Assembly (NCBI RefSeq): GCF_964204865.1
Contig: NC_135263.1
Coordinates: 2,852,001 to 2,916,000, forward strand
From: Styela clava
Taxonomy: Eukaryota
DNA: 64,000 bases
Reading direction: 5' to 3'
Shown here: piece by piece, positions 1-64,000 of the stretch
How positions within the stretch are numbered: position 1 is the first letter of the stretch
Layout of the letters: every line of letters starts with the position of its first letter
Made by a program: the position numbers and the translations under genes
Notes under the pieces: generated by a model
Told to the model about the DNA's origin: nothing
Databases searched by the model: none
The model's input: only the letters and a program-made list of their open reading frames with translations

Positions 1-163
1 AAATTAAGTACCACACCATTATTATAAAGCGTTTTAAGTGCTCCAGCTAAACTGATTTAATTAAATACACCCCAAGCAGGTCAATGACGTCACGGTCATT
101 AGTTATCAAATTACAGGCACACAAAAGATAATATAATACATCTTCTTCGGGGGCAGAGTTATA

Positions 164-446
164 CAGGTTGGTCGCTAGAAAAAAACAAAAGTTTGTCAAA
201 CAGCTATTTATTTAATTTTATAAAGACTAATTTTTACAAAGTTCCATCAAAGGCATATGTTATATTACACTCATAGATGCTCAAAATGTCGGCTGTGCAC
301 TTCAGAGCAGTGCCTTAGCCTAGAAGTCCAAGCTCGTTTTGCGTTTTGGAGGGTAATTTGTGGGATATCGTCCAATTCAACCTATTCCTATACGCATTTT
401 ATTCGTGATCTCATCTGACCTTCTGATTTTCTAGCGACCACCGTTG
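164..446. mobile_element. Tc1/mariner-derived MITE
   Basis: TIRs CAGGTTGGTCGCTAGAAAA / TTTTCTAGCGACCACCGTTG with TA on both sides. Minus strand keeps a mariner-like transposase C-terminus (RAWTSRLRHCSEVHSRHFEHL). Confidence 0.75.
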
Positions 447-615
447 TATTAGAAAGTGTGCAGTAAGTACAGTGTTTCTCAAGTTGCGGGCGTGGAGTCG
501 AAGTTTTATCAGAGTCGTTGAGTTACAGCCTGATTAAATTCATAACTTGAATGTCAGACTTTTCGCTAGTCGAGTGAAAAAACTTATGTTGTTCTTTGCT
601 TAGTCAAACTATGTC

Positions 616-1740
616 AAGGTGGTCCAAACCCAGGCCCGCGTTGGCTATGCCTGATAACTAAATAGTAATGTTGTGGCCGAACAATATAATTCCTGCTGGG
701 TGTTTTTTTGTATCCAGCCTAAACAGTATTACGAAAAATGCTGCCTATATGTCAGAAAACTTAGTATTTACCCTCCTGTATCTCAAATTTGATAAAATTC
801 GGTAATCAATCAATCCGCAGTTATTTATAATATTTTGGGGTTTAGAGGCCGTTTAGCTTCGTTTCCGGGCCGGAAAGCGTTTGCCCGAGTATTGGGAACT
901 TTTCCATGTATTATTGGGGGTGGGGGCAGTGCCTCCGCCCGCTCAGTGGTGAGAAAACGTGTGGAAAGCCACGCCCACTTTGTTATTATTGATTTTGGAC
1001 GATTAGGAGCACTTGGAATGGGATTTCGATAAAAGCGATGCTTAAATCTCGAAGGGAATAATTAATCAAATATTTCACCATTTGGAATTTCCCCCTCCCT
1101 GTAACGCTCCAGTGAGTTTGAATAGAGTTTGGAAAAATTTTTTGTCACGGTTGAGTGATCACGGACCAAAAAAATTGATAAAACTCGACTCTCATTATGA
1201 GTGATCAGTTCATGACATGGTATTAAAACTATTTAGAGGACTAAAATGAGCGGGGGTAGCGCGCCGGACGAATATACGCCATTCGCCCTGCACAACGCCC
1301 TTCCTGCTTCCACTCTACATCAAACGAGCGTCAGCTTTTTACTTAGTCCAAAACTTTTTCTCTAATGATTCCCCTCGCGGGTAGCGTAGCGACCGTCCAC
1401 TGGATATGGGATGGAAATTACCACAATGCTTGCTTGATATGACTGCAAGTTGTGTCTGTGACAATCTAAAACGGCATTATCGCCTTATGGCACTTCTTCC
1501 GTTATGAAGGGTTTGAAATCTTACACTAAATGTATATATAGTAAGTTTTTTGCACGTTTCATTGAGTTTTTTGGTTGTTTTTGCGTGTTTTAGTTTGATA
1601 AATGACACATAATGATCAATGTGTTTTGACAATAAAAGTGTTTGTTTTGTATTGCACTGTTTACTTATTCTTTGCACTATTGTGACCCGCGAACAATACA
1701 AAAATAATAGTGTGGCCCGCGTGGCCGACAACCTTAGACA
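616..1740. mobile_element. Degraded non-autonomous hAT element (inverted relative of 33397-33873) with internal insertions
   Basis: Ends caaggtggtccaaacccaggcccgcg and gtggcccgcgtggccgacaacctt are reverse complements of the ends of 33397-33873. About 1625-1735 matches 33410-33520 in reverse. Confidence 0.55.
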
Positions 1741-3321
1741 TTTCAGGACATTCTCATGAAAATGTCAGGACAAAGTTCTAATATTAAATGAATAATTCTG
1801 TATCTGCTTTTCTGGGACTTAGTTTTTAGCGAAGTAAGTCAACTATGAAATTCTGAGTAAATATATAATAAACTTAATGTATGAAGTGTGGTGCTATTAT
1901 TATTATGAGTAAAAACTGCTATTTTCTAATTTATTGAGCCAATTTGCAGGATAGGAAATTTCATTAAAACCGACATCAATAGGATGTACCAGGTACTGGG
2001 TGAGACCTGATTATTCTCATGTGAACCATTGTTGATGGAATTTGTTTACGTGCTGGTGGTAACTTTTCATTTGAGCACTGTGCTCAGACTAAAGTGTATA
2101 CACAACCCCATTTGTTCATACCTATCAGCTCGATAAGATTTTGCAAGTATATTTGTATGATTAAGTCGTTCAGCACTACCTTGGCGATTTTTGTTTAGCC
2201 TTTTAACTAATTAAGATCGTTTAATCATTTACAACTTCCGCAGCATTTGACGAATTTTGAGTACAAGTAATAAGTTTGTGTTGAGAATATAGAAATAAAG
2301 GGAATAGGTCATGAATCAAAAATACTCATTAATACATCATCAATATTCATTTTGAGCTTTGCATAAGGCTTGCATTTGTAAACGTAAATCGCGATCGTGT
2401 TTACGCTTTGCTATGCTTAATAGCAGCGGTTTCATCATTTTTGTTGAAGCGTAACCCCAACGAAACATTCCAGTCGAGAAACCCTTGTGAACCCTCGAGG
2501 CACCCCTGTTGACATTTGCAAGAAGACTAATGTTCACACAAAGAAAATAATAACTGCATCGCCATTCGCGCAAAATCTATATACTCCGACGAGTTTTGAT
2601 AAAAATTTTTGTGTGGGCCGCAATATTCTTCTATTCAACTCTTGATATTACTTTTGTTGCAGATAAAACCACCTTTAATATGATGCGATAAATTCTCAGA
2701 GATAAAATATTTTCTAAATAAATATTGCTGCACTATTGTAAGAATATATTTACTTGATTGGTGAATAATTTTGGGATAACCGCGTTTGTTAGACTAGCTC
2801 AGCGTTTCCCAACCTTTTTTGGTCATGGACTATTTTCTCACCGGCGAAAACCTTTGCGGACTCAAGGTGCGTTTATTGCAACTGTACTCTGTGTAAAGAA
2901 GCAATAAAATCTAACACAACAGCAAAACCAAACACAACGAATATCAAAATCGGAAATTCGCCGCAATTACGCGTTCGTTAAAAGAGCCGACATTTTTGGT
3001 GTATAATGGATTCTTCTGTCGCACAGTATTCATTCCATGACAACGACGAGAATTTAATTTCCATTTTAATTTAATTGTGTTCATCATGGTAACTCGCGGT
3101 TGCGTCGACTTACGACAAGATGAAAGCATGACTTTTTTAAAATTCCACTGCCATCTGCGAACATAATAATGAGAGAATATATTGCCTGAATATATTCAGC
3201 TTTGATACATATTTTTTGCGATCTTGCGAATTCGTTATAGCTGTTAGAAAAAATCATACTATCTGCTATAAATTTCCAGAATGTACAACTTAATTTAGTA
3301 TTTATTAATAATATATAAAAA

Positions 3322-3343
3322 GTATATATATATATATATATAT
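3322..3343. repeat. (TA)n microsatellite
   Basis: Direct reading of the sequence. Confidence 0.85.
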
Positions 3344-3496
3344 TAGTAAATCAAGAATACATATTCATCGCCTTGGAATTCTCGCAAACAACTTCTGAAG
3401 TAATCATCTCGTATACGTCACTCGTTAAGTAGCCAACGTGATTGAATATATATATGGAAGTGACAAATAATATGAAATAAAGTTGACACACTTTGA

Positions 3497-4380
3497 AAGG
3501 TATCATGGTATTTATGTCATTACCAACTACATCTGCAACAAGGGACATAAATATTTTGAGATCATGATAAGTGTCTTGAAAGAACACAGAGAAAAGCTGA
3601 TTGCCAGTTAATACATCAAGGTTATCATGGTATTTATGTCATATAAAACTGGCATGATATTTTGGTATCTTGAGAACAATTTTATAACATCGCTAATTGG
3701 CACACATCGGAAAGTATCATGATATTTATGTCATATAAATCTAGCAATATTTTGGTATCTTGACAAGTGTCCAACAATGGAAAGTAGTCATTGGGAGTTG
3801 AGGAGATATATGCATGCCTAGGCTAATATTATTTTTATGTTTTTTTAAAATGTTTTATAACAGAATAGCTAGTTGGCACACATCGAAGGGTATTATGGTA
3901 TTATGTCCCACAAATCTGGGTACTACCGTAGTATGTGCACCAAGATGGCGGACACCGAAACGTAGTGTGGGTACCAGGTTAGACCATAATTTCAGGAGTA
4001 TATGGCTAGTCCCCAAATTCGTAATAAAACTAAATACGGAAAATTAGAATAAATTATGCCCATATTACGTTCCGGCGTCCGCCATCTTGGTCCAGCCTAA
4101 ATCTGGCATGATATTTTGGTATCTTGAGAAGTGTCCAACAATGAAAAGTAGAGTCGTTGGGATTTACACAAATATATGCATGCTTTGGCTAATATAATAT
4201 ATTTTTTTTTTATGTTTCCTTGGACTGTTTTATAACAGAATGGCAGAAAATGATAGTTGGCACACATCGAAGGGTATCATGGTATTTATGTCATATAAAT
4301 ATGGCATGATATTTTGGTATCTTTAGAAGTGTCCGGCAATGAGGAGTGTAGAGTTAAACAGATACAGATATACATGCTTC
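3497..4380. repeat. Degenerate tandem repeat array
   Basis: Recurring gtatcatggtatttatgtcatataaatctggcatgatattttggtatcttgagaagtgtcc units near 3500, 3622, 3714, 3890/4100 and 4274. One unit is interrupted by a foldback MITE. Confidence 0.7.
3920..4092. mobile_element. Foldback MITE (GGTACTCCCGTAGTATGTG family), degraded copy
   Basis: Same sequence as the copies at 21451, 24147, 26399 and 30921. caagatggcggacaccg ... cggcgtccgccatcttg inverted arms. Confidence 0.7.
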
Positions 4381-4689
4381 GAATAGTATAAATTTTATGT
4401 TGAATTTGAACAGAATCACATATCTTGAAGCTGAAATAAAACAACTTCTAAAGGACACAGAAACATTTGTTCTTGTCGAAGATAGCTTTTCCAATGACTT
4501 GAGCACCATAATAAAAAAAGGTAAAAATAGTATATTTGTTTAGCTTCTAACTTCTATCAGTAAGGGAATACATTTATCAAATCTTTTCTTAATCACACTC
4601 AAAATGATTTCATCCCACATCCTACCACTGAACTCTGAAATATCTTTTTATATGTCTTGAACCACAGCATCACGAAAAAATGAAGTTAA

Positions 4690-5590
4690 CCACTTTTATT
4701 CACTGTTCTGGAAAGAACAAACCAAATTAAATAGAGCATCATCATGCGGAAAAAGATACCACCCTGAAATAATCAAGGAACAAAATTTTGTCTTTAAATT
4801 AAAATTGGCCATATGAATAAATAAGAGATTTATATTACAGATTTTACCTGAGTTTGGCTGCAAAAGTCGTAGAGCTTATGAAGAACTGAGAGAAAGCGGT
4901 TTGCTCCACCTGCCGAGCAATCGAACATTAAGTGATTACAGGTCAGGCCAGTCAGAAACACATGCCAAATAAATCCATGTTGTAAAGATTGTGTTGCAAG
5001 TCTATTAAAGGCCATTTGAATGCAGGAATGTTTTCTGACCCTCTCCAGGGTTACACAACCATGTTTTGGAAGAAATCAAAACCAGAATCCTAAAATGGAA
5101 GAACATGAAAAATACATAGTGCTATCCATTTGATGAAATGAAAGGTGACCGATATATCATTATATAGCGTACAAAAGACCTAGAAAATGTTTTGTGTTAC
5201 AGAAAAATTAGTTCACATAGCAAAAAGCAGTCATTGGAAATATTTTGCGCTTACATAGTAAAAAACAGTCCTTAAAAATATTTTGCATTACAGGTAAAAT
5301 TAGTTCATAGTAAAAGCAGTCATTGGAAACATTTTGCATTACAGAAAAAAAAAATAGCTGACAGTGAATAGCAGTCATAGGAAATATTTTACAATGCAGA
5401 AGAAATAGTTCACATAGTAACTAGCAGTAATATAAAATATTTTTGCATGACAATGAAAAAGAATTTAGCATACAATTCGGCAACCGATAAAATGATAGGT
5501 TTTGTTGACCTCGGTCCAAGTCGAGGAAAAGATGAAAATTCAGCAGCTACACATGCCTTACAAATTTACATTCGATCAATAGCAGCAATT
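4690..5590 (+). pseudogene. P-element (THAP9-like) transposase relic
   Basis: Fragments translate to LFWKEQ..GKRYHPEII, SRRAYEELRESGLLHLPSNRTLSDY, KYIVLS-FDEMK and NLAYNSATDKMIGFVDLG..AATHALQIYIRS, the motif order of P-superfamily transposases. Frameshifted and interrupted. Confidence 0.75.
5182..5460. repeat. ~55-60 bp minisatellite inside the P-transposase relic
   Basis: About 5 copies of ggaaatattttgcattacagaaaaaattagttcacatagtaaaaagcagtcatt. Confidence 0.75.
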
Positions 5591-8500
5591 TTCTTACTGG
5601 ATGATGAATCCACATAATCATCTTCAGATATTCAGAATATTGTAGTACACAGTAATACGCTAAAAACTAGTGATGACAAAACCATATCTATCTAAAATAC
5701 CCTACTAGTATTCTAATGATGCATAAATATTTTTTCTGAATAAGCAAAATTTCGTTTCTTTCAAAATGTCAGCTACCGTACATACAAACATAAGGTACCG
5801 CTCCTATTGATGTGAGGCAGTTTTTTTTAGATTTTGTCAAGTCTTGCACCCCCTCCCTCAGGAGGTCCATATGGAGCACAGAGCTATGATTGAGAGAGGC
5901 CTTTGTTCGCCATATATTTGGACCGACTTTCCTCTCCCCAGCTCCCCCTGAATAAATATGTAAATCCCATGTTACCGGTATATCAATGAATAAATACAGA
6001 AATAACCGCTCCCCACTTGCATGACTTGGCGACTGGTTCATATTCTGTTAGGTAGCTACGTTTTCTGTCTAATAGATATGCATTCCCAATAAGCATATGC
6101 TCATAGTTGTATGCTTTTAGCGTACAATACTTCGAAACCCAAACCCAAACATGAATGGAAGTATTAAAGACCTCAATACGGCCAATTTCACACCCGGCTC
6201 GGTTGTTTTTGCAGCGAGCGATATGTTTTCTAAATATTCAACGAACCATTTAGCTGGACGACGTAAAAATGCAGGGTTCAATGGCATAATGAGCAAATAT
6301 TTGGTAGTTTCCACTCATTGTATGTATGCTCATTGGGTATGAATATGGTAGCAATTCTTGAAACTGAAAATAGCCAATAAACATAGTATCAACATACATA
6401 AATTCAATATTTAATCGAATTTTTCGGTCTTTTTGCGCGCGACACTCACCTTGTATTTGTTCATATTCGAAAACATTTTGTTCACGATGTGATTTACATA
6501 CTATTTCGCGTATTGTGTTATGTAAATGGAGGGAGGTGGTCTTTATTCTCTATAAATAAAACTATTTTATTTATTCAGTATTCAAGGGACCGTTTGATAA
6601 TGTAATTATAAAAACCCACTTAATAGTTGTGCTGCACAATATGTTCTCAATTCAAATTACTTACGGTATATAAAAAATCCTCTCTTAAAATAACAAAATT
6701 CCTCTCATTGGTGGAATTTTTAGCCGGCTAGAAAGCATTTCCATCAGTGTCTAGTTAGTTTTACCAGTTGTTTGTTGGACTATTATTTGATAACAAACTT
6801 TGCGGTCGCGACTGAAAATTTGTGTAGCTAGCACCTTGAAAATTTCTTCTAGATAGTATTTCATTTTATTTTATTTTTTTGTTTAAATATTGCGCATGTG
6901 AATTTTGAAGCTGTTAGGACCGTCTTGTTCATCTTCTAATGTCAATTAAATTTTTAATTTAAAAATTTGAAGTTTACAGAAGGCAGATTTTCCGGTCGCC
7001 CAGACCGTTTTTTGACTCCCAATATTTTCTGGTCAGCCTAATACTCGGAAAATACGGTACTCAAAAAATAGTAATGATAGTTTACTCAAAGACAATTACA
7101 GAAAATTTAATTTTTGGGGTAAACGAATAATAAAATAATTGATAGGTATTGTATTTTTCATTAAGAATAACTATTTCAGAGAAAACACATTATAGCCTTA
7201 TATACTTTCTTTTGTAGGACCTACGAATTTCAATTATAAATCAGCATATATCGTGAAAGGTGTCGCGGCACGTTGGAAAATATCCATGGGGGTCTCGACG
7301 CAAAAAAGGTTGGGAACCACTGTATTAGATAATTACCTGGCAAGCTACCATCAATCGTATTATCGAAACGTGGAGTTTTATGTTCTGTAGGTTGAAAATG
7401 GTAGTTTTATTTATGTTAAAGTTAAACCTCCTATCGAATTTGTGTGATCTGTATAACATTTTCAATGTTATAATCGAGACAGAAATCGCGAAGCGTCGAA
7501 TGTGCGTCATCTTTGTAACAAAACTTTTGGCAATATTTGTGACCGTTAGTAGGCAATAGTGATATGTTGAAATGACAATGGATACAATTATACTGCTCCA
7601 TTGATCTTAGTCGACTTGATACATTTCTATTTGTGACGCTACGACCTTGTATTGAACACGTGAATATTCAATTTATTCTTTCTAGAGAATTGTTCGAACA
7701 AAGAAAAAACACCCACTTTTGCAAAGCTATAAAAATCAAGATTGCTTTACTGTGAATTTATTGTAAACGTGATGTATACGTTTTAACAAATGCATAGGTA
7801 CTATATAGAAGAATTGAACTAAATGCTTTTAAAATATTTATTTCACTTTGAGTGATATCATGTCGAATTAAGAAAACGAGAGATAAATATTTATTGACTA
7901 GTGGTTAAAGTTGCGGGCCAGAACTATATTATGTGGTACACCCTTGGATTACCCTATTTTACAGACTTTTCCCCCTCAAATTCGATCGTGCGTCTGAAGT
8001 GTGGATCATGTAGTGCTAGATGATTAATTGTCCACACTCCTTATTAACCAGTAAATATGGACTATTGAAATTTATTGACGGTGCGTACTAAAACGCGAAG
8101 CGTCAAATGGTGCGAAAATACGGTAGTCTAATCAAATTAGATTTGTATCTAGCAGATTTATTTCGAAAATTACTAAATAATTTTACTTTTCAGTTTTCTA
8201 GAATTTTTTTGTAGAAATCATTGCATTGCTTCTTACATGATTTTCATTTTGTTCGGTTTTTTTTACTGAAAAGACATTTAAAAACGCGTTAAATTAAAAC
8301 GAAAATCATCACTTCTAAGATTAAATACACCAATCAACTGAAGTTTATTATTCTTAAACTGTTGGTGTTGCGGAGCCCTTGAAAGGTTGAATATTATTCG
8401 CGGAGCCCCAAAATAAATGTTAAAATCGTTACTTTCATATTAATATTCCTGAGCAAGTTAAAAGTACTTTACTTATTTTAAACGCTGAACCTTTGTTAAT

Positions 8501-9784
8501 AGGGTTAACACAAGCCATAAATAAATCTAAATTTCAAACATCAATTATATATATATACTAAAGCTGTAAATTTGACACTTGACAAACATATTAATTAATT
8601 AGGGGGTGAATCTTTTCCCTGTTGACATTTTTGGAAGACTTAAAAGGCCTCTAATAACGTGCGCAATTTCATTTTGTTACAATCGCCGATTTTTTTCGTC
8701 AGCATGGCGTGTTTTTGAACCTTTAAACATCTTTACGCCAGTGTTTATTCTGCCCAAATCAGAAATTTTCTTCGGCATATACATGTATTGTTACACAATG
8801 ACGACGTTAATTGCTTTTTTGTTCTCGTGGGGAATTATGAGTTCAATGTGAAAATTATGTTACCATATTATAGTCATCGGCGATGAAATGCTAAAAATAA
8901 TATCTAATAAAGAGGTAAATCCGCAACTCAAATTTCTTGATTGAAAAACGGCATTCTAAAATATAAAAACTAAAATTTAAAAGAAAAGATCATACGTTTG
9001 GTTTTCAGCAGACTCACCTCAGATTGAAAACGCTTTTATAGACATTGTAAATCACAAAATTTGGTGTTATGTTAGATTTTCATCGTAGTAACTGCGAAAT
9101 CGAAAGACAGTCAATTGTGCGCGCGATGTACCTTTTTTTCATATTCTCAAAATACCGACGGAGCCGAATGCAACAAAATAAATTTCAATTGTTCGTATTT
9201 TGCCCAGAAATTGTGATTTTTTAAAACGGCGATATCTTGCTTAAAAATAATCTCAAGTGCGAAAGAACAAATCAAGTATGACAAATCCCAAGATCGAAAA
9301 AATACGACTCCTATTTATTTATAGTTGGCAGTTTATCACATATTTTATGTTATTTTGGAATAGTATTCTTTCATTCCAGTAATCCTAATAATAATCTTGA
9401 ACCAAACGTGAGTAACGATGAGCACAATTACATTTATAACGACGAGACACGTGAAAGGCTCGCATCGATCATGGATTGAATATTTTACGCAACAGAAATC
9501 TCGTTATCCGTTTTTTTAATCGCGAAGAATGTTGCGCGGAACCAATTTTGCACCACCTCCCTCTACTCTTCTGCTTATAAATAATGTCATTTTTTAATTT
9601 CGCCCTTTTACCATATTTCGAGGCTATTGCGTTGTCAGATTTTATCAAAGCTGTTATTGCTCCTTTGAACAGTTACAAAATTTTGAGTCAGTATTTTGAA
9701 GAGTAATCGAATAGCTCGCGGGGCCCCTGTGTTTCTCTCGCGGAGCCCTGGGGCTCCGTACGGAGCACTTTGAAAACCTATGTA

Positions 9785-10290
9785 TTATTGCACTATTATT
9801 CGCACTTTTCACAGGAAAGACATTTGAAAAAGAAACAAAAAAATCGAGAAAAAATGAAAATCGAAACAAAAATCACCCTAAATAAAATAAATAGGAAACA
9901 CCAATCATTAAACTAAAGTTTATTGCACAACGGTTTGAAAAGTTTCCATTTTACTTGTTTTCTCACTGAAAAGAGATTAAATGGAAATAAAATATTCAGT
10001 TATAAGTATAAAACAACAATCAATAACAAAAGGTTATTGCACTACTGTTAAAATAAATTTTATTTACTAGTTTTCATACTGAAAAGACACTAAATTGAAA
10101 CAAAAACTATCATTTTTAAGTACAATAAATATAATCACTAATCAATAAACTAGCGATTATTGGATTACTGTTTGGATAATTTTTATTAATCTCTTTTTCT
10201 TACTAGAAGAAATTTGAAAGGACTTTAAATTAAAAGGAAAATTATTACGTCCACATATAAAAACACAAATGATTGAACTAAAGGTTATTT
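9785..10290. repeat. Degenerate ~115-bp AT-rich tandem repeat downstream of gene A (related unit at ~8215-8360)
   Basis: Recurring ttattgcactactgtt...ttttcatactgaaaagac...aaactaaag units. Confidence 0.55.
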
Positions 10291-10496
10291 GTTGGTTGAT
10301 TTTCCAGGTTTCTCAAGACCAAATATAGTGAAAACGATTTTAGAAGAAATAATTTGGAGCAGCTAATTTGAGTGTGTTTGTTCAAGTATTGCTTTATTTG
10401 AAAAATACCACACAGTGGCACGTGTTAAAGTCAAGTCATTGGTATCATTACCAAACTAAGTTTCTTGTCAATTCTTTGTTTGTTTTGAGCGCTGTG

Positions 10497-13400
10497 TTAT
10501 AACAGGTCATTGTCGGTGTCGCTTTGTGGAGACCTATAAACGAATAGGGTGCAATTAGTATTGCCTTAGTTTAAAACACTCAATAAAATATTTTAATAGG
10601 ATTTTGAATTTTTTCCTATTTATATTTATAGTGTTTCAGTTATAGTATTTATTTATAGTGTTTCAAATAAAGTTTTGGAGCATTTTTGCAAACTTAAGCA
10701 TAGGGATTGAAAAAAAAACTTAAATAATGGCAATTTTTTTATATTCAGTGTCTGTATTTTTGCAAATGAATGGCTTATAAGCTATACCGGGTATACGACG
10801 CGTTTTAACGCCTTTTTCCGAACAACACTTATATTATTACTATTATTTGAATAAAAAAAAGTTCCCGGTTTGGCATTGCTTACTCAACTTAGTACACCTT
10901 TGGTGAGATGGTGGGCATAAAATTTAAACCTGTAATGTTTGATCTGCAATGCCAAATCGGTTGAATACAGCTGGGCCATCGCACCAAAGTCATTTTATTG
11001 AAAGATTTGATTACTGACAGATGCTGATATTGGTTTAATGAGCATTTTAAACTTGCAGATAATTATATTTACTTTTGAATTCAATTTATGCTTGTCTTCA
11101 TGATAATATGTATACTTTAGTAGGCCAATTTAATATTCAAAGTTATTCACCTGATCTCATGACGTGATTCATTTTCAGATGCTCTGCCATCAGAAACTAA
11201 AAAAAAGAAGAAGTTTATAAAAAAATTTATATAGTTTAAAAAACATAAAATTTACAAGAAATTGCCGGGGAAGAACCCAAGCAATCTGCAATTTTTTATG
11301 TCATAAAGTACAAAAACTAATACTAATGATACAGACGACACCATATGACGTAGCTTCAAATTGAGGAAAGTTGGACAAATTTTCCCCCTTCCCAAAGTTC
11401 CCAAATTTTTAAAAGCTGTTCGATAACCGACATTTGCTTGAGAAAGCAAGATATCAAAAGAGTAATTTCTATGCAGTAAAATCAAAGCGGTATCCCACCT
11501 ATATGTATTGTATTATTCAAGTCAAGTATTTTCTTATTGACCTACATATATATTACATTTTCATGGACATGGTTTACTCATGGACAAACAATATTCCAAT
11601 AGCAAATCTGCGATTTTTTTATGTTGAAAATTAACAAGAAGATAAGCCGTTTATTTTCTGGATGAAGCCCGAGAAAGATTCATTGAACATTGTTCATTGA
11701 CAAGTTTTAGGTACTTAGTAAAATTAATCATTCCAGGCCACAAATCAATTATGTGACCCGACAAAGTGTTATAGTAAAAATTTTATCATGTCTAATCTAA
11801 TCAATAAAAACTCGTGAAGTATTGAAACTGCACAGACGAGATGTACCTGACGTTCTTGGTGCTGTTTGGCCTCGTGGCGAATCACCGACATTTATTCCTC
11901 CACCACCAGAGACTGAAAAAGAGAAAAAAATTTGAGCAACCTATAATATTTGCACATTACACATATGATATAAAAAGATCGTTTATGAAAAGAAATGCTG
12001 AGAAGAAAAGAATAACTGATATGAAAAGAATAACTGAAATGCATAAACCAGTGGTTCTCGAACTTTAAGGATCTGTGACCCCCTTTTAATAACTCCTAAC
12101 ATTCGTGGTCCCTTGCTCTTCCATAAAACATACCTCTGTTTTGATAATACCTCGTTCACATGCGGTATTTTACACGCCATGTTTAATAATAATAATAAAA
12201 CTAACGTAATTAAATCACTGTATATCCAATCAGTCTTTTTTGTCCTTCAGTCTAATTTGCCTGAAGTATGAGGGCCGTGGGCGAATTTCGTTTTACTTGG
12301 TTGATCTGCTATAATGCTAATATTCATTTTCGATGAAGCATCAATAGCATCACCCATTTTCCCAGAGATATGATAAGACAAAGTTTGAATTAAGCCTTGT
12401 AAATATCGACTACTGTAACATTTGAGACATCAAAAATATTCACAAGAAATGATTGGAACTTACCGTGTCCGGTGTTCACGTTATTTGCATTGAAATTCTG
12501 GATGTACACTACTGATCGTTGAGATTCTAGCAAAAGAATTGTAAGATTGAGATTTTACGATAATAGCACTAGACCTTGAAACAGAAATTACTATAAAAAA
12601 AATTTGTTTTCATTTATGTAGCTTACTATGCTGCTTACGAGCAGGGAAGGACACCCTTTGGTGCGAGGAGCGAGGCGGTCCCCCTCCCCAACAATTTCGT
12701 CTATATTTAAACATATATTGTTTCCTACTAACAAAACTATCATTATTCGGAAAATGGTTAATATGCTTCTGTGATAACTGTTGTTTACAATAATGTACAC
12801 GGCAGCACTATCGGAGAACCTCACATCTTTGTAAAAAGATGCGTGTCCGCAAGGGTAATACGTGGTCTTCAAATGCACCACCAATGCCGTATAGCCGCCG
12901 TCTACGTTACGCCATTATTATTTTTACACGTTATGAACGAAGAAATATTTTAATGTTCATCACGTTGCCAAATTAACTCAACAGTGGTATTGCCGAAAGA
13001 AGCAAACAAAATGTATCTCATTACAACAATTAACTAATAACTCTGAATAATATATTAGGTGTAAAATTGTTTCGAACATGTATAACCGATTGACGTATCT
13101 TTTCCCGTTATGAATTTCATGTAAAGCCGAGAATTATTTGACGGCAGACATCACCGCCCACTACTATATCGTAGCGTTGTTTTTCATTAATGAAGTCGAA
13201 ACACTTATTAGAATTGGATTTTCAGAAACTAAAATATTATCGTTTTGGTGCTTGAGATGTGAAATAGTCGACAGTTCCACGCATTTCATTGAGTGCAATT
13301 TACTAAATTTAATAAAGGTCCTAATGAGATGCGTTGCAGCAGTGTTACAAGGACCGGGCGTTTCACTGGAATACTGGCGTGATTACAGAACTCTAGAGGT

Positions 13401-16400
13401 GGGCTAAAACAAATATTTTATCGACCTGGATAATATTTCTATCGAATACCGAATATTCTTAATATATAATGGACCTTTCCCCGACCTTTGACACCCGGCT
13501 AATTCTTCCTATAATTTACCATTGCAACATTTTCGGGGCTATTTTAAGAGTGCTTCTGCGAGTTGGCGCCTGTAAAATGGGGTATGTGTTACAAACCATC
13601 ATTATGATTCATCGCATACAACAATATTTTTTTTAAAAGTACCGGTAAAGAATTTCAGGCTAGTCTAGGAAGACAGAGTGATCATTGAATTATCTGATTT
13701 ATATTCAAGTTTCCGAAACACAACTGAAAACTAACGAATAGAGTTCAAAAACGCGAAAACGAGGTAATGTTTACAACCACACTTGAAAATCTGTCTGAGT
13801 GAGAAAAGTGTCTGAGCAGATGCGAAAAGGGGGCATTGTTACGTCACTTTTTGCATCTTGCTGATTGGCCAATGTCACGAAGTAAACAAGGAAAACGATG
13901 CTCGGGGAAAGGTCCAGAACGTTAGCCATCATAATGGGTACTTCTGTAGTATGCGAACCAAGATGGCGGACACCGGAATGTAGTATGTGTACCAGGTTAG
14001 GCCATAATTGTATTCCCGTAGAATGCATCGGCTTTGATCTTCCCTATCACCGTTTGTGAATTAACCGTCCGAATTTTAAGCGAACGATCTCATCTTCACT
14101 GACACCAAAATACGGATATTTATGCAATCGATAGTCAACTTATAGTTTACTTTTCTGCAGTGTCTTTTTTTTTTATTTCTCTTTTGAAAAATAGCCAAAA
14201 TTGCGTAAAATATTTTTTTATCTTATTTGACATTTTTAAATCCTTAAATTTAACTCCTTAAATTTGTCGTTTCTGTATGTTAGCAGGCTCGCCCCTGCTA
14301 ACGAGTACATGCTTATCCTATTTTACACTATACTACATACTAGCAGAATTTTTCATCGGTAACATTGATTAGGTACTTTGAATTATGAGCAACGTAGCAG
14401 AATTGGTAAAAGGTAGAAAAATGGAAATAAATGTATTTTATTTTTCAGACTTACCCGAAAAACGATTTAGGTGGTTTTCAGCTGTTTGTGGTATTGCTTC
14501 TTGAGACGGCGTTAGTTGAGTTCCCGAAGAAGTGTTTGGTGGATGTTCAAAGCAACGGGGATGAGGAGGGTCTGAGGTAAAACGTATTATTGAACGTTTC
14601 TATTTTATTAGATTAAAAACTTGCTCTTGTAGTCGGAATCAAAGCGGTAAACTGCTATATTTTATATCGTAATGGAATGTTCAATCAATCCTAGATCTCG
14701 AAGCTGCAAAACAGCCCCAAACATCAAACAAATCTTGTCGACATTTACTTATTGTTTGAAAAATAACATTGACCCCCACGATCTTCGCGTGCAACATATC
14801 TTAAAAGATCGAAAAAGAATTGTAATATGGGTTAGATTGGTAAATAGGTAATTTTATGACTGCAATAATTTAAGTGGGGCCCTGGACGCAATGGTTTTGT
14901 GAGACCCAACGCTGCGGCCTAAGTATGTTTGTTCATTTTCTCGTCCCGAGTCCCAGTCACACAAAGGCCATCCCAATATTAGATTTTGGAGGATTAATAT
15001 GGTACCAAACGCATGCTTGTAAAGAGCCTTGTTTAAAAACACAAACAATTTTCAATATACTCAGAACGATTCTATTTCATCCATATCACATGGCGGCCTA
15101 TAACATAACCTACGCATCAGACCAAACTGTGTCCCAATAAACTGGGCAGGCAATGTAGAGCCAGAAAGATTCCGCTCCTACCGAACTGTAGTAGCTCATT
15201 ACTTACCAGTGGATACTGGTATGTTCAGACCAACGTTCATAGGGGAAGGTGTAAAGAATTAATGCAAGTTTATTATATTTCGAAATTTTAGGTCAGGAAA
15301 GAATAGCCCCTGGATATAATGGTAGATATGTAGTAAATTTAAATCTAATATGAGTTGAAATTACTACTCACTGTTTTCTGCAACTCCATCAATTTCTTTG
15401 TCTGCCTTGTTCTCCAGAGGGTTAGCGCCGACTATAAAATATAATATATCATATGTTTTCATTTTGCAATTAAAGGTTTGTATGATAAATGATGATATAT
15501 AAACAAATAATGCGATTTTATTCAAAAATGTATTTTTCCTGCTTTGTTTGGAATAGAATATGGAGTTTCAATTGAAAAAAATGCAATGTGAAAAAAATTG
15601 TAACTATTTTTACCCGATGCCATTATAATTCTATTTTTATAATATTAGATGATCAACATTTTCATATGTAAATATTTTCTCCAAAGAGATATTTTTGGGT
15701 TTTTGTTTCAATAAAATAATGCATTCCAAGTGAATAAAAAATGGAGTGTGAAAAAATGCTATAACCTTATTTGAATTATTTATTTGAATATTCACTGATA
15801 ATACAGACTATGTCTAATAAGCATATTTTACCCACCTCCAATCCGTGTTTCGAACATATCGGTAATTTCATCAACTTCAAGATTAGTTTTCTGACGCTTT
15901 TCAGCAGTTGCAGTCTGAAAATATAGTAAATCTGTTCTAAGTTGATAGATTTGCGTATATGAGAGTTTTTTGTCATAAAAACGTAATAACATTTTTCTTC
16001 ATTAAGTTAAGAGAACTATTTGGGCAAATAACTCACACTTTCAGTTTCAGCACGCCGATTTCGGCTCCTTTTGCTTCCAGGTTTCACTAGTTGCCAGGCC
16101 ATACCTACATTCAACTTAACGACTTCTTGGGTAAAACTGGTTTTTGTCCTTGTATCGCTATTGAAAAGGTGTTCGATTGTATTTTTGAACATGAGCTGGA
16201 AAAAACATTGGTTTGTCAGCCAATCGCATGTGGATGAACTTTTAAACTATTTGGTTGTGAATTAATCAGAGGAATAAAACACAAAAATAATTAAATTTGA
16301 TTCAAACTTACAAAATGAAAGCTAACTAATTTTGCCACTGTTTACTGAATTTCAAAGCGGTCAATAATTGGAAGAATATAACAGTCTGGTTTCGTCTCTC

Positions 16401-18663
16401 GTGGTGTATTTGATTTCATAACAGAAATGATTGTTTGCTTAGTCAGAAAATTTCTAACAACTAAAATATACCTTTATTTGCCATGCAAAATTATAGTACA
16501 GCCAACATAGACTAAAGCGAGCATTCGTTCGAACCAGGCAGAGGTTTCAGTTTTGCAATTATATAAAGTCTTTTTTTTCCATTTCGAACTATCCATATTG
16601 TTTTAATATCTAACAGTCAGAATAAAGCAAAGCGATCTCATCGGTGCGAGGATATACCTCTAGCTACTTCAGTTACTTACCTCAAAGTGACTGCATTTTG
16701 TCACGTCGATGTCTCCAACGAACGAGAACCATTCAATTTGCAAATTTCTCTTATACTGAAACATAAAACATATAGGTAATATTTCATTTTAAATGGCGGT
16801 TTGTGAGCAACGTATAGAATAGACAACAGGCACTATTCACTAGACATTTAAAACCCAACTGCTGGATTGAAGACCGGCGTTTAACATTGTACGCATTTAT
16901 TAGTTTCAGCAAATTGCTCGACAATGTAAATAATAAAATAGAAAACACTTTGGTATTGTTATCTTACAAATATCCAATATCTACGAGAAAAATTCTGTTG
17001 TTCTAATCACATCGTTTTGACGAGTGCGCGGCAAAAAGCGTTTAAATCATGAGCTATCGTTGGTATATATTTCAAAATAACCGTAAGTCAGGTTAAAGTA
17101 CAATCGTGTGACATTTTAGGCGTTGATTATCTTACTATGGATTATCACTGAATTTAGTTCACAAGCTACACCAGAAACATTCATAGATCACATACTACAC
17201 CAGTACATAAAATTGTTTCCACCTTGCTAGTGACTAATTGTAACAAATCGCAAAATATAGGATACGTTTTGCTTACCCATTTATTTCCTTTTTCTGCTGC
17301 TTTTTTCAGAGTTTTATAATTTTCTTCAGTGAGTGATGCTTCTTCCGTTCTTTTGCAGTTCGACATATTAAAGTGCTTCTCTATTTTTCTTTTCCTCAAA
17401 ATTTCTGCAATGTATTCTAGCAAATGTTCATTCAAAACCGCGCCACTTAAGTTTAGTGTTTGCAATTCCAACTAAAAAATGAAATTGTAAAGATCAGCAT
17501 TTGGAGTTTCAGTTGACGGTTTTGAAGAAAATTGGGAAACAACGCTTCTTGGAATGACAAAATTAGAAATTAAATTTGATTCTCGGTTTGTTTGCTAATT
17601 TGCCAAAATGTTATCTTGGGTGATCTTGCTTAACAATAAAAGCAGATCTACAACTAATAGAAATATATCATATTAAAAATAGCCTTGTTTGGGTGTCTTT
17701 TGAGTGATAAAATTTTTTCGATCCCTCAAGTACTCTCGCTTATTAAAGAATCCTAGTGCTATTTTCACGACAGCTGTGGCGCAGACTGCTTCAATCCACG
17801 TGTCATAGACATAGTGTCCGTAAAACAGGTGATTTTTGGGGCATCAGTGGTATCTTGCGAAAATAGTATTAAATATTATTGGTAGGCCAAAGAAGCAAAC
17901 AGATTGTAACTACTACTTGAGCGAACTATTTGAAAAATTTATTATTTCTTAAAATTGTATTAGTTTAATCGACTTACGTCTTCAGTTTTATTAATTACTT
18001 CTAACAACCTTTCGGCGTTCACGGCATCCATGTCGTCGGGGAATACAAGCGAACGCACGATACCGCTATACATGAGTTCAATCAGGACTAAAATACATTC
18101 ATCGTCGTACTTGTTCCAGTGCAAATTTAGATGAATTTTCTGAACCAAAATTCATTGCGTATTCACTCAAGAAGAAACTAAGACTTGATACATTGAGTTT
18201 TGAAAAACATTCAGTTATATATTATTAGCACGGTTTTACAGCTTATGACAGCGTGGCCCAATACAAAATTCAATTATGTTTCCATATTGCCATTAAATTC
18301 TTGCGGGAGATGAGATTTACTCGAAATGAACTAAACCGCGGATTGCATTTATTTATTTGAAAATATGATGTAAAAAACATCAGAATATTATCAGAAATAT
18401 AAAAAAAACATTACCTTAGAAACTTTATTTCTTCTTAGTACTTCAAGTACTTCACTCGTGTCCTTGGCCATCGAAAAGCACCCAATTAAAATTATTTGCT
18501 CTAATTTTGATTCACTAATAACCGATTTTAATTTTTCCAACCCATTTGGTGGCGGGGCATGCTGGAGATGAATGATACGGCCGCATTGTGAAGGAATGAA
18601 AATTGTCATCAACTCTTCCCAGCTGAATACGTTTTGAACTTTTGAGCGTTTCAAAAACGGCAT
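10497..18663 (-). CDS. Gene A: 12-exon ~435-aa protein with N-terminal RI-like leucine-rich repeats, low-complexity linker and C-terminal RHIM-like motifs
   Basis: Exons 18663-18415, 18139-17978, 17471-17277, 16755-16681, 16195-16037, 15914-15836, 15431-15372, 14571-14455, 12526-12464, 11912-11847, 11196-11151, 10533-10497. All introns are GT-AG and phase-compatible, giving 1308 nt with no internal stop. There is an in-frame stop upstream of the ATG and AATAAA ~100 nt after the stop. LRR-like strings: IHLNLHWNKYDDECILVLIELM and LQTLNLSGAVLNEHLLEYIAEIL. Confidence 0.8.
12780..13330 (-). pseudogene. Degraded LINE apurinic-endonuclease fragment in an intron of gene A
   Basis: Remnant motifs DIVVGGDV (GDFN box), VT*TAATALVVHL (TRVT..ATLIDH) and DVRFSDSAAVY (SDH box), with stops. 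Confidence 0.45.
13470..13916. mobile_element. ~450-bp MITE with 15-bp TIR TGGACCTTTCCCCGA
   Basis: Perfect TIR at 13470-13484 / 13902-13916. Second diverged copy at 44332-44808. Confidence 0.8.
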
Positions 18664-21450
18664 TTTTTTCTAAATAACTAAATAACACTTTTATATGATG
18701 TTTTCAAAATCTGCAATAAAAAGGAAAAAAAGTAATCAATTGAAATAAATCAATAAAATAATGAACTAAAACATCAAACGTTTCGTACACGTTGTAATAC
18801 ATCTCTATGATATGTACGTTAAGAAAGTGTATAATTTAAAACTCAGGTCAGGTATAGAATTGTTCCCAACTGCGCCTTTCATTGAGCATTAATTATATTG
18901 GGGGTGCTGATGGATTTGAAAATTTCTGGACTTTACTTTGTCATTTGTCTTTCTAAATCAAAACCTAAATTTCAAATTCTCAATACTGAACTATAATTGG
19001 CCCACCAGAAGTATTCGTACCAATGCGGGGATCAGTAAGGCAAAGTATCCTATGGGAAAATTCCCCGGTAAAAATACTATGGGAGCACCCGTAAAATTTG
19101 ACACATCTTCACTGCATGAACATGACTAGCATAATAAGTGTTTAGTTACAACTAATGCTCTCTGTATTTTACAATTTACATCATTCAATATATATTCATG
19201 CTCTTGCATGAATATATATCTCGATATAAATCTAGGGTCCCAATACCCCATATACATAAGACCTGATTTGACACCGAAGCATTACCAATGCTACACCTAG
19301 GGCAATATTCGGGGAAGTACCGGGTTGTAACTCGAAGGACAGTTTCGGTAGTCAAAAAAAAATCAAAAGACTATTAGGTAATCACGTTTACAGCATACTG
19401 CCCAAAACATGATTTGAAATGTATGTGTATCGTATGTGGATATGGAATAACATTGGTCTTTTCACTCCATAATTGCAATTTTAATCCCCGCATAGGCAAT
19501 TCACATCGATTCACATTTTGAGATATATATTTCATACAAATATATTGCTCCAAATTTTATCATAAATCATTCCAAAACGGGAATAAATTGTTCGTCAAAA
19601 ATTGTTAATTAATGATCACAAAAATAATATTAAAATACTCGAATAAAGCCCGCCAAATATTCCAACTTTTCAGTGACCCAGTACACATGAAGCTATTTTA
19701 TAAAGAAACAAGCAAATGATAATTAGCGGATGTTCTGGACTTTGGACAAAATCGTTGAGGTTACTGTGGTTTTATCCGTGAGTAACCCGAAATTTGACAA
19801 ACGTGGCGTGATATTGTGTTTAATCTAGAACAAACAAAAACTGCGACACTATTATAAAAATGATTATCTTACTAACATCTCATTGTATTAATGAAATTCA
19901 TACCAGCAGAATAAATGATTGCATAAGACACACAACTCTTTATGCGTATGAAAAGTTCCTTTGTTTGAAATTATGGTGTGAATCACAATATGACAAATAT
20001 ATAAAAATTGTATGTATCCTCGTTATTGAAAACCCAAAACAACTTAAGTAAAAGGATTTCTATTTAAATTTCCATGACGGTTTCACACATATATCAATTG
20101 GTTGTAATTCTTTAAATAATCTTATCAGATACTTTCTGTCTTAACATTTAGCTATGGCGCAAACCAATATAAATATTTCCATTCACGGGAAACGAGCAAT
20201 TGGTGTTGCATAGGCATGGCGACGATGTGCCGGGTAAAAAGTTTGCAAAATATGAGCAGTATTTGGATCACTTATGAGTTTTACCGACTGCGGCAAGGTT
20301 TTCTCGAAAATTTTTGCGGCCCTTTAATCTTTCAATCTTGGACCACCCTTGCATAGAATATATATATATATATAGTACGCCTGAAATTTAAATATTTACT
20401 AAATTACTACACAATTTTTTATCAAAAGTCCAAACATTCCACACAAAATATAACAAAAAGTTTGCCGTATCACAAAGTTTCTCTAGCACGCTGTTAATTA
20501 AAACGCAATGACTTCTCAACTTCTGTTAAATCTTTTGGCTTCTATCTTCACAACTAAAAGCATGAAAATACCTATTCAGCTTCAATAAAAACATTTAAAA
20601 TTACTGAACCGAAATTTAGAATTTTTACCTGATATAGACAAACAATGATACCAAATCCCAATGTCGAAAAATTATTATCTGTGATGTATAAACGCCTTCA
20701 CCCCAAACAAATAACATAACAAGCAGCCATACTATTTACGGGAGACCAAATCGTACAGCTAAATGAAACATTATTTTTGGTCACCGCTAAACATTTTTGA
20801 ATATATCTGTTATTCGATCGCATCATTTCCGTTGTATTCATTATTGACCAACACTTCTTCTTGTTTTCAATATTTTTTTAAAGTAATCCCAGTTGTTGTC
20901 AATATATTTGCTAAAGTCAATCGACTCCTAGCTGCTCTCGTATTTGTGTGAATAAATCTTTACTAGTGCACCACGTGCTATTATCTATGATTTATGCTTG
21001 AATGTATTCCCCCCAAATCCGACACCAACTATTTACAAAACACTATAATGCTTGTTACTACAGTATTATATGGAACTAAACATACTCATTTGAAGCAGAG
21101 GATTTAAAGCTAAGCAAACATTTGCATTGTAGCATAGAGCCGATTGATTTTATTACGTAGGCGTCGCCTCACTTCTCAATACTGTGTCTAGTATTGCGAA
21201 AATGAATGAAAAAACATGTGACATGTTATATCATACGTCATTTGGTCACTACGCGGTTATCTCTTTTATGTCTTTTATCAATTACCACAACTGTCAGCTT
21301 ATTCACTCTGTTATAATATGTTTGTAAAAAGATTGTATTAGTATATACTGCTAGATCAATTTGTAGTTTATTATTGTAGTGCGTGTCATTTTTTTTACTT
21401 ATCACAGTGCACATTTTCACCAGCATATGATATACATCGGTGAATTGGCT

Positions 21451-21679
21451 GTACCCCCGTAGTATCAAGATGGGGGCCACCGGAACGTAGAATGTGTACC
21501 AGGTTAGAGGTAGGCCATAATTTTATTCTAATTTTTCTTATTTTGATTCTATTACGAGTTTGAGGACTAGCCGAGTGACTCCCGTAGTATTTGTACCTGA
21601 AATTATGGCCTAACCCTAACCTGGTACACATACTACGCTCCGGTGTCCGCCATCTTGGTTCACATACTGCGGAAGTACC
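21451..21679. mobile_element. Foldback MITE (~230 bp, long TIRs containing GGTTAGGGTTAGG and CAAGATGGCGG)
   Basis: Arms gtac(c/t)cccgtagtatgtgaaccaagatggcggacaccggaacgtagtatgtgtaccaggttaggg and their reverse complement. At least 9 full or partial copies in the window. Confidence 0.85.
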
Positions 21680-24146
21680 GAATTGGCAGCTGTAAAGTTC
21701 AAGCCAGTACTCAAATCAATCTATCCTTCCAACGAAAACTTTAGGTTTAAGTTTGTTATGTTAATATATATAAATGGACTTGCGGATATAAGGACATTAT
21801 GATACAGGTGTGGAAGGTCAAACATTATCATATCTGCATAAAATAATATACATTTTACTGCATTTCTTGGCGAGCGAGATGTCGATTTGATGTCTTAATA
21901 CTTCTCTTTCAATTCTGACTACCCAAACTGTCCTTCGATTTAAAACCCGGTATGATCAGTTCGCAAATATGGCTAGCACGAGTGGCAAATATATCTTCAA
22001 AATATTCTTATATCTGACCACCATAAAGTGTTAAAAACGAAATGAAAACTTGCCTTTCCATTATGTTCAACAGTTCCCAACGCAACTAAATTTAATGATT
22101 GTAGAATAACTTGTGTTTAATATCCTCGGCCATGTTGGTAATATAATTGATATCAATATTTTTGCAATAAAAACTAAAATATACTGCAACACATGACTAT
22201 GTATGATCTAAGGTTCAGTTATCAATTACTCATCTTTTCATTCTACAAGAATAAATATGTATACTAAACTGTGGCATATATTTTCTACATAAAAAAGCAT
22301 AAACGCTTAAAAATGGTAAGGTACAACTGATGATCCTTTTATTTTACATCATTAAATATACATTCAGGCTCTTGCATGAACCTAAATTTCAATAAATATC
22401 TAGAGTCCACAAATCTATCTGAACGTGAGACCTGATTGGAAGCCGAGGTAGTATTTGACAATGTTGCACCAAGGACGATATTCGGTAAAGTACCGGGTTG
22501 TAATTCGAAGGTAAGTTTTGATAGTCAGAATTACGACATACTGCCCAAGAAATGAAGTGTATTGTGTTTATTGTATGTGGATATGAAATCATGTTAGGCT
22601 TTCTACGCCAGTGTTACGATTTTATCACCGTATCTCGATTCACATTTTTGGGATTACTTTACAAAAATATAATGCTAGAAATTAGGTATTTCAGTTACGC
22701 AAGTCCATTTTGCAGTCTCAGTTTTTAGAACAGTTTAAGATCTTATCAAAAATGGAAAAAATGTGCGGCAAAGCATTGTTGACAATCAATATAATAATGC
22801 ATCAATATATTCAAAATACTGGAATAAAGTTCATCAATTATTCCACTTTTTCAGTGACTACACACACATAAAGCTGTTTTACAGCGGAAAAAGCTAAAAC
22901 GGGGTCTGCCACAACTCAATTATTGAAAAATCTTAGCAGATATTTTCAGATTTAACAATTGCCGATTGCACTAACACATATAGATATTTATATTTACATG
23001 AAATGAAAAATTTTATGGCATTTGCATTTTTAGCGATAATAACAACGACGATTTCTGTCCAATGCAATGCAGATTATTTCCAATAGATTAGCGTAGTTCT
23101 CGCATAACCTTCTTTTCTCAGGGCTCAGATAGATTTCACTCTAGGTATTTTCAAGAAACAAAACATCACATTGTTTTGTGACCAATGCATCGTGTGAAAA
23201 GCCGCACCAAATGCGTTCGCAAAAAATGATCAGATATTGAGTGCGTTTTATATTTATTTTATCAGTTATTCAGTCATCTCATTACAGGATAAACTACGCT
23301 TATAACTTTAAGGTTTACGAAATTACTCACAATATTTTATCAAGTGTGCAAACATTCAACACAGGAGGACTTTTCTGTATTACACTACATCTTTAATATA
23401 TATAGTAAAAAATGATTGGTAAAACGTAATGCTTTTCAAACTTCTGTGAGAAATTTTGACTTCAATTATTACAATAATACTCCAGCTTTTAAAAAAAATG
23501 CTAAACTGCAAAACCCTGATTTAAGATGTAGAATGTTTACTTTGTGTATCTTTGTGTTGCAAGTTACCTTTCAAAAGAAGAGACTAAGATACTACCCACT
23601 TTACTCTATTTTGGAAGCTGGATTTCTGCTTTACACAGATTATTTAGGATTTTTACGTGGGGAACAATTGTACAAAAAAAGCGCTATATGGGAGTATTTA
23701 ATATATAATGTTAACTACATTCATTATTAGAGCTTCGTTCAAAGCTCCAACGTACTAATTATATAAAGTAAGAACGTAATAATTGCGTGCCGAATCGCGG
23801 AAGAATTTACGTCGTCTACTGTCGGATCTAAAAGGCTTTAACTGTCGCCACCACTCAATTACCACAAATCTTGGACAAATACACTTTGATGGGTATGATA
23901 TTTGATGGAATATTTCTCTGGCTTCGATGAAATCATGCAAACCCCTACTCCGAAACACTGGATCAAGCTTTGGAATTGTTACTCAATATAGCCATGAGCA
24001 ACGATACCGAATGCCGATTATGACTTATTTTTATATGTGATGTCTTACACGATGTCATCTCAAACAAGTCGCTAAACAAACAGCCACTGGTGAATAATGG
24101 AATGCTAATGGAATACCATCATATCCTCTGTATCTATTAAAAACTG

Positions 24147-24381
24147 GGTACTCACGAGGTATGTGAACCAAGATAGCGACACCGGAACGTAGTATGTGTA
24201 CCAGGTTAGGGTTGGGCCATAATTTCAGGTACAAATACTACGGGAGTCACTTGGCTAGTCCCCGAACTCGTAATAGAACTAAAATGAGAAAAATTGGAAT
24301 AAAATTATGGCCTAATCTAGTACGCATATTACGTTCTCGTTCTGCTGCCCGCCATCTTGGTTCACATACTTCGGGAGTACC
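24147..24381. mobile_element. Foldback MITE, same family
   Basis: As 21451-21679, in opposite orientation. Confidence 0.85.
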
Positions 24382-26398
24382 GAAACTGAAAGTTCTTCTC
24401 GTAATGATCTCAACTTGCTTCTTATTATTTTGCTAAAGTCAGCTAACATATAGGTGCTCTAGTCTCTGCATGGAAATGCAATTTGCTAGCATAATGGTAC
24501 TCCCGTAGTGTGTGTACCAGGTTAGGGTTAAACTATAATTTTATTCCTATTTTACCTATTTTAGTTCTATTTCGGAGGCAGTCTGTTTAGCCAAGTGAAT
24601 AAACCCCTGCCCATAGGTTTCAGTCCCTTTACACAACTTGATGTAATGTAAGCGAACAAAATTAATTACTTCCATATTGGCACACACACTTCTGGAGTGC
24701 CAGCATGTTACCCATACCTGAGCTCTATAAAACAATTTCTATCCCCCAAAATCCTTCATATTCAACTGCTTACAAGAATTTGAAGAAGAGGAAGTAGAAC
24801 TGAACAAACATTTTACCTTATAGCATTGAGCCAATCAAAATCAATTTAAGCATTGACGTAGGTGATGCTGATTCAGCGAGTCTGGCAGTTGTATGCGAAA
24901 GCTCATGTATGATAATCTGTTAGCGAACAGGCTATCGTGCATGGTTGATATATTTTTCTAATAACTTTCCTGCTTTTCGCTATGTTTTGGTTGAACAAAT
25001 CCTTACATGCCAATCAGTTTACGCAATTAACCCAGTCTTGCCCCTCTTCATGAACACTTTCTGTACGGTCATTTAAATTTATACCCATCAACCACTTGGC
25101 CCCAAAACTTTAGTCGTGGCCTCCTCGAAGCGTATGCTAGAATTCTATTAGCCGAAATGACGCTAAAGAGCACTTATCCAATGATTTTAAATATGCAATG
25201 ATTCTTACTACTAACGCTTAACCTTGTTTTTGTGTCTAGTAAAGCGTCAAGCACTAACTATAACTGATTATTTTTAACTTGAGCGTTTTCAATTTTTTTG
25301 AACTAAACAATACCACAACAATAGAGTAAAATGGTTACCGAGAAATTCCCAATAGCATTGCAGAATTTACAAACTTAACAATTCAGTTGGCAATTTTGAT
25401 GTCGTCACGCTCTAATTATTACTGCACAAAAGCTTTGTAATGCCAGAAAAGCAATCACTTTCTATGATAGTAGGCGCGACAATGCAATGTGCGTCGTTAC
25501 AGCTAAGTTCTATTCCCACAATTTTACCGCCCAACTCACCATGCATGCACGCCAAGCATGGCCGAGTGAAACTCACAAATCCTAAAACATTACGGGGCCA
25601 AAGATGAATAAATATATGCTTAGCTAATACAAAGTTATTAGAAGGGAGTTATTGGCTGCCATTCCTTATATGGATTATAAGTGATTATACAAGTTTTTCA
25701 ATATTATGACTCACAACCTTCAAGTCTGATGCTGTTCTTACAACTGCCATATTCGAACGACTTAAAACTGACTTGCTCGCTTATTACAATTTCTTTATAA
25801 CGTCATTTAAACTCCTAATATACGATAACAATATTTGTGTTCGATGGCCTTGTCTCATATGTTCGCGTCAAAAACTTGTTAATGTGGATCTCAACATTGA
25901 TTCAAAATGCACTTTAGCGTCATGTAAACGTATTATACGTGGTGAATCACGATTAAGCGTAAAACTTAATAATAGAGAATATAAAGCATGCAATTCACAA
26001 TTTCTCCTGTAACAATTTATCTGTTTTTAAAAGGATAATTATCTGGTTTTTCTGTCATAGCTTTCCGCACTGACAATTCCAATTTCCTCATACCTTCCAT
26101 ATTTTATCCATATTCCATATTTTATCAATACTGTGTCTAGTATTGCGAAAATGAATGAAAAACATGTGAGATGTTATATCATACGTCATTTGGTCACTAC
26201 GCGGTTATCTCTCTTATGTCTTTTCTCAATTACCACAACTGTCAGCTTATTCACTCTGTTATAATATGTTTGTAAAAAGATTGTATTAGTATATACTGCT
26301 AGATCAATTTGTAGTTTATTATTGTAGTGTGTGTCATTTTTTTTATTTATCCCAGTACACATTTTCACCAGCATATGATATACATCGATGCATTGGCT

Positions 26399-26633
26399 GT
26401 ACCCCCGTAGTATGTGAACCAAGATGGGAGCCACCGGAACGTAGTATGTGTACCAGGTTGAAGGTAGGCCATAATTTTATCCTAATTTTTCTTATTTTGA
26501 TTCTATTACGAGTTTGAGGACTAGCCGAGTGACTCCCGTAGTATTTGTACCTGAAATTATGGCCTAACCCTAACCTGGTACACATACTACGCTCCGGTGT
26601 CCGCCATCTTGGTTCACGTACTGCGGAAGTACC
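26399..26633. mobile_element. Foldback MITE, same family (duplicated copy of 21451)
   Basis: Long TIRs as above. Confidence 0.85.
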
Positions 26634-29600
26634 GCATTGGCAGCTGTAAAGTTCAAGCCAGTACTCAAATCAATATATCCTTCCAACGAAAACTTTAGGT
26701 TTAAGTTTGTTATGTTAATATATATAAATGGACTTGCGGATATAAGGACATTATGATACAGGTGTGGAAGGCCAAACATTATCATATCTGCATAAAATAA
26801 TATACATTTTACTGCATTTCTTGGCGAGCGAGATGTCGATTTGATGTCTTAATACTTCTCTTTCAATTCTGACTACCCAAACTGTCCTTCGATTTAAACC
26901 CGGTATGATCAGTTCGCAAATATGGCTAGCACGAGTGGCAAATATATCTTCAAAATATTCTTATATCTGACCACCATAAAATGTTTTATAAACGAAATGA
27001 AAACTTGCCTTTCCATTATGTTCAACAGTTCCCAACGCAACTAAATTTAATGATTGTAGAATAACTTGTGTTTAATATCCTCGGCCATGTTGGTAATATA
27101 ATTGATATCAATATTTTTGGAATAAAAACTAAAATATACTGCAACACATGACTATGTATGATCTATGGTTCAGTTATCAATTACTCATCTTTTCATTCTA
27201 CAAGAATAAATATGTATACTAAACTGTGGCATATATTTTCTACATAAACACGACAAGCATTAATGATCCTTTTATTTTACATCATTAAATATACATTCAG
27301 GCTCTTGCATGAACCTAAATTTCAATAAATATCTAGAGTCCACAAATCTATCTGAACGTGAGACCTGATTGGAAGCCGAGGTAGTATTTGACAATGTTGC
27401 ACCAAGGACGATATTCGGTGAAGTACCGGGTTGTAATTCGAAGGTAAGTTTTGGTAGTCAGAATTACGACATACTGCCCAAGAAATGAAGTGTAATGTGT
27501 TTATTGTATGTGGATATGAAATCATGTTAGGCTTTCTACGCTAGCGTTACGATTTTATCCCCGTATCTCGATTCACATTTTTGGGATTACTTCACAAAAA
27601 TATAATGCTAGAAATTAGGTATTTCAGTCACGCAATTCCATTTTGCAGTCTCAGTTTTTAGATCAGTTTAAGATCTTATCAAAAATGGAAAAAATTTGCG
27701 GCAAAGCATTGTTGACAATCAATATAATGGTGCATCAATATGTTCAAAATACTGGAATAAAGTTCATCAAATATTCCACTTTTCCAGTGACTACACACAC
27801 ATAACGCTGTTTTACAGCGGAACAAGCTAAAACGGAGTCTGACACATCTCGGTTAAGGAAAAATCTTAGCAGATATATTCAGATTTAATATTTGGCGATT
27901 GCACTAACACATATAGATATTTATATTTACATAAAATGTAAAATGTTATGGCATTTGCATTTTTAGCGATAATACCAACGACGATTTCTGTCTAAATCAA
28001 TGCAGATTATTTCCAATAGATTAGCGTAGTTTTCGCATAACCTTCTTTTCTCAGGGCTCAGATAGATTTCACTCTAGATATTTTCAAGAAACAAAACATC
28101 ACATTGTTTCGTGACCGCTGTATCGTGTGAAAAGCCGCACCAAATGCGTTCGCCAAAAATGATCAGATATTGAGTGCGTTTTATATTTATTTTATCAGTT
28201 ATTCAGTCATCTCATTACAGGATAAACTACGCTTATAACTTTAAGGTTTACGAAATTACTCACAATATTTTATCAAGTGTGCAAACATTCAACACGGGAG
28301 GACTTTTCTGTATTACACTACATCTTTAATATATATAGTAAAAAATGATTGGTAAAACGTAATGCTTTTCAAACTTCTGTGGGAAATTTTGACTTCAATT
28401 ATTACAATAATACTCCAGCTTTTTAAAAAAATGCTAAACTGCAAAACCCTGATTTAAGATGTAGAATGGTTACTTTGTGTATCTTTGTGTTGCAAGTTAC
28501 CTTTCAAAAGAAGAGACTAAGATACTACCCACTTTACTCTATTTTGGAAGCTGGATTTCTGCTTTACACAGATTATTTAGGATTTTTACGTGGGGAACAA
28601 TTGTACAAAAAAAGCGATATAGGGGAGTATTTAATATATAATGTTAACTACATTCATTATTAGAGCTTCGTTCAAAGCTCCAACGTACTAATTATATAAA
28701 GTAAGAACGTAATAATTGCGTGCCGAATCGCGGAAGAATTTACGTCGTCTACTGTCGGATCTAAAAGGCTTTAACTGTCGCCACCACTCAATTACCACAA
28801 ATCTTGGACAAATACACTTTGATGGGCGTCTGTAAAGACCAGGACTGGTAGCGCTATAATCTCCGTTCAGCGAATATATACAGTATGGAAGCGAAATAGA
28901 AAGCCTTGCTGGCATAATTTAGCCAACTCAAAAGTTAATCAAGCTGCTGAAAAGCTGCTAACGTACCAATTGAAAAGTTTCTGCGTACTACAGGTTGAAA
29001 ACCACTGCGTAAATAAATGAACAATTGTAATAGCATGGGCATCGAGTTTGTCAACGTTCATATCGTTATGTTCAACTATGATCGACATTTAAATGCGCGT
29101 CAGTTTGATATAAATGAGTTGAATGAGTCTGAATTTTTATAAATTATTTTTATCAATAACGACAACGCCGATATCTGTCCTATACAAAGTAGATCATTTT
29201 TAATAGATTCGCGTAGTTATCGCACAAACAACTTTTTTGATGTTTACCTGATTACTACAAAAGGTTTTATCAAGTGTCAAACATTCAATACAGAAGATCA
29301 ATACAAAATCTTTTCTGTATTACATTGCCTCTCTAAAGACTGTTAAAAACGCATAGTAAAACGTAATACCTTTTTAACCTATGTAGAAACTTCTGACTTG
29401 AAAATCATATATACATACGGGGTATATACAGATAGTCCCCGAACTCGTAATATAACTAGAATAAGGAAAATCTGAATAAAATTATGGCCTAACCGTAACC
29501 TGGTACACATACTACGGCAGTACCCTGGATTGATCTTTGAAATGGTTACTTGACATAGCCATGCAATGATACCGAATGGCGATTTTGGCTTATTTTTATA

Positions 29601-30920
29601 GGCGATGTCTACCCCATTTTATTTTATCAAGTCAAAATCTTTAACTTGCTAAAACTATTGATGACCGCTAAAAGCTCTTGAATATAACTGTAAGCACATT
29701 GTACTGGGAAGCATACCACCATATTCTCTGAATCTATTGAAAACTGAATGTTCTTCTTGTAGTGATCCCAGTCTTGGTTAATATAGTTTAAAACTATTGG
29801 TAAAACGTAAAGCTTTTCAAACTTTTGTAGAAAAATTTGACTGCCATTATCGCAATGAAATGTCTGACAATAACACTCGGGCTTCAAAGAAAAAAAGCCA
29901 AACTGCAAAGCACTATATTAAGGTTTAGAAATGTTACTCAATACGGCCAACCATCCATTAACTAAGAACAGTATGATCGTTCCGTTATATGAAGATTATT
30001 TTATTTCGAAAGTTTGCTCAGTATAGAGAGAAATGGAGGTTACAGTAACACCCTCCATAGCAAGAAAAAATGAAACAGCAAGAAAAAAGCTTAACCGTCC
30101 CCAAGTCAGCTGTATATATTTGAAAAAATATTAAGGATTGTGTATGTTTGCGTAACATGTTTCCCCCCCATAAGAAGATACCATTCATTTCACTCTATAT
30201 TTTGATATCAGAATTTCTGCTTCGCCCAGAATATTATAAAATTTTCGCCGAGATGAAATATAGGGTAAGTTTGAAACCCAGCCCAGCGTTAGGTACCTGA
30301 ATATATAATTTTATTTACGTTACATGCACAATTATCATAGCGCGGACATCGAGTTTGTCAACGTTCATCTCGTGTTTGTTCAACTATGATCGACAATTAA
30401 ATGCGTCTGTCAGTTTGATAGGAATGAGTTTCTGAATTTATTTATGTTATTTTCATCAATAGCGACAACGCTGATTTCTGACCCATACAATGTAGATCAT
30501 TCTCAATACATTTGCGTTGTTGTCGCACAACGATTACTACAACATGTTTAACAATTGTGCAAACATTCAATACACAAGATAACAAAATCTTTGCCGTATT
30601 ACCAGCATACTTCAACATACTGTTAAAAACGCCCGGTAAAACGCAATGCCTTTTTAACCCATGTAGAAACTTCTGACTTGAAAATATTTCTCTGGCTTCG
30701 ATGGAAACATGCAAACCCCTACTCCAAAACACTGGATTAAGCTTTGGAATTGTTACTTGATATAGCCATGAGCAATGATACCGAATGCCGATTATGGCTT
30801 ATTTTTATATGTGATGTCTTACACGATGTCATCTCAAACAAGTCGCTAAACAAACAGCCACTGGTGAATAACGGAATGCTAATGGAATACCACCATATCC
30901 TCTGTATCTATTAAAAACTG

Positions 30921-31150
30921 GGTACTCTCGAGGTATGTGAACCAAGATGGCGGACACCGAAACGTAGTATGTGTACCAGGTTAGGGTTGGGCCATAATTT
31001 CAGCTACAAATACTACGGGAGTCACTTGGCTAGTCCCCGAACTCGTAATAGAACTAAAATGAGAAAAATTGGAATAAAATTATGGCCTAATCTAGTACGC
31101 ATATTAAGTTCTGCTGCCCGCCATCTTGGTTCACATACTTCGGGAGTACC
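30921..31150. mobile_element. Foldback MITE, same family (duplicated copy of 24147)
   Basis: Long TIRs as above. Confidence 0.85.
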
Positions 31151-33396
31151 GAAACTGAAAGTTCTTCTTGTAATGATCTTAACTTGCTTCTTATTATTTT
31201 GCTAAAGTCAGCTAACATATAGGTGCTCTAGTCTCTGCATGGAAATGCAATTTGCTGTCATAATGGTACTCCCGTAGTGTGTGTACCAGGTTAGGGTTAA
31301 ACTATAATATTATTCTGATTTTACCTATTTTAGGTCTATTTCGGAGGCAGTCTGTTTAGCCAAGTGAATAAACCCCTGCCCATAGGTTTCAGTCCCTTTA
31401 CACAACTTGATGTAATGTAAGCGAACAAAATTAATTACTTCCATATTGGCGCACACACTTCTGGAGCGCCAGCATGTTACCCATACCTGAGCTCTACAAA
31501 ACAATTTCTATCCCCCAAAATCCTACATATTCAACTGCTTACAAGAATTTGAACAAAAGAGGAAATAAAACTGAACAAACATTTTACCTTATAGCATTGA
31601 GCCAATCAAAATCAATTTAAGCATTGACGTAGGTGATGCTGATTCAGCGAGTCTGGCAGTTGTATGCGAAAGCTCATGTATGATAATCTGTTAGCGAACA
31701 GGCTATCGTGCATGGTTGATATATTTTTCTAATAACTTTCCTGCTTTTCGCTATGTTTTAGTTGAAATTCTTACATGCCAATCAGTTTACGCAATTAACC
31801 CAGTCGTGCCCCTCTTCATGAACACTTTTTGTATGGTCATTTAAATTTATACCCATCAACCACTGGGCCCTAAAACTTTAGTCGTGGCCTCCTCAAAGCG
31901 TATGCTAGAATTCTATTGGCCGTAATGACGATAAAGTGCACTTCTCCAATGATTTTACATATGCAATGATTCTTACTACTAACGTTTAACCTTGTTTTTG
32001 TGTCTAGTAAAGCGTCAAGCACTAACTATAACTGATTATTTTTGACTTGAGCGTTTTCAATTTTTTTGAACTAAACAATACCACAGCAATATAGTAAAAT
32101 GGTTACCGAGAAATTCCCACCAGCTTCACAGAATTTACAAACTTAACAATTCAGTTGGCAATTTTGATGACGTCACGCTCTAATTATTACAGCACAAAAG
32201 CTTCGTAATGCCAGAAAAGCAATCACTTTCTATGATAATAGGCGCGACAATGCAATGTGCGTCGTTACAGCTAAGTTCCCCACAATTTTACCGCCCAACT
32301 CACCATGCATGCACGCCAAGCATGGTCGAGTGAAACTCACAAATCCTAATATGCTTAGCTAATACAAAGTTATTAGAAGGGAGTTATTGGCTGCCATTCC
32401 TTATATGGATTATAAGTGATTATATCAGTTTTTCAATATTATGACTCACAACCTTCGAGTCTGATGCTGTTCATACAACTTCCATATTCAAACGACTTAA
32501 AACTGATTTGCTTGCTTATTACAATTTCTTTAAAATGTCATTTAAACTCCTAATATACGATAACAATATTTGTGTTCGATGGCCTTGTCTCGTATGTTCG
32601 CGTCAAAATCCTGTTAATGTGGATCTCAACATTGATTCAAAATGCCCTTTAGCGTCATGTCAACGTATTATACGTGTAAATCACGATTAAGCGTAAAACT
32701 TAATAATAGAGAATATAAAGCATGCAATTCACAATTTATCCTGTAACAATTTATCTGTTTTTAAAAGGGTAATTATCTGGTTTTCTGTTATAGCTTTTCG
32801 AACTGACAATCTCAATTTCCTCATACCTTCCATATTTTATCAATATTCCCCCATATTCCGCCAATATTAGCGTAATATAATTGAAACGCCCCTATGAATT
32901 CAATTCAGTACTTTCGCCATTATAGTGATCTCACGCACATATTCAAAAGCTGCTTTACGATTGAATAAGCTAATCATACGTTGTGTAGGTTAATAATTAG
33001 GTGTGCTGGACTTTGGACCAGACTGATAAAGTATTGTATTACCTGCAAGTAACCCGAATGTTTGACGAACATGAAGTGATACTTCGATGTAATCTGAAAC
33101 AACAACCTCTCGGTATTAATACGGGGTGTGCTACGGTATTGTGTACTGAACTGCAAGTCCCTTCTCCTTGTTTACGTTCTACTTCGGATCCGAATGTGTC
33201 AGTTGCCACAAGGATGCTATTATAAAAGATAAATAAGAATAACAGAAAATTATACTAGTATTTGGTGCAAACTCTCAAACTAATCTGATATTGGCAATAA
33301 TGGTGTTCAATTTTAAAATTAAGTTCATAATATCGATGTGTAATGTTTTCCTTTTGACAATTAATTTTGAAAGCACAACTAATATAAAGTTCACGC

Positions 33397-33873
33397 CAGG
33401 GTGGTCCAAGGTTGTCGGCTTCGCGGGCCACAAAATTATTTTTGCATTGTTCGCGGGCCACAATAGTGCCAAGAATAGGTAAACAGTGCAATACAAAACA
33501 AACACTTGTATTGTGCAAACACATAGTTATCAGACATAGCCATCCCAGGCTAATAGAATCCACATTCGATTTTTAGTTTTCTATGATGCCTATATTGTTA
33601 GCATATTTTTCCGGCCAAAAAATGAAAGCCAGATAATAATTTAGACTGCCAAGCACATCATTCAACTTTGCTAGTTGCCTCAGCTAGCCATAACACTAGT
33701 CAATTGAGTGACATTATTGATGTAACAATATGTTAAAAAGATTTTTCTGATTAATTTTATTACGAAACAACACGAAATGCGATTTTTTGATTACTCTCCG
33801 AATTTAAAGCGGGCCACATATAATAAAGCCGCGGGCCACATGTAGCCCGCGGGCTTAGGTTTGGACCACCCTG
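33397..33873. mobile_element. hAT (Charlie-type) MITE
   Basis: TIRs CAGGGGTGGTCCAA / TTGGACCACCCTG and gcgggcc subterminal motifs. Imperfect 8-bp TSD gttcacgc/gtctacac. Confidence 0.75.
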
Positions 33874-34457
33874 GTCTACACCCCTTTTTCATACACTAAA
33901 TTTGTAGAAGAAAGGTTTTTACCCCCAGTGATTTGAACCTCATATGTAAATACGTAAAAGCACATGAGCGATAGCTGATCATGCCCCTTTGACACATTAA
34001 GTAATTATCAAATAGGTTTTACAGATACATCAAAATCCAGTTTTTTAGTGATCTTACCACATATCGTGACATAGTTAATATACAAATGAGCAGAATGAAA
34101 AAACGAATAAATGAGAAATAAATTTCTAAAAACGTAGCAGTGATGCAAAAAGTATTATGATCCAGAGTCACTTACACTAAATATTCCAATATAAGCAATA
34201 TAAACAGGATGATGGAAAACGAAAATATCAGTGGGAATAGCTCGACCAATCCATATCCTTGTCGATTATTTGCGATATAACAATAGAGTGCAGTCTGAAG
34301 TCATTCTCATCTGATAGCAGTACTCAACATTTATTTTATACTAAGCAATAAAGCAATAAAGTAAGTAATATTAATGAGCAATAAAGAAGGATAACATAAT
34401 CTGTTTCCACGAAATAGCAAGTATATTTGTGAGCTTTCGTTAGATCATAGTCTAACT

Positions 34458-36983
34458 CAGTGATTCTCAAACTAGGGTTTGAGAGCCGCATGCGGCTCTC
34501 AACAACCTTTACTGCGGCTCTTGTTAATGCTTTAAAAATTGATTACTTTCGAAGAAAATTTAGTCGTTTTTCATTGAAAATTGATCATCGACTTAAAATT
34601 GAAATGCGGGAGTCTATCAGTTATTCGAATGGATTTCCCCATGTTTATTTGCGTAGCGTTGACCAATCTACAAGATGCAATAGTGACGCAACAGTAAGCG
34701 TTTTCGCGGCCACTCGGACACTTTTTACTTGGAAAGATTTTAGACATGGCTGTAATCATTGGCTTGCTTTCGTAGAATTTTAGTTTTTGTCGCATTCCCG
34801 AATATTATGTATGAATCAAATAACTCAATGAATATTTTAATTTCTAGACCATTTTAATTTTGTTTCAGTAATCAAAAATAGTCCCAAAGTACCTGGCGAT
34901 CATCTCAAGCAGCTACTGCACCTTGCATCCTCCACGATTACGACCCGCTTTGACAAACTTATTAGAAATCAAAGCCAAATTAAATGACTGTTAGTCTAGG
35001 GTGGGCAAAATCGAATTATTTTTCGAATCGAATAATTTGAATATTTTTAACGAATATCGAATAGTCGAATAATGAATATTTTTTTTATACACAACGTCGG
35101 AGGTCGATGCTTCATTTGGAAATTAATAGAAACATTGAAAAGTCGGCAATAAAGCGTTTTTTCACTGGTTATTGGTTACTTTCATCATAATCGCTGATTG
35201 TCTTTGTCACCGCGATCGTTTCTGCGGCGATATCCTAAAGTTGGTATTTTATATTCCCGCTCTTTCTCGTTTTTTTGCAAGAATAAGGGGTTGCCGGATA
35301 TCGAAGTTTCATATTTCTAGTATACCCTTGCGTTCACATCAGCGACACATGTTGAATACCTTAAGGGCTGATTTAAAAACCAAGATAATTTTATTCTGAG
35401 TTTTATCCTCTGCCTTGGATTTGATCTTCCTTATCACGGCTTGTAAATTAACCGTGTCTGTTTAAAGTGAACGGTAACCGAAATGCAGATATTTAAAGGA
35501 TAATTGAGTTCTCATGCTTTTCTATGGTGTTCGTGTTATTTTAGTATTAGATAGATGAACCTAGCAAATTTACGATTGTGTGGATCCTGAATGTTGATAA
35601 ATAGCGATTAAATAAATTGGCAATAAAGGCATTTCTAGGCCTTTGTGCCTAATAGAGGGTGAGACGCTAATTATAACTAACTCCTTCAAGTTTTGAAAAC
35701 AACACCCTGATGGTTATTACAGCTAAAATACTCACTGAGTAATGCTCAATTTTCTCTACAGAATCCGCAAATTCAGCACTTCACTCAATAATTTTGATTA
35801 TGTCATGCCTTAAGGCTTAATTATTACTGCCGAAATGCTTCAAAATTTAACAATCGTAATCATTTTCGATTAAAATAGACGCAACAATTCGTGAACGAGT
35901 CAGTGTGCATTGTAACAACGAAATTCACAATTCATTTTACATTCTACTCTTGGCTCAAAGGCCATGCATGGTCGAGTAAAATGTCTACATATTTGAAACA
36001 TCACTTGGCCAAGGATGGAATGGATTACCAAAGAGCTAATACAAAGTGCTTTAAAGGGAGTAGGACATGACATTTCTTATCTGGTTACAACCTAATGAGT
36101 GTTTTTCATACAAGTAACTCATACCAGCTTTTGAAAAAACCTTTGGACATTTTGAATCTATTTATATAACCCGAGTTTTCTAACGACCTAAATTCGCCTT
36201 TTTCACAATAAAACGCCGAAAAGTCATTTTAACATTTAATTTTAATCAACTCTATGTTCGGTAATGCAAGAAATGTCATCATATTCATGTCACCATGCGG
36301 AGTTTTAAAATCTGGAAAATTTATTTTAAATACCTAATCTAGTTTGACGTTTCTAAATTTACGGAACGGTTGGTACGTTTTTTGCAAAATATGGAATTGA
36401 AACGAAACGTTAGGTGTAAATATAAGCATATCACACCATAACACAAAGACAACGACTTTTCAAATTTGTCTTTTTTTTTAAATATTTTAGTTTAAAATCT
36501 GGGAAATTTATTTTGAATACCTAGTCTGGTTTGACGTTTCTAAATTTACGGAACGGTCGGTACGTTTTTTTTGCAAAAAATGGAATTGAAACGAAACGTT
36601 GAGTGCAAATATAAGCATATAACACCATAACACAAAGACAACGACTTTCCAAATTTGTCTTTTTTTTTCTGATAGCAGGCGCCGTTGGGAAATCTCGCAC
36701 AATTCACGATTGAGTTGGAGACGCGCGAGTTAGGTGTCCAAGCAGAGCGGTGCAGGTCACGTGGAACGGGTATTTGAATAGTGAATTGCCATTCGAATAT
36801 TTTATTATTCGAATATTTTTGCCCAGCCCTAGTTGTTACGTGTGTTGTAGTTACGATGACTCGGTATTTTAAATACGCTCTTAAGTTTTGTTGCTATTTT
36901 ACCTTGCGTTGTTTGAGTGCGGCTCTTCAAAACTGTGAGGTTTGAAATGCGGCTCTGGGACTAAAAAAGTTTGAGAACCACTG
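34458..36983. mobile_element. Non-autonomous hAT (Charlie-type) element containing a nested element
   Basis: TIRs CAGTGATTCTCAAACT / AGTTTGAGAACCACTG with a perfect 8-bp TSD GTCTAACT (34450-34457, 36984-36991). Confidence 0.9.
34997..36831. mobile_element. Nested hAT-like element with TAGGG(C)TGGGC TIRs and TCGAAT subterminal repeats
   Basis: tagggtgggcaaaatcgaat ... ttcgaatatttttgcccagcccta. Contains a ~187-bp internal tandem duplication (36304/36491). TSD not conserved. Confidence 0.65.
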
Positions 36984-38098
36984 GTCTAACTTCTACAGAC
37001 AAAACAAGCTATACCTTAATAAACATTTCTTAGAAAGAGATTATGTGATTCCTAATCTTATTTTTATAATATTATCTCGATCAAGCATCCTTGTGGCAAC
37101 TGCCAACTACGGATCCGAAGTAGAAAGTAAACAAGGAGAAAGGACTTGGTTTAGTACACAATACCCTGGTAGGTCATAGAATGGAAAGTTGCAGCGGATA
37201 GAGATTATAAATATCTTCACATTATTGCTAGAGAGTTGCCACACACACGAAGAAGAGACAAGATCCGTTTTACGAATAAGATCAAAGACAACATGGAAAT
37301 CGTTAGTGTTACCAATGCAAAACCACTGGAATATGTGATTGTTATAGAAAATCCTTGCATTCGCTCCGTAACTTTTATCACAAGAAAACTCATGCCCGAA
37401 CCCAGTGTCACGTCTTCATGTATTTTGTTCAATACTAAATATGCTTATGATATGTTTCTGTTCAATTTCGATTTTTTTTTGTCAATTCAAAACAGCTAAT
37501 TGTTTGGCGATTTAGTAAGCCACAAAAAATATCTGCAGCTTGTTCGGAAATCAGAAAATCATCAAACGAACCTCAATTCGTGCGCATTGTGATAAGAGTC
37601 AAATCCTTTTTATCAGTTTTTCTTCTGCGATATTGCGATTCTTTTTCTCAAGACCGACGAAGATTTTTTTAACTTAGATATGTGACTATCAATTAGACAT
37701 GTCCAACGCGATGTATATGCCGGTGGGTTTTGAAATTTACGGTTATTCGATGACCATATTTGGGTGAATATGACAACTTATGAGAATTCTTCATTAAACT
37801 GAGTTTTGAAATCTCTCTAAACAAGCTTAGTGCCCCTCAATGTTTATTTTTATTTGTTTACGTCGAGAGCTTTGTCGAAAAACATTACTGATCCCATATT
37901 ACTATTATATCGATTCTGCAAATCATATTTATGGTGCAATATACAACTACCGTAACAGTTCTGCTTATAGATCTATAATATATTTTATGCATCTTTTGTA
38001 GAAAGCCTCCGCCACAAAAATTGTATCATTGCGACAGCATCGCGACGCAGTGGGTAACCACCGACCACACCCCCACACCGCCTCCATAAATACGCCGC

Positions 38099-41000
38099 TT
38101 AAAAGGTGGGTTAATCACGCAACATTTTCTAAAGCAAACTTAATTCTACATATTGTTTTAAAATCTTGGGAGTTTTCTGTTTACATAACCTCGACTTAAT
38201 TCACCAGACTCGAGAATTTTGAAAAAGCCGACCCTATAGAAATCGAACGCTAATTACCGTAGTGTGGTCCCGTGATGACGTAGTACTGAGAACTCGTGGA
38301 CGGAGTTTTGCATTAGGTTAAAGGCATTTTGTCCGCTTCGCGTTTTTGGTTTGGATAGTATGTCAGTTTCATTGGGTATTGCAGTTAAAAAATGGTGAAT
38401 TATGTTTAAACATATACCAGTATTTTCGAGTCATGTTAGTGAAATATTGGCTAGGACTGTAAACTTAGCGAACTGGGGTCAATTATACTTGGTCTTTTTG
38501 CTGACCTATTACGATACTTGTTTTGGTAGAATTAGACTTTAACAAATTCTTATATTTCTAGTAAAATGATTTCTGTTTTTCGTCACTGCTTAACATTTAA
38601 TATTTAATCAAAAATGAAGTTAACAGCAGTAACGACATTGAGATGAAGGGCTTGAAGAATGGTATCGATGCACTCATAGCCGAGGGAATATCGATTGCGG
38701 AACTGATATCAGATAGACACCCATCAGTAAAAACGTGGGTTCGCGAGAATCTGAAATCATCGGGAACGAAGCATTTTTTTTAATTTGTCACATTGCAAAA
38801 GGTGTTTATTTCATCAATGCAATATTTTCAGTTTGCAAAAAATAGTGTTTTAAAAAACTTACTTGAATTGCATTTTAAAATTTTGAAAGGATTGGGCAAA
38901 AGTCAAACTTACTGATTGTGACATACTGCATGAGTGGGGGCGAGGTATTATCAATCATTTATACTGGTCTGCAGGTAGCTTGGGTGGTGATGGTAATATG
39001 ATTAAGCGGAAAGTCATGAACCTGCTCCGTCACATACAAATTGTCCACACATGGGTCGCTATATCCCGAATGTGAACATGCACCACTGGCACTGAGTAGT
39101 AAAGAACAAAAAAGAAAGAATGGAATTCTTCCAGGTAGTTAACGATTAAGAGTTTTTTGATGAATCACAATCTAGTAAAAATACTAGTGATGTTTCTGGT
39201 GATTGCGGATGTTTTCCCTACACTTCTATTTTAATAGGTCAGAGAACTTTTTTTCTTATGATGAATTGGAGAGCATTTTTGAGAACTTTAGGTTCAAAAA
39301 AGACATTCGCAAACTCTCACCTTCGGATCAAACATTCGGATTGGAAGCGTTCCATTCCTTACTGAACCATTTTCCTCCCAAAATGTCGCATTACAGCTAC
39401 AAAGGAATATTCGGCAGGTGATTTTCATAAATATTTTCATATCTGGATAAACCGAATAACGAGTTCGACATTCAATTCAATTTTAAACTTTTATTCACTT
39501 TTGAATTTCAATGGTTCGCTCCAGAATAACACCGGTTAAAAATTTGCTTGTATTGTTGTGTGAGGTAATTCAAAAGCGTTTTGAAATGGCAAGACATCGA
39601 TTGATTGCACTAAGCAAGTGATTATCTGACTTTTTTCTGAATAGTCTGACACAAATAAAGTTACTTTTCGGTGAATATAGAAAATAGGGCACAAATTATG
39701 TTCTTTATTTATTCAGAAATTTTTTCCCCAACTGTGGGAAACGCCAATGAGTATACCAGAGAAAATAGCAGCAAATCGGTAAGCAAGGATATTAACAAAA
39801 AACTGGGGGCGTATGTTTCAGAAAGAAAAAGTCGGATTTAGCTGAATATGATGAAACTGTAAATGACGACTGAGCCGTAATTTTATTCATTGCTCTTTGT
39901 CGCCTCATTGTGGTGTTTTGTATTATTGCGCAAGTTTATCTCGCGGTTGCGCCATTTCAGGTTCTTGTTCAACAGACTGACAGAGCTTTGTGCTTCTCTG
40001 ATTAGGTCTAATATTATCTTATTTTACCATCGTTTTCGATATTGTAATATAAATCTTAAGTATTGAAGTACCAGCTAATTTGTTTGTAGTTTTATTGGCA
40101 GGATAAATCGGTAATTAAAGTCATATTTTATGTGAAGATGTTTAAGCTTCCATGTGGGTGTTTTCCTATGGTTATTATGTTATTTCCACTGCAATTGTTT
40201 TTTAATATTTTAGAACAAGACAACACTGTCTGAAGCAGATTATTGTTGCTCTTTTCATTCATAAGATACTCTGGAATTTAGAGATGTATTGCGCATTTGT
40301 ATATATGTATCTTTCCCATGTTTGGGGTTTATTAAGTTATTACTACTGTGTTTTGGTTGTAATTTCAACTGTGATTTTATACGAATATCATTAGACTGTG
40401 CTGTATTTTTAATTAAGACATTTCACATTGTAAATTACACAGTTCATTGGAACACTTCACGAGCATCTATTGAATTTCATTCTGTCATTCGAGCACAATT
40501 TTGAGCACATCAAATTTCAAGGCTGCGTTTGCTTATTAGAACATTGTGTTGGACTGCTTTGGGGCTTCAGTGAGGAAGTTAAACTAGGGTTGATAAACCA
40601 CACACGGCGGATCATATGAATGCAACCCAGGAATTAAACAAGACTCGCAGCGTTGTGAATAGCAGCCGTAATATAAACTAATGGCGTATGTTTCAGAAAG
40701 GAAAAGTCGGTTTTAACTAAATAAGGCTATCCTCTAAATTTGAGGGCGCGATTGGAGGCAGGAATAGCGATGGTCATTGCATGCATCAAACAACTGATAT
40801 GGGTCATTGATGATCAGAACTGCTTGTAAGTTTGTAATTAATCTTGTTACAAAATGGATAGCAGGATGGTTGGAGGCGAACTGGATCAGAGCAATGGCAA
40901 ATCTGTCGTTGCATAACACTGAATTTATGATTATTTCTCGCAGTGTAAAGAAGGTTGAGGTAAACTAACAGCATGACTAGGAATATAATGCGGTTTACGA

Positions 41001-41362
41001 TAACAATGTAGTGAAGAAATTGGCTTTCCTAGTCGCTAACTAATACCACATTTCTCGCCAACACTATGTAGTGAACACTATGTATTAATTGTAGTTCATT
41101 ATGACCTCATACGCCTTTGTAATAAGCTTGAGACTACCACCAGTCTTTCTTTCTAGTTTAGGGTTCCTGACTAGGATGTGTCTTTTGTGAGAATGATGTA
41201 TTTTTATTGACAATATCGGGCCTAGTTCACTAAACGCGCCGAGTACTTCTAGTTGGCGTGACGAAACCATTTTCGCATACCTATGTCATTTCTAATCCCC
41301 GCCTGACTAGGCCATACTAAAATCACCCAACAATGTCACTGTGACGAAATAAGGCCCGTTAA
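38099..41362 (+). mobile_element. Kolobok-superfamily DNA transposon relic (DDE transposase on +, KolX-like remnant on -)
   Basis: Plus-strand exon fragments NEVNSSNDIEMKGLKNGIDALIAEGISIAELISDRHPSV...HIAK, WGRGIINHLYW and DIRKLSPSDQTFGLEAFHSLLNHFPPKMSHYSYKG. Minus-strand ASNHPAIHFV..NLQAVL and IP-CIHMIRRVW resemble KolX. TTAA at both putative ends, but the boundaries are uncertain. Confidence 0.65.
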
Positions 41363-41382
41363 AGTATACGGATTATACGGTC

Positions 41383-44000
41383 TTTTTTTTTTTTTTTGTA
41401 TATATTTATTAATATATAAAACACAGTTGATCGGTACATCTACAACATTATTAATCACTAATCATGAACAATACACAATTCATCATATAAGATAATCAGT
41501 AATTGTATCATCAAATTTTCCATTTTTGATCATGTTTCTTTATTTTGCCATTTTTATATGCAATAATCCGTTCAATTTCCCTCACTTCATACAGATATGA
41601 GGTAAAAACATTAAAAAGCGGTTTCTTTTTCTGTATCTTACAACGATATAGATAAAACCGGGCAGCAAGAAGTATACAGTTACACAATTTGTTATAAAAA
41701 TTACAAACATATCCCAACATGCAGTCTCTCTTCGAAAAGTTAAAATTAATCCCTGTTTTTGAGTATATCCACATGTTTAGAGTTTCCCAAAACTGTTGAA
41801 CAACTATACAATCATAGAAAAGGTGGCTGATAGTTTCAACATTGGAATGACAGCATTCACATGACTCTGATGGAACAAGTTTAAATTTGTACAATCTATC
41901 GTTTAGTACTATAGCACCATGGAACATTTTTACATGAAAAGATTGCAATTTGGTTTTAATAGTACAATAAAAGATATCCATATACAATTTATTCCAATTA
42001 AAATCACTCTCTAAAATAATAAAATCTGCCCATTTTTTTCTTGATTTATCAGGGGATATAAATTTGATCAAGTTCAACCATTCATAGATACTTTTATTTA
42101 CTTTTTCTGATTCGAATGTTTCAGAAATAAAATGAGATACATTCTCTTCAGGGTCACTTAATACACTAAAATCAATACAGTTTCCAATATTGCATAACCA
42201 ATCGTCAGGTAAAACTCCAGTGATGCGATAATAATTTACATACTCTACATCACTATATTGCATGTCATATTTTTCAGTCAACTCTCTATAAGTAAACAGA
42301 ATACCCGCATTTGATAAGTGTCTTACTGCTTTTATACCATGTTCATACCAAGATTTGATAAAAAATTGTTTTCTAGCATAAGAAATACTTTTGTTGTACC
42401 ATATAGGTTGGTCAAAAATTGACATTTTCCAATCAAAAAGCACATTTTTACAGAAATACCAGTTTTTAAATACATTTCGAATGGACGTTAAAGGTAAATG
42501 CTTCAGAACATATGAATTTGAGCTCAATTTTCCTTCAAGCATTGCTTGAAAACAGTATTGGCCAAGCACTTCCATCTCAATCAATTTCCACACTGGGTTA
42601 AGATCCTCATTTAAAAGTGTTTGAATGTATTTCATTTTCTGGGCAACAATGAAATTTTTTATATCTATCATATTAATACCCCCTTTTTCTTTGGGGCCAA
42701 TCAAGGTATTTCGTTTGATCCGCTCCCAAGTTGAACCCCATACTAATACATATATAGTTCCATTCAATTCAGTTAAAAAACTTTCAGGAACATCAATTGG
42801 TAAAACAGTTGCATGATATATTATCTGGGGTAGAATGAGAGACTTAATAATGCAAATCCTCCCCAAAAAAGTCAAATTTCTTGTTTTCCACACCTGGAGT
42901 AGCTTTTTGACTTTGTCTAATATTTGTGGAAAATTTTTGCTGTATATACCCTTCATTTTGTTTGACAGAATAACACCCAATATTTTAATTTTATCGTTCC
43001 AATTCAGAACATAATTACTACTAATCGGGGGGGGGGGGGGGGGGGGGGCGGGGTTCAACCTTAAAGCCAATATACATTGCTTGGCATTTTGCTATATTGA
43101 TTCTGCACCCAGATATAATTCCAAAAATATTTGCAGTATGAAAAAGGGCATCAATACTAGATTGTAATCCATTGGTTATTACAGTTACATCCTCAGCAAG
43201 CATAGAAATTTTCATAGAAATATTCCTCCATTTTATGGGTTCAATTTTGGGGTTTTGCCTGACCATGTTTGCAAAAATTTCGATTACTAATAAAAATGTA
43301 AGACAGCTGAAAGAGTCACCTTGCCTTAAGCCTCTATGGATTCCAAAATCATCTGAAATATGAGCATTATTTGTGACACAACACTTGATATCATTGTAAA
43401 GAATTTTAATCCATTTTATGAATTTAAGATCAAATCCAAATATATGAAGAATTTTGAACAAGAAATCCCATTTCACACTATCATACGCTTTTTGTATATC
43501 AAGAAAAATTAAAGCCCCAGGCAATGATTCAGCGACAGTTAGGTCAATTACATCACAAATCAGTCGAATATTATCCCCTATATTCCTCCCTTTAATAAAT
43601 CCAGTTTGATCAAGATCGACAATTTTGTTGATCACATTACTCATTTGGTTTGTTAATGTTTTACTCAATATTTTATAGTCCACGTTTAATAAAGTTATTG
43701 GGCGATAATTGCTTATACGATGTTCAGTTTGTCCTTTCTTAGGAAGAAGGGTTGTTACTCCCCTTTTTGTGTTTTGCTCAAAGTCCCTTTAACAAATGAG
43801 TGATTGTAGCTAGCCATCAGAAGATGTTTAATATCTTCCCAAAACACCTTATAAAACTCTGCTGGAAGACCATCAAGTCCGGGGGTTTTGTCAGATTTCA
43901 TGGATTTCAAAGCCTCGAAACAAGCGCCCTCTGAGATAACACCAGGACATAAGTCTCAAACTTCAGGTTCCATGTGTGGTATTCTGATCCCTTGCAATAT
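41383..44000 (-). mobile_element. 5'-truncated copy of the L1/Tx1-clade element at 56751-62184
   Basis: Poly-T at 41383-41397, 3'UTR and the C-terminal two thirds of ORF2 are colinear with the intact copy (roughly 90% identity by eye). Homology stops at ...gatcccttgcaatat (44000). Candidate TSD ACGGATTAT at 41368 and 44028. Confidence 0.95.
41511..43990 (-). pseudogene. Disrupted ORF2 (reverse transcriptase + zinc-binding domain) of the truncated L1/Tx1 copy
   Basis: Track ORFs 43021-43683 and 41511-43070 are two frames of one ORF2, split by a poly-C expansion. Catalytic LADD is changed to LAED, and there is another indel near 43765. Confidence 0.92.
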
Positions 44001-44045
44001 AGCAATCGCAATATTGCAATATTGCGAACGGATTATCGTCTAAAA

Positions 44046-46094
44046 CAGTGATTCCCAAAGTTGACGGTATCGCCCCCCAGTGGGCAAAAACGATACAGAG
44101 GGGGGCGAAAAAGTCGAAGGGGGGGGGGGGGAATTTGGGAAACCTGTTTTATGTTCGGCGCACTTAATTCTGTAATCTGTGTGCATTCGCACGCTTGAAT
44201 CATGTGGGCGATTATCACACGCGAAAGGATTTCTGGACTCGTCTTCGCAGTAAGGGACGGTAGTTGCGTATCCCACTGGTCGGCAAAATACGGCCGGGGT
44301 AAAATAATCTGGCCCGAGACGATTCTCTGAATGGACCTTTCCCCGACCTTTGACCGCGAAAAATTCTTCCCATACTTTACCATTTTAAAATTTTCGGTGT
44401 TTATTTTAAGAGTGGTTTCGCGAGTTGTTGCCGGTACAATGGGGTATTTGTTTCAAACTATCATTCTAATACAAACCATTCAACAATCTGTTTTTTAAAA
44501 GTACCGATGAAGAATTTTAGCCTATAGTCTATCACAGCTGTTTCTACACTAATTTTGGATTCCTGTAATTAAACTGAGGAAGACGAAGTAATCATTGATT
44601 TATATTTAAATTTCCGAAAAACAACTAAAAACTAACGAACATAATTCAAAAAGCGAAACTGAGGTAATGTTCACGACCACGCCTGAAAATCTGTCTGAGT
44701 GAGCGTGTCTGAGTGGATGTGAAAGGGGGCATTGTTACGTTTTTGCATCTTGCCGATTGGCCAATGTTACGAAGTAAACAAGGAAGTCTATGTCCGGGTA
44801 AACATCCAAACGGCGGTTTTGACGATGAAAATTTTTTATTTATAATCTACGCTCGAGGAGTAAATTACATTTTTTTACGTATCAGAATTAATCGTGAGAC
44901 ACGTTTGGACTAAATTTTATTATATCCTTAAAATTCTTTTGAACAGCTACTCGTTTAACGAGCCCACAATTTAATTATAATTAGACAAATGGAAACACGA
45001 AGAAAAGTTGATGCTGAGGGCAGGGGTTCAATAGCGCAGTCAATATTCGATTATATTGCAATGCAATGAAAAATAAAATTCATATTCTATTCGAGACATT
45101 CATCACTGCTTAATTTTTGCAAGAATGTATCTTCTGGGAAATCTTCATCAAAATTTCACAAATCATGCGAAAATATTCACTTCGATGTTTGGAAGTACAT
45201 ATTTGTGCGAACAATTTTTTTCAAAAATGAATATTACAAAGAACTAGGATTAATGATGCCCATTTAGAAAATGTTCCAATTTTGGCGTCGTAAAGCTATT
45301 CAGCGTGATGCAGCAACAAGACAGTGTCACATTAAATGTCATTGTAATTTTTTTTAATAAGACGACTGAGTTGAGTTCACGAATTGTCGCAGTTTTCGCG
45401 CGCTGTTTCGTTTTTAACTTTCAAAAAATATATGCGACCCGCAAAAGACTGGCAACCCTGAATTTTGTCCCGCGAGCCGTAGCCGATAGTCGATCACGAC
45501 TTCTTCCACATCCGAGTCCATGAATCCAAAAACAAATGGCTGATTAATTATGGACTGGTGATCGGACTGGAGGCCGTGGTAGGATGAGGAATCGGGGATA
45601 AATTTTTACCACAGTATTTTGGTGCATGTCATCATGCTGTACGAATGAATGAGATGTACGAAAATCATTATTATAAGTTTGGGAAAATTAACTTTGTTTT
45701 CATTATTTTAATGTGAAATAGGGCGAATTTAGGAAGTGAAATACTATAAGGCAAGAGTACACGGCGGTTTTTGAGGAGGTAGAACCCTGGATTCTTTCAT
45801 TTCCGACCTATTATATGGTGAAAAAGGGGTTTTCAGCCGTGCTACTATTGCTATCAAAACAACGAAATCGCTATTCTACCAATAAACGGGGTAATTTTAG
45901 ATACAATAAAAAACTCGCTGAAGAACACCAAGCTCATCTATTTCAATAAAAAACACTATAAACTATGATTTGTCTTCTTATTTGGTGTGTAATATATTCG
46001 TTTCTGACTTTATATTTTTTGTATTGTCGGGGGGCGATGAAGTTGTATAAACTACTATAGGGGGGCGATTGTCAAAAAAGTTTGGAAACCACTG
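44046..46094. mobile_element. Non-autonomous hAT (Charlie-type) element with nested MITEs
   Basis: TIRs CAGTGATTCCCAAAGTT / AAGTTTGGAAACCACTG, atcgcccccc subterminal motifs and a perfect TSD GTCTAAAA (44038-44045, 46095-46102). Confidence 0.9.
44332..44808. mobile_element. Second copy of the TGGACCTTTCCCCGA-TIR MITE
   Basis: Colinear with 13470-13916. Right TIR decayed. Confidence 0.75.
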
Positions 46095-46404
46095 GTCTAA
46101 AACGCGCAGACGATCACCCGAAATCAAGCAAGCTATTTCTCTCGTTTCTCGTCGGTGCCCGTGCAAGAGAGATCGCTCGCGTTGACGAATTCGTTTTCGT
46201 AAGCAGAGATGCCATTTTTGGCGATCTATGGCGTGATTGTGACGTCGTAGTGACGTAATTTTTGGTTGACGTAGTCAGGTGGGGGTTGGGAATCCTGGAT
46301 CCAAAAAATGTTTGTGCCATGCCAACTACAAGTACTTACGGCGTTTAGTAAACATGCGCTACCACGCCGAAGCATAAATGAAATTCTAAATCAAAGTATT
46401 GGAT

Positions 46405-46690
46405 AGAATTTACATATTTATCCCGGGGAAGAGGAAAGCGAATAAGACGGCTCAACCATATGGCGGACCACGGCCTCTAGTCCGGTTACGATTCCATGTC
46501 GGGTGTGAGATTAGTCAGTTATTTGTTTTTTCGGAAGCATGAACTTGATGGTGGAGAACGCCATGACCGACCAGCGGTTAGGTGAACTCACGTTAACGTT
46601 ACTCACCTACATATGCTCCAATAAGGAAGAAAGGCAAAATGGAAGTGAAAAACCTCATATCTACCCAATCCTCCGTCTCCAGCAGACTCG
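46405..46690 (-). mobile_element. Interspersed SINE-like repeat (related fragments at ~5895-5970 and ~45520-45600)
   Basis: Shared ...gaggccgtggt(c)cgccatatg...ttcctct(t)cccc..ataaatatgtaaat tail in three places. No clear Pol III boxes identified. Confidence 0.45.
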
Positions 46691-47724
46691 AGCAAAATAT
46701 TGTTAATTCTCATTGAATTGTTTACTAAAAATACAAACTAACTGTGCGACCACTGTTAAATAAGGACATGAACTTCACGCAGCCTTGTGTGACTTCATAT
46801 CATACCTACGCACTTGCTCGCGGTTCACGTCAAATGAGAGCGGGAAATATTGCTTTTAGTTTACCACATTCACCAAATGCCATAATTAAATTCACCAATT
46901 TTTTTTCAAAATTCGCAAAATGGCTTAGCGGAAAAATTTACTCTTAACTAAAGCCCGCGAGGAAATTCATACATTTTATAATAATTAGATTAGGTTCCGT
47001 ATTGAATTGTATTATTAAGAATATTCACGATAAAATAAAACAGCCAGTGATTATTTGAATGAATTCAAACTGTTTTCAAACAGTTCTTCAGGAACGTTTA
47101 TCGATAATGCGTTGAACGAACTGTAGAAGTTGATGACGCATAAAATGAAGAATGAAATTTATTTTATGTAGGAAAAAAGATTATTGATTATTTTTCAAAA
47201 TATACTATCGATTGTATTCAACATATATCTCGAAAATTAACTTGAAATCCGTTAACCTTTAGACTTTTCAAGCATAAACACCCTGTATGCTTTTTTACTG
47301 TTTTTTTGTCAAGGAAGCGGCCAAGACTCGTAAGAACCACTCCCAAGGTGTTTTTTTTTTCGCAAATGGAAAGATTTTCATCAACAAACGGCAAAAATTA
47401 TTTACATTATTTACCTAAACGGACTGAATCCTAAGTTTCAATGATGCACAAAAATTTTCTTTGTTTTATTACCGATTCAAAAAAATTCATTTTACGAATC
47501 TTTATCTAACAATAAATTCAAATACATTATGAAATACTGAACAAAAATTATACTGAAATTAATGAATGCATAAAATGCTACAGGACAGCAGAATATTGAG
47601 ATTTTCGACATTTCGCGACTGCCATGGAAACATCTTGCAGTTTGCGATAAATAAAATAATCTTACAAAGATAGTTCATTACTCATCAATATTTGCAGTTT
47701 ATGTTTGTAGAGTTGCCATCCCTA

Positions 47725-50608
47725 TTAATTTTTCTGAAATTGACAAACCATCCCATGGTTCAAAGTTTCGGGTTTGTTATTTACCATCCCTTGGTTGGAG
47801 AAAACTGGATCCCGGTTGAGTGCCAGATAGACATGTGTACTATCGATACGTCTACCTCCAAGGTACGGTAAATTCGGAAACCATCTGGTGTAAGCGTTAG
47901 CAGGAGTAGTCACATTGTTCTAAAAACAAATAATAATCCAGGTGTAATGAAGATTAACATCGTCGGTATGTATTGGGATTGGAAAACAAAAGCTGCAGTA
48001 AAAGAGCTCATTTTCTAGTGAAGATTCAACTGCGTTAGATGACCTCTACTGCCTTTTGTAACGCGGGAATCTCGTGAGTAAAATTCTTCTATATTTATAT
48101 ATTTTGTTGACACGAATTATGTTATGTTTAATGTGTAAGTATGCTTTACTCACACCCAATCATTATAACGCGCGCCATAGATTAAGCCAGCATTATGATA
48201 GAAGATTTATTATTAGCTTACGAATCAAGAGCCACAAGTTAAACAGCTAGCAACTAAAACAGCTAACAACTGAAATCAGATTTTAAATTTTTATGCATCA
48301 CCTTAAAGGTAAAACAACGCACTTCTGCAGAAGATAATGATACTAACCAGAGGTTCGATTTGCAATTTAATCCAGAAGAACATGTTTTGATCTGACGTCA
48401 TCTTTGATCGCAGCAGGTTTATTACATTATCGTACACTTCATCGTTTGCAATCGAAGCCAATGTTGAATTTCTTTCAAGACATTTTCCCTGGGCTTGGCC
48501 ATAGATGATCATTTCGAAGTCGTGAACTCCTGTCCAGTAGCAAATTGAATCGAACTGATATTTACAAGTTGGGTCGTCTGGATGAAAAATTAATAGTAAA
48601 AGTGTGAATAATGTAACATATAAAACTGATGAAGATTATAACATTAAAGTTGAGATAAGAGTTGGATACCCCAATATACAAAACAGAATTATATAAGAAA
48701 AGATAGAATGTCAAAGGTGTATGAAGACGTCATAGCAATAAATCGAAAGAGCAATATAAAGCAATACCTCTGACATCGACGCTTTTTCCGGTAGTAGACG
48801 CCTTCAAGATTGGTTCTTCCGTAGAATTCACAGCATTTTCTATGCTTGTATGCATAGTGTGTTGATTTCCAGCCATGACTATTGAGTTAGTCAATTGCAA
48901 ACCTTCAAATGAAGACGTAATTTGTTGCGTGGTGAGAGATCTTGCTTCTATTGCTTCATTTACTTGCAACTGACAAGCGACCCCATGAATCTCTTTTTGT
49001 GGAGACATGTTCGCCATTCCCTGCCCTGTAGAGGCCGGATCCCGGTTGATTACAAGGTATACATGTGTTTTATCTACGTTGTCTTTGCTTGTAGTAGGCC
49101 GATTTGGAAGCCACATTGTGTAAGCGTTCGCGGGAATTGTGTCGTCGGTCTAAAAAACAAACAATACTCATTGTTATGGTGAATGATGATGTCTCGAAGA
49201 GTCTCTTATTTTTGAACAAAAGAAAAACACTCAGTATCCAGTTGCAACATTTATACATGAATGCTACTTTTCCCGTATGTCACTTAATTATTTGGTAAAT
49301 AAGGCAAAACTGTGAGAAAATATATTTCAAATTAAATTGGGCCATTTATTTTCCAGTAAATTCGAATCAATGATTTTAAATTGAACTTCAATCTTTAAAT
49401 TGGTAATTTACACGTGGTGCAAGAATGAAAAACACTAACTGATCTGCAAATGTCTTGTCATCAATTTTAACGTCATCGCTCAGAAATATATTAATATATA
49501 CAGACAAGGGTGAATCCAACTACTCGAATGATTTTATATATAGTGTTGCGAAAATATAATGAAATTTAGTTCGAAAATGTTACTCGAAAAAAGTTGGTCG
49601 CCATATTCTTCTCATTTTTGAATGCCGATGTAAATTCTCAGAAAACATGTGTAACTAAAATCAATAAGACTAAGCTTTAAAGTTCGACGGGATATAGGCC
49701 AATATTCACCGAAGGATCTATTTGTAACTAAGTCCAGATTTGAACGTTTTCAACACGAGCCGGAATCTCTGATCGTATCATAGTTGTTATTATATTGTAA
49801 ACCTGACTGTTGGCAATGAGAGCCAATGCTGAATATTTTGAGTTGCACATTTTCATCGCTTCCTTGTAGTTTAAAGTTTGGGTAAGGTTAACTACTGTCC
49901 ATGTCCAGTAGCAAATTGATTTAAACTCGTATTCGAACTGTTGGTCTAGGAATGAAAAAGGCTATGAGTTTCATGGAAATATGACGTATGTGTTGGAAGT
50001 TGTATGATTACTGACAAACATAAGAATGATAGAATCTTCGAAATAATCAAATTCTTACCAGTCCTGATAGTGGTATCAAAACTTTTTGATCTGAAATGGC
50101 AAAAAGTTATCAATGTAGCTATATAAGATGACATTGCTTACTCGGGATTATAGTAGAGACAGCAGTGGTAATCGTGTCACTTGAGCTTTTAACTGTTGTT
50201 TGGATCTTGCTTGTTAAATTTTCATATGGTATTGATGTTGTTTCATTGCTTGGACGATTTATGGAAATGCCATAAGTAGTTGTAGGATTGTGTAAGTACA
50301 CGGTACCGTCGTCTCTATGCGTTTCATCGGTACTATTTAAGACAGTTTTATTATCCGTCAATTCAATTTCATCAGTGATGTTTTTTGTATTTGTGGCTGG
50401 GTTTGACATGTCTACTTTAATTGTTGGAGTGGCTGATATGGTCATCGTTGGATGGTTACTTTATTCTGAGTGGTAAAGGTTTGTGACTTTCCCACATGAA
50501 CACTTGATCTCGTAAACTTCTCAGGTGCCCTCGTCCCTTCCTGAATGCTAAAGCTCGGATTTTTTATCAGAATGGACGTCAATTTTTCTTCTAGTTGGAA
50601 CCTTAGGT
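47725..50608 (-). pseudogene. Gene B: Ser/Thr-rich mucin-like stalk plus two tandem C-type lectin domains, disabled
   Basis: GT-AG exons 50608-50059, 49945-49710, 49149-48768, 48577-48348 and 47919-47725. CTLD hallmarks: CYW..Y..A...C....LA.I...(F/I)W, then PANAYT.W.P and G..CQ. In-frame TAG at 49730-49728 in CTLD1 and frameshifts in the stalk exon. 5' exons not found. Confidence 0.8.
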
Positions 50609-51394
50609 CTAAAATGTATATACATAATAAACGTGATGCTATTTTTTTGTAATACTACATCAATGTCATTGAAATGCCAGATGTTGTATTTTACGTAAGT
50701 TAAGTATTTTGACCTACACTGTTAAAAATTTTGGTAGCTTTAACAAGGAAATGGCAGTTAAAAATACATTTCACTTCCCTGTTTTTGTGACGCCGTAAAA
50801 TATACTGGGAATTCCTGAAAAAACGATGGGATTTCACTGTACGTCATCTCTTTTGCTTTTCTACTGGCTACTGTATTCTCTCGTTTTTAAACAAACCAAT
50901 CACAGACGCTTATTTTCTCGCGCCAAAACGTATGCGGCAAGCGATAAAGAGACTGACTGTCACGAACCACGATCCGCCATTGACCAAGAAGGCGGGTTCT
51001 TCCGTTTTAATGAGGAAGTTGATCAATGTAGGAGGTTTGAGTTATACTGATGGGTAGGCGGCGATACCAGTATGTTACCGAACTTTGTGATAGCTATATA
51101 ATGTCAGAAAGGTAATGTGTCTTATAGGCCTACATGTGAATGCTTTGAAATGGATTTACATTGTTCATTAACAACTTGTCAGAAATCTTTTCAAACTTCT
51201 AGCATGATTTCCAAGCATGTCAATTAGAGTAGACTATAGGAAATCAGTAAAAGATGCTGTTATTGCAAGAGATACTCTATGATGAAAGCATTACACGGAG
51301 CACAGACGTGATATCAATAGTCTACGGTAACAATTTGCCGATTGCAGACGTTCAGACAGGGTGGCCCTTCATATTTGAGAGTGGATTTCTAGAC

Positions 51395-52452
51395 CAGCGG
51401 TTCCCAAACTTCCTAACCTGGCGGACCGGTAAAATTAGATTAAGTGTACTCGCGGACCGGCAAAATATTAAAATGGCCGGAACAGAAAAGAATAACATAT
51501 ATTTGCGTAATATAATGCAATGTCGGGCACCCAATATGCGTAAGAAAGGCACGCATAAAATATCTCACATTAAAAACAGGTACATGCCAAATCATGTACA
51601 AACACAATTAACTCCTGTGAGTATAAGATTACAAACGAGGCCTCAAAAAAGTTTTTGCAACGCGTAGCTCTGCAGAGGCGTGCAGCCGTTTTTTTTTGCT
51701 TCGTTTTAATTGAATCTAGTGATGAAAATGTTTTTTCGCATAACGCATTAACTGGCTGAAAAAACGGACAACAGTTTGATTACTCGACGATGGGTATTCG
51801 CTATCAAGAGATATCTAAAACTGTGATAACTAATTCTTTTTTAATCTGGACTGTAAAGTAAAATCGCCGTTTTAATCAAGTCTTTTCTCATTCATTGGGT
51901 TCATCATATTAATCCCTCTGCAGTTGATCGACGCCTCAAACGAAATGAATTTGCATTACAATGACAAAGTCGTCGGTAACTTGGCAACAGGCTTAAAATC
52001 CTACTGTGTCTGGAAAACCACCTGTGGGGTCGCAACAAGTTCATATCCTTCTGGAATATTATTATGTTCTTGACTGTTTTCTGGTTTAAAACAGGAGATA
52101 TGCATTACGTTTTATATGGGTGTTTCATATTAATCAGGAAAAGCACGCAGAACAGAAAAAGCACGCGTGCCGATTTTGAGGATTCTTAATTTTGCGAGAT
52201 TTGATGGAGCGCATTCGAGATGAATCGGAGGCGAAAAGTGTGAATGCTCGGCGCCAAGATGTGGCGTAAGACGGCGTCAAGATGTCGCGAAAAACGTCGC
52301 AATATGACGACGGAAGAGAATTGCGTAATGAGCCAACGCAAATTTGTCTACGGTAAAGCGATTGAGACGGCATAAAAACATCAAAACAACCAAATTTCTC
52401 GCGGACCGGCAAAAAATCTTCACGGACCGGCACCGGCGGTTGGGAACCACTG
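51395..52452. mobile_element. hAT (Charlie-type) MITE inserted in the EnSpm ORF
   Basis: TIRs CAGCGGTTCCCAA / TTGGGAACCACTG, perfect TSD TTCTAGAC and cggaccgg subterminal repeats. Confidence 0.92.
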
Positions 52453-52900
52453 TTCTAGACGAACACTTCACCTACACGGCAGGGCAGAATGAGTTGCTCA
52501 ATAACCTGGACGAAAAATCGATCAATGTATGCAGCGCAGGTGAGTGTTACCAATAATGCATGTCTACGTAGTGGATTACAGAGAGAAGTGCTTTTACCAT
52601 ATGTGGTCATAATAAACAAAAAATCAAGTGAGACACTCACAAAGCATATAACTTCGATATTATGTTTCTTAAATCTCTAATATTACCATTAATAATCTTG
52701 CCAATTGTGCTAGCATCGGCCAAATTTGAGCAATGATGAATAAGACCTGTTTTTAAATATTTCTCTCACGTGCTCGTCCGCAAGTAGAATTATGATTTCT
52801 CATGTTATACACTCGAGACTCATTTCCTGCTGTTCACACTGTTGTTCTCCTGTTCTTAAGCATCTTATCTTGATGTTTGTCATTAGCACTGCGTTGTAAG

Positions 52901-53295
52901 TAGGGCTGGGCATTTTCGAATACCTGATGATTTCAGAATCGAATCGAATATTTTTTTAGAATCGAATCTCGAATACTTAAGAGATATAAAATTGTATGTA
53001 ACTTCTATATTATATTAGGTCTTCCAAGCATATAAATTACTAAAAACATAGAATACATCACTCAGGCAGATTACTGAGCGTTCACACACAATAAAAAAAA
53101 CGTTTCCATCAATAACACACTACAGAAAAGAGTTATATGTCACAATTGCGTTGAAAAAAATATGGCTTCAGTAAAAAAAATTGGGGAATTTACCTCGACT
53201 ATTGTCGAAAGAAAAAAACAAGATGGCGGCGATTCGAAATTTTGGTTTGAACCGATTCGAATTATTTACTATTCGATTCGAAATGCCCAGCCCTA
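52901..53295. mobile_element. hAT-like MITE with TAGGGCTGGGCATTT TIRs
   Basis: tagggctgggcattttcgaat ... attcgaaatgcccagcccta with tcgaa subterminal repeats. Partial TSD gttgt. Confidence 0.8.
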
Positions 53296-56200
53296 GTTGT
53301 CCCTCCAAATATGTAGGTTTTGGGTTTGAGCTAAGTACACTTTCCTTTTTACAGGGGGTTCTCTGACATTCTAATATTCTTACTATGTGTCTATTGAGAG
53401 GATAATATTGGCAACAGTGGAGAATTTTTTAATGGAATAACGTCTGTATTCATGGCATATTTTTGCCTTTGGTGTACCCAAAGAAGACTGCTTCTATTCT
53501 TGAGTTCATTCAAAGGTAGGTTGAAACAACTTCTATCGAGCATTTTATGACAACTTAATGGTAGTAGTCTGAGTAAATATATTTTTTTGCATACAACTAC
53601 TCTGATTCTAACTTGACTGCTGTCCAGGATTATTAGTTGTGCTCAATAGAAAGCATTATATTAGAACTTTATATGTAGTTAAAAAACAGACGAGATGTGC
53701 GTGTTTCTCTGACTTTGTATTTGGCATCACATAATGGGGTTGTCAACACCTGCCTGAATATTGGCTGGCACTTGCTAATTGTGCATATATGTTTGCTTAG
53801 GATTTATGACCTCTTTCCTTTCATATATTTCGGTAAGCGGGCAGTAACACTGAAGAAAAGAAAATTCGACATGAGATCAACCCGAAGGTTGCTGAAGAAA
53901 ATATGCGACCTCTAGAATATGCGAACTCACTATATATAATTTTAAATACACTGTGTAACGAGAAAAATCAGTTTTTTACCTAGTTTTCCTGTTAGCTTAC
54001 ATTGAGGAAATCACATTTTTTCTTTTTAAAGTTTGATTTTGAATTTTTCTAGATTTTCAACTATAGTCCAAGTAGATTTCACATTTAAGTCCTCATATGC
54101 AGTCACCCATCCTTCGCTCATAGTACTGTCATTGGAAAAGGACGTTAACGTATTCTGAATTTGTGAACGTCCATTATCAATGGCGGTACAATGAGCGAGA
54201 AATAGGTGACTATGTATATTAGTACCTAAATCGACTTGTTGGAAATCTAGTAGTAAAAAACATCTTTTTTTGATTAATTTTCAGTCTTTTAGCTTGCCAA
54301 AACGTTATTCAACATATTTTGGTGTTAAATTATTCAAGATATTTTAATTAGAATGCAAGGAATACGGCTCTGAAATATCAAAACACTAGAAAATCGCTCC
54401 AGACTATATTGAAATGAAAATTTTTGGCTGTTTTTGGTGAAATTTCTCACGAAAACCTGATTTGGGGAAATCCACTAATTTTCAAAATCAAACTTGAATA
54501 ATATAATGTACTGTTCCTCAGATTTAGACCGTAACCAATTGGAAGCCAAAAACAATATATTTTTTGGGGGATGGGCGGCAAATATTAGGATTTCTAGCTT
54601 GAGTTTATGGTCGTATTTGGAAATAGTCTTTTAAGTCTTGGCGCATGCTGAGAAATTTGTTATTTCGATGTGATGGAAAATATGCCTAAAAATCACCTAA
54701 AAACATATTGAAAGTTTTGGGGGCGTTACCACATCCGCTGTCTGGGCCTGTGATTTTTATGTCCATTTTTTTGGTGATTCGTTTTTGAGAATAAACTTCT
54801 CTAAGTTTGTTTTAGTTAATCTTTCTTAAGATTGGGTGTTAATTAGAGAATACACGGAATTCCAAGTTTGAATTGCTGCCACGGAATTCCCTGTAACTGC
54901 ATATACAAGGAAATTCTATCACGTATTTTACACGAACATTCATGTCAAGTATACATGTAAGTCGTGTACTTTCTACATGGAAAAGCAGGTCGGTTTCACT
55001 TGGAATTAAGGTGAAATCAACTCGGAAAGTCAGATAAATATTATCGGGAATTCCCTGCAATTTGGGCTGTGAAAACGGGATTGTCCTGTAATTTTTACAA
55101 GGCAAATTGAGTAATTTTAAGCGGAAAATACCGTAAAAATTGCTGCCATGGAATACCATGTAAAAATTTGTAACAGTGTATGTAGACTAGTTTATACTAA
55201 GGGTGAGAGTTTTCTTTCCCGGTTCACTTAAGTTCTCAGCGTGACGTCAGTTGCCATTTCTGTGACGCTTTTGTTCATAATTTGACCGTGTCTGACTCAG
55301 TTATCTTCTCGATCTATATGTTTGGTTCCGAGAGAGGTTTCCCGAGGCCATAATTTTATAGAGTACCGGTTTTATATGCACTGTTTGTACTGCCATCTAT
55401 TTACTTTGGGTTGGATTTGAATACATGTGGTAGGTTTCTAATCTCATTGTTAGATTCTTGTGCATCAATTTCACTTAAACAGGCCAAATAAGATCTTTAA
55501 ATTAGCACCCTAAATAACATATTGTCTGTATTATCATTACAACTACAAGTAAAAAAAAATAAATAATAGACAAAAGTGACTGTGATGCTTGTTTTGTCCC
55601 ACACGAAAAACACATAAAATCGATTTATTTATTGCTCCTATTCATTTATTAGTGAGCAGTAGACGACCACACAAGTAAGCTTATTTCAAGACAATATCAA
55701 CCTTCATTTAATGACATATTTGAAAAGAAATTTCGAAATTGGTACTATTTATATATTCATTATAAATTATTTGGCGATTTAAAAATCATATACAAAATCG
55801 ATAGCGCAAATGCTGCACCTTTAAAAAGTAGGTTTACTTTGAGAAAAATTATAGGATTTCAACACAAAATATGGACACATAGCCTACTACTAGATAATTG
55901 GAAAGCGGTTTGCTAAAAGCTACATTTAAAACAGCATGCTACATATATATAGAAAATAGCCACATACATATGTGGAACAGCGTGACGCTAGTAATTGGGT
56001 TACATACTAATCAAATACGTGAAAATGGTTATAGATAGTCTACACATAAAACAGAATGATATATACATATAAAAAGAAGCTACATACATATGAAACAATG
56101 TGGCATCAGTAATTAACGCGCGGCGCAAATTAACTCCACGTTGCGAAACTGCAAAGCAAAAGCGATTTGTCTAAGCTAGAATTATCGATAACTGGCGGGT

Positions 56201-56800
56201 GGACTGAAGATTTCATTGGCAGGTATGGATCTCTAATGTGAATAAAACAGCGGATAATAACGCAATCGCATTGAAATTGTCGTTTTTATCAAAAAGTAAG
56301 GAATGTTCCTTTAACTGCAAAAAAGGCATAGTGGCTATTTCATCCACGGAAAAAGTTTTGTAAAACACGAATCAATCTGAGGGGTTTTACTTGTTGCTAT
56401 TACAAATTAAAAATATGAGAGTTTCGAATCGACTGGATTTTTCCCTGCGATATTAAATGGTAGCGGTATAAGATGCTGTGAATCAAATATTTTCGGTATA
56501 TCTGTAAGATATATTAACTGATGTAATTTATCTGTCTGTATGTGTTATTTTATAGGTCAGCACACAAAGTCGTTATTTAAATGCGCAATCTCTCCCGTCC
56601 GTTAATTGTCCGCTACACGCGTGTCTGAGCGCTTCCTCCACCCCCTCCCCCACTTGCATTGTCTTCCTCGTCGCCACATAGACACAGACACAGTCCTTTC
56701 AAAAGTACTTGGGAACCACGAACCCAAGTGACGATGAATGAGGCACCAAATCTTCCGCCCCGGGCAGCACGTAGAGTTCGCATTATTTGAGACCTATATT

Positions 56801-58249
56801 ATGAATTCCTATTCTACAGCTGTGAAACATGGAGTGGCGGAAAAAGTTCCGATTGCTCGAGATAAGAGAAAAGCTGTCAACATGGCCATACCCAGACCTC
56901 ATTGTTTACAAATGAAGTTCGAAAGAAATCATCCGGATGTGTTGGAAAAGGGACTGCGAGCGACAGCGAAAAATATTGTACTAAAAGGCGTTACAACTAA
57001 GCAAATCGTTAGTATAGCAGTAAGACCGTACCATACAGTCGATGTCACATGCCGCACTAGAGCAGAGATACTAACACTGGATAAATACCTGAAACAGCAA
57101 AATATAGCTGGATTTAAATGGTTTTTATACGTTGAAGAAAATACAACAGTGAATATATCATGGATTCCAGGGCATATTAAAAAACAGCAACTTCGTTCTA
57201 CATTGTTAGAATTTGTAAAAGAGTTGGATTCTGACATCCAGGAAGCAAAGGATGAAGATGGCATTTTAAATGGATGGATGTATGTATCAGTGCCTACAAA
57301 CCAAATTCAGCAACATCCCATACCAAGTTTCATCTATGTAGAAGGGTGCATGATATCTGTTAAATATCGCGGGCAGCAACAAACATGTATGAAGTGTAAT
57401 GAAGTTGGACACTTTAAATTCGAATGCCCAAAGCAAAATAGATTTATAAACCCTTTGAAAAAGCAAGACAGATTCACCGACAAACAAACATTGATAAGAA
57501 TAAATGATAAAACACAAAGTGAAGGATTGACCACTGATTACAATGATGAAAATGCAGTCAAGCGTGACCACCATAACAATGCTGATAACAGTACTCCAAG
57601 TGTTTTCACTTTAGCAGATTTTATGCCAACTACAGACGAACCTAATTCAAATGATGACAAAAGTGCTGGGTCGAACGATCGTGACTTGGAGACTTCAAAT
57701 ACACCAATGGAGGTCAATGAACAATCTGGAGTTAAAAGATGTAGATCGCCTGATCAGAAAAAACATTTGGCAAATATTAGGCCAAGACTGGATAGCGTAA
57801 ACGACATTGATATACCAAAATGTATTGTATGCGAAGACCAACTTGAAATAATGGACGACAACGCTAAAGAAGCTATCTGCTACAACTGTGAAATCAGGTA
57901 TGAGATTATTAAGCAATGCTGTACTGAAAACGGATACTTTGCTGCAAGTGAAGAGCAAATCAAAAATAGAAATGTGAAATGCAATGTCTGTAACACAGCT
58001 ATGCCACTTACACCTTGTTGTAATGGTATTGGTGAAATATTGGAAAATGATGTTGCTAGGTGTACCACTTGTGAAAATTTATTTCTGAAGTGTTGTTGCT
58101 CTGCTTTGAACACCCTACCAGTGGAGAATGGTTTCGATAAATGCCATAGCGTAGGCTGTGGTAGCTACATAATGCATTGTCCTTGTGGTAGCGTTTCGTA
58201 TACCGATGAATCTTTAGAATGCAGATGTGGAAATACTCTAAATGGCTGA
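56801..58249 (+). CDS. ORF1 (gag-like nucleic-acid-binding protein, ~482 aa) with a CCHC knuckle and a C-terminal Cys-rich array
   Basis: MNSYSTAVK start (SYAxAV-like motif), CMKCNEVGHFKFEC knuckle, and 21 Cys in the last ~140 aa. The upstream ATG at 56738 is in host sequence. Confidence 0.88.
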   Translation: MNSYSTAVKHGVAEKVPIARDKRKAVNMAIPRPHCLQMKFERNHPDVLEKGLRATAKNIVLKGVTTKQIVSIAVRPYHTVDVTCRTRAEILTLDKYLKQQNIAGFKWFLYVEENTTVNISWIPGHIKKQQLRSTLLEFVKELDSDIQEAKDEDGILNGWMYVSVPTNQIQQHPIPSFIYVEGCMISVKYRGQQQTCMKCNEVGHFKFECPKQNRFINPLKKQDRFTDKQTLIRINDKTQSEGLTTDYNDENAVKRDHHNNADNSTPSVFTLADFMPTTDEPNSNDDKSAGSNDRDLETSNTPMEVNEQSGVKRCRSPDQKKHLANIRPRLDSVNDIDIPKCIVCEDQLEIMDDNAKEAICYNCEIRYEIIKQCCTENGYFAASEEQIKNRNVKCNVCNTAMPLTPCCNGIGEILENDVARCTTCENLFLKCCCSALNTLPVENGFDKCHSVGCGSYIMHCPCGSVSYTDESLECRCGNTLNG

Positions 58250-61200
58250 TATTAAATTGAAAATAGCCTCTTTAAATACAGGAGGTATACGAGAATATTC
58301 AAAAAGACGAGAAATTTTTTTGTTATTGAAGAAGAAGGGATTTAATCTTGTCTTCCTACAAGAAACACATAGCAAACAGAATGACGAGAAACAATGGCTG
58401 AGAGAATGGGGTGGTTCTGGAATTTTTTGTAATTACTCGACCAATTCAAGAGGTTTGTGTATTCTATTCGGAAACAATATTTCATTCTCACTGCACACTC
58501 AACATAATGATCCTCAAGGAAGATTTCTCGTGGCCGACATAACTATCGGTGTTGAAAGACTTATTCTGGCAAATATGTATGGACCAAATAACGATAATCC
58601 TAATTGTTTTTTGGAACTACTTCATACTCTTGAGAGCCAACAGAGCCAGCAATTCATAGTTGGAGGTGACTTCAATGTAGTCCTTGACAGTAAAATGGAT
58701 AAAGTGGGCGGCCGAATAAACCATAAAAATAATAAATCAGGACAGATGTTGCATAATATTATGGAAGAACTGAATTTACAAGATTCCTTTAGAGTAATAA
58801 ATCCAAGCAAGAAAGCATACTCCCATTTTCATAAACAATCAAAAACTGCCACCCGAATTGATATGGTGCTAATTTCTCAACATTTATTGCAATATCAGTG
58901 CAAAGCCGATATTATACCTTGTGTTTTGTCTGACCATTCTATAGCATCGTTAATGATTGATATCAATCCTGTCCCCAGAGGTACCGGATACTGGAAGCTG
59001 AACACTTCCTTGTTAAATGATGAGAAATATGTTACTCAAATTAGACAAGTAATCCAAAATACCATAATGGACCACAGCATGGAATACGTTGATCCAAATT
59101 TTATGTGGGATACAATGAAATTAATAATTCGTGGGGAATCAATAGCCTATGCAAGTAGGAGAAAAAAGCTGTGTGAAAAAAAGATGAAAGATCTTGAAAT
59201 ATTAATATCTTCGCTAGAAACCAAGTATGCCAGTCACCAATCTGATGACAATATGCAACAACTGGAAATTGCAAAGCAGTCTCTAAATGAATTGTTGAAG
59301 CAAAAAACTCGTGGCTACCTGATTAGAAGTAAAATTAAATGGGCTGAAGAAGGGGAACATAATACAAAATATTTTTTCGGTCTTGAAAAGAGGCATAAAC
59401 AAAGGACATCTATTGCACAACTGTATGAAAATGATAGAATAATCTCAGATCAAGAACAAATATTGAAATGTATCAAATTATTTTATACAGAATTATACTC
59501 GGAAACATCATCACATTATGTTGATATAGAAGAAATATTGCAAGGGATCGATATACCACACATGGAACCTGAAGTTTCAGACCTATGTCCTGGTGTTATC
59601 ACAGAAGGTGCTTGTTTCGAGGCTTTGAAATCCATGAAATCTGACAAAACACCCGGGCTTGATGGTCTTCCAGCAGAGTTTTATAAGGTGTTTTGGAAGG
59701 ATATCAAACATCTTTTGATGGCTAGCTACAATCATTCATTTTGTAAAGGGACTTTAAGCAAAACACAGAAAAGAGGATTAATAACTCTTCTTCCTAAGAA
59801 AGGACAAACTGAACATTGTATAAGCAATTATCGCCCAATAACTTTATTAAACGTGGACTATAAAATACTGAGCAAAACATTAACAAACCAAATGAGTAAT
59901 GTAATCAACGAAATTGTTGATCTTGATCAAACTGGATTTATTAAGGGGAGGAATATAGGGGATAATATTCGACTGATTTGTGATGTGATTGACATAACCG
60001 TTGCTGAATCATTGCCTGGGGCTTTAATTTTCCTTGATATACAAAAAGCATATGATAGTGTGAAATGGGATTTCTTGTTCAAAATTCTTCATATATTTGG
60101 ATTTGATCTTAAATTCATAAAATGGGTTAAAATCCTTTACAATGATATACAGTGTTGTGTTACAAACAATGGTCATATTTCAAATGATTTTGTAGTCCAT
60201 AGAGGCCTAAGGCAAGGTGATTCTTTCAGTTGTCTTACATTTTTACTGGTAATTGAAATTTTTGCAAACATGGTCAGGCAAAACCCAAAAATTGAACCCA
60301 TAAAATGGAGGGATATTTCTATAAAAATTTCTATGCTTGCTGATGATGTGACAGTAATGACCAATGGATCAAAATCTAGTATTGATGCCCTTTTTCAAAC
60401 TTCAAACATTTTTGGGATTATATCTGGGTGCAAAATTAATATAGCAAAATGTCAAGCAATGTATATTGGCACTAAGATTGGAACCTCCCCGATTAGTAGT
60501 GAATATGGTCTGAATTGGAACGATGAAATTAAAATATTGGGTGTTATTCTGTCAAACAAAATGGAGGGTATATACAGCAAAAATTTTCCTCAAATATTAG
60601 ATAAAGTCAAAAAGCTACTTCAGGTGTGGAAAACAAGAAATTTGACGTTTTTGGGAAGGGTTTGCATTATTAAGTCTCTCATTCTACCCCAGATATTATA
60701 CCATGCAACTGTTTTACCAATCGATGTTCCTGAAAGTTTTTTGACTGAATTGAATAGAAATATATATGTTTTTATATGGGGTTCAACTTGGGAGCGGATC
60801 AAACGAAATACATTGATTGGCCCCAAAGAAAAGGGAGGTGTTGATATGATAGATATAAAAAATTTTATTGTTGCCCAAAAAATTAAATTCATTCAAACAC
60901 TCTTGAATGAGGAAGTTAATCCAGTGTGGAAATTGATTGAGATGGAAGTGCTTAGCCAATACTGTTTTCAAGCATTGCTTGAAGGAAAATTGAGCTCAAA
61001 TTCATATGTTCTGAAGCATTTACCTTTAACATCCATACGAAATGTATTTAAAAACTGGTATTTCTGTAAAAATGTGCTTTTTGATTGGAAAATGTCAAAT
61101 TTTGATCAACCTATATGGTACAACAAAAGTATTTCTTATGCCAGAAAACAATTTTTTATAAAGTCTTGGTATGATCATGGTATAAAAGCTGTAAGACATT

Positions 61201-62027
61201 TAGCAAATGTGGGTAATTTGTTTACTTATAGAGAGTTGACTGAAAAATATGGCATGCAATATAGTGATGAAGAGTATGTGAATTATTATCGCATCACTGG
61301 AGTTCTACCCGATTATTGGTTATGCAATATTGGAAACTGTGTTGATTTTAGTGTAATAAGTGACACTGAAGAGAATGTATGTCATTTTATTTCTGAAACA
61401 TTCGAATCAGGAAAAGTAAATAAAAGCATCTATAAAAAGTTGAACCTTATCAAATTTATATCCCCTGATAAATCAAGAAAAAAATGGACAGATCTTTTGT
61501 ATTTAGAGAGTGATTTTAATTGGAATAAATTGTATATGGATATCTTTTATTGTACTATTGAAACTAAATTGCAATCTTTTCATGTAAAGCTATTTCATGG
61601 TGCCATAGTACTAAACGATAGATTGTATAAATTTAAACTTGTTTCATCAGAGTTATGTGATTTCTGTCATTCGAATGTTGAAACTACTGACCATTTCTTC
61701 TATGATTGTATAGTTGTCCAACAGTTTTGGGAATTTCTGAACATGTGGATATATTCAAAAACAGGGATTAATTTTAACTTTTCAAAGAAAGATTGCATGT
61801 TGGGATATGTTTGCCAATTCTATAACAAATTGTGTAATTGTATACTTCTTACTGCCCGGTTTTATCTATATCGTTGTAAGATACAGAAAAAGAAACCACT
61901 GTTCTATGTTTTTACCTCATATCTTCATGAAGTGAGGGAAATTGAGCGGTTCATTGCACATAAAAATGGCAAAATAAAGAAACATTATCAAAAATGGAAA
62001 ATTTTAGGATATACACACAATAATTGA
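58242..62027 (+). CDS. ORF2 polyprotein: APE endonuclease, reverse transcriptase, C-terminal zinc-binding domain (1261 aa)
   Basis: SLNTGG, LQETH, GGDFN, RID and SDH (APE). WKLN, PGLDG, YRPITLLNVDYK, DIQKAYD, GLRQGD and LADD (RT). CDFC..ETTDHFFYDC. Confidence 0.97.
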   Translation: MADIKLKIASLNTGGIREYSKRREIFLLLKKKGFNLVFLQETHSKQNDEKQWLREWGGSGIFCNYSTNSRGLCILFGNNISFSLHTQHNDPQGRFLVADITIGVERLILANMYGPNNDNPNCFLELLHTLESQQSQQFIVGGDFNVVLDSKMDKVGGRINHKNNKSGQMLHNIMEELNLQDSFRVINPSKKAYSHFHKQSKTATRIDMVLISQHLLQYQCKADIIPCVLSDHSIASLMIDINPVPRGTGYWKLNTSLLNDEKYVTQIRQVIQNTIMDHSMEYVDPNFMWDTMKLIIRGESIAYASRRKKLCEKKMKDLEILISSLETKYASHQSDDNMQQLEIAKQSLNELLKQKTRGYLIRSKIKWAEEGEHNTKYFFGLEKRHKQRTSIAQLYENDRIISDQEQILKCIKLFYTELYSETSSHYVDIEEILQGIDIPHMEPEVSDLCPGVITEGACFEALKSMKSDKTPGLDGLPAEFYKVFWKDIKHLLMASYNHSFCKGTLSKTQKRGLITLLPKKGQTEHCISNYRPITLLNVDYKILSKTLTNQMSNVINEIVDLDQTGFIKGRNIGDNIRLICDVIDITVAESLPGALIFLDIQKAYDSVKWDFLFKILHIFGFDLKFIKWVKILYNDIQCCVTNNGHISNDFVVHRGLRQGDSFSCLTFLLVIEIFANMVRQNPKIEPIKWRDISIKISMLADDVTVMTNGSKSSIDALFQTSNIFGIISGCKINIAKCQAMYIGTKIGTSPISSEYGLNWNDEIKILGVILSNKMEGIYSKNFPQILDKVKKLLQVWKTRNLTFLGRVCIIKSLILPQILYHATVLPIDVPESFLTELNRNIYVFIWGSTWERIKRNTLIGPKEKGGVDMIDIKNFIVAQKIKFIQTLLNEEVNPVWKLIEMEVLSQYCFQALLEGKLSSNSYVLKHLPLTSIRNVFKNWYFCKNVLFDWKMSNFDQPIWYNKSISYARKQFFIKSWYDHGIKAVRHLANVGNLFTYRELTEKYGMQYSDEEYVNYYRITGVLPDYWLCNIGNCVDFSVISDTEENVCHFISETFESGKVNKSIYKKLNLIKFISPDKSRKKWTDLLYLESDFNWNKLYMDIFYCTIETKLQSFHVKLFHGAIVLNDRLYKFKLVSSELCDFCHSNVETTDHFFYDCIVVQQFWEFLNMWIYSKTGINFNFSKKDCMLGYVCQFYNKLCNCILLTARFYLYRCKIQKKKPLFYVFTSYLHEVREIERFIAHKNGKIKKHYQKWKILGYTHNN

Positions 62028-62128
62028 TTATTTTTATATGATGAATTGTGATTATGTAGTTTCTATGAATATTGATTAATAATGCTGTAGATATTGTAGA
62101 TGTATCGATTAACTGTGTTTTATATAAT

Positions 62129-62138
62129 AATAAATATA

Positions 62139-62184
<46 letters not shown>
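62129..62184 (+). other. Polyadenylation signal and 43-nt poly(A) tail of the retrotransposon
   Basis: AATAAA at 62129-62134 and an uninterrupted A run at 62142-62184. Confidence 0.92.
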
Positions 62185-62186
<2 letters not shown>

Positions 62187-64000
62187 GGCTCGTCTAGCTT
62201 TCGGCTTTGATTGTATGCCGTGTAGATACTGGCTGCCGTCAGATCAATCAAATCTAAATAATAAATATATATCTAATCGTCCGACCCATGTACAAGTTGA
62301 TCTATTATTAGATGTTTATATGTTAATGCGAATATTTAAAATTTTCTACTTTGACATTTGCGTAGGCCGTATAGGCGTAGACGTAGAGTATACAAAATTC
62401 TAACACAGGTTATTTTGAAGAAGAAGAAATTAGAAAAACTACTACTCAATTCGGCTGTATTTTCCTAACACCAAAGTTCCGTTTACCAATAAAGTAATGA
62501 AAAAGAATTACCTGCAAAAAACTCCAAAGCGTACAATGTTCTGCGATGGGGATTATTGCAATTTATGCAACATCTCTCGATTTTGCATACCCAGTCCATG
62601 AGCAATAAAACAGCTGTTACAATTAGTCTCAGGATAGCGGATACTACAAGAAGCCAAAACACGACGAGTTCATCAACTTCTTGTTCTAAAATAAGATTTA
62701 TCATTTAAATTCAATTCATATATTCTGCAGAAATGATTAGATGCGCACGATTTAAGCATTGTCACATATAAAGTAACGCTGTAGCAATGGTTAAATTAGC
62801 TCGAAGAGTCCTAGATTAGTTAGAAGTATACAAATATGCCTTACCGAACTCTTTGCATTCATTATTCTGACCAAGATCAACGCAAACTGTGCAATTTCCT
62901 TTGGTTACAGTACAGTTGACTTCGTTCCCAGCTCCGCAGTAATCAGATAATCCTTGGGTTATTGTATCATTCACAGTAACCAGCCATCTATTGGAGAATA
63001 TGGAGTAGATTATCATAATCAGGTTTCCTACAGGTACTACTCTATGCGCGATTTTAGATTTCCAGTCATTGCCACACTTGCAATATTTCGTTGAGCAGTT
63101 GAACTCGAAACAGCATAAAGACGGCATGCTTTTTAATTTAGGATATTTTATGTAATAAATACCTGTTAATACGAATAAAGTATTTAGTTTCCAAATATGA
63201 TTTATTGGAAACTCATGCATGGGTTAAATAGGGCAGTGGGGCCAGCTTTTTCTAACGAACCTGATATTTCATAACAAGAAATTTTAAAAAATCTCGCGAC
63301 TCAAGGACATTCTCCAAGACTAAACGGCATGTAATACTTTAATGGTCGTAAAATTGCATGACTAAGATATATTCATCATTTTTACATTATATCATGAACT
63401 CGAAGTAAAAAAGCTGCATTTGTTTATCATCAGCGAATTTTTGAAATCGCAGTGTGGCTTAACTTAAGCAAAAAATGAGTTCCTAAATTTTTACGTGGTA
63501 ATACTTCCCGCATATGCAATTACTATGGGGCAATATTCCAACATCAAATATTGCATAAAAAAAGTTATTTTAGATTTTTTATATAAACCAGTTACGCGAA
63601 ATAGATTTTGATTTTCGTGCCACCCAGTTTTGGGCGGTGACCCGTAGGCTGGGAAACATTGATAACATAGTGTATATCTAATTTTAATGTGAGTATATAT
63701 TGCCACGAATTTGTAGAAGAATTGCATTGGCTTGCAAAACTAGAAATTTATATATTGAACTTCACTAAATATGAAAATTTTGGAAACTATTTTACACTAT
63801 TTTTAAAGTGTTTTTTTTTTAACTACATGCAAACTTTTCTTTAAAAATGTTATACAGACATCAAACCGTGCACTTTATATAGATAGAAAATTCCTAACAC
63901 GCTCAAATAACTCATTTTTCAGTGCCAAATACATTTTATATTTTCGAGAACATATTGTACTAATCTAGATTTAGTAAAAATTGATGCCTTGCATATGGCA

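Follow-up and report, generated by a model that had tools for sequence, protein, structure and literature searches.

In mammals, the RHIM (PF12721) of RIPK1, RIPK3, ZBP1 and TRIF is a short, proline-free and beta-prone segment that lies in disorder. Its canonical core tetrad is (V/I)-Q-(V/I/L/C)-G (PMC9444067, PMC13506858), and mutational scanning has found the aliphatic residues at positions -8, -6, 0 and +2 to be essential (bioRxiv 10.64898/2026.02.19.706818). A cryptic RHIM is carried by PGRP-LC, PGRP-LE and Imd of insects, with the core VxxG (PMC13506858). Pirk/Rudra, which has a C-terminal RHIM-like motif together with half-motif repeats, acts as a brake (PMC4262963). In the fungal NWD2/HET-S, HRAM and PP systems an NLR bears a motif at its N-terminus and another protein carries a related one at its C-terminus, and the HET-s type (HRAM) has two C-terminal pseudo-repeats of ~21 aa (PMC7889193). 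Whether the RHIM is the sole animal signalling amyloid has been posed as a question (PMC7889193). Ascidian NLRs have been described without an N-terminal effector domain (PMC11508797).

We analysed a window of 64,000 nucleotides from Styela clava, which holds the gene LOC120340399 on the minus strand. This is a real gene of 12 coding exons encoding 435 aa, and the full 12-exon model is that of RefSeq XP_039264578.2. The coding exons are as follows (positions in the window).

18415..18663, minus strand: exon 1, aa 1-83, carries the start codon with the first LRR units (RefSeq mapping, joint 18139/18415)
17978..18139, minus strand: exon 2, aa 84-137, encodes two LRR units; RefSeq isoform X2 skips it
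17277..17471, minus strand: exon 3, aa 138-202, final LRR units and capping helix; Pfam LRR_1 only at E=0.12
16681..16755, minus strand: exon 4, aa 203-227, invariant WF that closes the solenoid (contig joints, alignment)
16037..16195, minus strand: exon 5, aa 228-280, beta hairpin predicted at low confidence, and the first half of a bipartite NLS-like segment
15836..15914, minus strand: exon 6, aa 281-307, the NLS-like segment's second basic cluster, plus an amphipathic helix
15372..15431, minus strand: exon 7, aa 307-326, phase 1-1, best-conserved tail segment, 19/20 identical in P0004
14455..14571, minus strand: exon 8, aa 327-365, phase 1-1, polar linker; pN 0.27, pS 0.29
12464..12526, minus strand: exon 9, phase 1-1, motif A (aa 372-385) at 12468-12509, its core VNTG at 12468-12479
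11847..11912, minus strand: exon 10, phase 1-1, motif B (aa 387-398) at 11878-11912, its core INVG at 11884-11895
11151..11196, minus strand: exon 11, aa 409-424, phase 1-2, beyond the span first proposed
10497..10533, minus strand: exon 12, its coding portion with the stop codon, aa 424-435 (RefSeq mapping)

An earlier note on this DNA had proposed a spliced gene spanning 11847..18663. The splicing was confirmed, since the RefSeq protein maps exactly onto the window and all 11 introns (11/11) are spanned by transcript-type contigs, from runs whose RNA nature is a guess and none of which is recorded as RNA. A single contig from run X2 carries both the 12464/11912 and the 11847/11196 joints, with 0 other letters across the two listed pieces, and the DNA-type run X4 has neither joint. 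The joint 18139/18415 is present in three of four runs, and that of exon 11 to exon 12 was seen in a single divergent contig of run X1. The minus-strand start was also confirmed: the ATG is at 18663, with a stop codon in frame 2 codons before it and, at -47, a strong acceptor, which may be read as the end of a 5' UTR intron. The other end of the span was set too early, as the gene runs on through two further exons (11196-11151 and 10533-10497). The motif pair, described as C-terminal, is therefore within the tail, with 37 residues still following it. The phase-0 LRR-type exons were as described (exons 1-5 are of phase 0-0, and the LRR solenoid is encoded by the first four of them), and so were the two phase 1-1 mini-exons encoding the quoted peptide, at 12526-12464 (63 nt) and 11912-11847 (66 nt).

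We observed that the N-terminus was confidently predicted to fold as an RI-type LRR solenoid (residues 7-210, ~7 beta-alpha units), as had been proposed. The pLDDT was ~88-96 across most of aa 11-200 in the alignment-based model, which we used in place of a poor single-sequence fold (mean pLDDT 44.6). Fold comparison gave Z 15-16 and an rmsd of 3.3-3.9 over ~190-210 residues with CARMIL, RanGAP1, NLRP14, NLRP9, ribonuclease inhibitor and NLRP1, so that NLR and non-immune LRR proteins were tied in Z. NLRP1 was the best match both in Foldseek and in the profile search, and the language-model neighbours of the protein were all LRR proteins (best 0.94). The Styela protein thus shares its predicted solenoid with these RI-like proteins, from which it differs in that the LRR is stand-alone and N-terminal, without NACHT or death fold, at 11-18% identity.

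The claim that the gene lacks a NACHT domain also held. A Pfam scan of the protein found neither a NACHT nor an effector domain, and a P-loop pattern was absent from the three minus-strand frames between 18664 and 64000. NACHT exons of Styela occupy long frames (389-1018 aa), and there was none upstream within the window. In all eight mapped family members (8/8) the ATG is preceded by an in-frame stop 2-26 codons upstream. We therefore rejected upstream NACHT exons as part of this gene.

LOC120340399 is one of at least 14 genes, known only from Styela, that form a family encoding LRR proteins without NACHT. A search of 1.84 billion sequences gave 12 proteins at E<=0.001; those outside Styela were only weak vertebrate NLR-type matches, and none of them was below E=1e-5. 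The literature that we searched, which covered few subscription journals, held nothing on this LRR family or on such a tunicate motif. In every mapped member the whole disordered tail is built of phase 1-1 exons, with as many as 16 successive ones in P0016, and these exons duplicate and vanish freely. The symmetric exons had been taken as a mark of the motif; they prove nothing about it, because such mini-exons compose every family tail.

The motif segment is distinct from the rest of the tail in composition. Its 27 aa include no proline, one charged residue and 12 N/G, while the other 102 tail residues include 11 prolines and 26 charged residues. The disordered context proposed for it was supported by this tail composition and by a pLDDT <50 over aa 249-435. 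The two ~21-residue pseudo-repeats were not found, as the cores VNTG (V382) and INVG (I393) are 11 residues apart. A spacing of 22 residues, as would suit the HRAM pattern, was seen only in the paralog P0004, where the exon-10 unit is duplicated with its core kept; the cores of this paralog are VNTG, MNVG and INVG.

P0004 (64% identical) is the only alignable paralog, and against it the segment appears moderately conserved. The motif is identical at 22/26 positions versus 56/103 in the rest of the tail (pN 0.067/pS 0.32 versus pN 0.26/pS 0.30), with motif A at 13/14, whereas the linker of exon 8 appears to evolve near neutrality. Among 26-aa windows from aa 327 onwards, the motif itself ranked first (border-free p=0.037). 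Conservation of the motif above the linker thus held in P0004; it did not extend to the distant tails, where 3/66 aligned pairs reached p<0.05, none of these on the motif, and the three pairs that did align on it gave p=0.13-0.25. By eye, a similar segment stands just ahead of the last exons in P0007, P0017 and P0014, and another is in the predicted exons of a gene at C18:4.93 Mb. In all, a motif-like segment was seen by eye, with no backing from statistics, in 6/14 members, scattered over the tree, and was not seen in 6/14, the nearest sister P0005 included.

A related unit was observed in the NLRs of the same genome. One Styela NLR subfamily has, ahead of NACHT, N-terminal arrays of a motif-related 8-residue unit. 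Head repeats of this kind include an array at C1:31.76 Mb and a head exon at C3:22.82 Mb. When a matrix built from LRR-family tails only was run over 13,927 sense windows upstream of 40 NACHT loci, the top score (15.4 bits) fell on an NLR head exon that we had already noticed by eye before this test; the antisense control reached a maximum of 9.5 bits over 9,210 windows. This exon is identical to motif A at 6/9 residues (1 of 15,319 windows, 0.033 expected). It has 150 exon matches, in tandem arrays, and a NACHT-type frame lies downstream of the arrays in five of six flanks examined. The reciprocal comparisons were weak. An HMM from the NLR heads gave p=0.10/0.21 for the LOC120340399 protein. 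The 8-residue head matrix picked motif A at p=0.43-0.47 (combined 0.14 over 12 tails), the 9-residue matrix picked another site, and the 10-residue matrix gave a combined 0.81. The head units are Glu-rich and the LOC120340399 segment is neutral. Neither the head repeat nor the motif, used as query, had a match in Pfam, PDB sequence or language-model searches (for the last, aa 360-405 gave no usable match).

Our tentative reading, which we lean to while holding it short of probable, is that the Pro-free N/G/V segment is a short stacking motif (a beta-arch of amyloid type, and not a canonical RHIM) on an adaptor or brake of the NLR pathway. The segment would add one or two rungs to its own copies, to paralogs or to NLR heads, and the LRR would supply specificity. 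Since there is no enzymatic or death-fold output domain, its expected role would be to relay or restrain NLR signals, comparable to Pirk in the Imd pathway of flies, and not to be the executioner itself.

The protein could instead be a nuclear LRR scaffold, PRAME- or ANP32-like in design, whose tail consists of ordinary short linear motifs and whose N/G/V segment attaches to a folded partner through beta-strand addition, with no polymer. We consider this somewhat unlikely, yet several observations fit it. Of the proteins scanned, 8/11 have a bipartite NLS-like pattern after the LRR. In the LOC120340399 protein it is at aa 274-289; it points to a nuclear location, which would count against stacking. 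The amphipathic helix of exon 6 is kept across the gene cluster, and this helix and exon 7 are conserved equally to or above the motif (exon 7 outranks it against P0004). The fold, as noted, ties equally with the non-immune CARMIL and RanGAP1. Against such a scaffold, the Pro-free N/G/V composition, the duplication of the unit and the likeness to NLR heads fit stacking better, and inspection by eye found no BC-box or other ligase hallmark.

It is less likely still that the motif arises from composition alone, as a by-product of N/G-rich mini-exons within a tail of fast turnover, with the LRR alone acting, for example as a decoy. The conservation rests on one paralog pair and its p spans 0.004 to 0.15 with the choice of borders (with those first proposed, 0.15 versus aa 307 on and 0.025 versus aa 327 on). 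The family-wide tests were not significant, and the tail exons come and go freely. Against the stacking reading, there was no hydropathy island at the motif (p=0.8), and genome searches with three motif exons recovered only the source genes and P0004. A degenerate motif pattern was at chance level genome-wide (11 versus 10 in the control); we rejected the 11 matches as signalling genes, as none resembled an exon of such a gene. An ad hoc beta/N/G score (p=0.002) was rejected as support because it is circular. What a by-product would not explain well is that motif A has 1.0 nonsynonymous difference in 33 sites, where its flank within exon 9 has 6 in 13, and that the segment recurs at the same gene position in distant members.

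The earlier note had called the motif RHIM-like. As in mammalian RHIMs, it is a short Pro-free, beta-prone segment flanked by unstructured regions, INVG is an aliphatic-x-aliphatic-Gly core, and unit A has an N and a small residue at -4/-3. There are two units, as in ZBP1, and core B with its flanks (GINVGD) parallels the GVQVGD of RIPK3 (PMC4262963). Unlike the mammalian motifs, both VNTG and INVG have N in place of Q, and the motif is on an LRR and not on a kinase, Z-alpha or TIR domain. Of the four aliphatic positions, unit A has two (I and V, with T at +2) and unit B three (V, I, V; register read by hand). Pfam PF12721 had no match at E<=10 in the motif exons or the whole protein, in a HMMER search whose filters drop weak matches. 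A genome scan for RHIMs, with 10 candidates, gave two matches, both elsewhere and both under the cut-off; a near-canonical string at C14:4570399 was set aside as probably intronic, given its E=4.3 and weak splice signals. The Q-less VNTG has the VxxG core of the insect cryptic RHIM, which is too loose to assign membership, and unlike the insect proteins the Styela protein has no PGRP or death domain. RHIM identity was thus not supported, and a true RHIM taking part in a RIPK-type necrosome of the sea squirt is very improbable: the register fits in part for unit A (N -4, small residue -3, V 0, G +3) and unit B (V -6, I 0, V +2, G +3), but none of the units has the core Q, no genome RHIM was above the cut-off, RIPK1 homologs were not found in tunicates (PMC12119088) and tunicates seem to be without RHIMs (PMC4262963).

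The stacking reading can be extended to a tunicate-specific system, which we regard as doubtful, in which the NLR N-terminal arrays (up to dozens of 33-aa exon repeats of beta-solenoid type, replacing the death fold) would template the C-terminal motif of the LRR-only proteins, a family expanded separately, and these would extend or cap the stack. If the link to NLR heads holds, the arrangement would resemble the fungal pairs, in which the N-terminal motif of an NLR is related to a C-terminal one on another protein. Unlike in the fungi, the Styela NLRs have many repeats and the partner has one or two, the genes are not adjacent, and the partner has no HeLo-type effector (HeLo/HELL); its folded domain is the LRR, with no Pfam effector domain. 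Such a system would give chordates a counterpart to the NLR amyloid signalling of fungi, and this in a lineage from which RHIMs are reported to be absent. With the short peptide of this gene and the 33-aa NLR head repeat in one genome, the question whether the RHIM is the sole animal signalling amyloid is approachable by a simple seeding assay. Should seeding fail, an undescribed lineage-specific family of LRR-only genes remains, which is of modest interest. The extra domains of P0014, P0020 and the exons at C18:2.40 Mb, which bear at most a tentative likeness to ZU5/UPA, found no match in Pfam, PDB or pairwise tests.

LOC120340399 lies on the minus strand of the window, with its ATG at 18663 and its stop at 10497. 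Exon 1, used as a query, matched this Styela clava gene at 100% identity, and its RefSeq protein (XP_039264578.2, 435 aa; P0003 here) mapped exactly to 12 exons with GT-AG borders. We observed that contigs bridged all 11 introns; that their runs are RNA is a guess. A single contig linked the two motif exons (exon 9, motif A, aa 372-385, core VNTG; exon 10, motif B, aa 387-398, core INVG) and the next exon, with no mismatch in the listed pieces, and this joint was absent from the DNA-type run; the last exon joint was seen only in one divergent contig. The peptide quoted in the earlier note (aa 366-398, ending 37 residues before the C-terminus) is real. Isoform X2 lacks exon 2 and with it exactly two repeats. 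At window 10249-12527, a second, divergent haplotype or copy was present at equal depth in the DNA run X4. In a contig of run X1, 69 unmatched letters stood where exon 10 would be, and exon 10 is therefore strongly variable between copies.

The earlier note had also described an LRR protein without a NACHT domain, and this was borne out. AlphaFold2, given a family alignment of 11 sequences, predicted about seven beta-alpha units at aa 7-210 with high confidence (an RI-type solenoid), and disorder from aa 249 onward. The fold search matched RI-type LRRs, with CARMIL, RanGAP1, NLRP14, NLRP9, ribonuclease inhibitor and NLRP1 tied at Z 15-16. Since NLRP1 was first in the Foldseek ranking and also by profile (E=0.0025), an NLR ancestry is suggested. 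The 45 kb upstream within the window held no P-loop pattern and no long frame except LINE pieces, and 8 of 8 mapped members start at an equivalent Met, a short way after a stop in frame.

We favour, tentatively, the reading that motifs A and B form a stacking motif and that the protein carrying it is an adaptor or brake. Its LRR would be the part that binds a partner or ligand, and its neutral N/G/V segment would stack onto similar segments as further rungs (those of its own copies, of paralogs or of NLR heads). Lacking any catalytic domain or death fold as output, the protein would tune signalling rather than execute it, a role that we liken to that of Pirk (PMC4262963). LRR-only proteins and stacking motifs are each of a known kind; our literature search found no publication on their combination or on the Styela family. 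The gene is real, and its stacking function is putative.

When P0003 was compared with its paralog P0004 (64% identity), 22 of 26 motif residues were identical (pN 0.067, pS 0.32), versus 56 of 103 in the rest of the tail (pN 0.26, pS 0.30; Fisher p=0.0035, with borders set after viewing the alignment). With the borders first proposed, p was 0.15 or 0.025. A border-free scan from aa 327 picked the motif (p=0.037), and with exon 7 included, exon 7 won over it. Exon 7 (window 15372-15431) encodes a 20-aa tail segment that is 19/20 identical in P0004 (pN 0.02, pS 0.46); its conservation exceeds that of the LRR. P0004 carries motif B twice.

We counted at least 97 NACHT loci in Styela. A related exon was found in the heads (the exons upstream of NACHT) of 7 of 40 regions sampled; a profile trained on these same 7 loci found no further locus. 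A matrix from LRR-family tails only ranked one NLR head exon first among 13,927 windows, and this exon agrees with motif A at 6 of 9 residues (IQNIHAENV vs IQNFNANNV; 0.033 expected). A genome search with it gave at least 150 matches (150 scored of 213 candidates), most of them phase 1-1 exons of 99 nt arrayed in tandem. A NACHT-type frame followed the arrays in 5 of 6 flanks examined, and Pfam confirmed NACHT in the one flank frame scanned. Reverse tests, from NLR heads to the LRR family, were weak: the LOC120340399 protein gave p=0.10-0.47; one distant member gave p=0.01, and the combined values were 0.14 and 0.81. No effector gene turned up when three motif exons were searched against the genome. 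The link between motif and NLR heads is a lead and not a result. The following NLR loci were seen on contigs of the genome (C).

C1:31.35-31.39, C1:31.72-31.77, C1:24.46-24.48, C5:0.11-0.29 and C13:4.00-4.01 Mb: NLR genes behind arrays in which 99-nt phase 1-1 exons stand in tandem, up to dozens of them, in the usual place of the death fold; each exon encodes a repeat of 33 aa that has a Glu-rich unit of 8 residues inside it
C3, C4, C8 and C14 (7 loci upstream of NACHT exons): related NLR subfamily with repeated head exons of 183-210 nt and, as the terminal one, a single shorter exon that is beta-prone in the same way
C5:1340137-1343277 and C5:5206814-5214316: Death-NACHT-LRR frames free of introns, 1047 and 2501 aa long; their LRRs have weak similarity to a family member

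The 33-aa repeat had no Pfam or PDB match. In PMC11508797, NLRs of ascidians are described as being without an N-terminal domain. The head arrays are possibly of greater interest than the LRR gene.

The protein could instead serve in the nucleus as an LRR scaffold and carry ordinary linear motifs in its tail, a reading that we consider somewhat unlikely. A bipartite NLS-like pattern was present in 8 of 11 proteins scanned.

The family has 11 members on C18 (10 within 2.41-3.31 Mb) and further ones on three other contigs, with 22-72% LRR identity to the LOC120340399 protein; matches at E<2e-5 were, one repetitive LRR protein excepted, all ten Styela proteins by name. Further tail features of the family were as follows.

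Window 15888-16057 and paralogs: bipartite NLS-like segment, then an amphipathic helix, kept in most of the C18 cluster
C18:2.54 and 2.58 Mb (members P0007 and P0016): repeated tail exons, pattern aromatic-N/D-A/S-S-x-V-N/D-aliphatic, which could be further stacking units or LIR-like motifs
C2:24.63 Mb (P0014) and P0020, distant members: folded beta-rich domain after the linker, possibly ZU5/UPA-like; database searches gave no support for this

That the motif is a compositional by-product is a less probable account again. In every member, six shared exons are followed by a run of phase 1-1 mini-exons, freely duplicated and lost across the family. The symmetry of the motif exons, once offered as an argument, therefore carries no weight. 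By eye, a strand-turn-strand N/G segment near the end was similar in 6 of 14 members (scattered over the family tree), not in 6, and unclear in 2; in P0003, P0004, P0007 and P0017 its place is the phase 1-2 penultimate exon or directly ahead of it. Aligning 12 tails in pairs lent this no significance: p<0.05 was reached in 3 of 66 pairs, none of them on the motif.

A true RHIM is very improbable, and the tail segment is not a RHIM by definition. PMC9444067 and PMC13506858 define the core as (V/I)-Q-(V/I/L/C)-G, and VNTG and INVG are missing the Q. Four aliphatic positions were essential in RIPK1/3 mutational scanning (bioRxiv 10.64898/2026.02.19.706818); two of them are present in unit A and three in unit B. 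The Pfam RHIM model gave no match in the protein and none over the cut-off in the genome. Tunicates are reported as appearing to be without RHIMs (PMC4262963), and a study of RIPK1 did not find it in them (PMC12119088). Since VxxG suffices for insect cryptic RHIMs (PMC13506858) and amyloid folds persist at 17% identity (PMC7889193), as these papers report, the segment may by analogy still work in a RHIM manner.

Within the cluster, the most RHIM-like string (core VIIG) was in exons predicted downstream of one member, at C18:2.40 Mb. These exons (C18:2399939-2408517, minus strand) have two globular-looking frames, then a tail with a His run and N-x-x-N-VIIG, and may be the end of the 2.418 Mb member or a separate gene. 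A near-canonical RHIM-like string at C14:4570399 (core IQLG; E=4.3, weak splice signals) was left out of account as probably intronic. The window also contains the following.

56738-62027, plus strand: two-frame LINE-type element with long open frames
41511-43788, minus strand: broken copy of this element
48303-50460, minus strand: frames of the upstream neighbour gene, resembling C-type lectins and, where Thr/Ser-rich, mucins
About 21250-24300 and 26100-29300: a ~3-kb non-coding segment present twice, upstream of the gene (by eye)

What the first reader, a model, noticed from the sequence alone, without database searches (positions are those of the whole stretch)
56613..62253. Young intact L1/Tx1 element inserted antisense inside a coding exon of a claudin-like gene (natural knockout allele)
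Seen in sequence: read on the minus strand, the DNA right of the poly(A) encodes ...FFA-DLIDLTAASIYTAYNQSRKLDEP. The DNA left of the element's 5' end encodes FGASFIVTW...GGSAQTRV*. Joining them through an A5 tract (ggcaccAAAAActggc) gives an uninterrupted 221-aa tetraspan protein. Known: AASIYT at the end of TM3 and (Y/F)GxS(F/Y)xxxW at the start of TM4 are PMP22/claudin-superfamily signatures, and L1-type endonucleases prime at T-tracts. Inference: with both element ORFs intact, a pure 43-A tail and no other lesion in the host gene, the insertion is very recent and may be polymorphic. No target-site duplication beyond at most 3 A's is visible, which is atypical for TPRT.
Basis: partly seen in the sequence, partly recalled or inferred. 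Interest (0 to 1): 0.8.

Follow-up and report, generated by a model that had tools for sequence, protein, structure and literature searches.

The report
Young LINE insertion disrupting a claudin-like gene
A very recent L1-type jumping gene has landed backwards in the last coding exon of one copy of a multi-copy claudin-like gene in the sea squirt Styela clava and removed a few codons, which is an ordinary gene-breaking event.

Summary
The sequence is mostly as described. A 5.4-kb non-LTR retrotransposon lies on the + strand. It has ORF1 with a CCHC knuckle, ORF2 with APE endonuclease, reverse transcriptase and zf-RVT, and a pure A43 tail. It splits the last exon of a minus-strand three-exon gene, NCBI LOC144432023 of Styela clava. 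ORF2 aligns colinearly with human L1 ORF2p (E 6e-102).

The host belongs to a tandem family of divergent claudin/PMP22-like four-helix membrane proteins. Pfam PF00822 scores 26.1 bits against a cut-off of 26.7 on an intact paralog, and fold-search hits are claudins and relatives.

All 7 paralogs examined carry 26 nt between the two flanks, encoding ...DEPV-PGEEICGR-FGA... The window keeps 8 of these nt (56751-56758). So the insertion came with a 16-18 nt target deletion, a 4-nt microhomology at the 5' junction and no T-tract. The intact protein would be 229 aa, not 221.

In this family, 3 of 6 other independent young insertions also lack a target-site duplication. Copies differ by about 0.1%, so the family is very young.

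No empty allele appeared in 4 sequencing runs, but coverage was too weak to test polymorphism.

This is ordinary biology and the interest is low. The scan had noted another claudin-like cluster elsewhere in this genome.

The parts
56613..56758 (-). Distal part of host exon 3: codons (C)GRFGASFIVTW...GGSAQTRV plus the stop codon at 56615-56613 (TM4 and C-terminal tail). 56751-56758 (TCTTCCGC) is host sequence, and 56755-56758 (CCGC) is shared with the element's 5' end as microhomology.
   Evidence: All 7 paralogs continue ...GGCACC(A/G)AATCTTCCGC|ATA..., so host sequence runs on to 56758.
56755..62141 (+). Body of the L1-type non-LTR retrotransposon. The 5' end falls at 56755-56759, with a short 5' UTR up to the ORF1 ATG at 56801.
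   Evidence: The same 5' start, CCGCCCCGGGCAGCACG..., occurs in a different context at C8:23266599-23266631 and in a contig of run X5 that aligns from 56755. The C17 copy is 100% identical from 56767.
56801..58249 (+). ORF1, 482 aa, with a CCHC zinc knuckle and a Cys-rich C-terminal region.
   Evidence: zf-CCHC E 5.6e-4, residues 195-211.
58242..62027 (+). ORF2, 1261 aa: APE-type endonuclease, reverse transcriptase and a C-terminal zinc-binding domain. It overlaps ORF1 by 8 nt.
   Evidence: Exo_endo_phos 10-232, RVT_1 518-770, zf-RVT 1097-1163. (human L1 ORF2p, E 5.7e-102, residues 6-919 against 8-922).
62142..62184 (+). Poly(A) tail of 43 uninterrupted A. The last 0-2 A may be the host's own AA.
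62185..62253 (-). Proximal part of host exon 3: (D)LIDLTAASIYTAYNQSRKLDEP(V), the end of TM3 and the start of extracellular loop 2.
   Evidence: The acceptor at 62255-62254 is confirmed by the joint 62253->62512 in X5.
62512..62685 (-). Host exon 2 (TM2, the intracellular loop with CC..C..C, and the start of TM3), with phase-1 introns on both sides.
62845..63127 (-). Host exon 1 from the ATG (MPSLCC...): TM1 and the Cys-rich extracellular loop 1.
   Evidence: It is 100% identical to residues 1-94 of XP_077976154.1.
61653..61736 (-). Antisense-ORF2 stretch that the NCBI gene model uses as its terminal coding exon (KFPKLLDNYTIIEEMVSSFNIRMTEIT plus stop). The model splices it from a donor made of host G 62185 plus the antisense poly-T.
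   Evidence: This is a model only; the joint was not seen in run X5.

Best explanation
A member of a currently or very recently active L1-type (L1/Tx1 group) LINE family of Styela clava inserted by target-primed reverse transcription, in antisense orientation. It landed in the last coding exon of LOC144432023, one member of a tandem cluster of divergent claudin/PMP22-like tetraspan genes.

Inferred mechanism. The bottom strand was nicked at 5'-GCCAGTT/CCGGG-3', so only two T were available to pair with the poly(A). The cDNA was joined to the top strand 16-18 nt upstream through a 4-nt microhomology (CCGC). Instead of a target-site duplication there is therefore a small target-site deletion, which removes the codons for P-G-E-E-I and part of C in the conserved extracellular-loop-2 motif PVPGEEICGRFGA.

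Consequence. TM4 and the C-terminal tail are separated from the rest of the gene by 5.4 kb, and this gene copy can no longer encode the 229-aa protein that its paralogs encode.

Shown: the element's anatomy, the paralog comparison, the near-identity of family copies and the claudin-like nature of the family. Inferred: the order of the nicks, the exact pre-insertion sequence of this locus and the loss of function.
For: Element anatomy. L1 ORF2p is the best solved relative, colinear over 914 residues.

Paralogs: 7 of 7 carry TCTTCCGC-ATA(T/A)TT(T/C)(C/T)TCTCC(C/T)GG-AA between the flanks, and all 7 have an open exon 3 encoding PVPGE(E/K)(I/L)CGRFGA. The window keeps the first 8 nt.

Element 5' end: CCGCCCCGGGCA... 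is seen in two other contexts.

Family youth: 9 places match the 3' 642 nt at 99-100%. They represent 7 independent insertions once two segmental-duplicate pairs are merged, and 5 of the 7 are 5'-truncated. The window copy differs from the C17 copy by about 5 nt in 5313 aligned nt.

Target-site duplications of 9-14 nt are present in 3 of 6 other independent insertions and absent in the other 3.

Host family: PF00822 E 9.6e-6, 26.1 bits, profile positions 10-159 of 161 on paralog XP_039265596.1. Exon 3 alone of 3 of 3 paralogs tested matches PF00822 positions 114-159 at E 0.001-0.006. The best PDB match of the family profile is claudin-18 (E 0.015). Foldseek hits are claudin-19/-3/-9/-4, GSG1L, and chains from TARP and GARLH4 complexes.

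Wei et al. 2020 (PMC7540406, passages read) report LINEs as the youngest and transcribed TE class in S. clava.
Against: The true empty allele of this locus was not observed, so the pre-insertion sequence is inferred from paralogs that are 70-95% identical in the flank.

No run was shown to bridge either junction independently of the assembly. X1 holds the exact left flank at depth 12.3, but no bridging contig was listed. Contigs break at the poly(A).

The structure model is of low confidence (mean pLDDT 48.9), and the Foldseek E-values are only 2e-3 and weaker.

PF00822 stays 0.6 bits under the gathering cut-off.

Assignment to L1 as against Tx1 was not resolved.
Confidence: 0.85

Rival explanations
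1. One reading: the element primed at a T-tract and inserted cleanly into ggcaccAAAAActggc, so the empty allele encodes a 221-aa protein with ...DEPVFGASF....
For: The two flanks are in frame if 5 A are assumed between them.
Against: 7 of 7 paralogs have 26 nt there, not 5, and 8 of these nt are still present in the window directly after the AAA. The in-frame result has a 1-in-3 chance. The motif PVPGEEICGRFGA is conserved in all 7 paralogs, and in related form in more distant family proteins.
Confidence: 0.03
2. Assembly artefact: the element was joined into the exon by a chimeric read or a mis-join and is not present at this place in any animal.
For: No independent run was shown to bridge either junction. 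The element is a repeat with at least 9 near-identical 3' ends.
Against: The poly(A) abuts the host exon exactly where the paralog sequence resumes. The 5' junction shows microhomology and a short target deletion. Both are hallmarks of real retrotransposition, not of a mis-join. No alternative empty copy of the locus exists elsewhere in the assembly.
Confidence: 0.05
3. The gene copy was already a pseudogene, for example already carrying the 16-18 nt deletion, and the element landed in dead DNA.
For: The copy is one of many tandem paralogs. The RNA-like contigs that lie on its exons in X5 carry the variants of paralogs, not of this copy.
Against: Exons 1, 2 and both halves of exon 3 are open. 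The start codon, both introns' GT..AG sites and the stop codon are in place. The deletion ends exactly at the two element junctions, which fits one event.
Confidence: 0.07
4. Exonisation: the antisense element supplies a new terminal exon, so the locus makes a 202-aa protein without TM4, as in NCBI model XP_077976154.1, with a function of its own.
For: The model exists. It uses a GT donor formed by host G 62185 plus the poly-T, and an AG acceptor at 61738-61737.
Against: The joint 62186->61736 was not reported in the one RNA-like run laid. A claudin-like protein without TM4 is unlikely to fold (inference). Gene models over repeats are often computational.
Confidence: 0.05

Closest known systems
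Human/mouse LINE-1 (L1) and its insertions with target-site deletion
   Same: Two ORFs. ORF2 has an APE endonuclease, RT and a C-terminal Cys-rich domain, colinear with human L1 ORF2p over residues 6-919 (E 5.7e-102). It has a poly(A) tail. Most copies are 5'-truncated and target-site duplications are variable. Small target deletions and microhomology at the 5' junction are described for L1; this point is recalled from the literature and was not read here.
   Different: ORF1 carries a CCHC knuckle and a Cys-rich tail rather than the mammalian coiled-coil/RRM/CTD type (the mammalian type is recalled). In 3 of 4 cases where the nick site can be inferred it reads TT/C rather than the T-rich TTTT/AA (the consensus is recalled). 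The 5' UTR is very short, about 45 nt.
Ascidian 'pol-like proteins' (Ciona intestinalis Q76IK4, Q76IK6; Phallusia mammillata A0A6F9DMW6)
   Same: These are the closest named relatives of the RT region, at 41-43% identity and with the same Pfam architecture PF03372/PF14529 + PF00078 + PF13966.
   Different: Identity is only about 40-44%, so the Styela family is a separate lineage. Their clade names (L1 or Tx1) are not given by the source and were not established here.
Claudins / PMP22-EMP-MP20 / TARP-GSG1L-LHFPL tetraspans (Pfam PF00822 and clan)
   Same: Four predicted helices, with strands in extracellular loops 1 and 2. PF00822 aligns over profile positions 10-159 of 161. The best PDB sequence match is claudin-18, and Foldseek hits are claudins and relatives. 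Loop 1 has W...GL-x3-C-x7-C (sequence).
   Different: The score is just under Pfam's cut-off. The protein has GLS instead of GLW, 7 residues instead of 8-10 between the loop-1 cysteines (the signature is recalled), extra cysteines in loop 1 and a Cys-rich intracellular loop. Exon-1 relatives numbered only 5 among 1.84 billion representatives.

Membership tests
L1-group (L1/Tx1) non-LTR retrotransposon | ORF2 with an N-terminal APE-type endonuclease followed by a reverse transcriptase | tested here: met
   Exo_endo_phos 10-232 and RVT_1 518-770 (E 8.8e-34). The sequence contains LNTGG, QETH, GGDFN, SDH and LADD; their role as catalytic motifs is recalled.
L1-group (L1/Tx1) non-LTR retrotransposon | ORF2 closer to L1-group ORF2 than to other LINE clades | tested here: inconclusive
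   human L1 ORF2p E 5.7e-102 over 914 colinear residues, against R2 proteins at E 6e-15. The PDB holds no CR1, RTE, Jockey or I ORF2 for comparison. No reference phylogeny could be built, so L1 versus Tx1 remains unresolved.
L1-group (L1/Tx1) non-LTR retrotransposon | 3' poly(A) tail and frequent 5' truncation | tested here: met
   A43 in the window. Tails of 27-43 A in the 5 copies measured. 5 of 7 independent young insertions are 5'-truncated.
L1-group (L1/Tx1) non-LTR retrotransposon | Target-site duplication flanking the insertion | tested here: not met
   This copy has none; paralogs imply a 16-18 nt deletion. In the family, 3 of 6 other independent insertions have duplications of 9-14 nt and 3 have none of 7 nt or more within 400 nt. 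The feature is typical but not obligatory for L1 (recalled).
Tx1 clade | Sequence-specific insertion into repeats or multicopy RNA genes | tested here: not met
   The flanks of the 7 independent young insertions are unrelated to each other. The definition is taken from PMC4640811 (passage read). Not all Tx1-clade elements need be site-specific (recalled).
PMP22_Claudin (PF00822) | Score at or above Pfam's gathering cut-off (26.7 bits) | tested here: not met
   Full-length paralogs score 26.1, 25.6 and 24.2 bits (E 1e-5 to 4e-5), covering profile positions 10-159 of 161. A precomputed PF00822.26 label exists for two of them. The window's own exons were searched singly and give no hit. The joined model was not searched, by rule.
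PMP22_Claudin (PF00822) | Four-helix fold with a beta-sheet formed by the extracellular loops | tested here: inconclusive
   The paralog model has helices at 22-44, 98-131, 140-168 and 187-209 and strands in both loops, but mean pLDDT is 48.9. The 4 best Foldseek rows are claudin-19 and claudin-3 chains (E 2e-3 to 4e-3, TM 0.43-0.60). All other listed rows come from claudin, GSG1L, TARP or GARLH4 entries.
Claudin proper | Loop-1 signature W...GLW-x2-C-x8-10-C (recalled) | tested here: not met
   The sequence reads RWLVTVNDTITQGLSDYCGAGNEVNC: GLS instead of GLW, and 7 residues between the cysteines.

The most novel reading that the evidence does not exclude
The insertion is a segregating, essentially new event of an L1-type lineage that is still mobile in the invasive ascidian Styela clava. 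Its antisense poly-T and a cryptic acceptor inside ORF2 are actually used, giving a claudin-like protein without TM4 as in the NCBI model. That would make this a datable live example of LINE-driven gene disruption and exonisation in a tunicate.
Probability: 0.12. Interest if true: 0.4.

Novelty: new member of a known kind. Interest (0 to 1): 0.2.

Why it matters
The finding documents that an L1-type LINE family in Styela clava is extremely young. Copies are about 99.9% identical, and one copy has both reading frames open. It also gives a clean example of exon disruption with a target-site deletion in a tunicate. The example could serve as a presence/absence marker in population studies of this invasive species.

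The disrupted gene is one of many near-identical paralogs, so a phenotype is unlikely. The mechanism is textbook LINE biology.

The host family may be of more interest than the insertion. It is a lineage-restricted, tandemly expanded set of divergent claudin-like proteins with a conserved PVPGEEICGRFGA loop.

Tried and rejected
Rejected on the paralog comparison.

**An 11-nt deletion with host CCCGG retained at the left junction.** I considered this alternative and rejected it. CCGCCCCGGGCA... occurs as one block in two other contexts: C8 and an X5 contig.

**A longer 5' UTR in a source copy.** The 30 letters that precede 56755 in an X5 contig were searched in the genome with up to 3 mismatches and gave 0 matches. 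What that contig's upstream 205 letters are remains unexplained.

**Empty allele.** The flank searches of the whole assembly found only paralogs and no haplotig with an empty site. The single read-laying run on X1, X20, X14 and X5 gave no joint across the element. The uninterrupted contig in X5 carries 7 of 8 variants of paralog L038, and the X14/X20 reads carry 6 of 6 variants of L040/L042, so these are paralogs and not the empty allele. X20 had only 0-2 reads on the left flank. Polymorphism therefore stays untested.

**Pfam on the window's single exons.** No hit except a chance PsbN match.

**Exhaustive search with exon 1.** Only 5 proteins were found. The word-based search with P0003 also gave only 5, all Styela clava.

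**Clade assignment from the literature.** Searches 'Styela clava + retrotransposon' (3 papers), 'Tx1 + Ciona + non-LTR retrotransposon' (2 papers) and 'ascidian/claudin/Ciona/PMP22' (33 papers, 12 listed) turned up nothing on this element or gene family. I read only listings, plus passages of PMC7540406 and PMC4640811. Supplementary Tables S12/S13 of PMC7540406 (TE classes and their expression) may name this family but are closed.

**Joined model.** I did not build or search the joined spliced protein. I used natural full-length paralog proteins from the databases instead.

**Revival.** I propose no assay that would mobilise the element, and I single out no copy for that.
Full report
**What is in the sequence.**
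The window is G000:C18:2852001-2916000 of a 377-Mb assembly. Database names of identical proteins identify the organism as Styela clava.

Between about 56755 and 62184 the + strand carries a non-LTR retrotransposon:
- ORF1 is open to 58249. The listed ATG at 56738 lies in host DNA, and the first in-element ATG is at 56801.
- ORF2 runs 58242-62027, is 1261 aa and overlaps ORF1 by 8 nt.
- A short 3' UTR follows, then 43 uninterrupted A at 62142-62184.

Pfam finds a CCHC knuckle in ORF1. In ORF2 it finds Exo_endo_phos/Exo_endo_phos_2, RVT_1 (E 8.8e-34) and zf-RVT. Against all solved structures, the best matches are human L1 ORF2p chains (E 5.7e-102, residues 6-919 colinear with 8-922). R2 proteins follow far behind at E 6e-15. 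The closest named proteins are ascidian 'pol-like proteins' of Ciona and Phallusia, at 41-43% identity in the RT region.

The element is therefore an L1-group LINE. I could not decide between L1 proper and Tx1.

**The host gene.**
On the minus strand there are three exons:
- exon 1 at 63127-62845
- exon 2 at 62685-62512
- exon 3 starting at 62253

Both introns are phase 1 and have GT..AG ends. The joint 62253->62512 appears in contigs of run X5. Exon 3 runs to 62185, is interrupted by the element, and resumes at 56758 down to the stop at 56615-56613.

Exon 1 is 100% identical to residues 1-94 of XP_077976154.1, 'uncharacterized protein LOC144432023 [Styela clava]'.

Searching the whole assembly with both flanks found a tandem cluster of paralogs on the same contig, two of them 95-96% identical. 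In all 7 paralogs examined, the base matching window 56750 and the base matching 62185 are separated by 26 nt. In the five closest this reads TCTTCCGCATATTTCTTCTCCCGGAA. Exon 3 is open in all 7 and encodes ...KLD(E/D/K/Q)PVPGE(E/K)(I/L)CGRFGA(S/A/T)FI....

The window still has TCTTCCGC at 56751-56758.
- The bases ATATTTCTTCTCCCGG, plus possibly the AA, are missing. That is 16-18 nt.
- The ancestral product was 229 aa, like P0009 and P0006, not 221 aa.
- The target offered only two T on the primed strand (5'-GCCAGTT/CCGGG-3'), not a T-tract.

**The element's 5' end.**
The window reads ...TCTTCCGC|CCCGGGCAGCACGTAGAG.... The block CCGCCCCGGGCAGCACGTAGAGTTCGCATTATT occurs again at C8:23266599-23266631 in unrelated surroundings. 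A contig of run X5 also aligns from exactly 56755, with 205 other letters in front.

CCGC therefore belongs both to the host, as the paralogs show, and to the element. This is a 4-nt microhomology at the 5' junction.

The 30 letters preceding it in the X5 contig are absent from the assembly at up to 3 mismatches. I cannot say what that contig's upstream part is.

**How typical is the missing target-site duplication?**
The 3' 642 nt of the element match 9 places at 99-100%. Two pairs share identical flanks and are segmental duplicates, which leaves 7 independent insertions.
- Five of the 7 are 5'-truncated, at 59176, 60505, about 60698, 60819 and 60984.
- The C17 copy reaches the 5' region, but it lacks 93 nt of ORF1 and is split at about 60848 by roughly 4.3 kb of other DNA.
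- Duplications of 14, 12 and 9-10 nt flank three of the six other insertions.
- The other three have none of 7 nt or more within 400 nt.

A copy without a duplication is therefore common in this family.

**Age.**
The window copy and the C17 copy differ at about 5 of 5313 aligned positions: 100% over 1136 nt, 99.86% over 2853 nt and 99.92% over 1324 nt. That is far below the 1.72% heterozygosity reported for the species (PMC7540406, passage read). The same paper states that LINEs dominate the lowest-divergence class of repeats and are found in RNA-seq data.

Run X5 is labelled RNA only by guess. It holds contigs covering 56791-61256 with 4 differences and 61233-62090 with none.

**Is the insertion polymorphic?**
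This could not be settled. One read-laying run laid X1, X20, X14 and X5 on 56650-62649 and reported no joint that skips the element. The evidence in each run is limited:
- X1 carries the exact left flank at depth 12.3. No bridging piece was listed, and its contigs break at the poly(A).
- X20, raw Hi-C reads of which 6% were read, put 0-2 reads on the left flank.
- The one uninterrupted contig, in X5, runs on behind 56758 with ATATTTCTTCTCCCGGAACT. It carries 7 of 8 variants of paralog L038.
- The X14 and X20 reads carry 6 of 6 variants of L040/L042.

All of these come from paralogs. They confirm that uninterrupted exons with the extra 18 nt exist and are present in an RNA-like data set. They say nothing about an empty allele at this locus.

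**What the host family is.**
The window's exons give no Pfam hit when searched one by one. Natural sequences served instead:
- Exon 3 alone of 3 of 3 paralogs tested matches PMP22_Claudin positions 114-159 of 161, at E 0.0014-0.0055.
- Full-length paralog proteins score 26.1, 25.6 and 24.2 bits against a cut-off of 26.7, and the alignment covers positions 10-159.
- A profile of nine family proteins has claudin-18 as its best PDB match (E 0.015).
- An AlphaFold model of paralog P0006 is poor (pLDDT 48.9). It shows four helices with strands in both outer loops.
- Its 4 best Foldseek rows are claudin-19 and claudin-3 chains (E 2e-3 to 4e-3). Every other listed row comes from a claudin, GSG1L, TARP-AMPA-receptor or GARLH4-GABA-A entry. 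I take the 160-200-residue chains in those entries to be the claudin-like auxiliary subunits.

The classic loop-1 signature (recalled) is not met: the protein has GLS instead of GLW and 7 residues between the cysteines.

I therefore file the family as a divergent member of the claudin/PMP22 superfamily, not as a claudin proper. It is large and local: 27 exon-1-like matches on C18, C2, C13 and C14. Outside it, the exhaustive exon-1 search found only 5 representative proteins.

**Consequence.**
The insertion removes part of the most conserved stretch of loop 2. It also puts TM4 and the tail 5.4 kb away, on the far side of an antisense LINE.

NCBI's model for the locus, P0001 of 202 aa, ends ...KLDEP-KFPKLLDNYTIIEEMVSSFNIRMTEIT. 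That tail is encoded antisense in ORF2 at 61736-61653. It is reached from a GT donor made of host G 62185 plus the poly-T, through an AG acceptor at 61738-61737. The joint was not seen in X5, and I treat it as a prediction.

With at least 7 intact paralogs nearby, loss of this copy is unlikely to matter to the animal (inference).

**Verdict.**
The biology is a standard recent LINE insertion with a target-site deletion into one member of a redundant gene family. It is a new instance of a known kind of event. No paper found by my three searches describes it.

Noticed in passing
L053:1495-1527 (G000:C8:23266599-23266631, minus strand): A 33-nt exact copy of the element's extreme 5' end (window 56755-56787) sits alone in unrelated DNA. 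An X5 contig also starts matching at 56755, after 205 letters that are absent from the assembly at up to 3 mismatches. The origin of this shared 5' block is unexplained.
   Followed up: partly
L045:2885-6865 and L008 (G000:C17:7861884-7871588): The only other copy reaching the 5' region is 99.9-100% identical. It lacks 93 nt of ORF1 (window 57903-57995, in the Cys-rich repeat region), has a roughly 26-nt tandem duplication at its 5' end, is split by about 4.3 kb of foreign DNA near 60848, and has a 9-10 nt target-site duplication.
   Followed up: partly
window 41399-42015 (-): An older relative of the same LINE, 87% identical to the 3' end of the young element, lies elsewhere in the window. 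Many 76-90% copies are spread over the genome.
   Followed up: no
window 61653-61736 (-) and 62185: NCBI model XP_077976154.1 for the disrupted gene ends in an exon taken from the antisense strand of ORF2. It uses a splice donor created by the host G plus the element's poly-T.
   Followed up: partly
G000:C18:2.68-2.95 Mb and G000:C2:8.9-9.27 Mb: There are two large tandem clusters of the claudin-like family, with 27 exon-1-like matches in all. Exon-1 relatives are almost absent from public protein libraries: 5 hits among 1.84 billion representatives.
   Followed up: partly
G000:C9:2972747/3015290 and C9:5232300/5247655: Two pairs of young truncated copies have identical flanks. These are recent segmental duplications of about 15-43 kb spacing that postdate the insertions.
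   Followed up: no
(four insertions with an inferable nick site): Three of four inferable first-strand nick sites read TT/C on the primed strand (the window, L047 and L051/52), and the fourth reads TC/G. This may hint at a target preference different from mammalian L1, but the sample is too small to say.
   Followed up: no

Follow-up and report, generated by a model that had tools for sequence, protein, structure and literature searches.

The DNA examined here is a 64,000-nucleotide stretch of the Styela clava genome (the window; positions count from its first letter), and the question it raises is why a retrotransposon should end the first of its two reading frames in a dense run of cysteines. 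Positions 57821-58249, the last 142 codons and the stop of ORF1, hold 21 Cys. A sequence-only reading had grouped these into five zinc-ribbon-like modules, and that grouping is exact in the 142-residue translation (Table 1). Measured against the Cys frequency of ORF2, this content has a binomial p of ~1e-10, and on this value and the dN/dS ratios given below we reject the tail as an artefact or the product of chance.

The element and the layout of its ORF1

Two open frames, an N-terminal APE endonuclease, a reverse transcriptase (RT), a C-terminal zinc motif and a poly(A) end mark the element, to judge by its sequence, as an intact LINE of the L1/Tx1 type, an assignment accompanied by RT trees that comprise elements of the Styela clava genome only. 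The best PDB match of ORF2 is human L1 ORF2p (E = 5.7e-102, residues 6-919), and ORF1, whose stop is at 58247-58249, overlaps ORF2 by 8 nt. The copy has no target-site duplication and lacks 11-16 bp relative to paralogous empty sites, which place its 5′ junction near 56760. About seven such sites lie on the same contig, the element being situated within a local repeat (window positions 56450-56758 and 62185-62480). The first in-frame ATG of ORF1 (56738) is inside flanking DNA and related copies start just upstream of the ATG at 56801, the likely start codon; the 482 residues counted from it fit the numbering of the sequence-only reading. Elsewhere in the window, on the minus strand at 41383-44000, lies a sister-subfamily copy, 5′-truncated, frameshifted and 90.6% identical.

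Table 1. Features of the element, in window positions
Feature	Position	Strand	Remarks
L1/Tx1-type non-LTR retrotransposon, full-length	56760..62184	+	both ORFs open
ORF1, 482 aa	56801..58249	+	RRM-like region, CCHC knuckle, linker, Cys-rich tail
Probable tandem RRM region	56894..57373	+	approximate bounds; weak profile matches
Gag-like CCHC zinc knuckle, single	57386..57427	+	Pfam zf-CCHC, E 6e-4
Linker	57428..57820	+	acidic (pI 5.0), fast-evolving, poorly conserved
Module 1	57821..57889	+	Cx2C-x15-Cx2C, generic zinc ribbon; x14 in most relatives
Module 2	57917..57991	+	CC-x19-Cx2C; x20 in most relatives
Module 3	58016..58072	+	CC-x13-Cx2C; sole module retained by both truncated forms
Module 4	58091..58159	+	CxC-x14-Cx4C; best-conserved non-Cys residues
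Module 5	58178..58228	+	CxC-x11-CxC
ORF2, 1261 aa	58242-62027	+	APE endonuclease, reverse transcriptase, zf-RVT (Pfam)
Poly(A), 43 nt	62142..62184	+	after short 3′ UTR with AATAAA

The element was not found in any sequencing run recorded as RNA; contigs of three runs that we guess to be RNA start at 56760-56762, run unspliced from ORF1 into ORF2 and leave the flanks uncovered, which is a hint of transcription. A Styela clava protein at NCBI is 96% identical across 80% of ORF1. The NCBI model P0004 stops after module 1 and continues with a tail in a different frame, so that the annotation hides the domain. In a near-identical copy (L008:3516-3520), 101 bp are deleted behind module 1; for the 101-bp deletion of the C17 copy we rejected a spliced intron as the explanation, since it is one base off GT-AG and microhomology is present.

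Type I (Jockey-like and Tx1-like) ORF1 proteins, in the Khazina and Weichenrieder classification as presented in PMC4120745 and PMC5203782, consist of one or more RRMs followed directly by one or more CCHC knuckles. The ORF1 studied here appears to share this layout, with an N-terminal RRM-like region, one knuckle and an ORF2 of the APE-RT-zf type, but adds a 140-residue, 20-Cys C-terminal domain. The RRM part is probable: the profile matches (CELF1 tandem RRMs at E 0.02-0.05, DAZL RRM at E 0.1, others weaker, within a range of E 0.02-2) fall upstream of the knuckle, at the expected place. The knuckle scores 20.3 bits against a Pfam cut-off of 20.8, slightly below it, with the exact motif present and its C, C, H and C invariant across alignments. 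RRM-like region and knuckle together are basic (pI 9.3). The knuckle and linker that the sequence-only reading placed ahead of the tail are both recovered. A basic KR-x-x-SP motif in the linker (57734-57751), similar to motifs in five of nine full-length ORF1s checked, is possibly a nuclear-localisation or phosphorylation site.

Conservation and predicted structure of the tail

We compared 38 tails, which fall into 31 clusters at <60% identity, nine of them from the Styela clava genome. Twenty of the 21 Cys positions are conserved, with Cys in 74-100% of the rows that have a residue there, a range inflated and in part circular insofar as 24 outside proteins were picked by a Cys-rich profile. 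The middle Cys of the CCC run is the exception: none of the 35 other rows with a residue at that position has Cys. The five-module pairing of the sequence-only reading stands, corrected in one point: with 20 rather than 21 conserved Cys, five Cys4 sites are indicated. Relatives of the tail are mostly 17-36% identical, yet the spacing is almost fixed over diverged families (Cx2C-14/15-Cx2C-9-CC-19/20-Cx2C-8-CC-12/15-Cx2C-6-CxC-14-Cx4C-6-CxC-11/13-CxC). Outside the Cys, module 4 keeps an Asn in 29 of 33 rows and a Pro in 30 of 32, and module 2 an aromatic residue (Phe in 21 of 34).

The outside proteins were those that a profile of 14 tails matched at E ≤0.001 among 1.84 billion; eight are complete ORF1-like proteins that include a knuckle and 16 are fragments, and among the 20 of 24 that were looked up, those of Ciona intestinalis make up three clusters. 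Free of the circularity of the Cys profile, a search of the Styela clava genome with the N-terminal part alone gave 79 matches, part of which were opened; these included further tail-bearing families (L087, L088, L095) and tail-less ones (L089, L091, L092, L097, L098). The tail alone had 30 matches in the same genome among 32 scored candidates. Word-index protein searches, which are insensitive and define no taxon range, matched the tail region to P0004 only; with the tail alignment as query they had no match among longer proteins, and with the full ORF1 alignment they matched two proteins. ESM Atlas searches returned sub-0.9 leads or nothing, no phage match was found, and scanning metagenome loci with P0019 gave no confirmed locus.

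The tail also evolves under constraint. Its dN/dS is 0.10-0.14 in six of six unsaturated pairs (Nei-Gojobori; bootstrap upper bounds 0.20-0.38), two more distant pairs being saturated or nearly so, one of them at 0.32; a ratio below 1 had been proposed as a check in the sequence-only reading. The RRM-CCHC core gives 0.06-0.13 (three unsaturated pairs) and the linker 0.34-0.69 (three pairs). By these ratios the tail is constrained as strongly as the RNA-binding core, and such purifying selection means function without telling which.

AlphaFold2, run on the 38 rows, predicts a single ordered unit rather than loose beads (pLDDT 89.8, pTM 0.71, no low-confidence segment); this model supersedes one from 14 rows with a pLDDT of 66. 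It is nearly all-beta, with twelve short strands and one helix, and the strands flank the Cys pairs. About five zinc-ribbon-like modules, paired as proposed, are supported, and five zinc ions in putative Cys4 sites are predicted. Foldseek found nothing significant with the model (best E 0.059 in the PDB and 0.072 among viral models), nor did VIA (best Z 3.4, for LysW, rmsd 3.0 over 47), where the searches covered the PDB, PDB representatives and viral models and absence of a match does not prove a new fold. No Pfam family rose above its cut-off for whole tails (14 tails and 24 proteins), modules 2-4 of the window's tail had no Pfam match, and the vicinal CC and the CxC knuckles of modules 2-5 had no catalogued match. 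With no significant match in Pfam, the PDB or fold searches, the tail is, as had been claimed, not a standard ORF1 domain. Nor is it a PHD finger: the 14 tails and 24 proteins gave no PHD match, one fragment gave an 11-residue match to PHD_2 (E 0.044), and the Cys4-His-Cys3 pattern is missing, the ligand columns having no His except in one row at one column.

What likeness there is centers on module 1 and, weakly, module 3, which have the generic two-knuckle shape of LysW, IBR, EMI1-ZBR and LSD1-type ribbons (VIA Z 2.9-3.5, rmsd 2.5-3.6, 43-49 residues) but score below significance or cut-off throughout. Isolated first modules drew many generic ribbons from Pfam, weakly, including Zn_ribbon_Top1 and TOP3B, with one above the A2L ribbon cut-off; IBR_1 was the commonest (four of six families, E 5e-4 to 7e-3, all below cut-off). 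An IBR domain binds zinc at two sites and has a His among its ligands (C6HC); here only module 1 resembles its first half and the conserved His is absent. LSD1-type fingers are spaced Cx2C-x14-Cx2C, a spacing that most relatives have and the window's family misses by one residue (x15). A specific kinship of module 1 to these fingers lacks support, since zf-LSD1 matched none of six isolated first modules and none of the 14 tails and 24 proteins.

A kinship with TMEM55/PIP4P likewise finds no support: comparison with the host TMEM55 gives E 0.34, with a score equalled or bettered by 123 of 500 Cys-fixed shuffles, PF09788 (TMEM55) does not match the ORF1 tails in Pfam, and the TMEM55B structure ranks sixth in Foldseek (E 0.33, TM 0.21, rmsd 9.8) and is absent from the VIA list. 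In their cytosolic part, TMEM55A/B (PDB 8oqh, 9qm9) do have tandem Cys4 beta modules in a rigid unit, and the host protein shares one spacing exactly, the CxC-x14-Cx4C of module 4 and of the second TMEM55 ribbon; its ribbons 1 and 2 line up in register with modules 3-4. The tail differs in having five modules, links of 6-9 residues instead of 17 and no transmembrane part, with no significant sequence or whole-fold match. Neither the LSD1 nor the TMEM55 likeness goes beyond Cys spacing. The host TMEM55/PIP4P match (L151, G000:C2:13768418-13769230) falls within a single open frame of 287 aa, apparently intronless.

Trimming, loss and replacement among related families

The modules are alike in little beyond their Cys (best hhalign probability between modules 61%), and we reject a recent tandem expansion. 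To call the tail an expanded tandem array, as was first done, is misleading, given this low likeness and a five-unit layout common to Ciona elements; because it is common to them, the five-unit domain must be old. Truncated forms drop whole modules, keeping either 1-3 (active families) or 3-5 (L010, L028, L030). Since these natural truncations fall at whole modules, with module 3 kept in both, they support sequential Cys pairing.

An RT tree of 28 rows, from which near-identical, short and broken RTs were excluded, joins five-module and modules-3-5 families in one clade (100/100) and places a tail-less clade as sister to the modules-1-3 families (100/99). A single grouping of all tail bearers is rejected (p-AU 0.019, the groups having been chosen from a quick preliminary tree). 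A tree of the N-terminal part of ORF1 is in agreement with the RT tree, and the tail tree, poorly resolved, is compatible with it. The simplest reading of these trees is that the five-module domain would be older than the Styela-Ciona split, which dates back several hundred million years, and was later trimmed or lost. Spread of the tail by transfer between lineages is possible: ORF1 exchange does occur, as in one chimeric copy (L087), whose ORF1 is 97-98% identical to that of L041 and whose RT is ~0.96 changes per site away, an ORF1/ORF2 exchange between histone-targeting families.

Among 20 loci chosen by RT alone, three of them 5′-truncated, none gave a tail match; five have an esterase-like ORF1 end and the others a low-complexity end. 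L122-L126, which are of the L1/Tx1 type, combine a CCHC knuckle in ORF1 with an SGNH/GDSL esterase-like C terminus (e.g., L122:1196-2947; Pfam Lipase_GDSL_2 reaches E 9e-8 in L122 and matches three of the others less well). In the account of PMC3905857, esterase ORF1s are given for CR1, RTEX and Penelope only, without structural RNA-binding domains. The C-terminal position of ORF1, which in related families is taken by an SGNH esterase or lacks a folded domain, behaves as an exchangeable accessory slot. The PHD and esterase ORF1s of CR1, L2 and RTEX (types III and IV) likewise have a folded accessory domain gained or lost between lineages; the Styela tail differs from them in being all-Cys without His, in having five sites rather than two and no enzyme fold, and in belonging to an L1/Tx1-type element.

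Other variants were seen along the way. L127-L136 and L141, members of another clade, have two CCHC knuckles, and most of them a short conserved TSTIGNTP-like motif in a low-complexity tail. Positions 149-189 of the L126 ORF1 weakly match RBD_ZCCHC3_2nd (Pfam E 0.0017), ZCCHC3 being akin to type I ORF1. Split ORF1 pieces on C13 were considered as an intron-containing domesticated gene and rejected on account of stops and inserted repeats.

Possible roles of the tail

With about even confidence, we suggest that the tail is a protein-docking surface, for RNP assembly or for a host factor. The basic RRM-CCHC core would bind and package the RNA of the element, the established role of type I ORF1 proteins. 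The five predicted Cys4 ribbons would stack as one rigid, beta-rich unit, and the tail, held on its flexible linker, may bind a protein partner, either further copies of ORF1 while the RNP assembles or a host factor that would serve transport or protection. Its advantage would be real yet dispensable. We favor docking over other roles because the core is basic, the tail acidic here and its charge unconserved: the window's tail has 10 K+R against 20 D+E (pI 4.5), and those of relatives range from pI 4.5 to 9.1, several or many being basic at pI 8-9. With no conserved basic surface across this range, a shared nucleic-acid or anionic-lipid role is disfavored. The recurring weak fold neighbors are LysW, IBR/ZBR ribbons and TMEM55B; LysW and the IBR/ZBR ribbons are protein-binding, an analogy that is weak because all the fold matches are insignificant. 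TMEM55B binds a peptide motif (10.1101/2025.08.19.670962), and self-association is described as the most widely shared ORF1 property (PMC5940361).

That the ribbons instead form an extra nucleic-acid-binding or chaperone arm, keeping hold of single strands of RNA or DNA while target-primed reverse transcription proceeds, is unlikely but deserves consideration. Bacterial topoisomerase I has five C-terminal zinc ribbons with a nucleic-acid role, and its C-terminal domain ranks second in Foldseek (E 0.069), with PriA also among the fold matches; the TM of 0.18 and rmsd of 17 speak against a real correspondence. The weak Zn_ribbon_Top1 and TOP3B matches, the conserved aromatic of module 2 and the basic tails of many relatives would suit such an arm, but the tail of the window's family is acidic, charge is not conserved, and for RNA binding the protein already has its RRM-CCHC core.

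The sequence-only reading had also put forward targeting. Five-module copies lie at unrelated, dispersed sites, some with 14-16-bp duplications. All modules-1-3 families with readable 5′ ends, which form one RT clade, interrupt histone genes directly behind the first codons: H2B at nucleotide 39-40 (five copies, with a 19-bp duplication in three of three with both ends read), H3 at 31-35 (five copies) and H4 at 32-33 (three copies). The histone-inserting Tx1-like families (L041-L044, L047, L087, L088, L094, L095, L103, L104) sit within the first 13 codons in sense orientation, mostly in the histone cluster at G000:C8:7.3-8.1 Mb. Copies beyond the cluster carry a histone 5′ piece along, which suggests transcription from the histone promoter. 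In L133, a family with no tail match, the poly(A) ends just ahead of the H3 start, between nucleotides -14 and -23, which makes this a second site of insertion into histone genes; tandem insertions stacked on one another also occur (L133:7134, L088:2249, L103:7292). Full-text literature searches found no histone-gene-specific Tx1 families.

The tail might on these grounds steer insertion, by reading chromatin or by anchoring the RNP at a given locus, for instance the histone gene cluster, but as a main role we find this improbable. Families with the tail are both dispersed and specific, those with the same three-module layout have three different targets, and L133 reaches H3 5′ UTRs without a tail match, so that specificity is unlikely to depend on the tail. 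In Tx1 elements it is mainly the endonuclease that sets the choice of target (PMC4494074).

It is quite improbable that the tail binds membranes or lipids, doing the job proposed for the ORF1 esterase. The SGNH/GDSL domain of L122-L126 occupies the same ORF1 position, which is no proof of common function, and the ZfL2-1 esterase does bind anionic lipids (PMC3905857), but that binding is driven by positive charge while the tail here is acidic, and no FYVE, C1 or PHD-like match to the tail was found. Least credible is that the tail was captured from a host gene (TMEM55/PIP4P, the IBR region of an RBR ligase, or an LSD1-type protein) and has kept the function of its donor, since the shared module 4 spacing, the register of modules 3-4 and the IBR_1 matches of module 1 stand against shuffles that score as well or better, a tandem geometry unlike that of TMEM55B, the missing IBR His and the finding that every own-genome match that was opened belongs to a retrotransposon ORF1, whether whole or broken.

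Protein docking remains our preferred role, and the tail can be set against what has been described. The ORF1 domains catalogued in PMC4120745 and PMC5203782 are RRM, CCHC, coiled coil, CTD, PHD, esterase, zf/lz, DUF4283 and HTH, and the supplement of PMC5203782 gives only zf-CCHC variants for Ciona savignyi ORF1s. Full-text literature searches found no description of an ORF1 tail of five ribbons. Repbase has Ciona L1 families (PMC5203782 supplement), and tail sequences may be deposited there or the tail remarked upon in its reports or in other papers. The suggestion of an undescribed ORF1 class is partly upheld: the accessory domain is uncatalogued, and as an addition to a probable type I ORF1, common in one ascidian group rather than restricted to this copy, it is better named an accessory domain than a class of its own. 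The tail is apparently an undescribed accessory domain on a type I ORF1 in one group of ascidian L1/Tx1 elements. A fuller proposal, which we offer as tentative, would have an undescribed five-ribbon domain of new fold, ancestral in this group, docking a host factor, with the number of modules retuned with lifestyle and the three-module form going with histone-gene targeting.

The role of ORF1 accessory domains such as PHD and esterase is a long-standing question. In this tail, the predictions offer with confidence a multi-zinc structure without a solved counterpart, vicinal Cys-Cys knuckles included. The Styela clava genome holds closely related, recently active families that have the same RRM-CCHC core with five, three or no ribbons or with an esterase, and the set of five-, three- and no-ribbon families, together with H2B insertions that can be scored at one base, makes direct swap and deletion tests possible.
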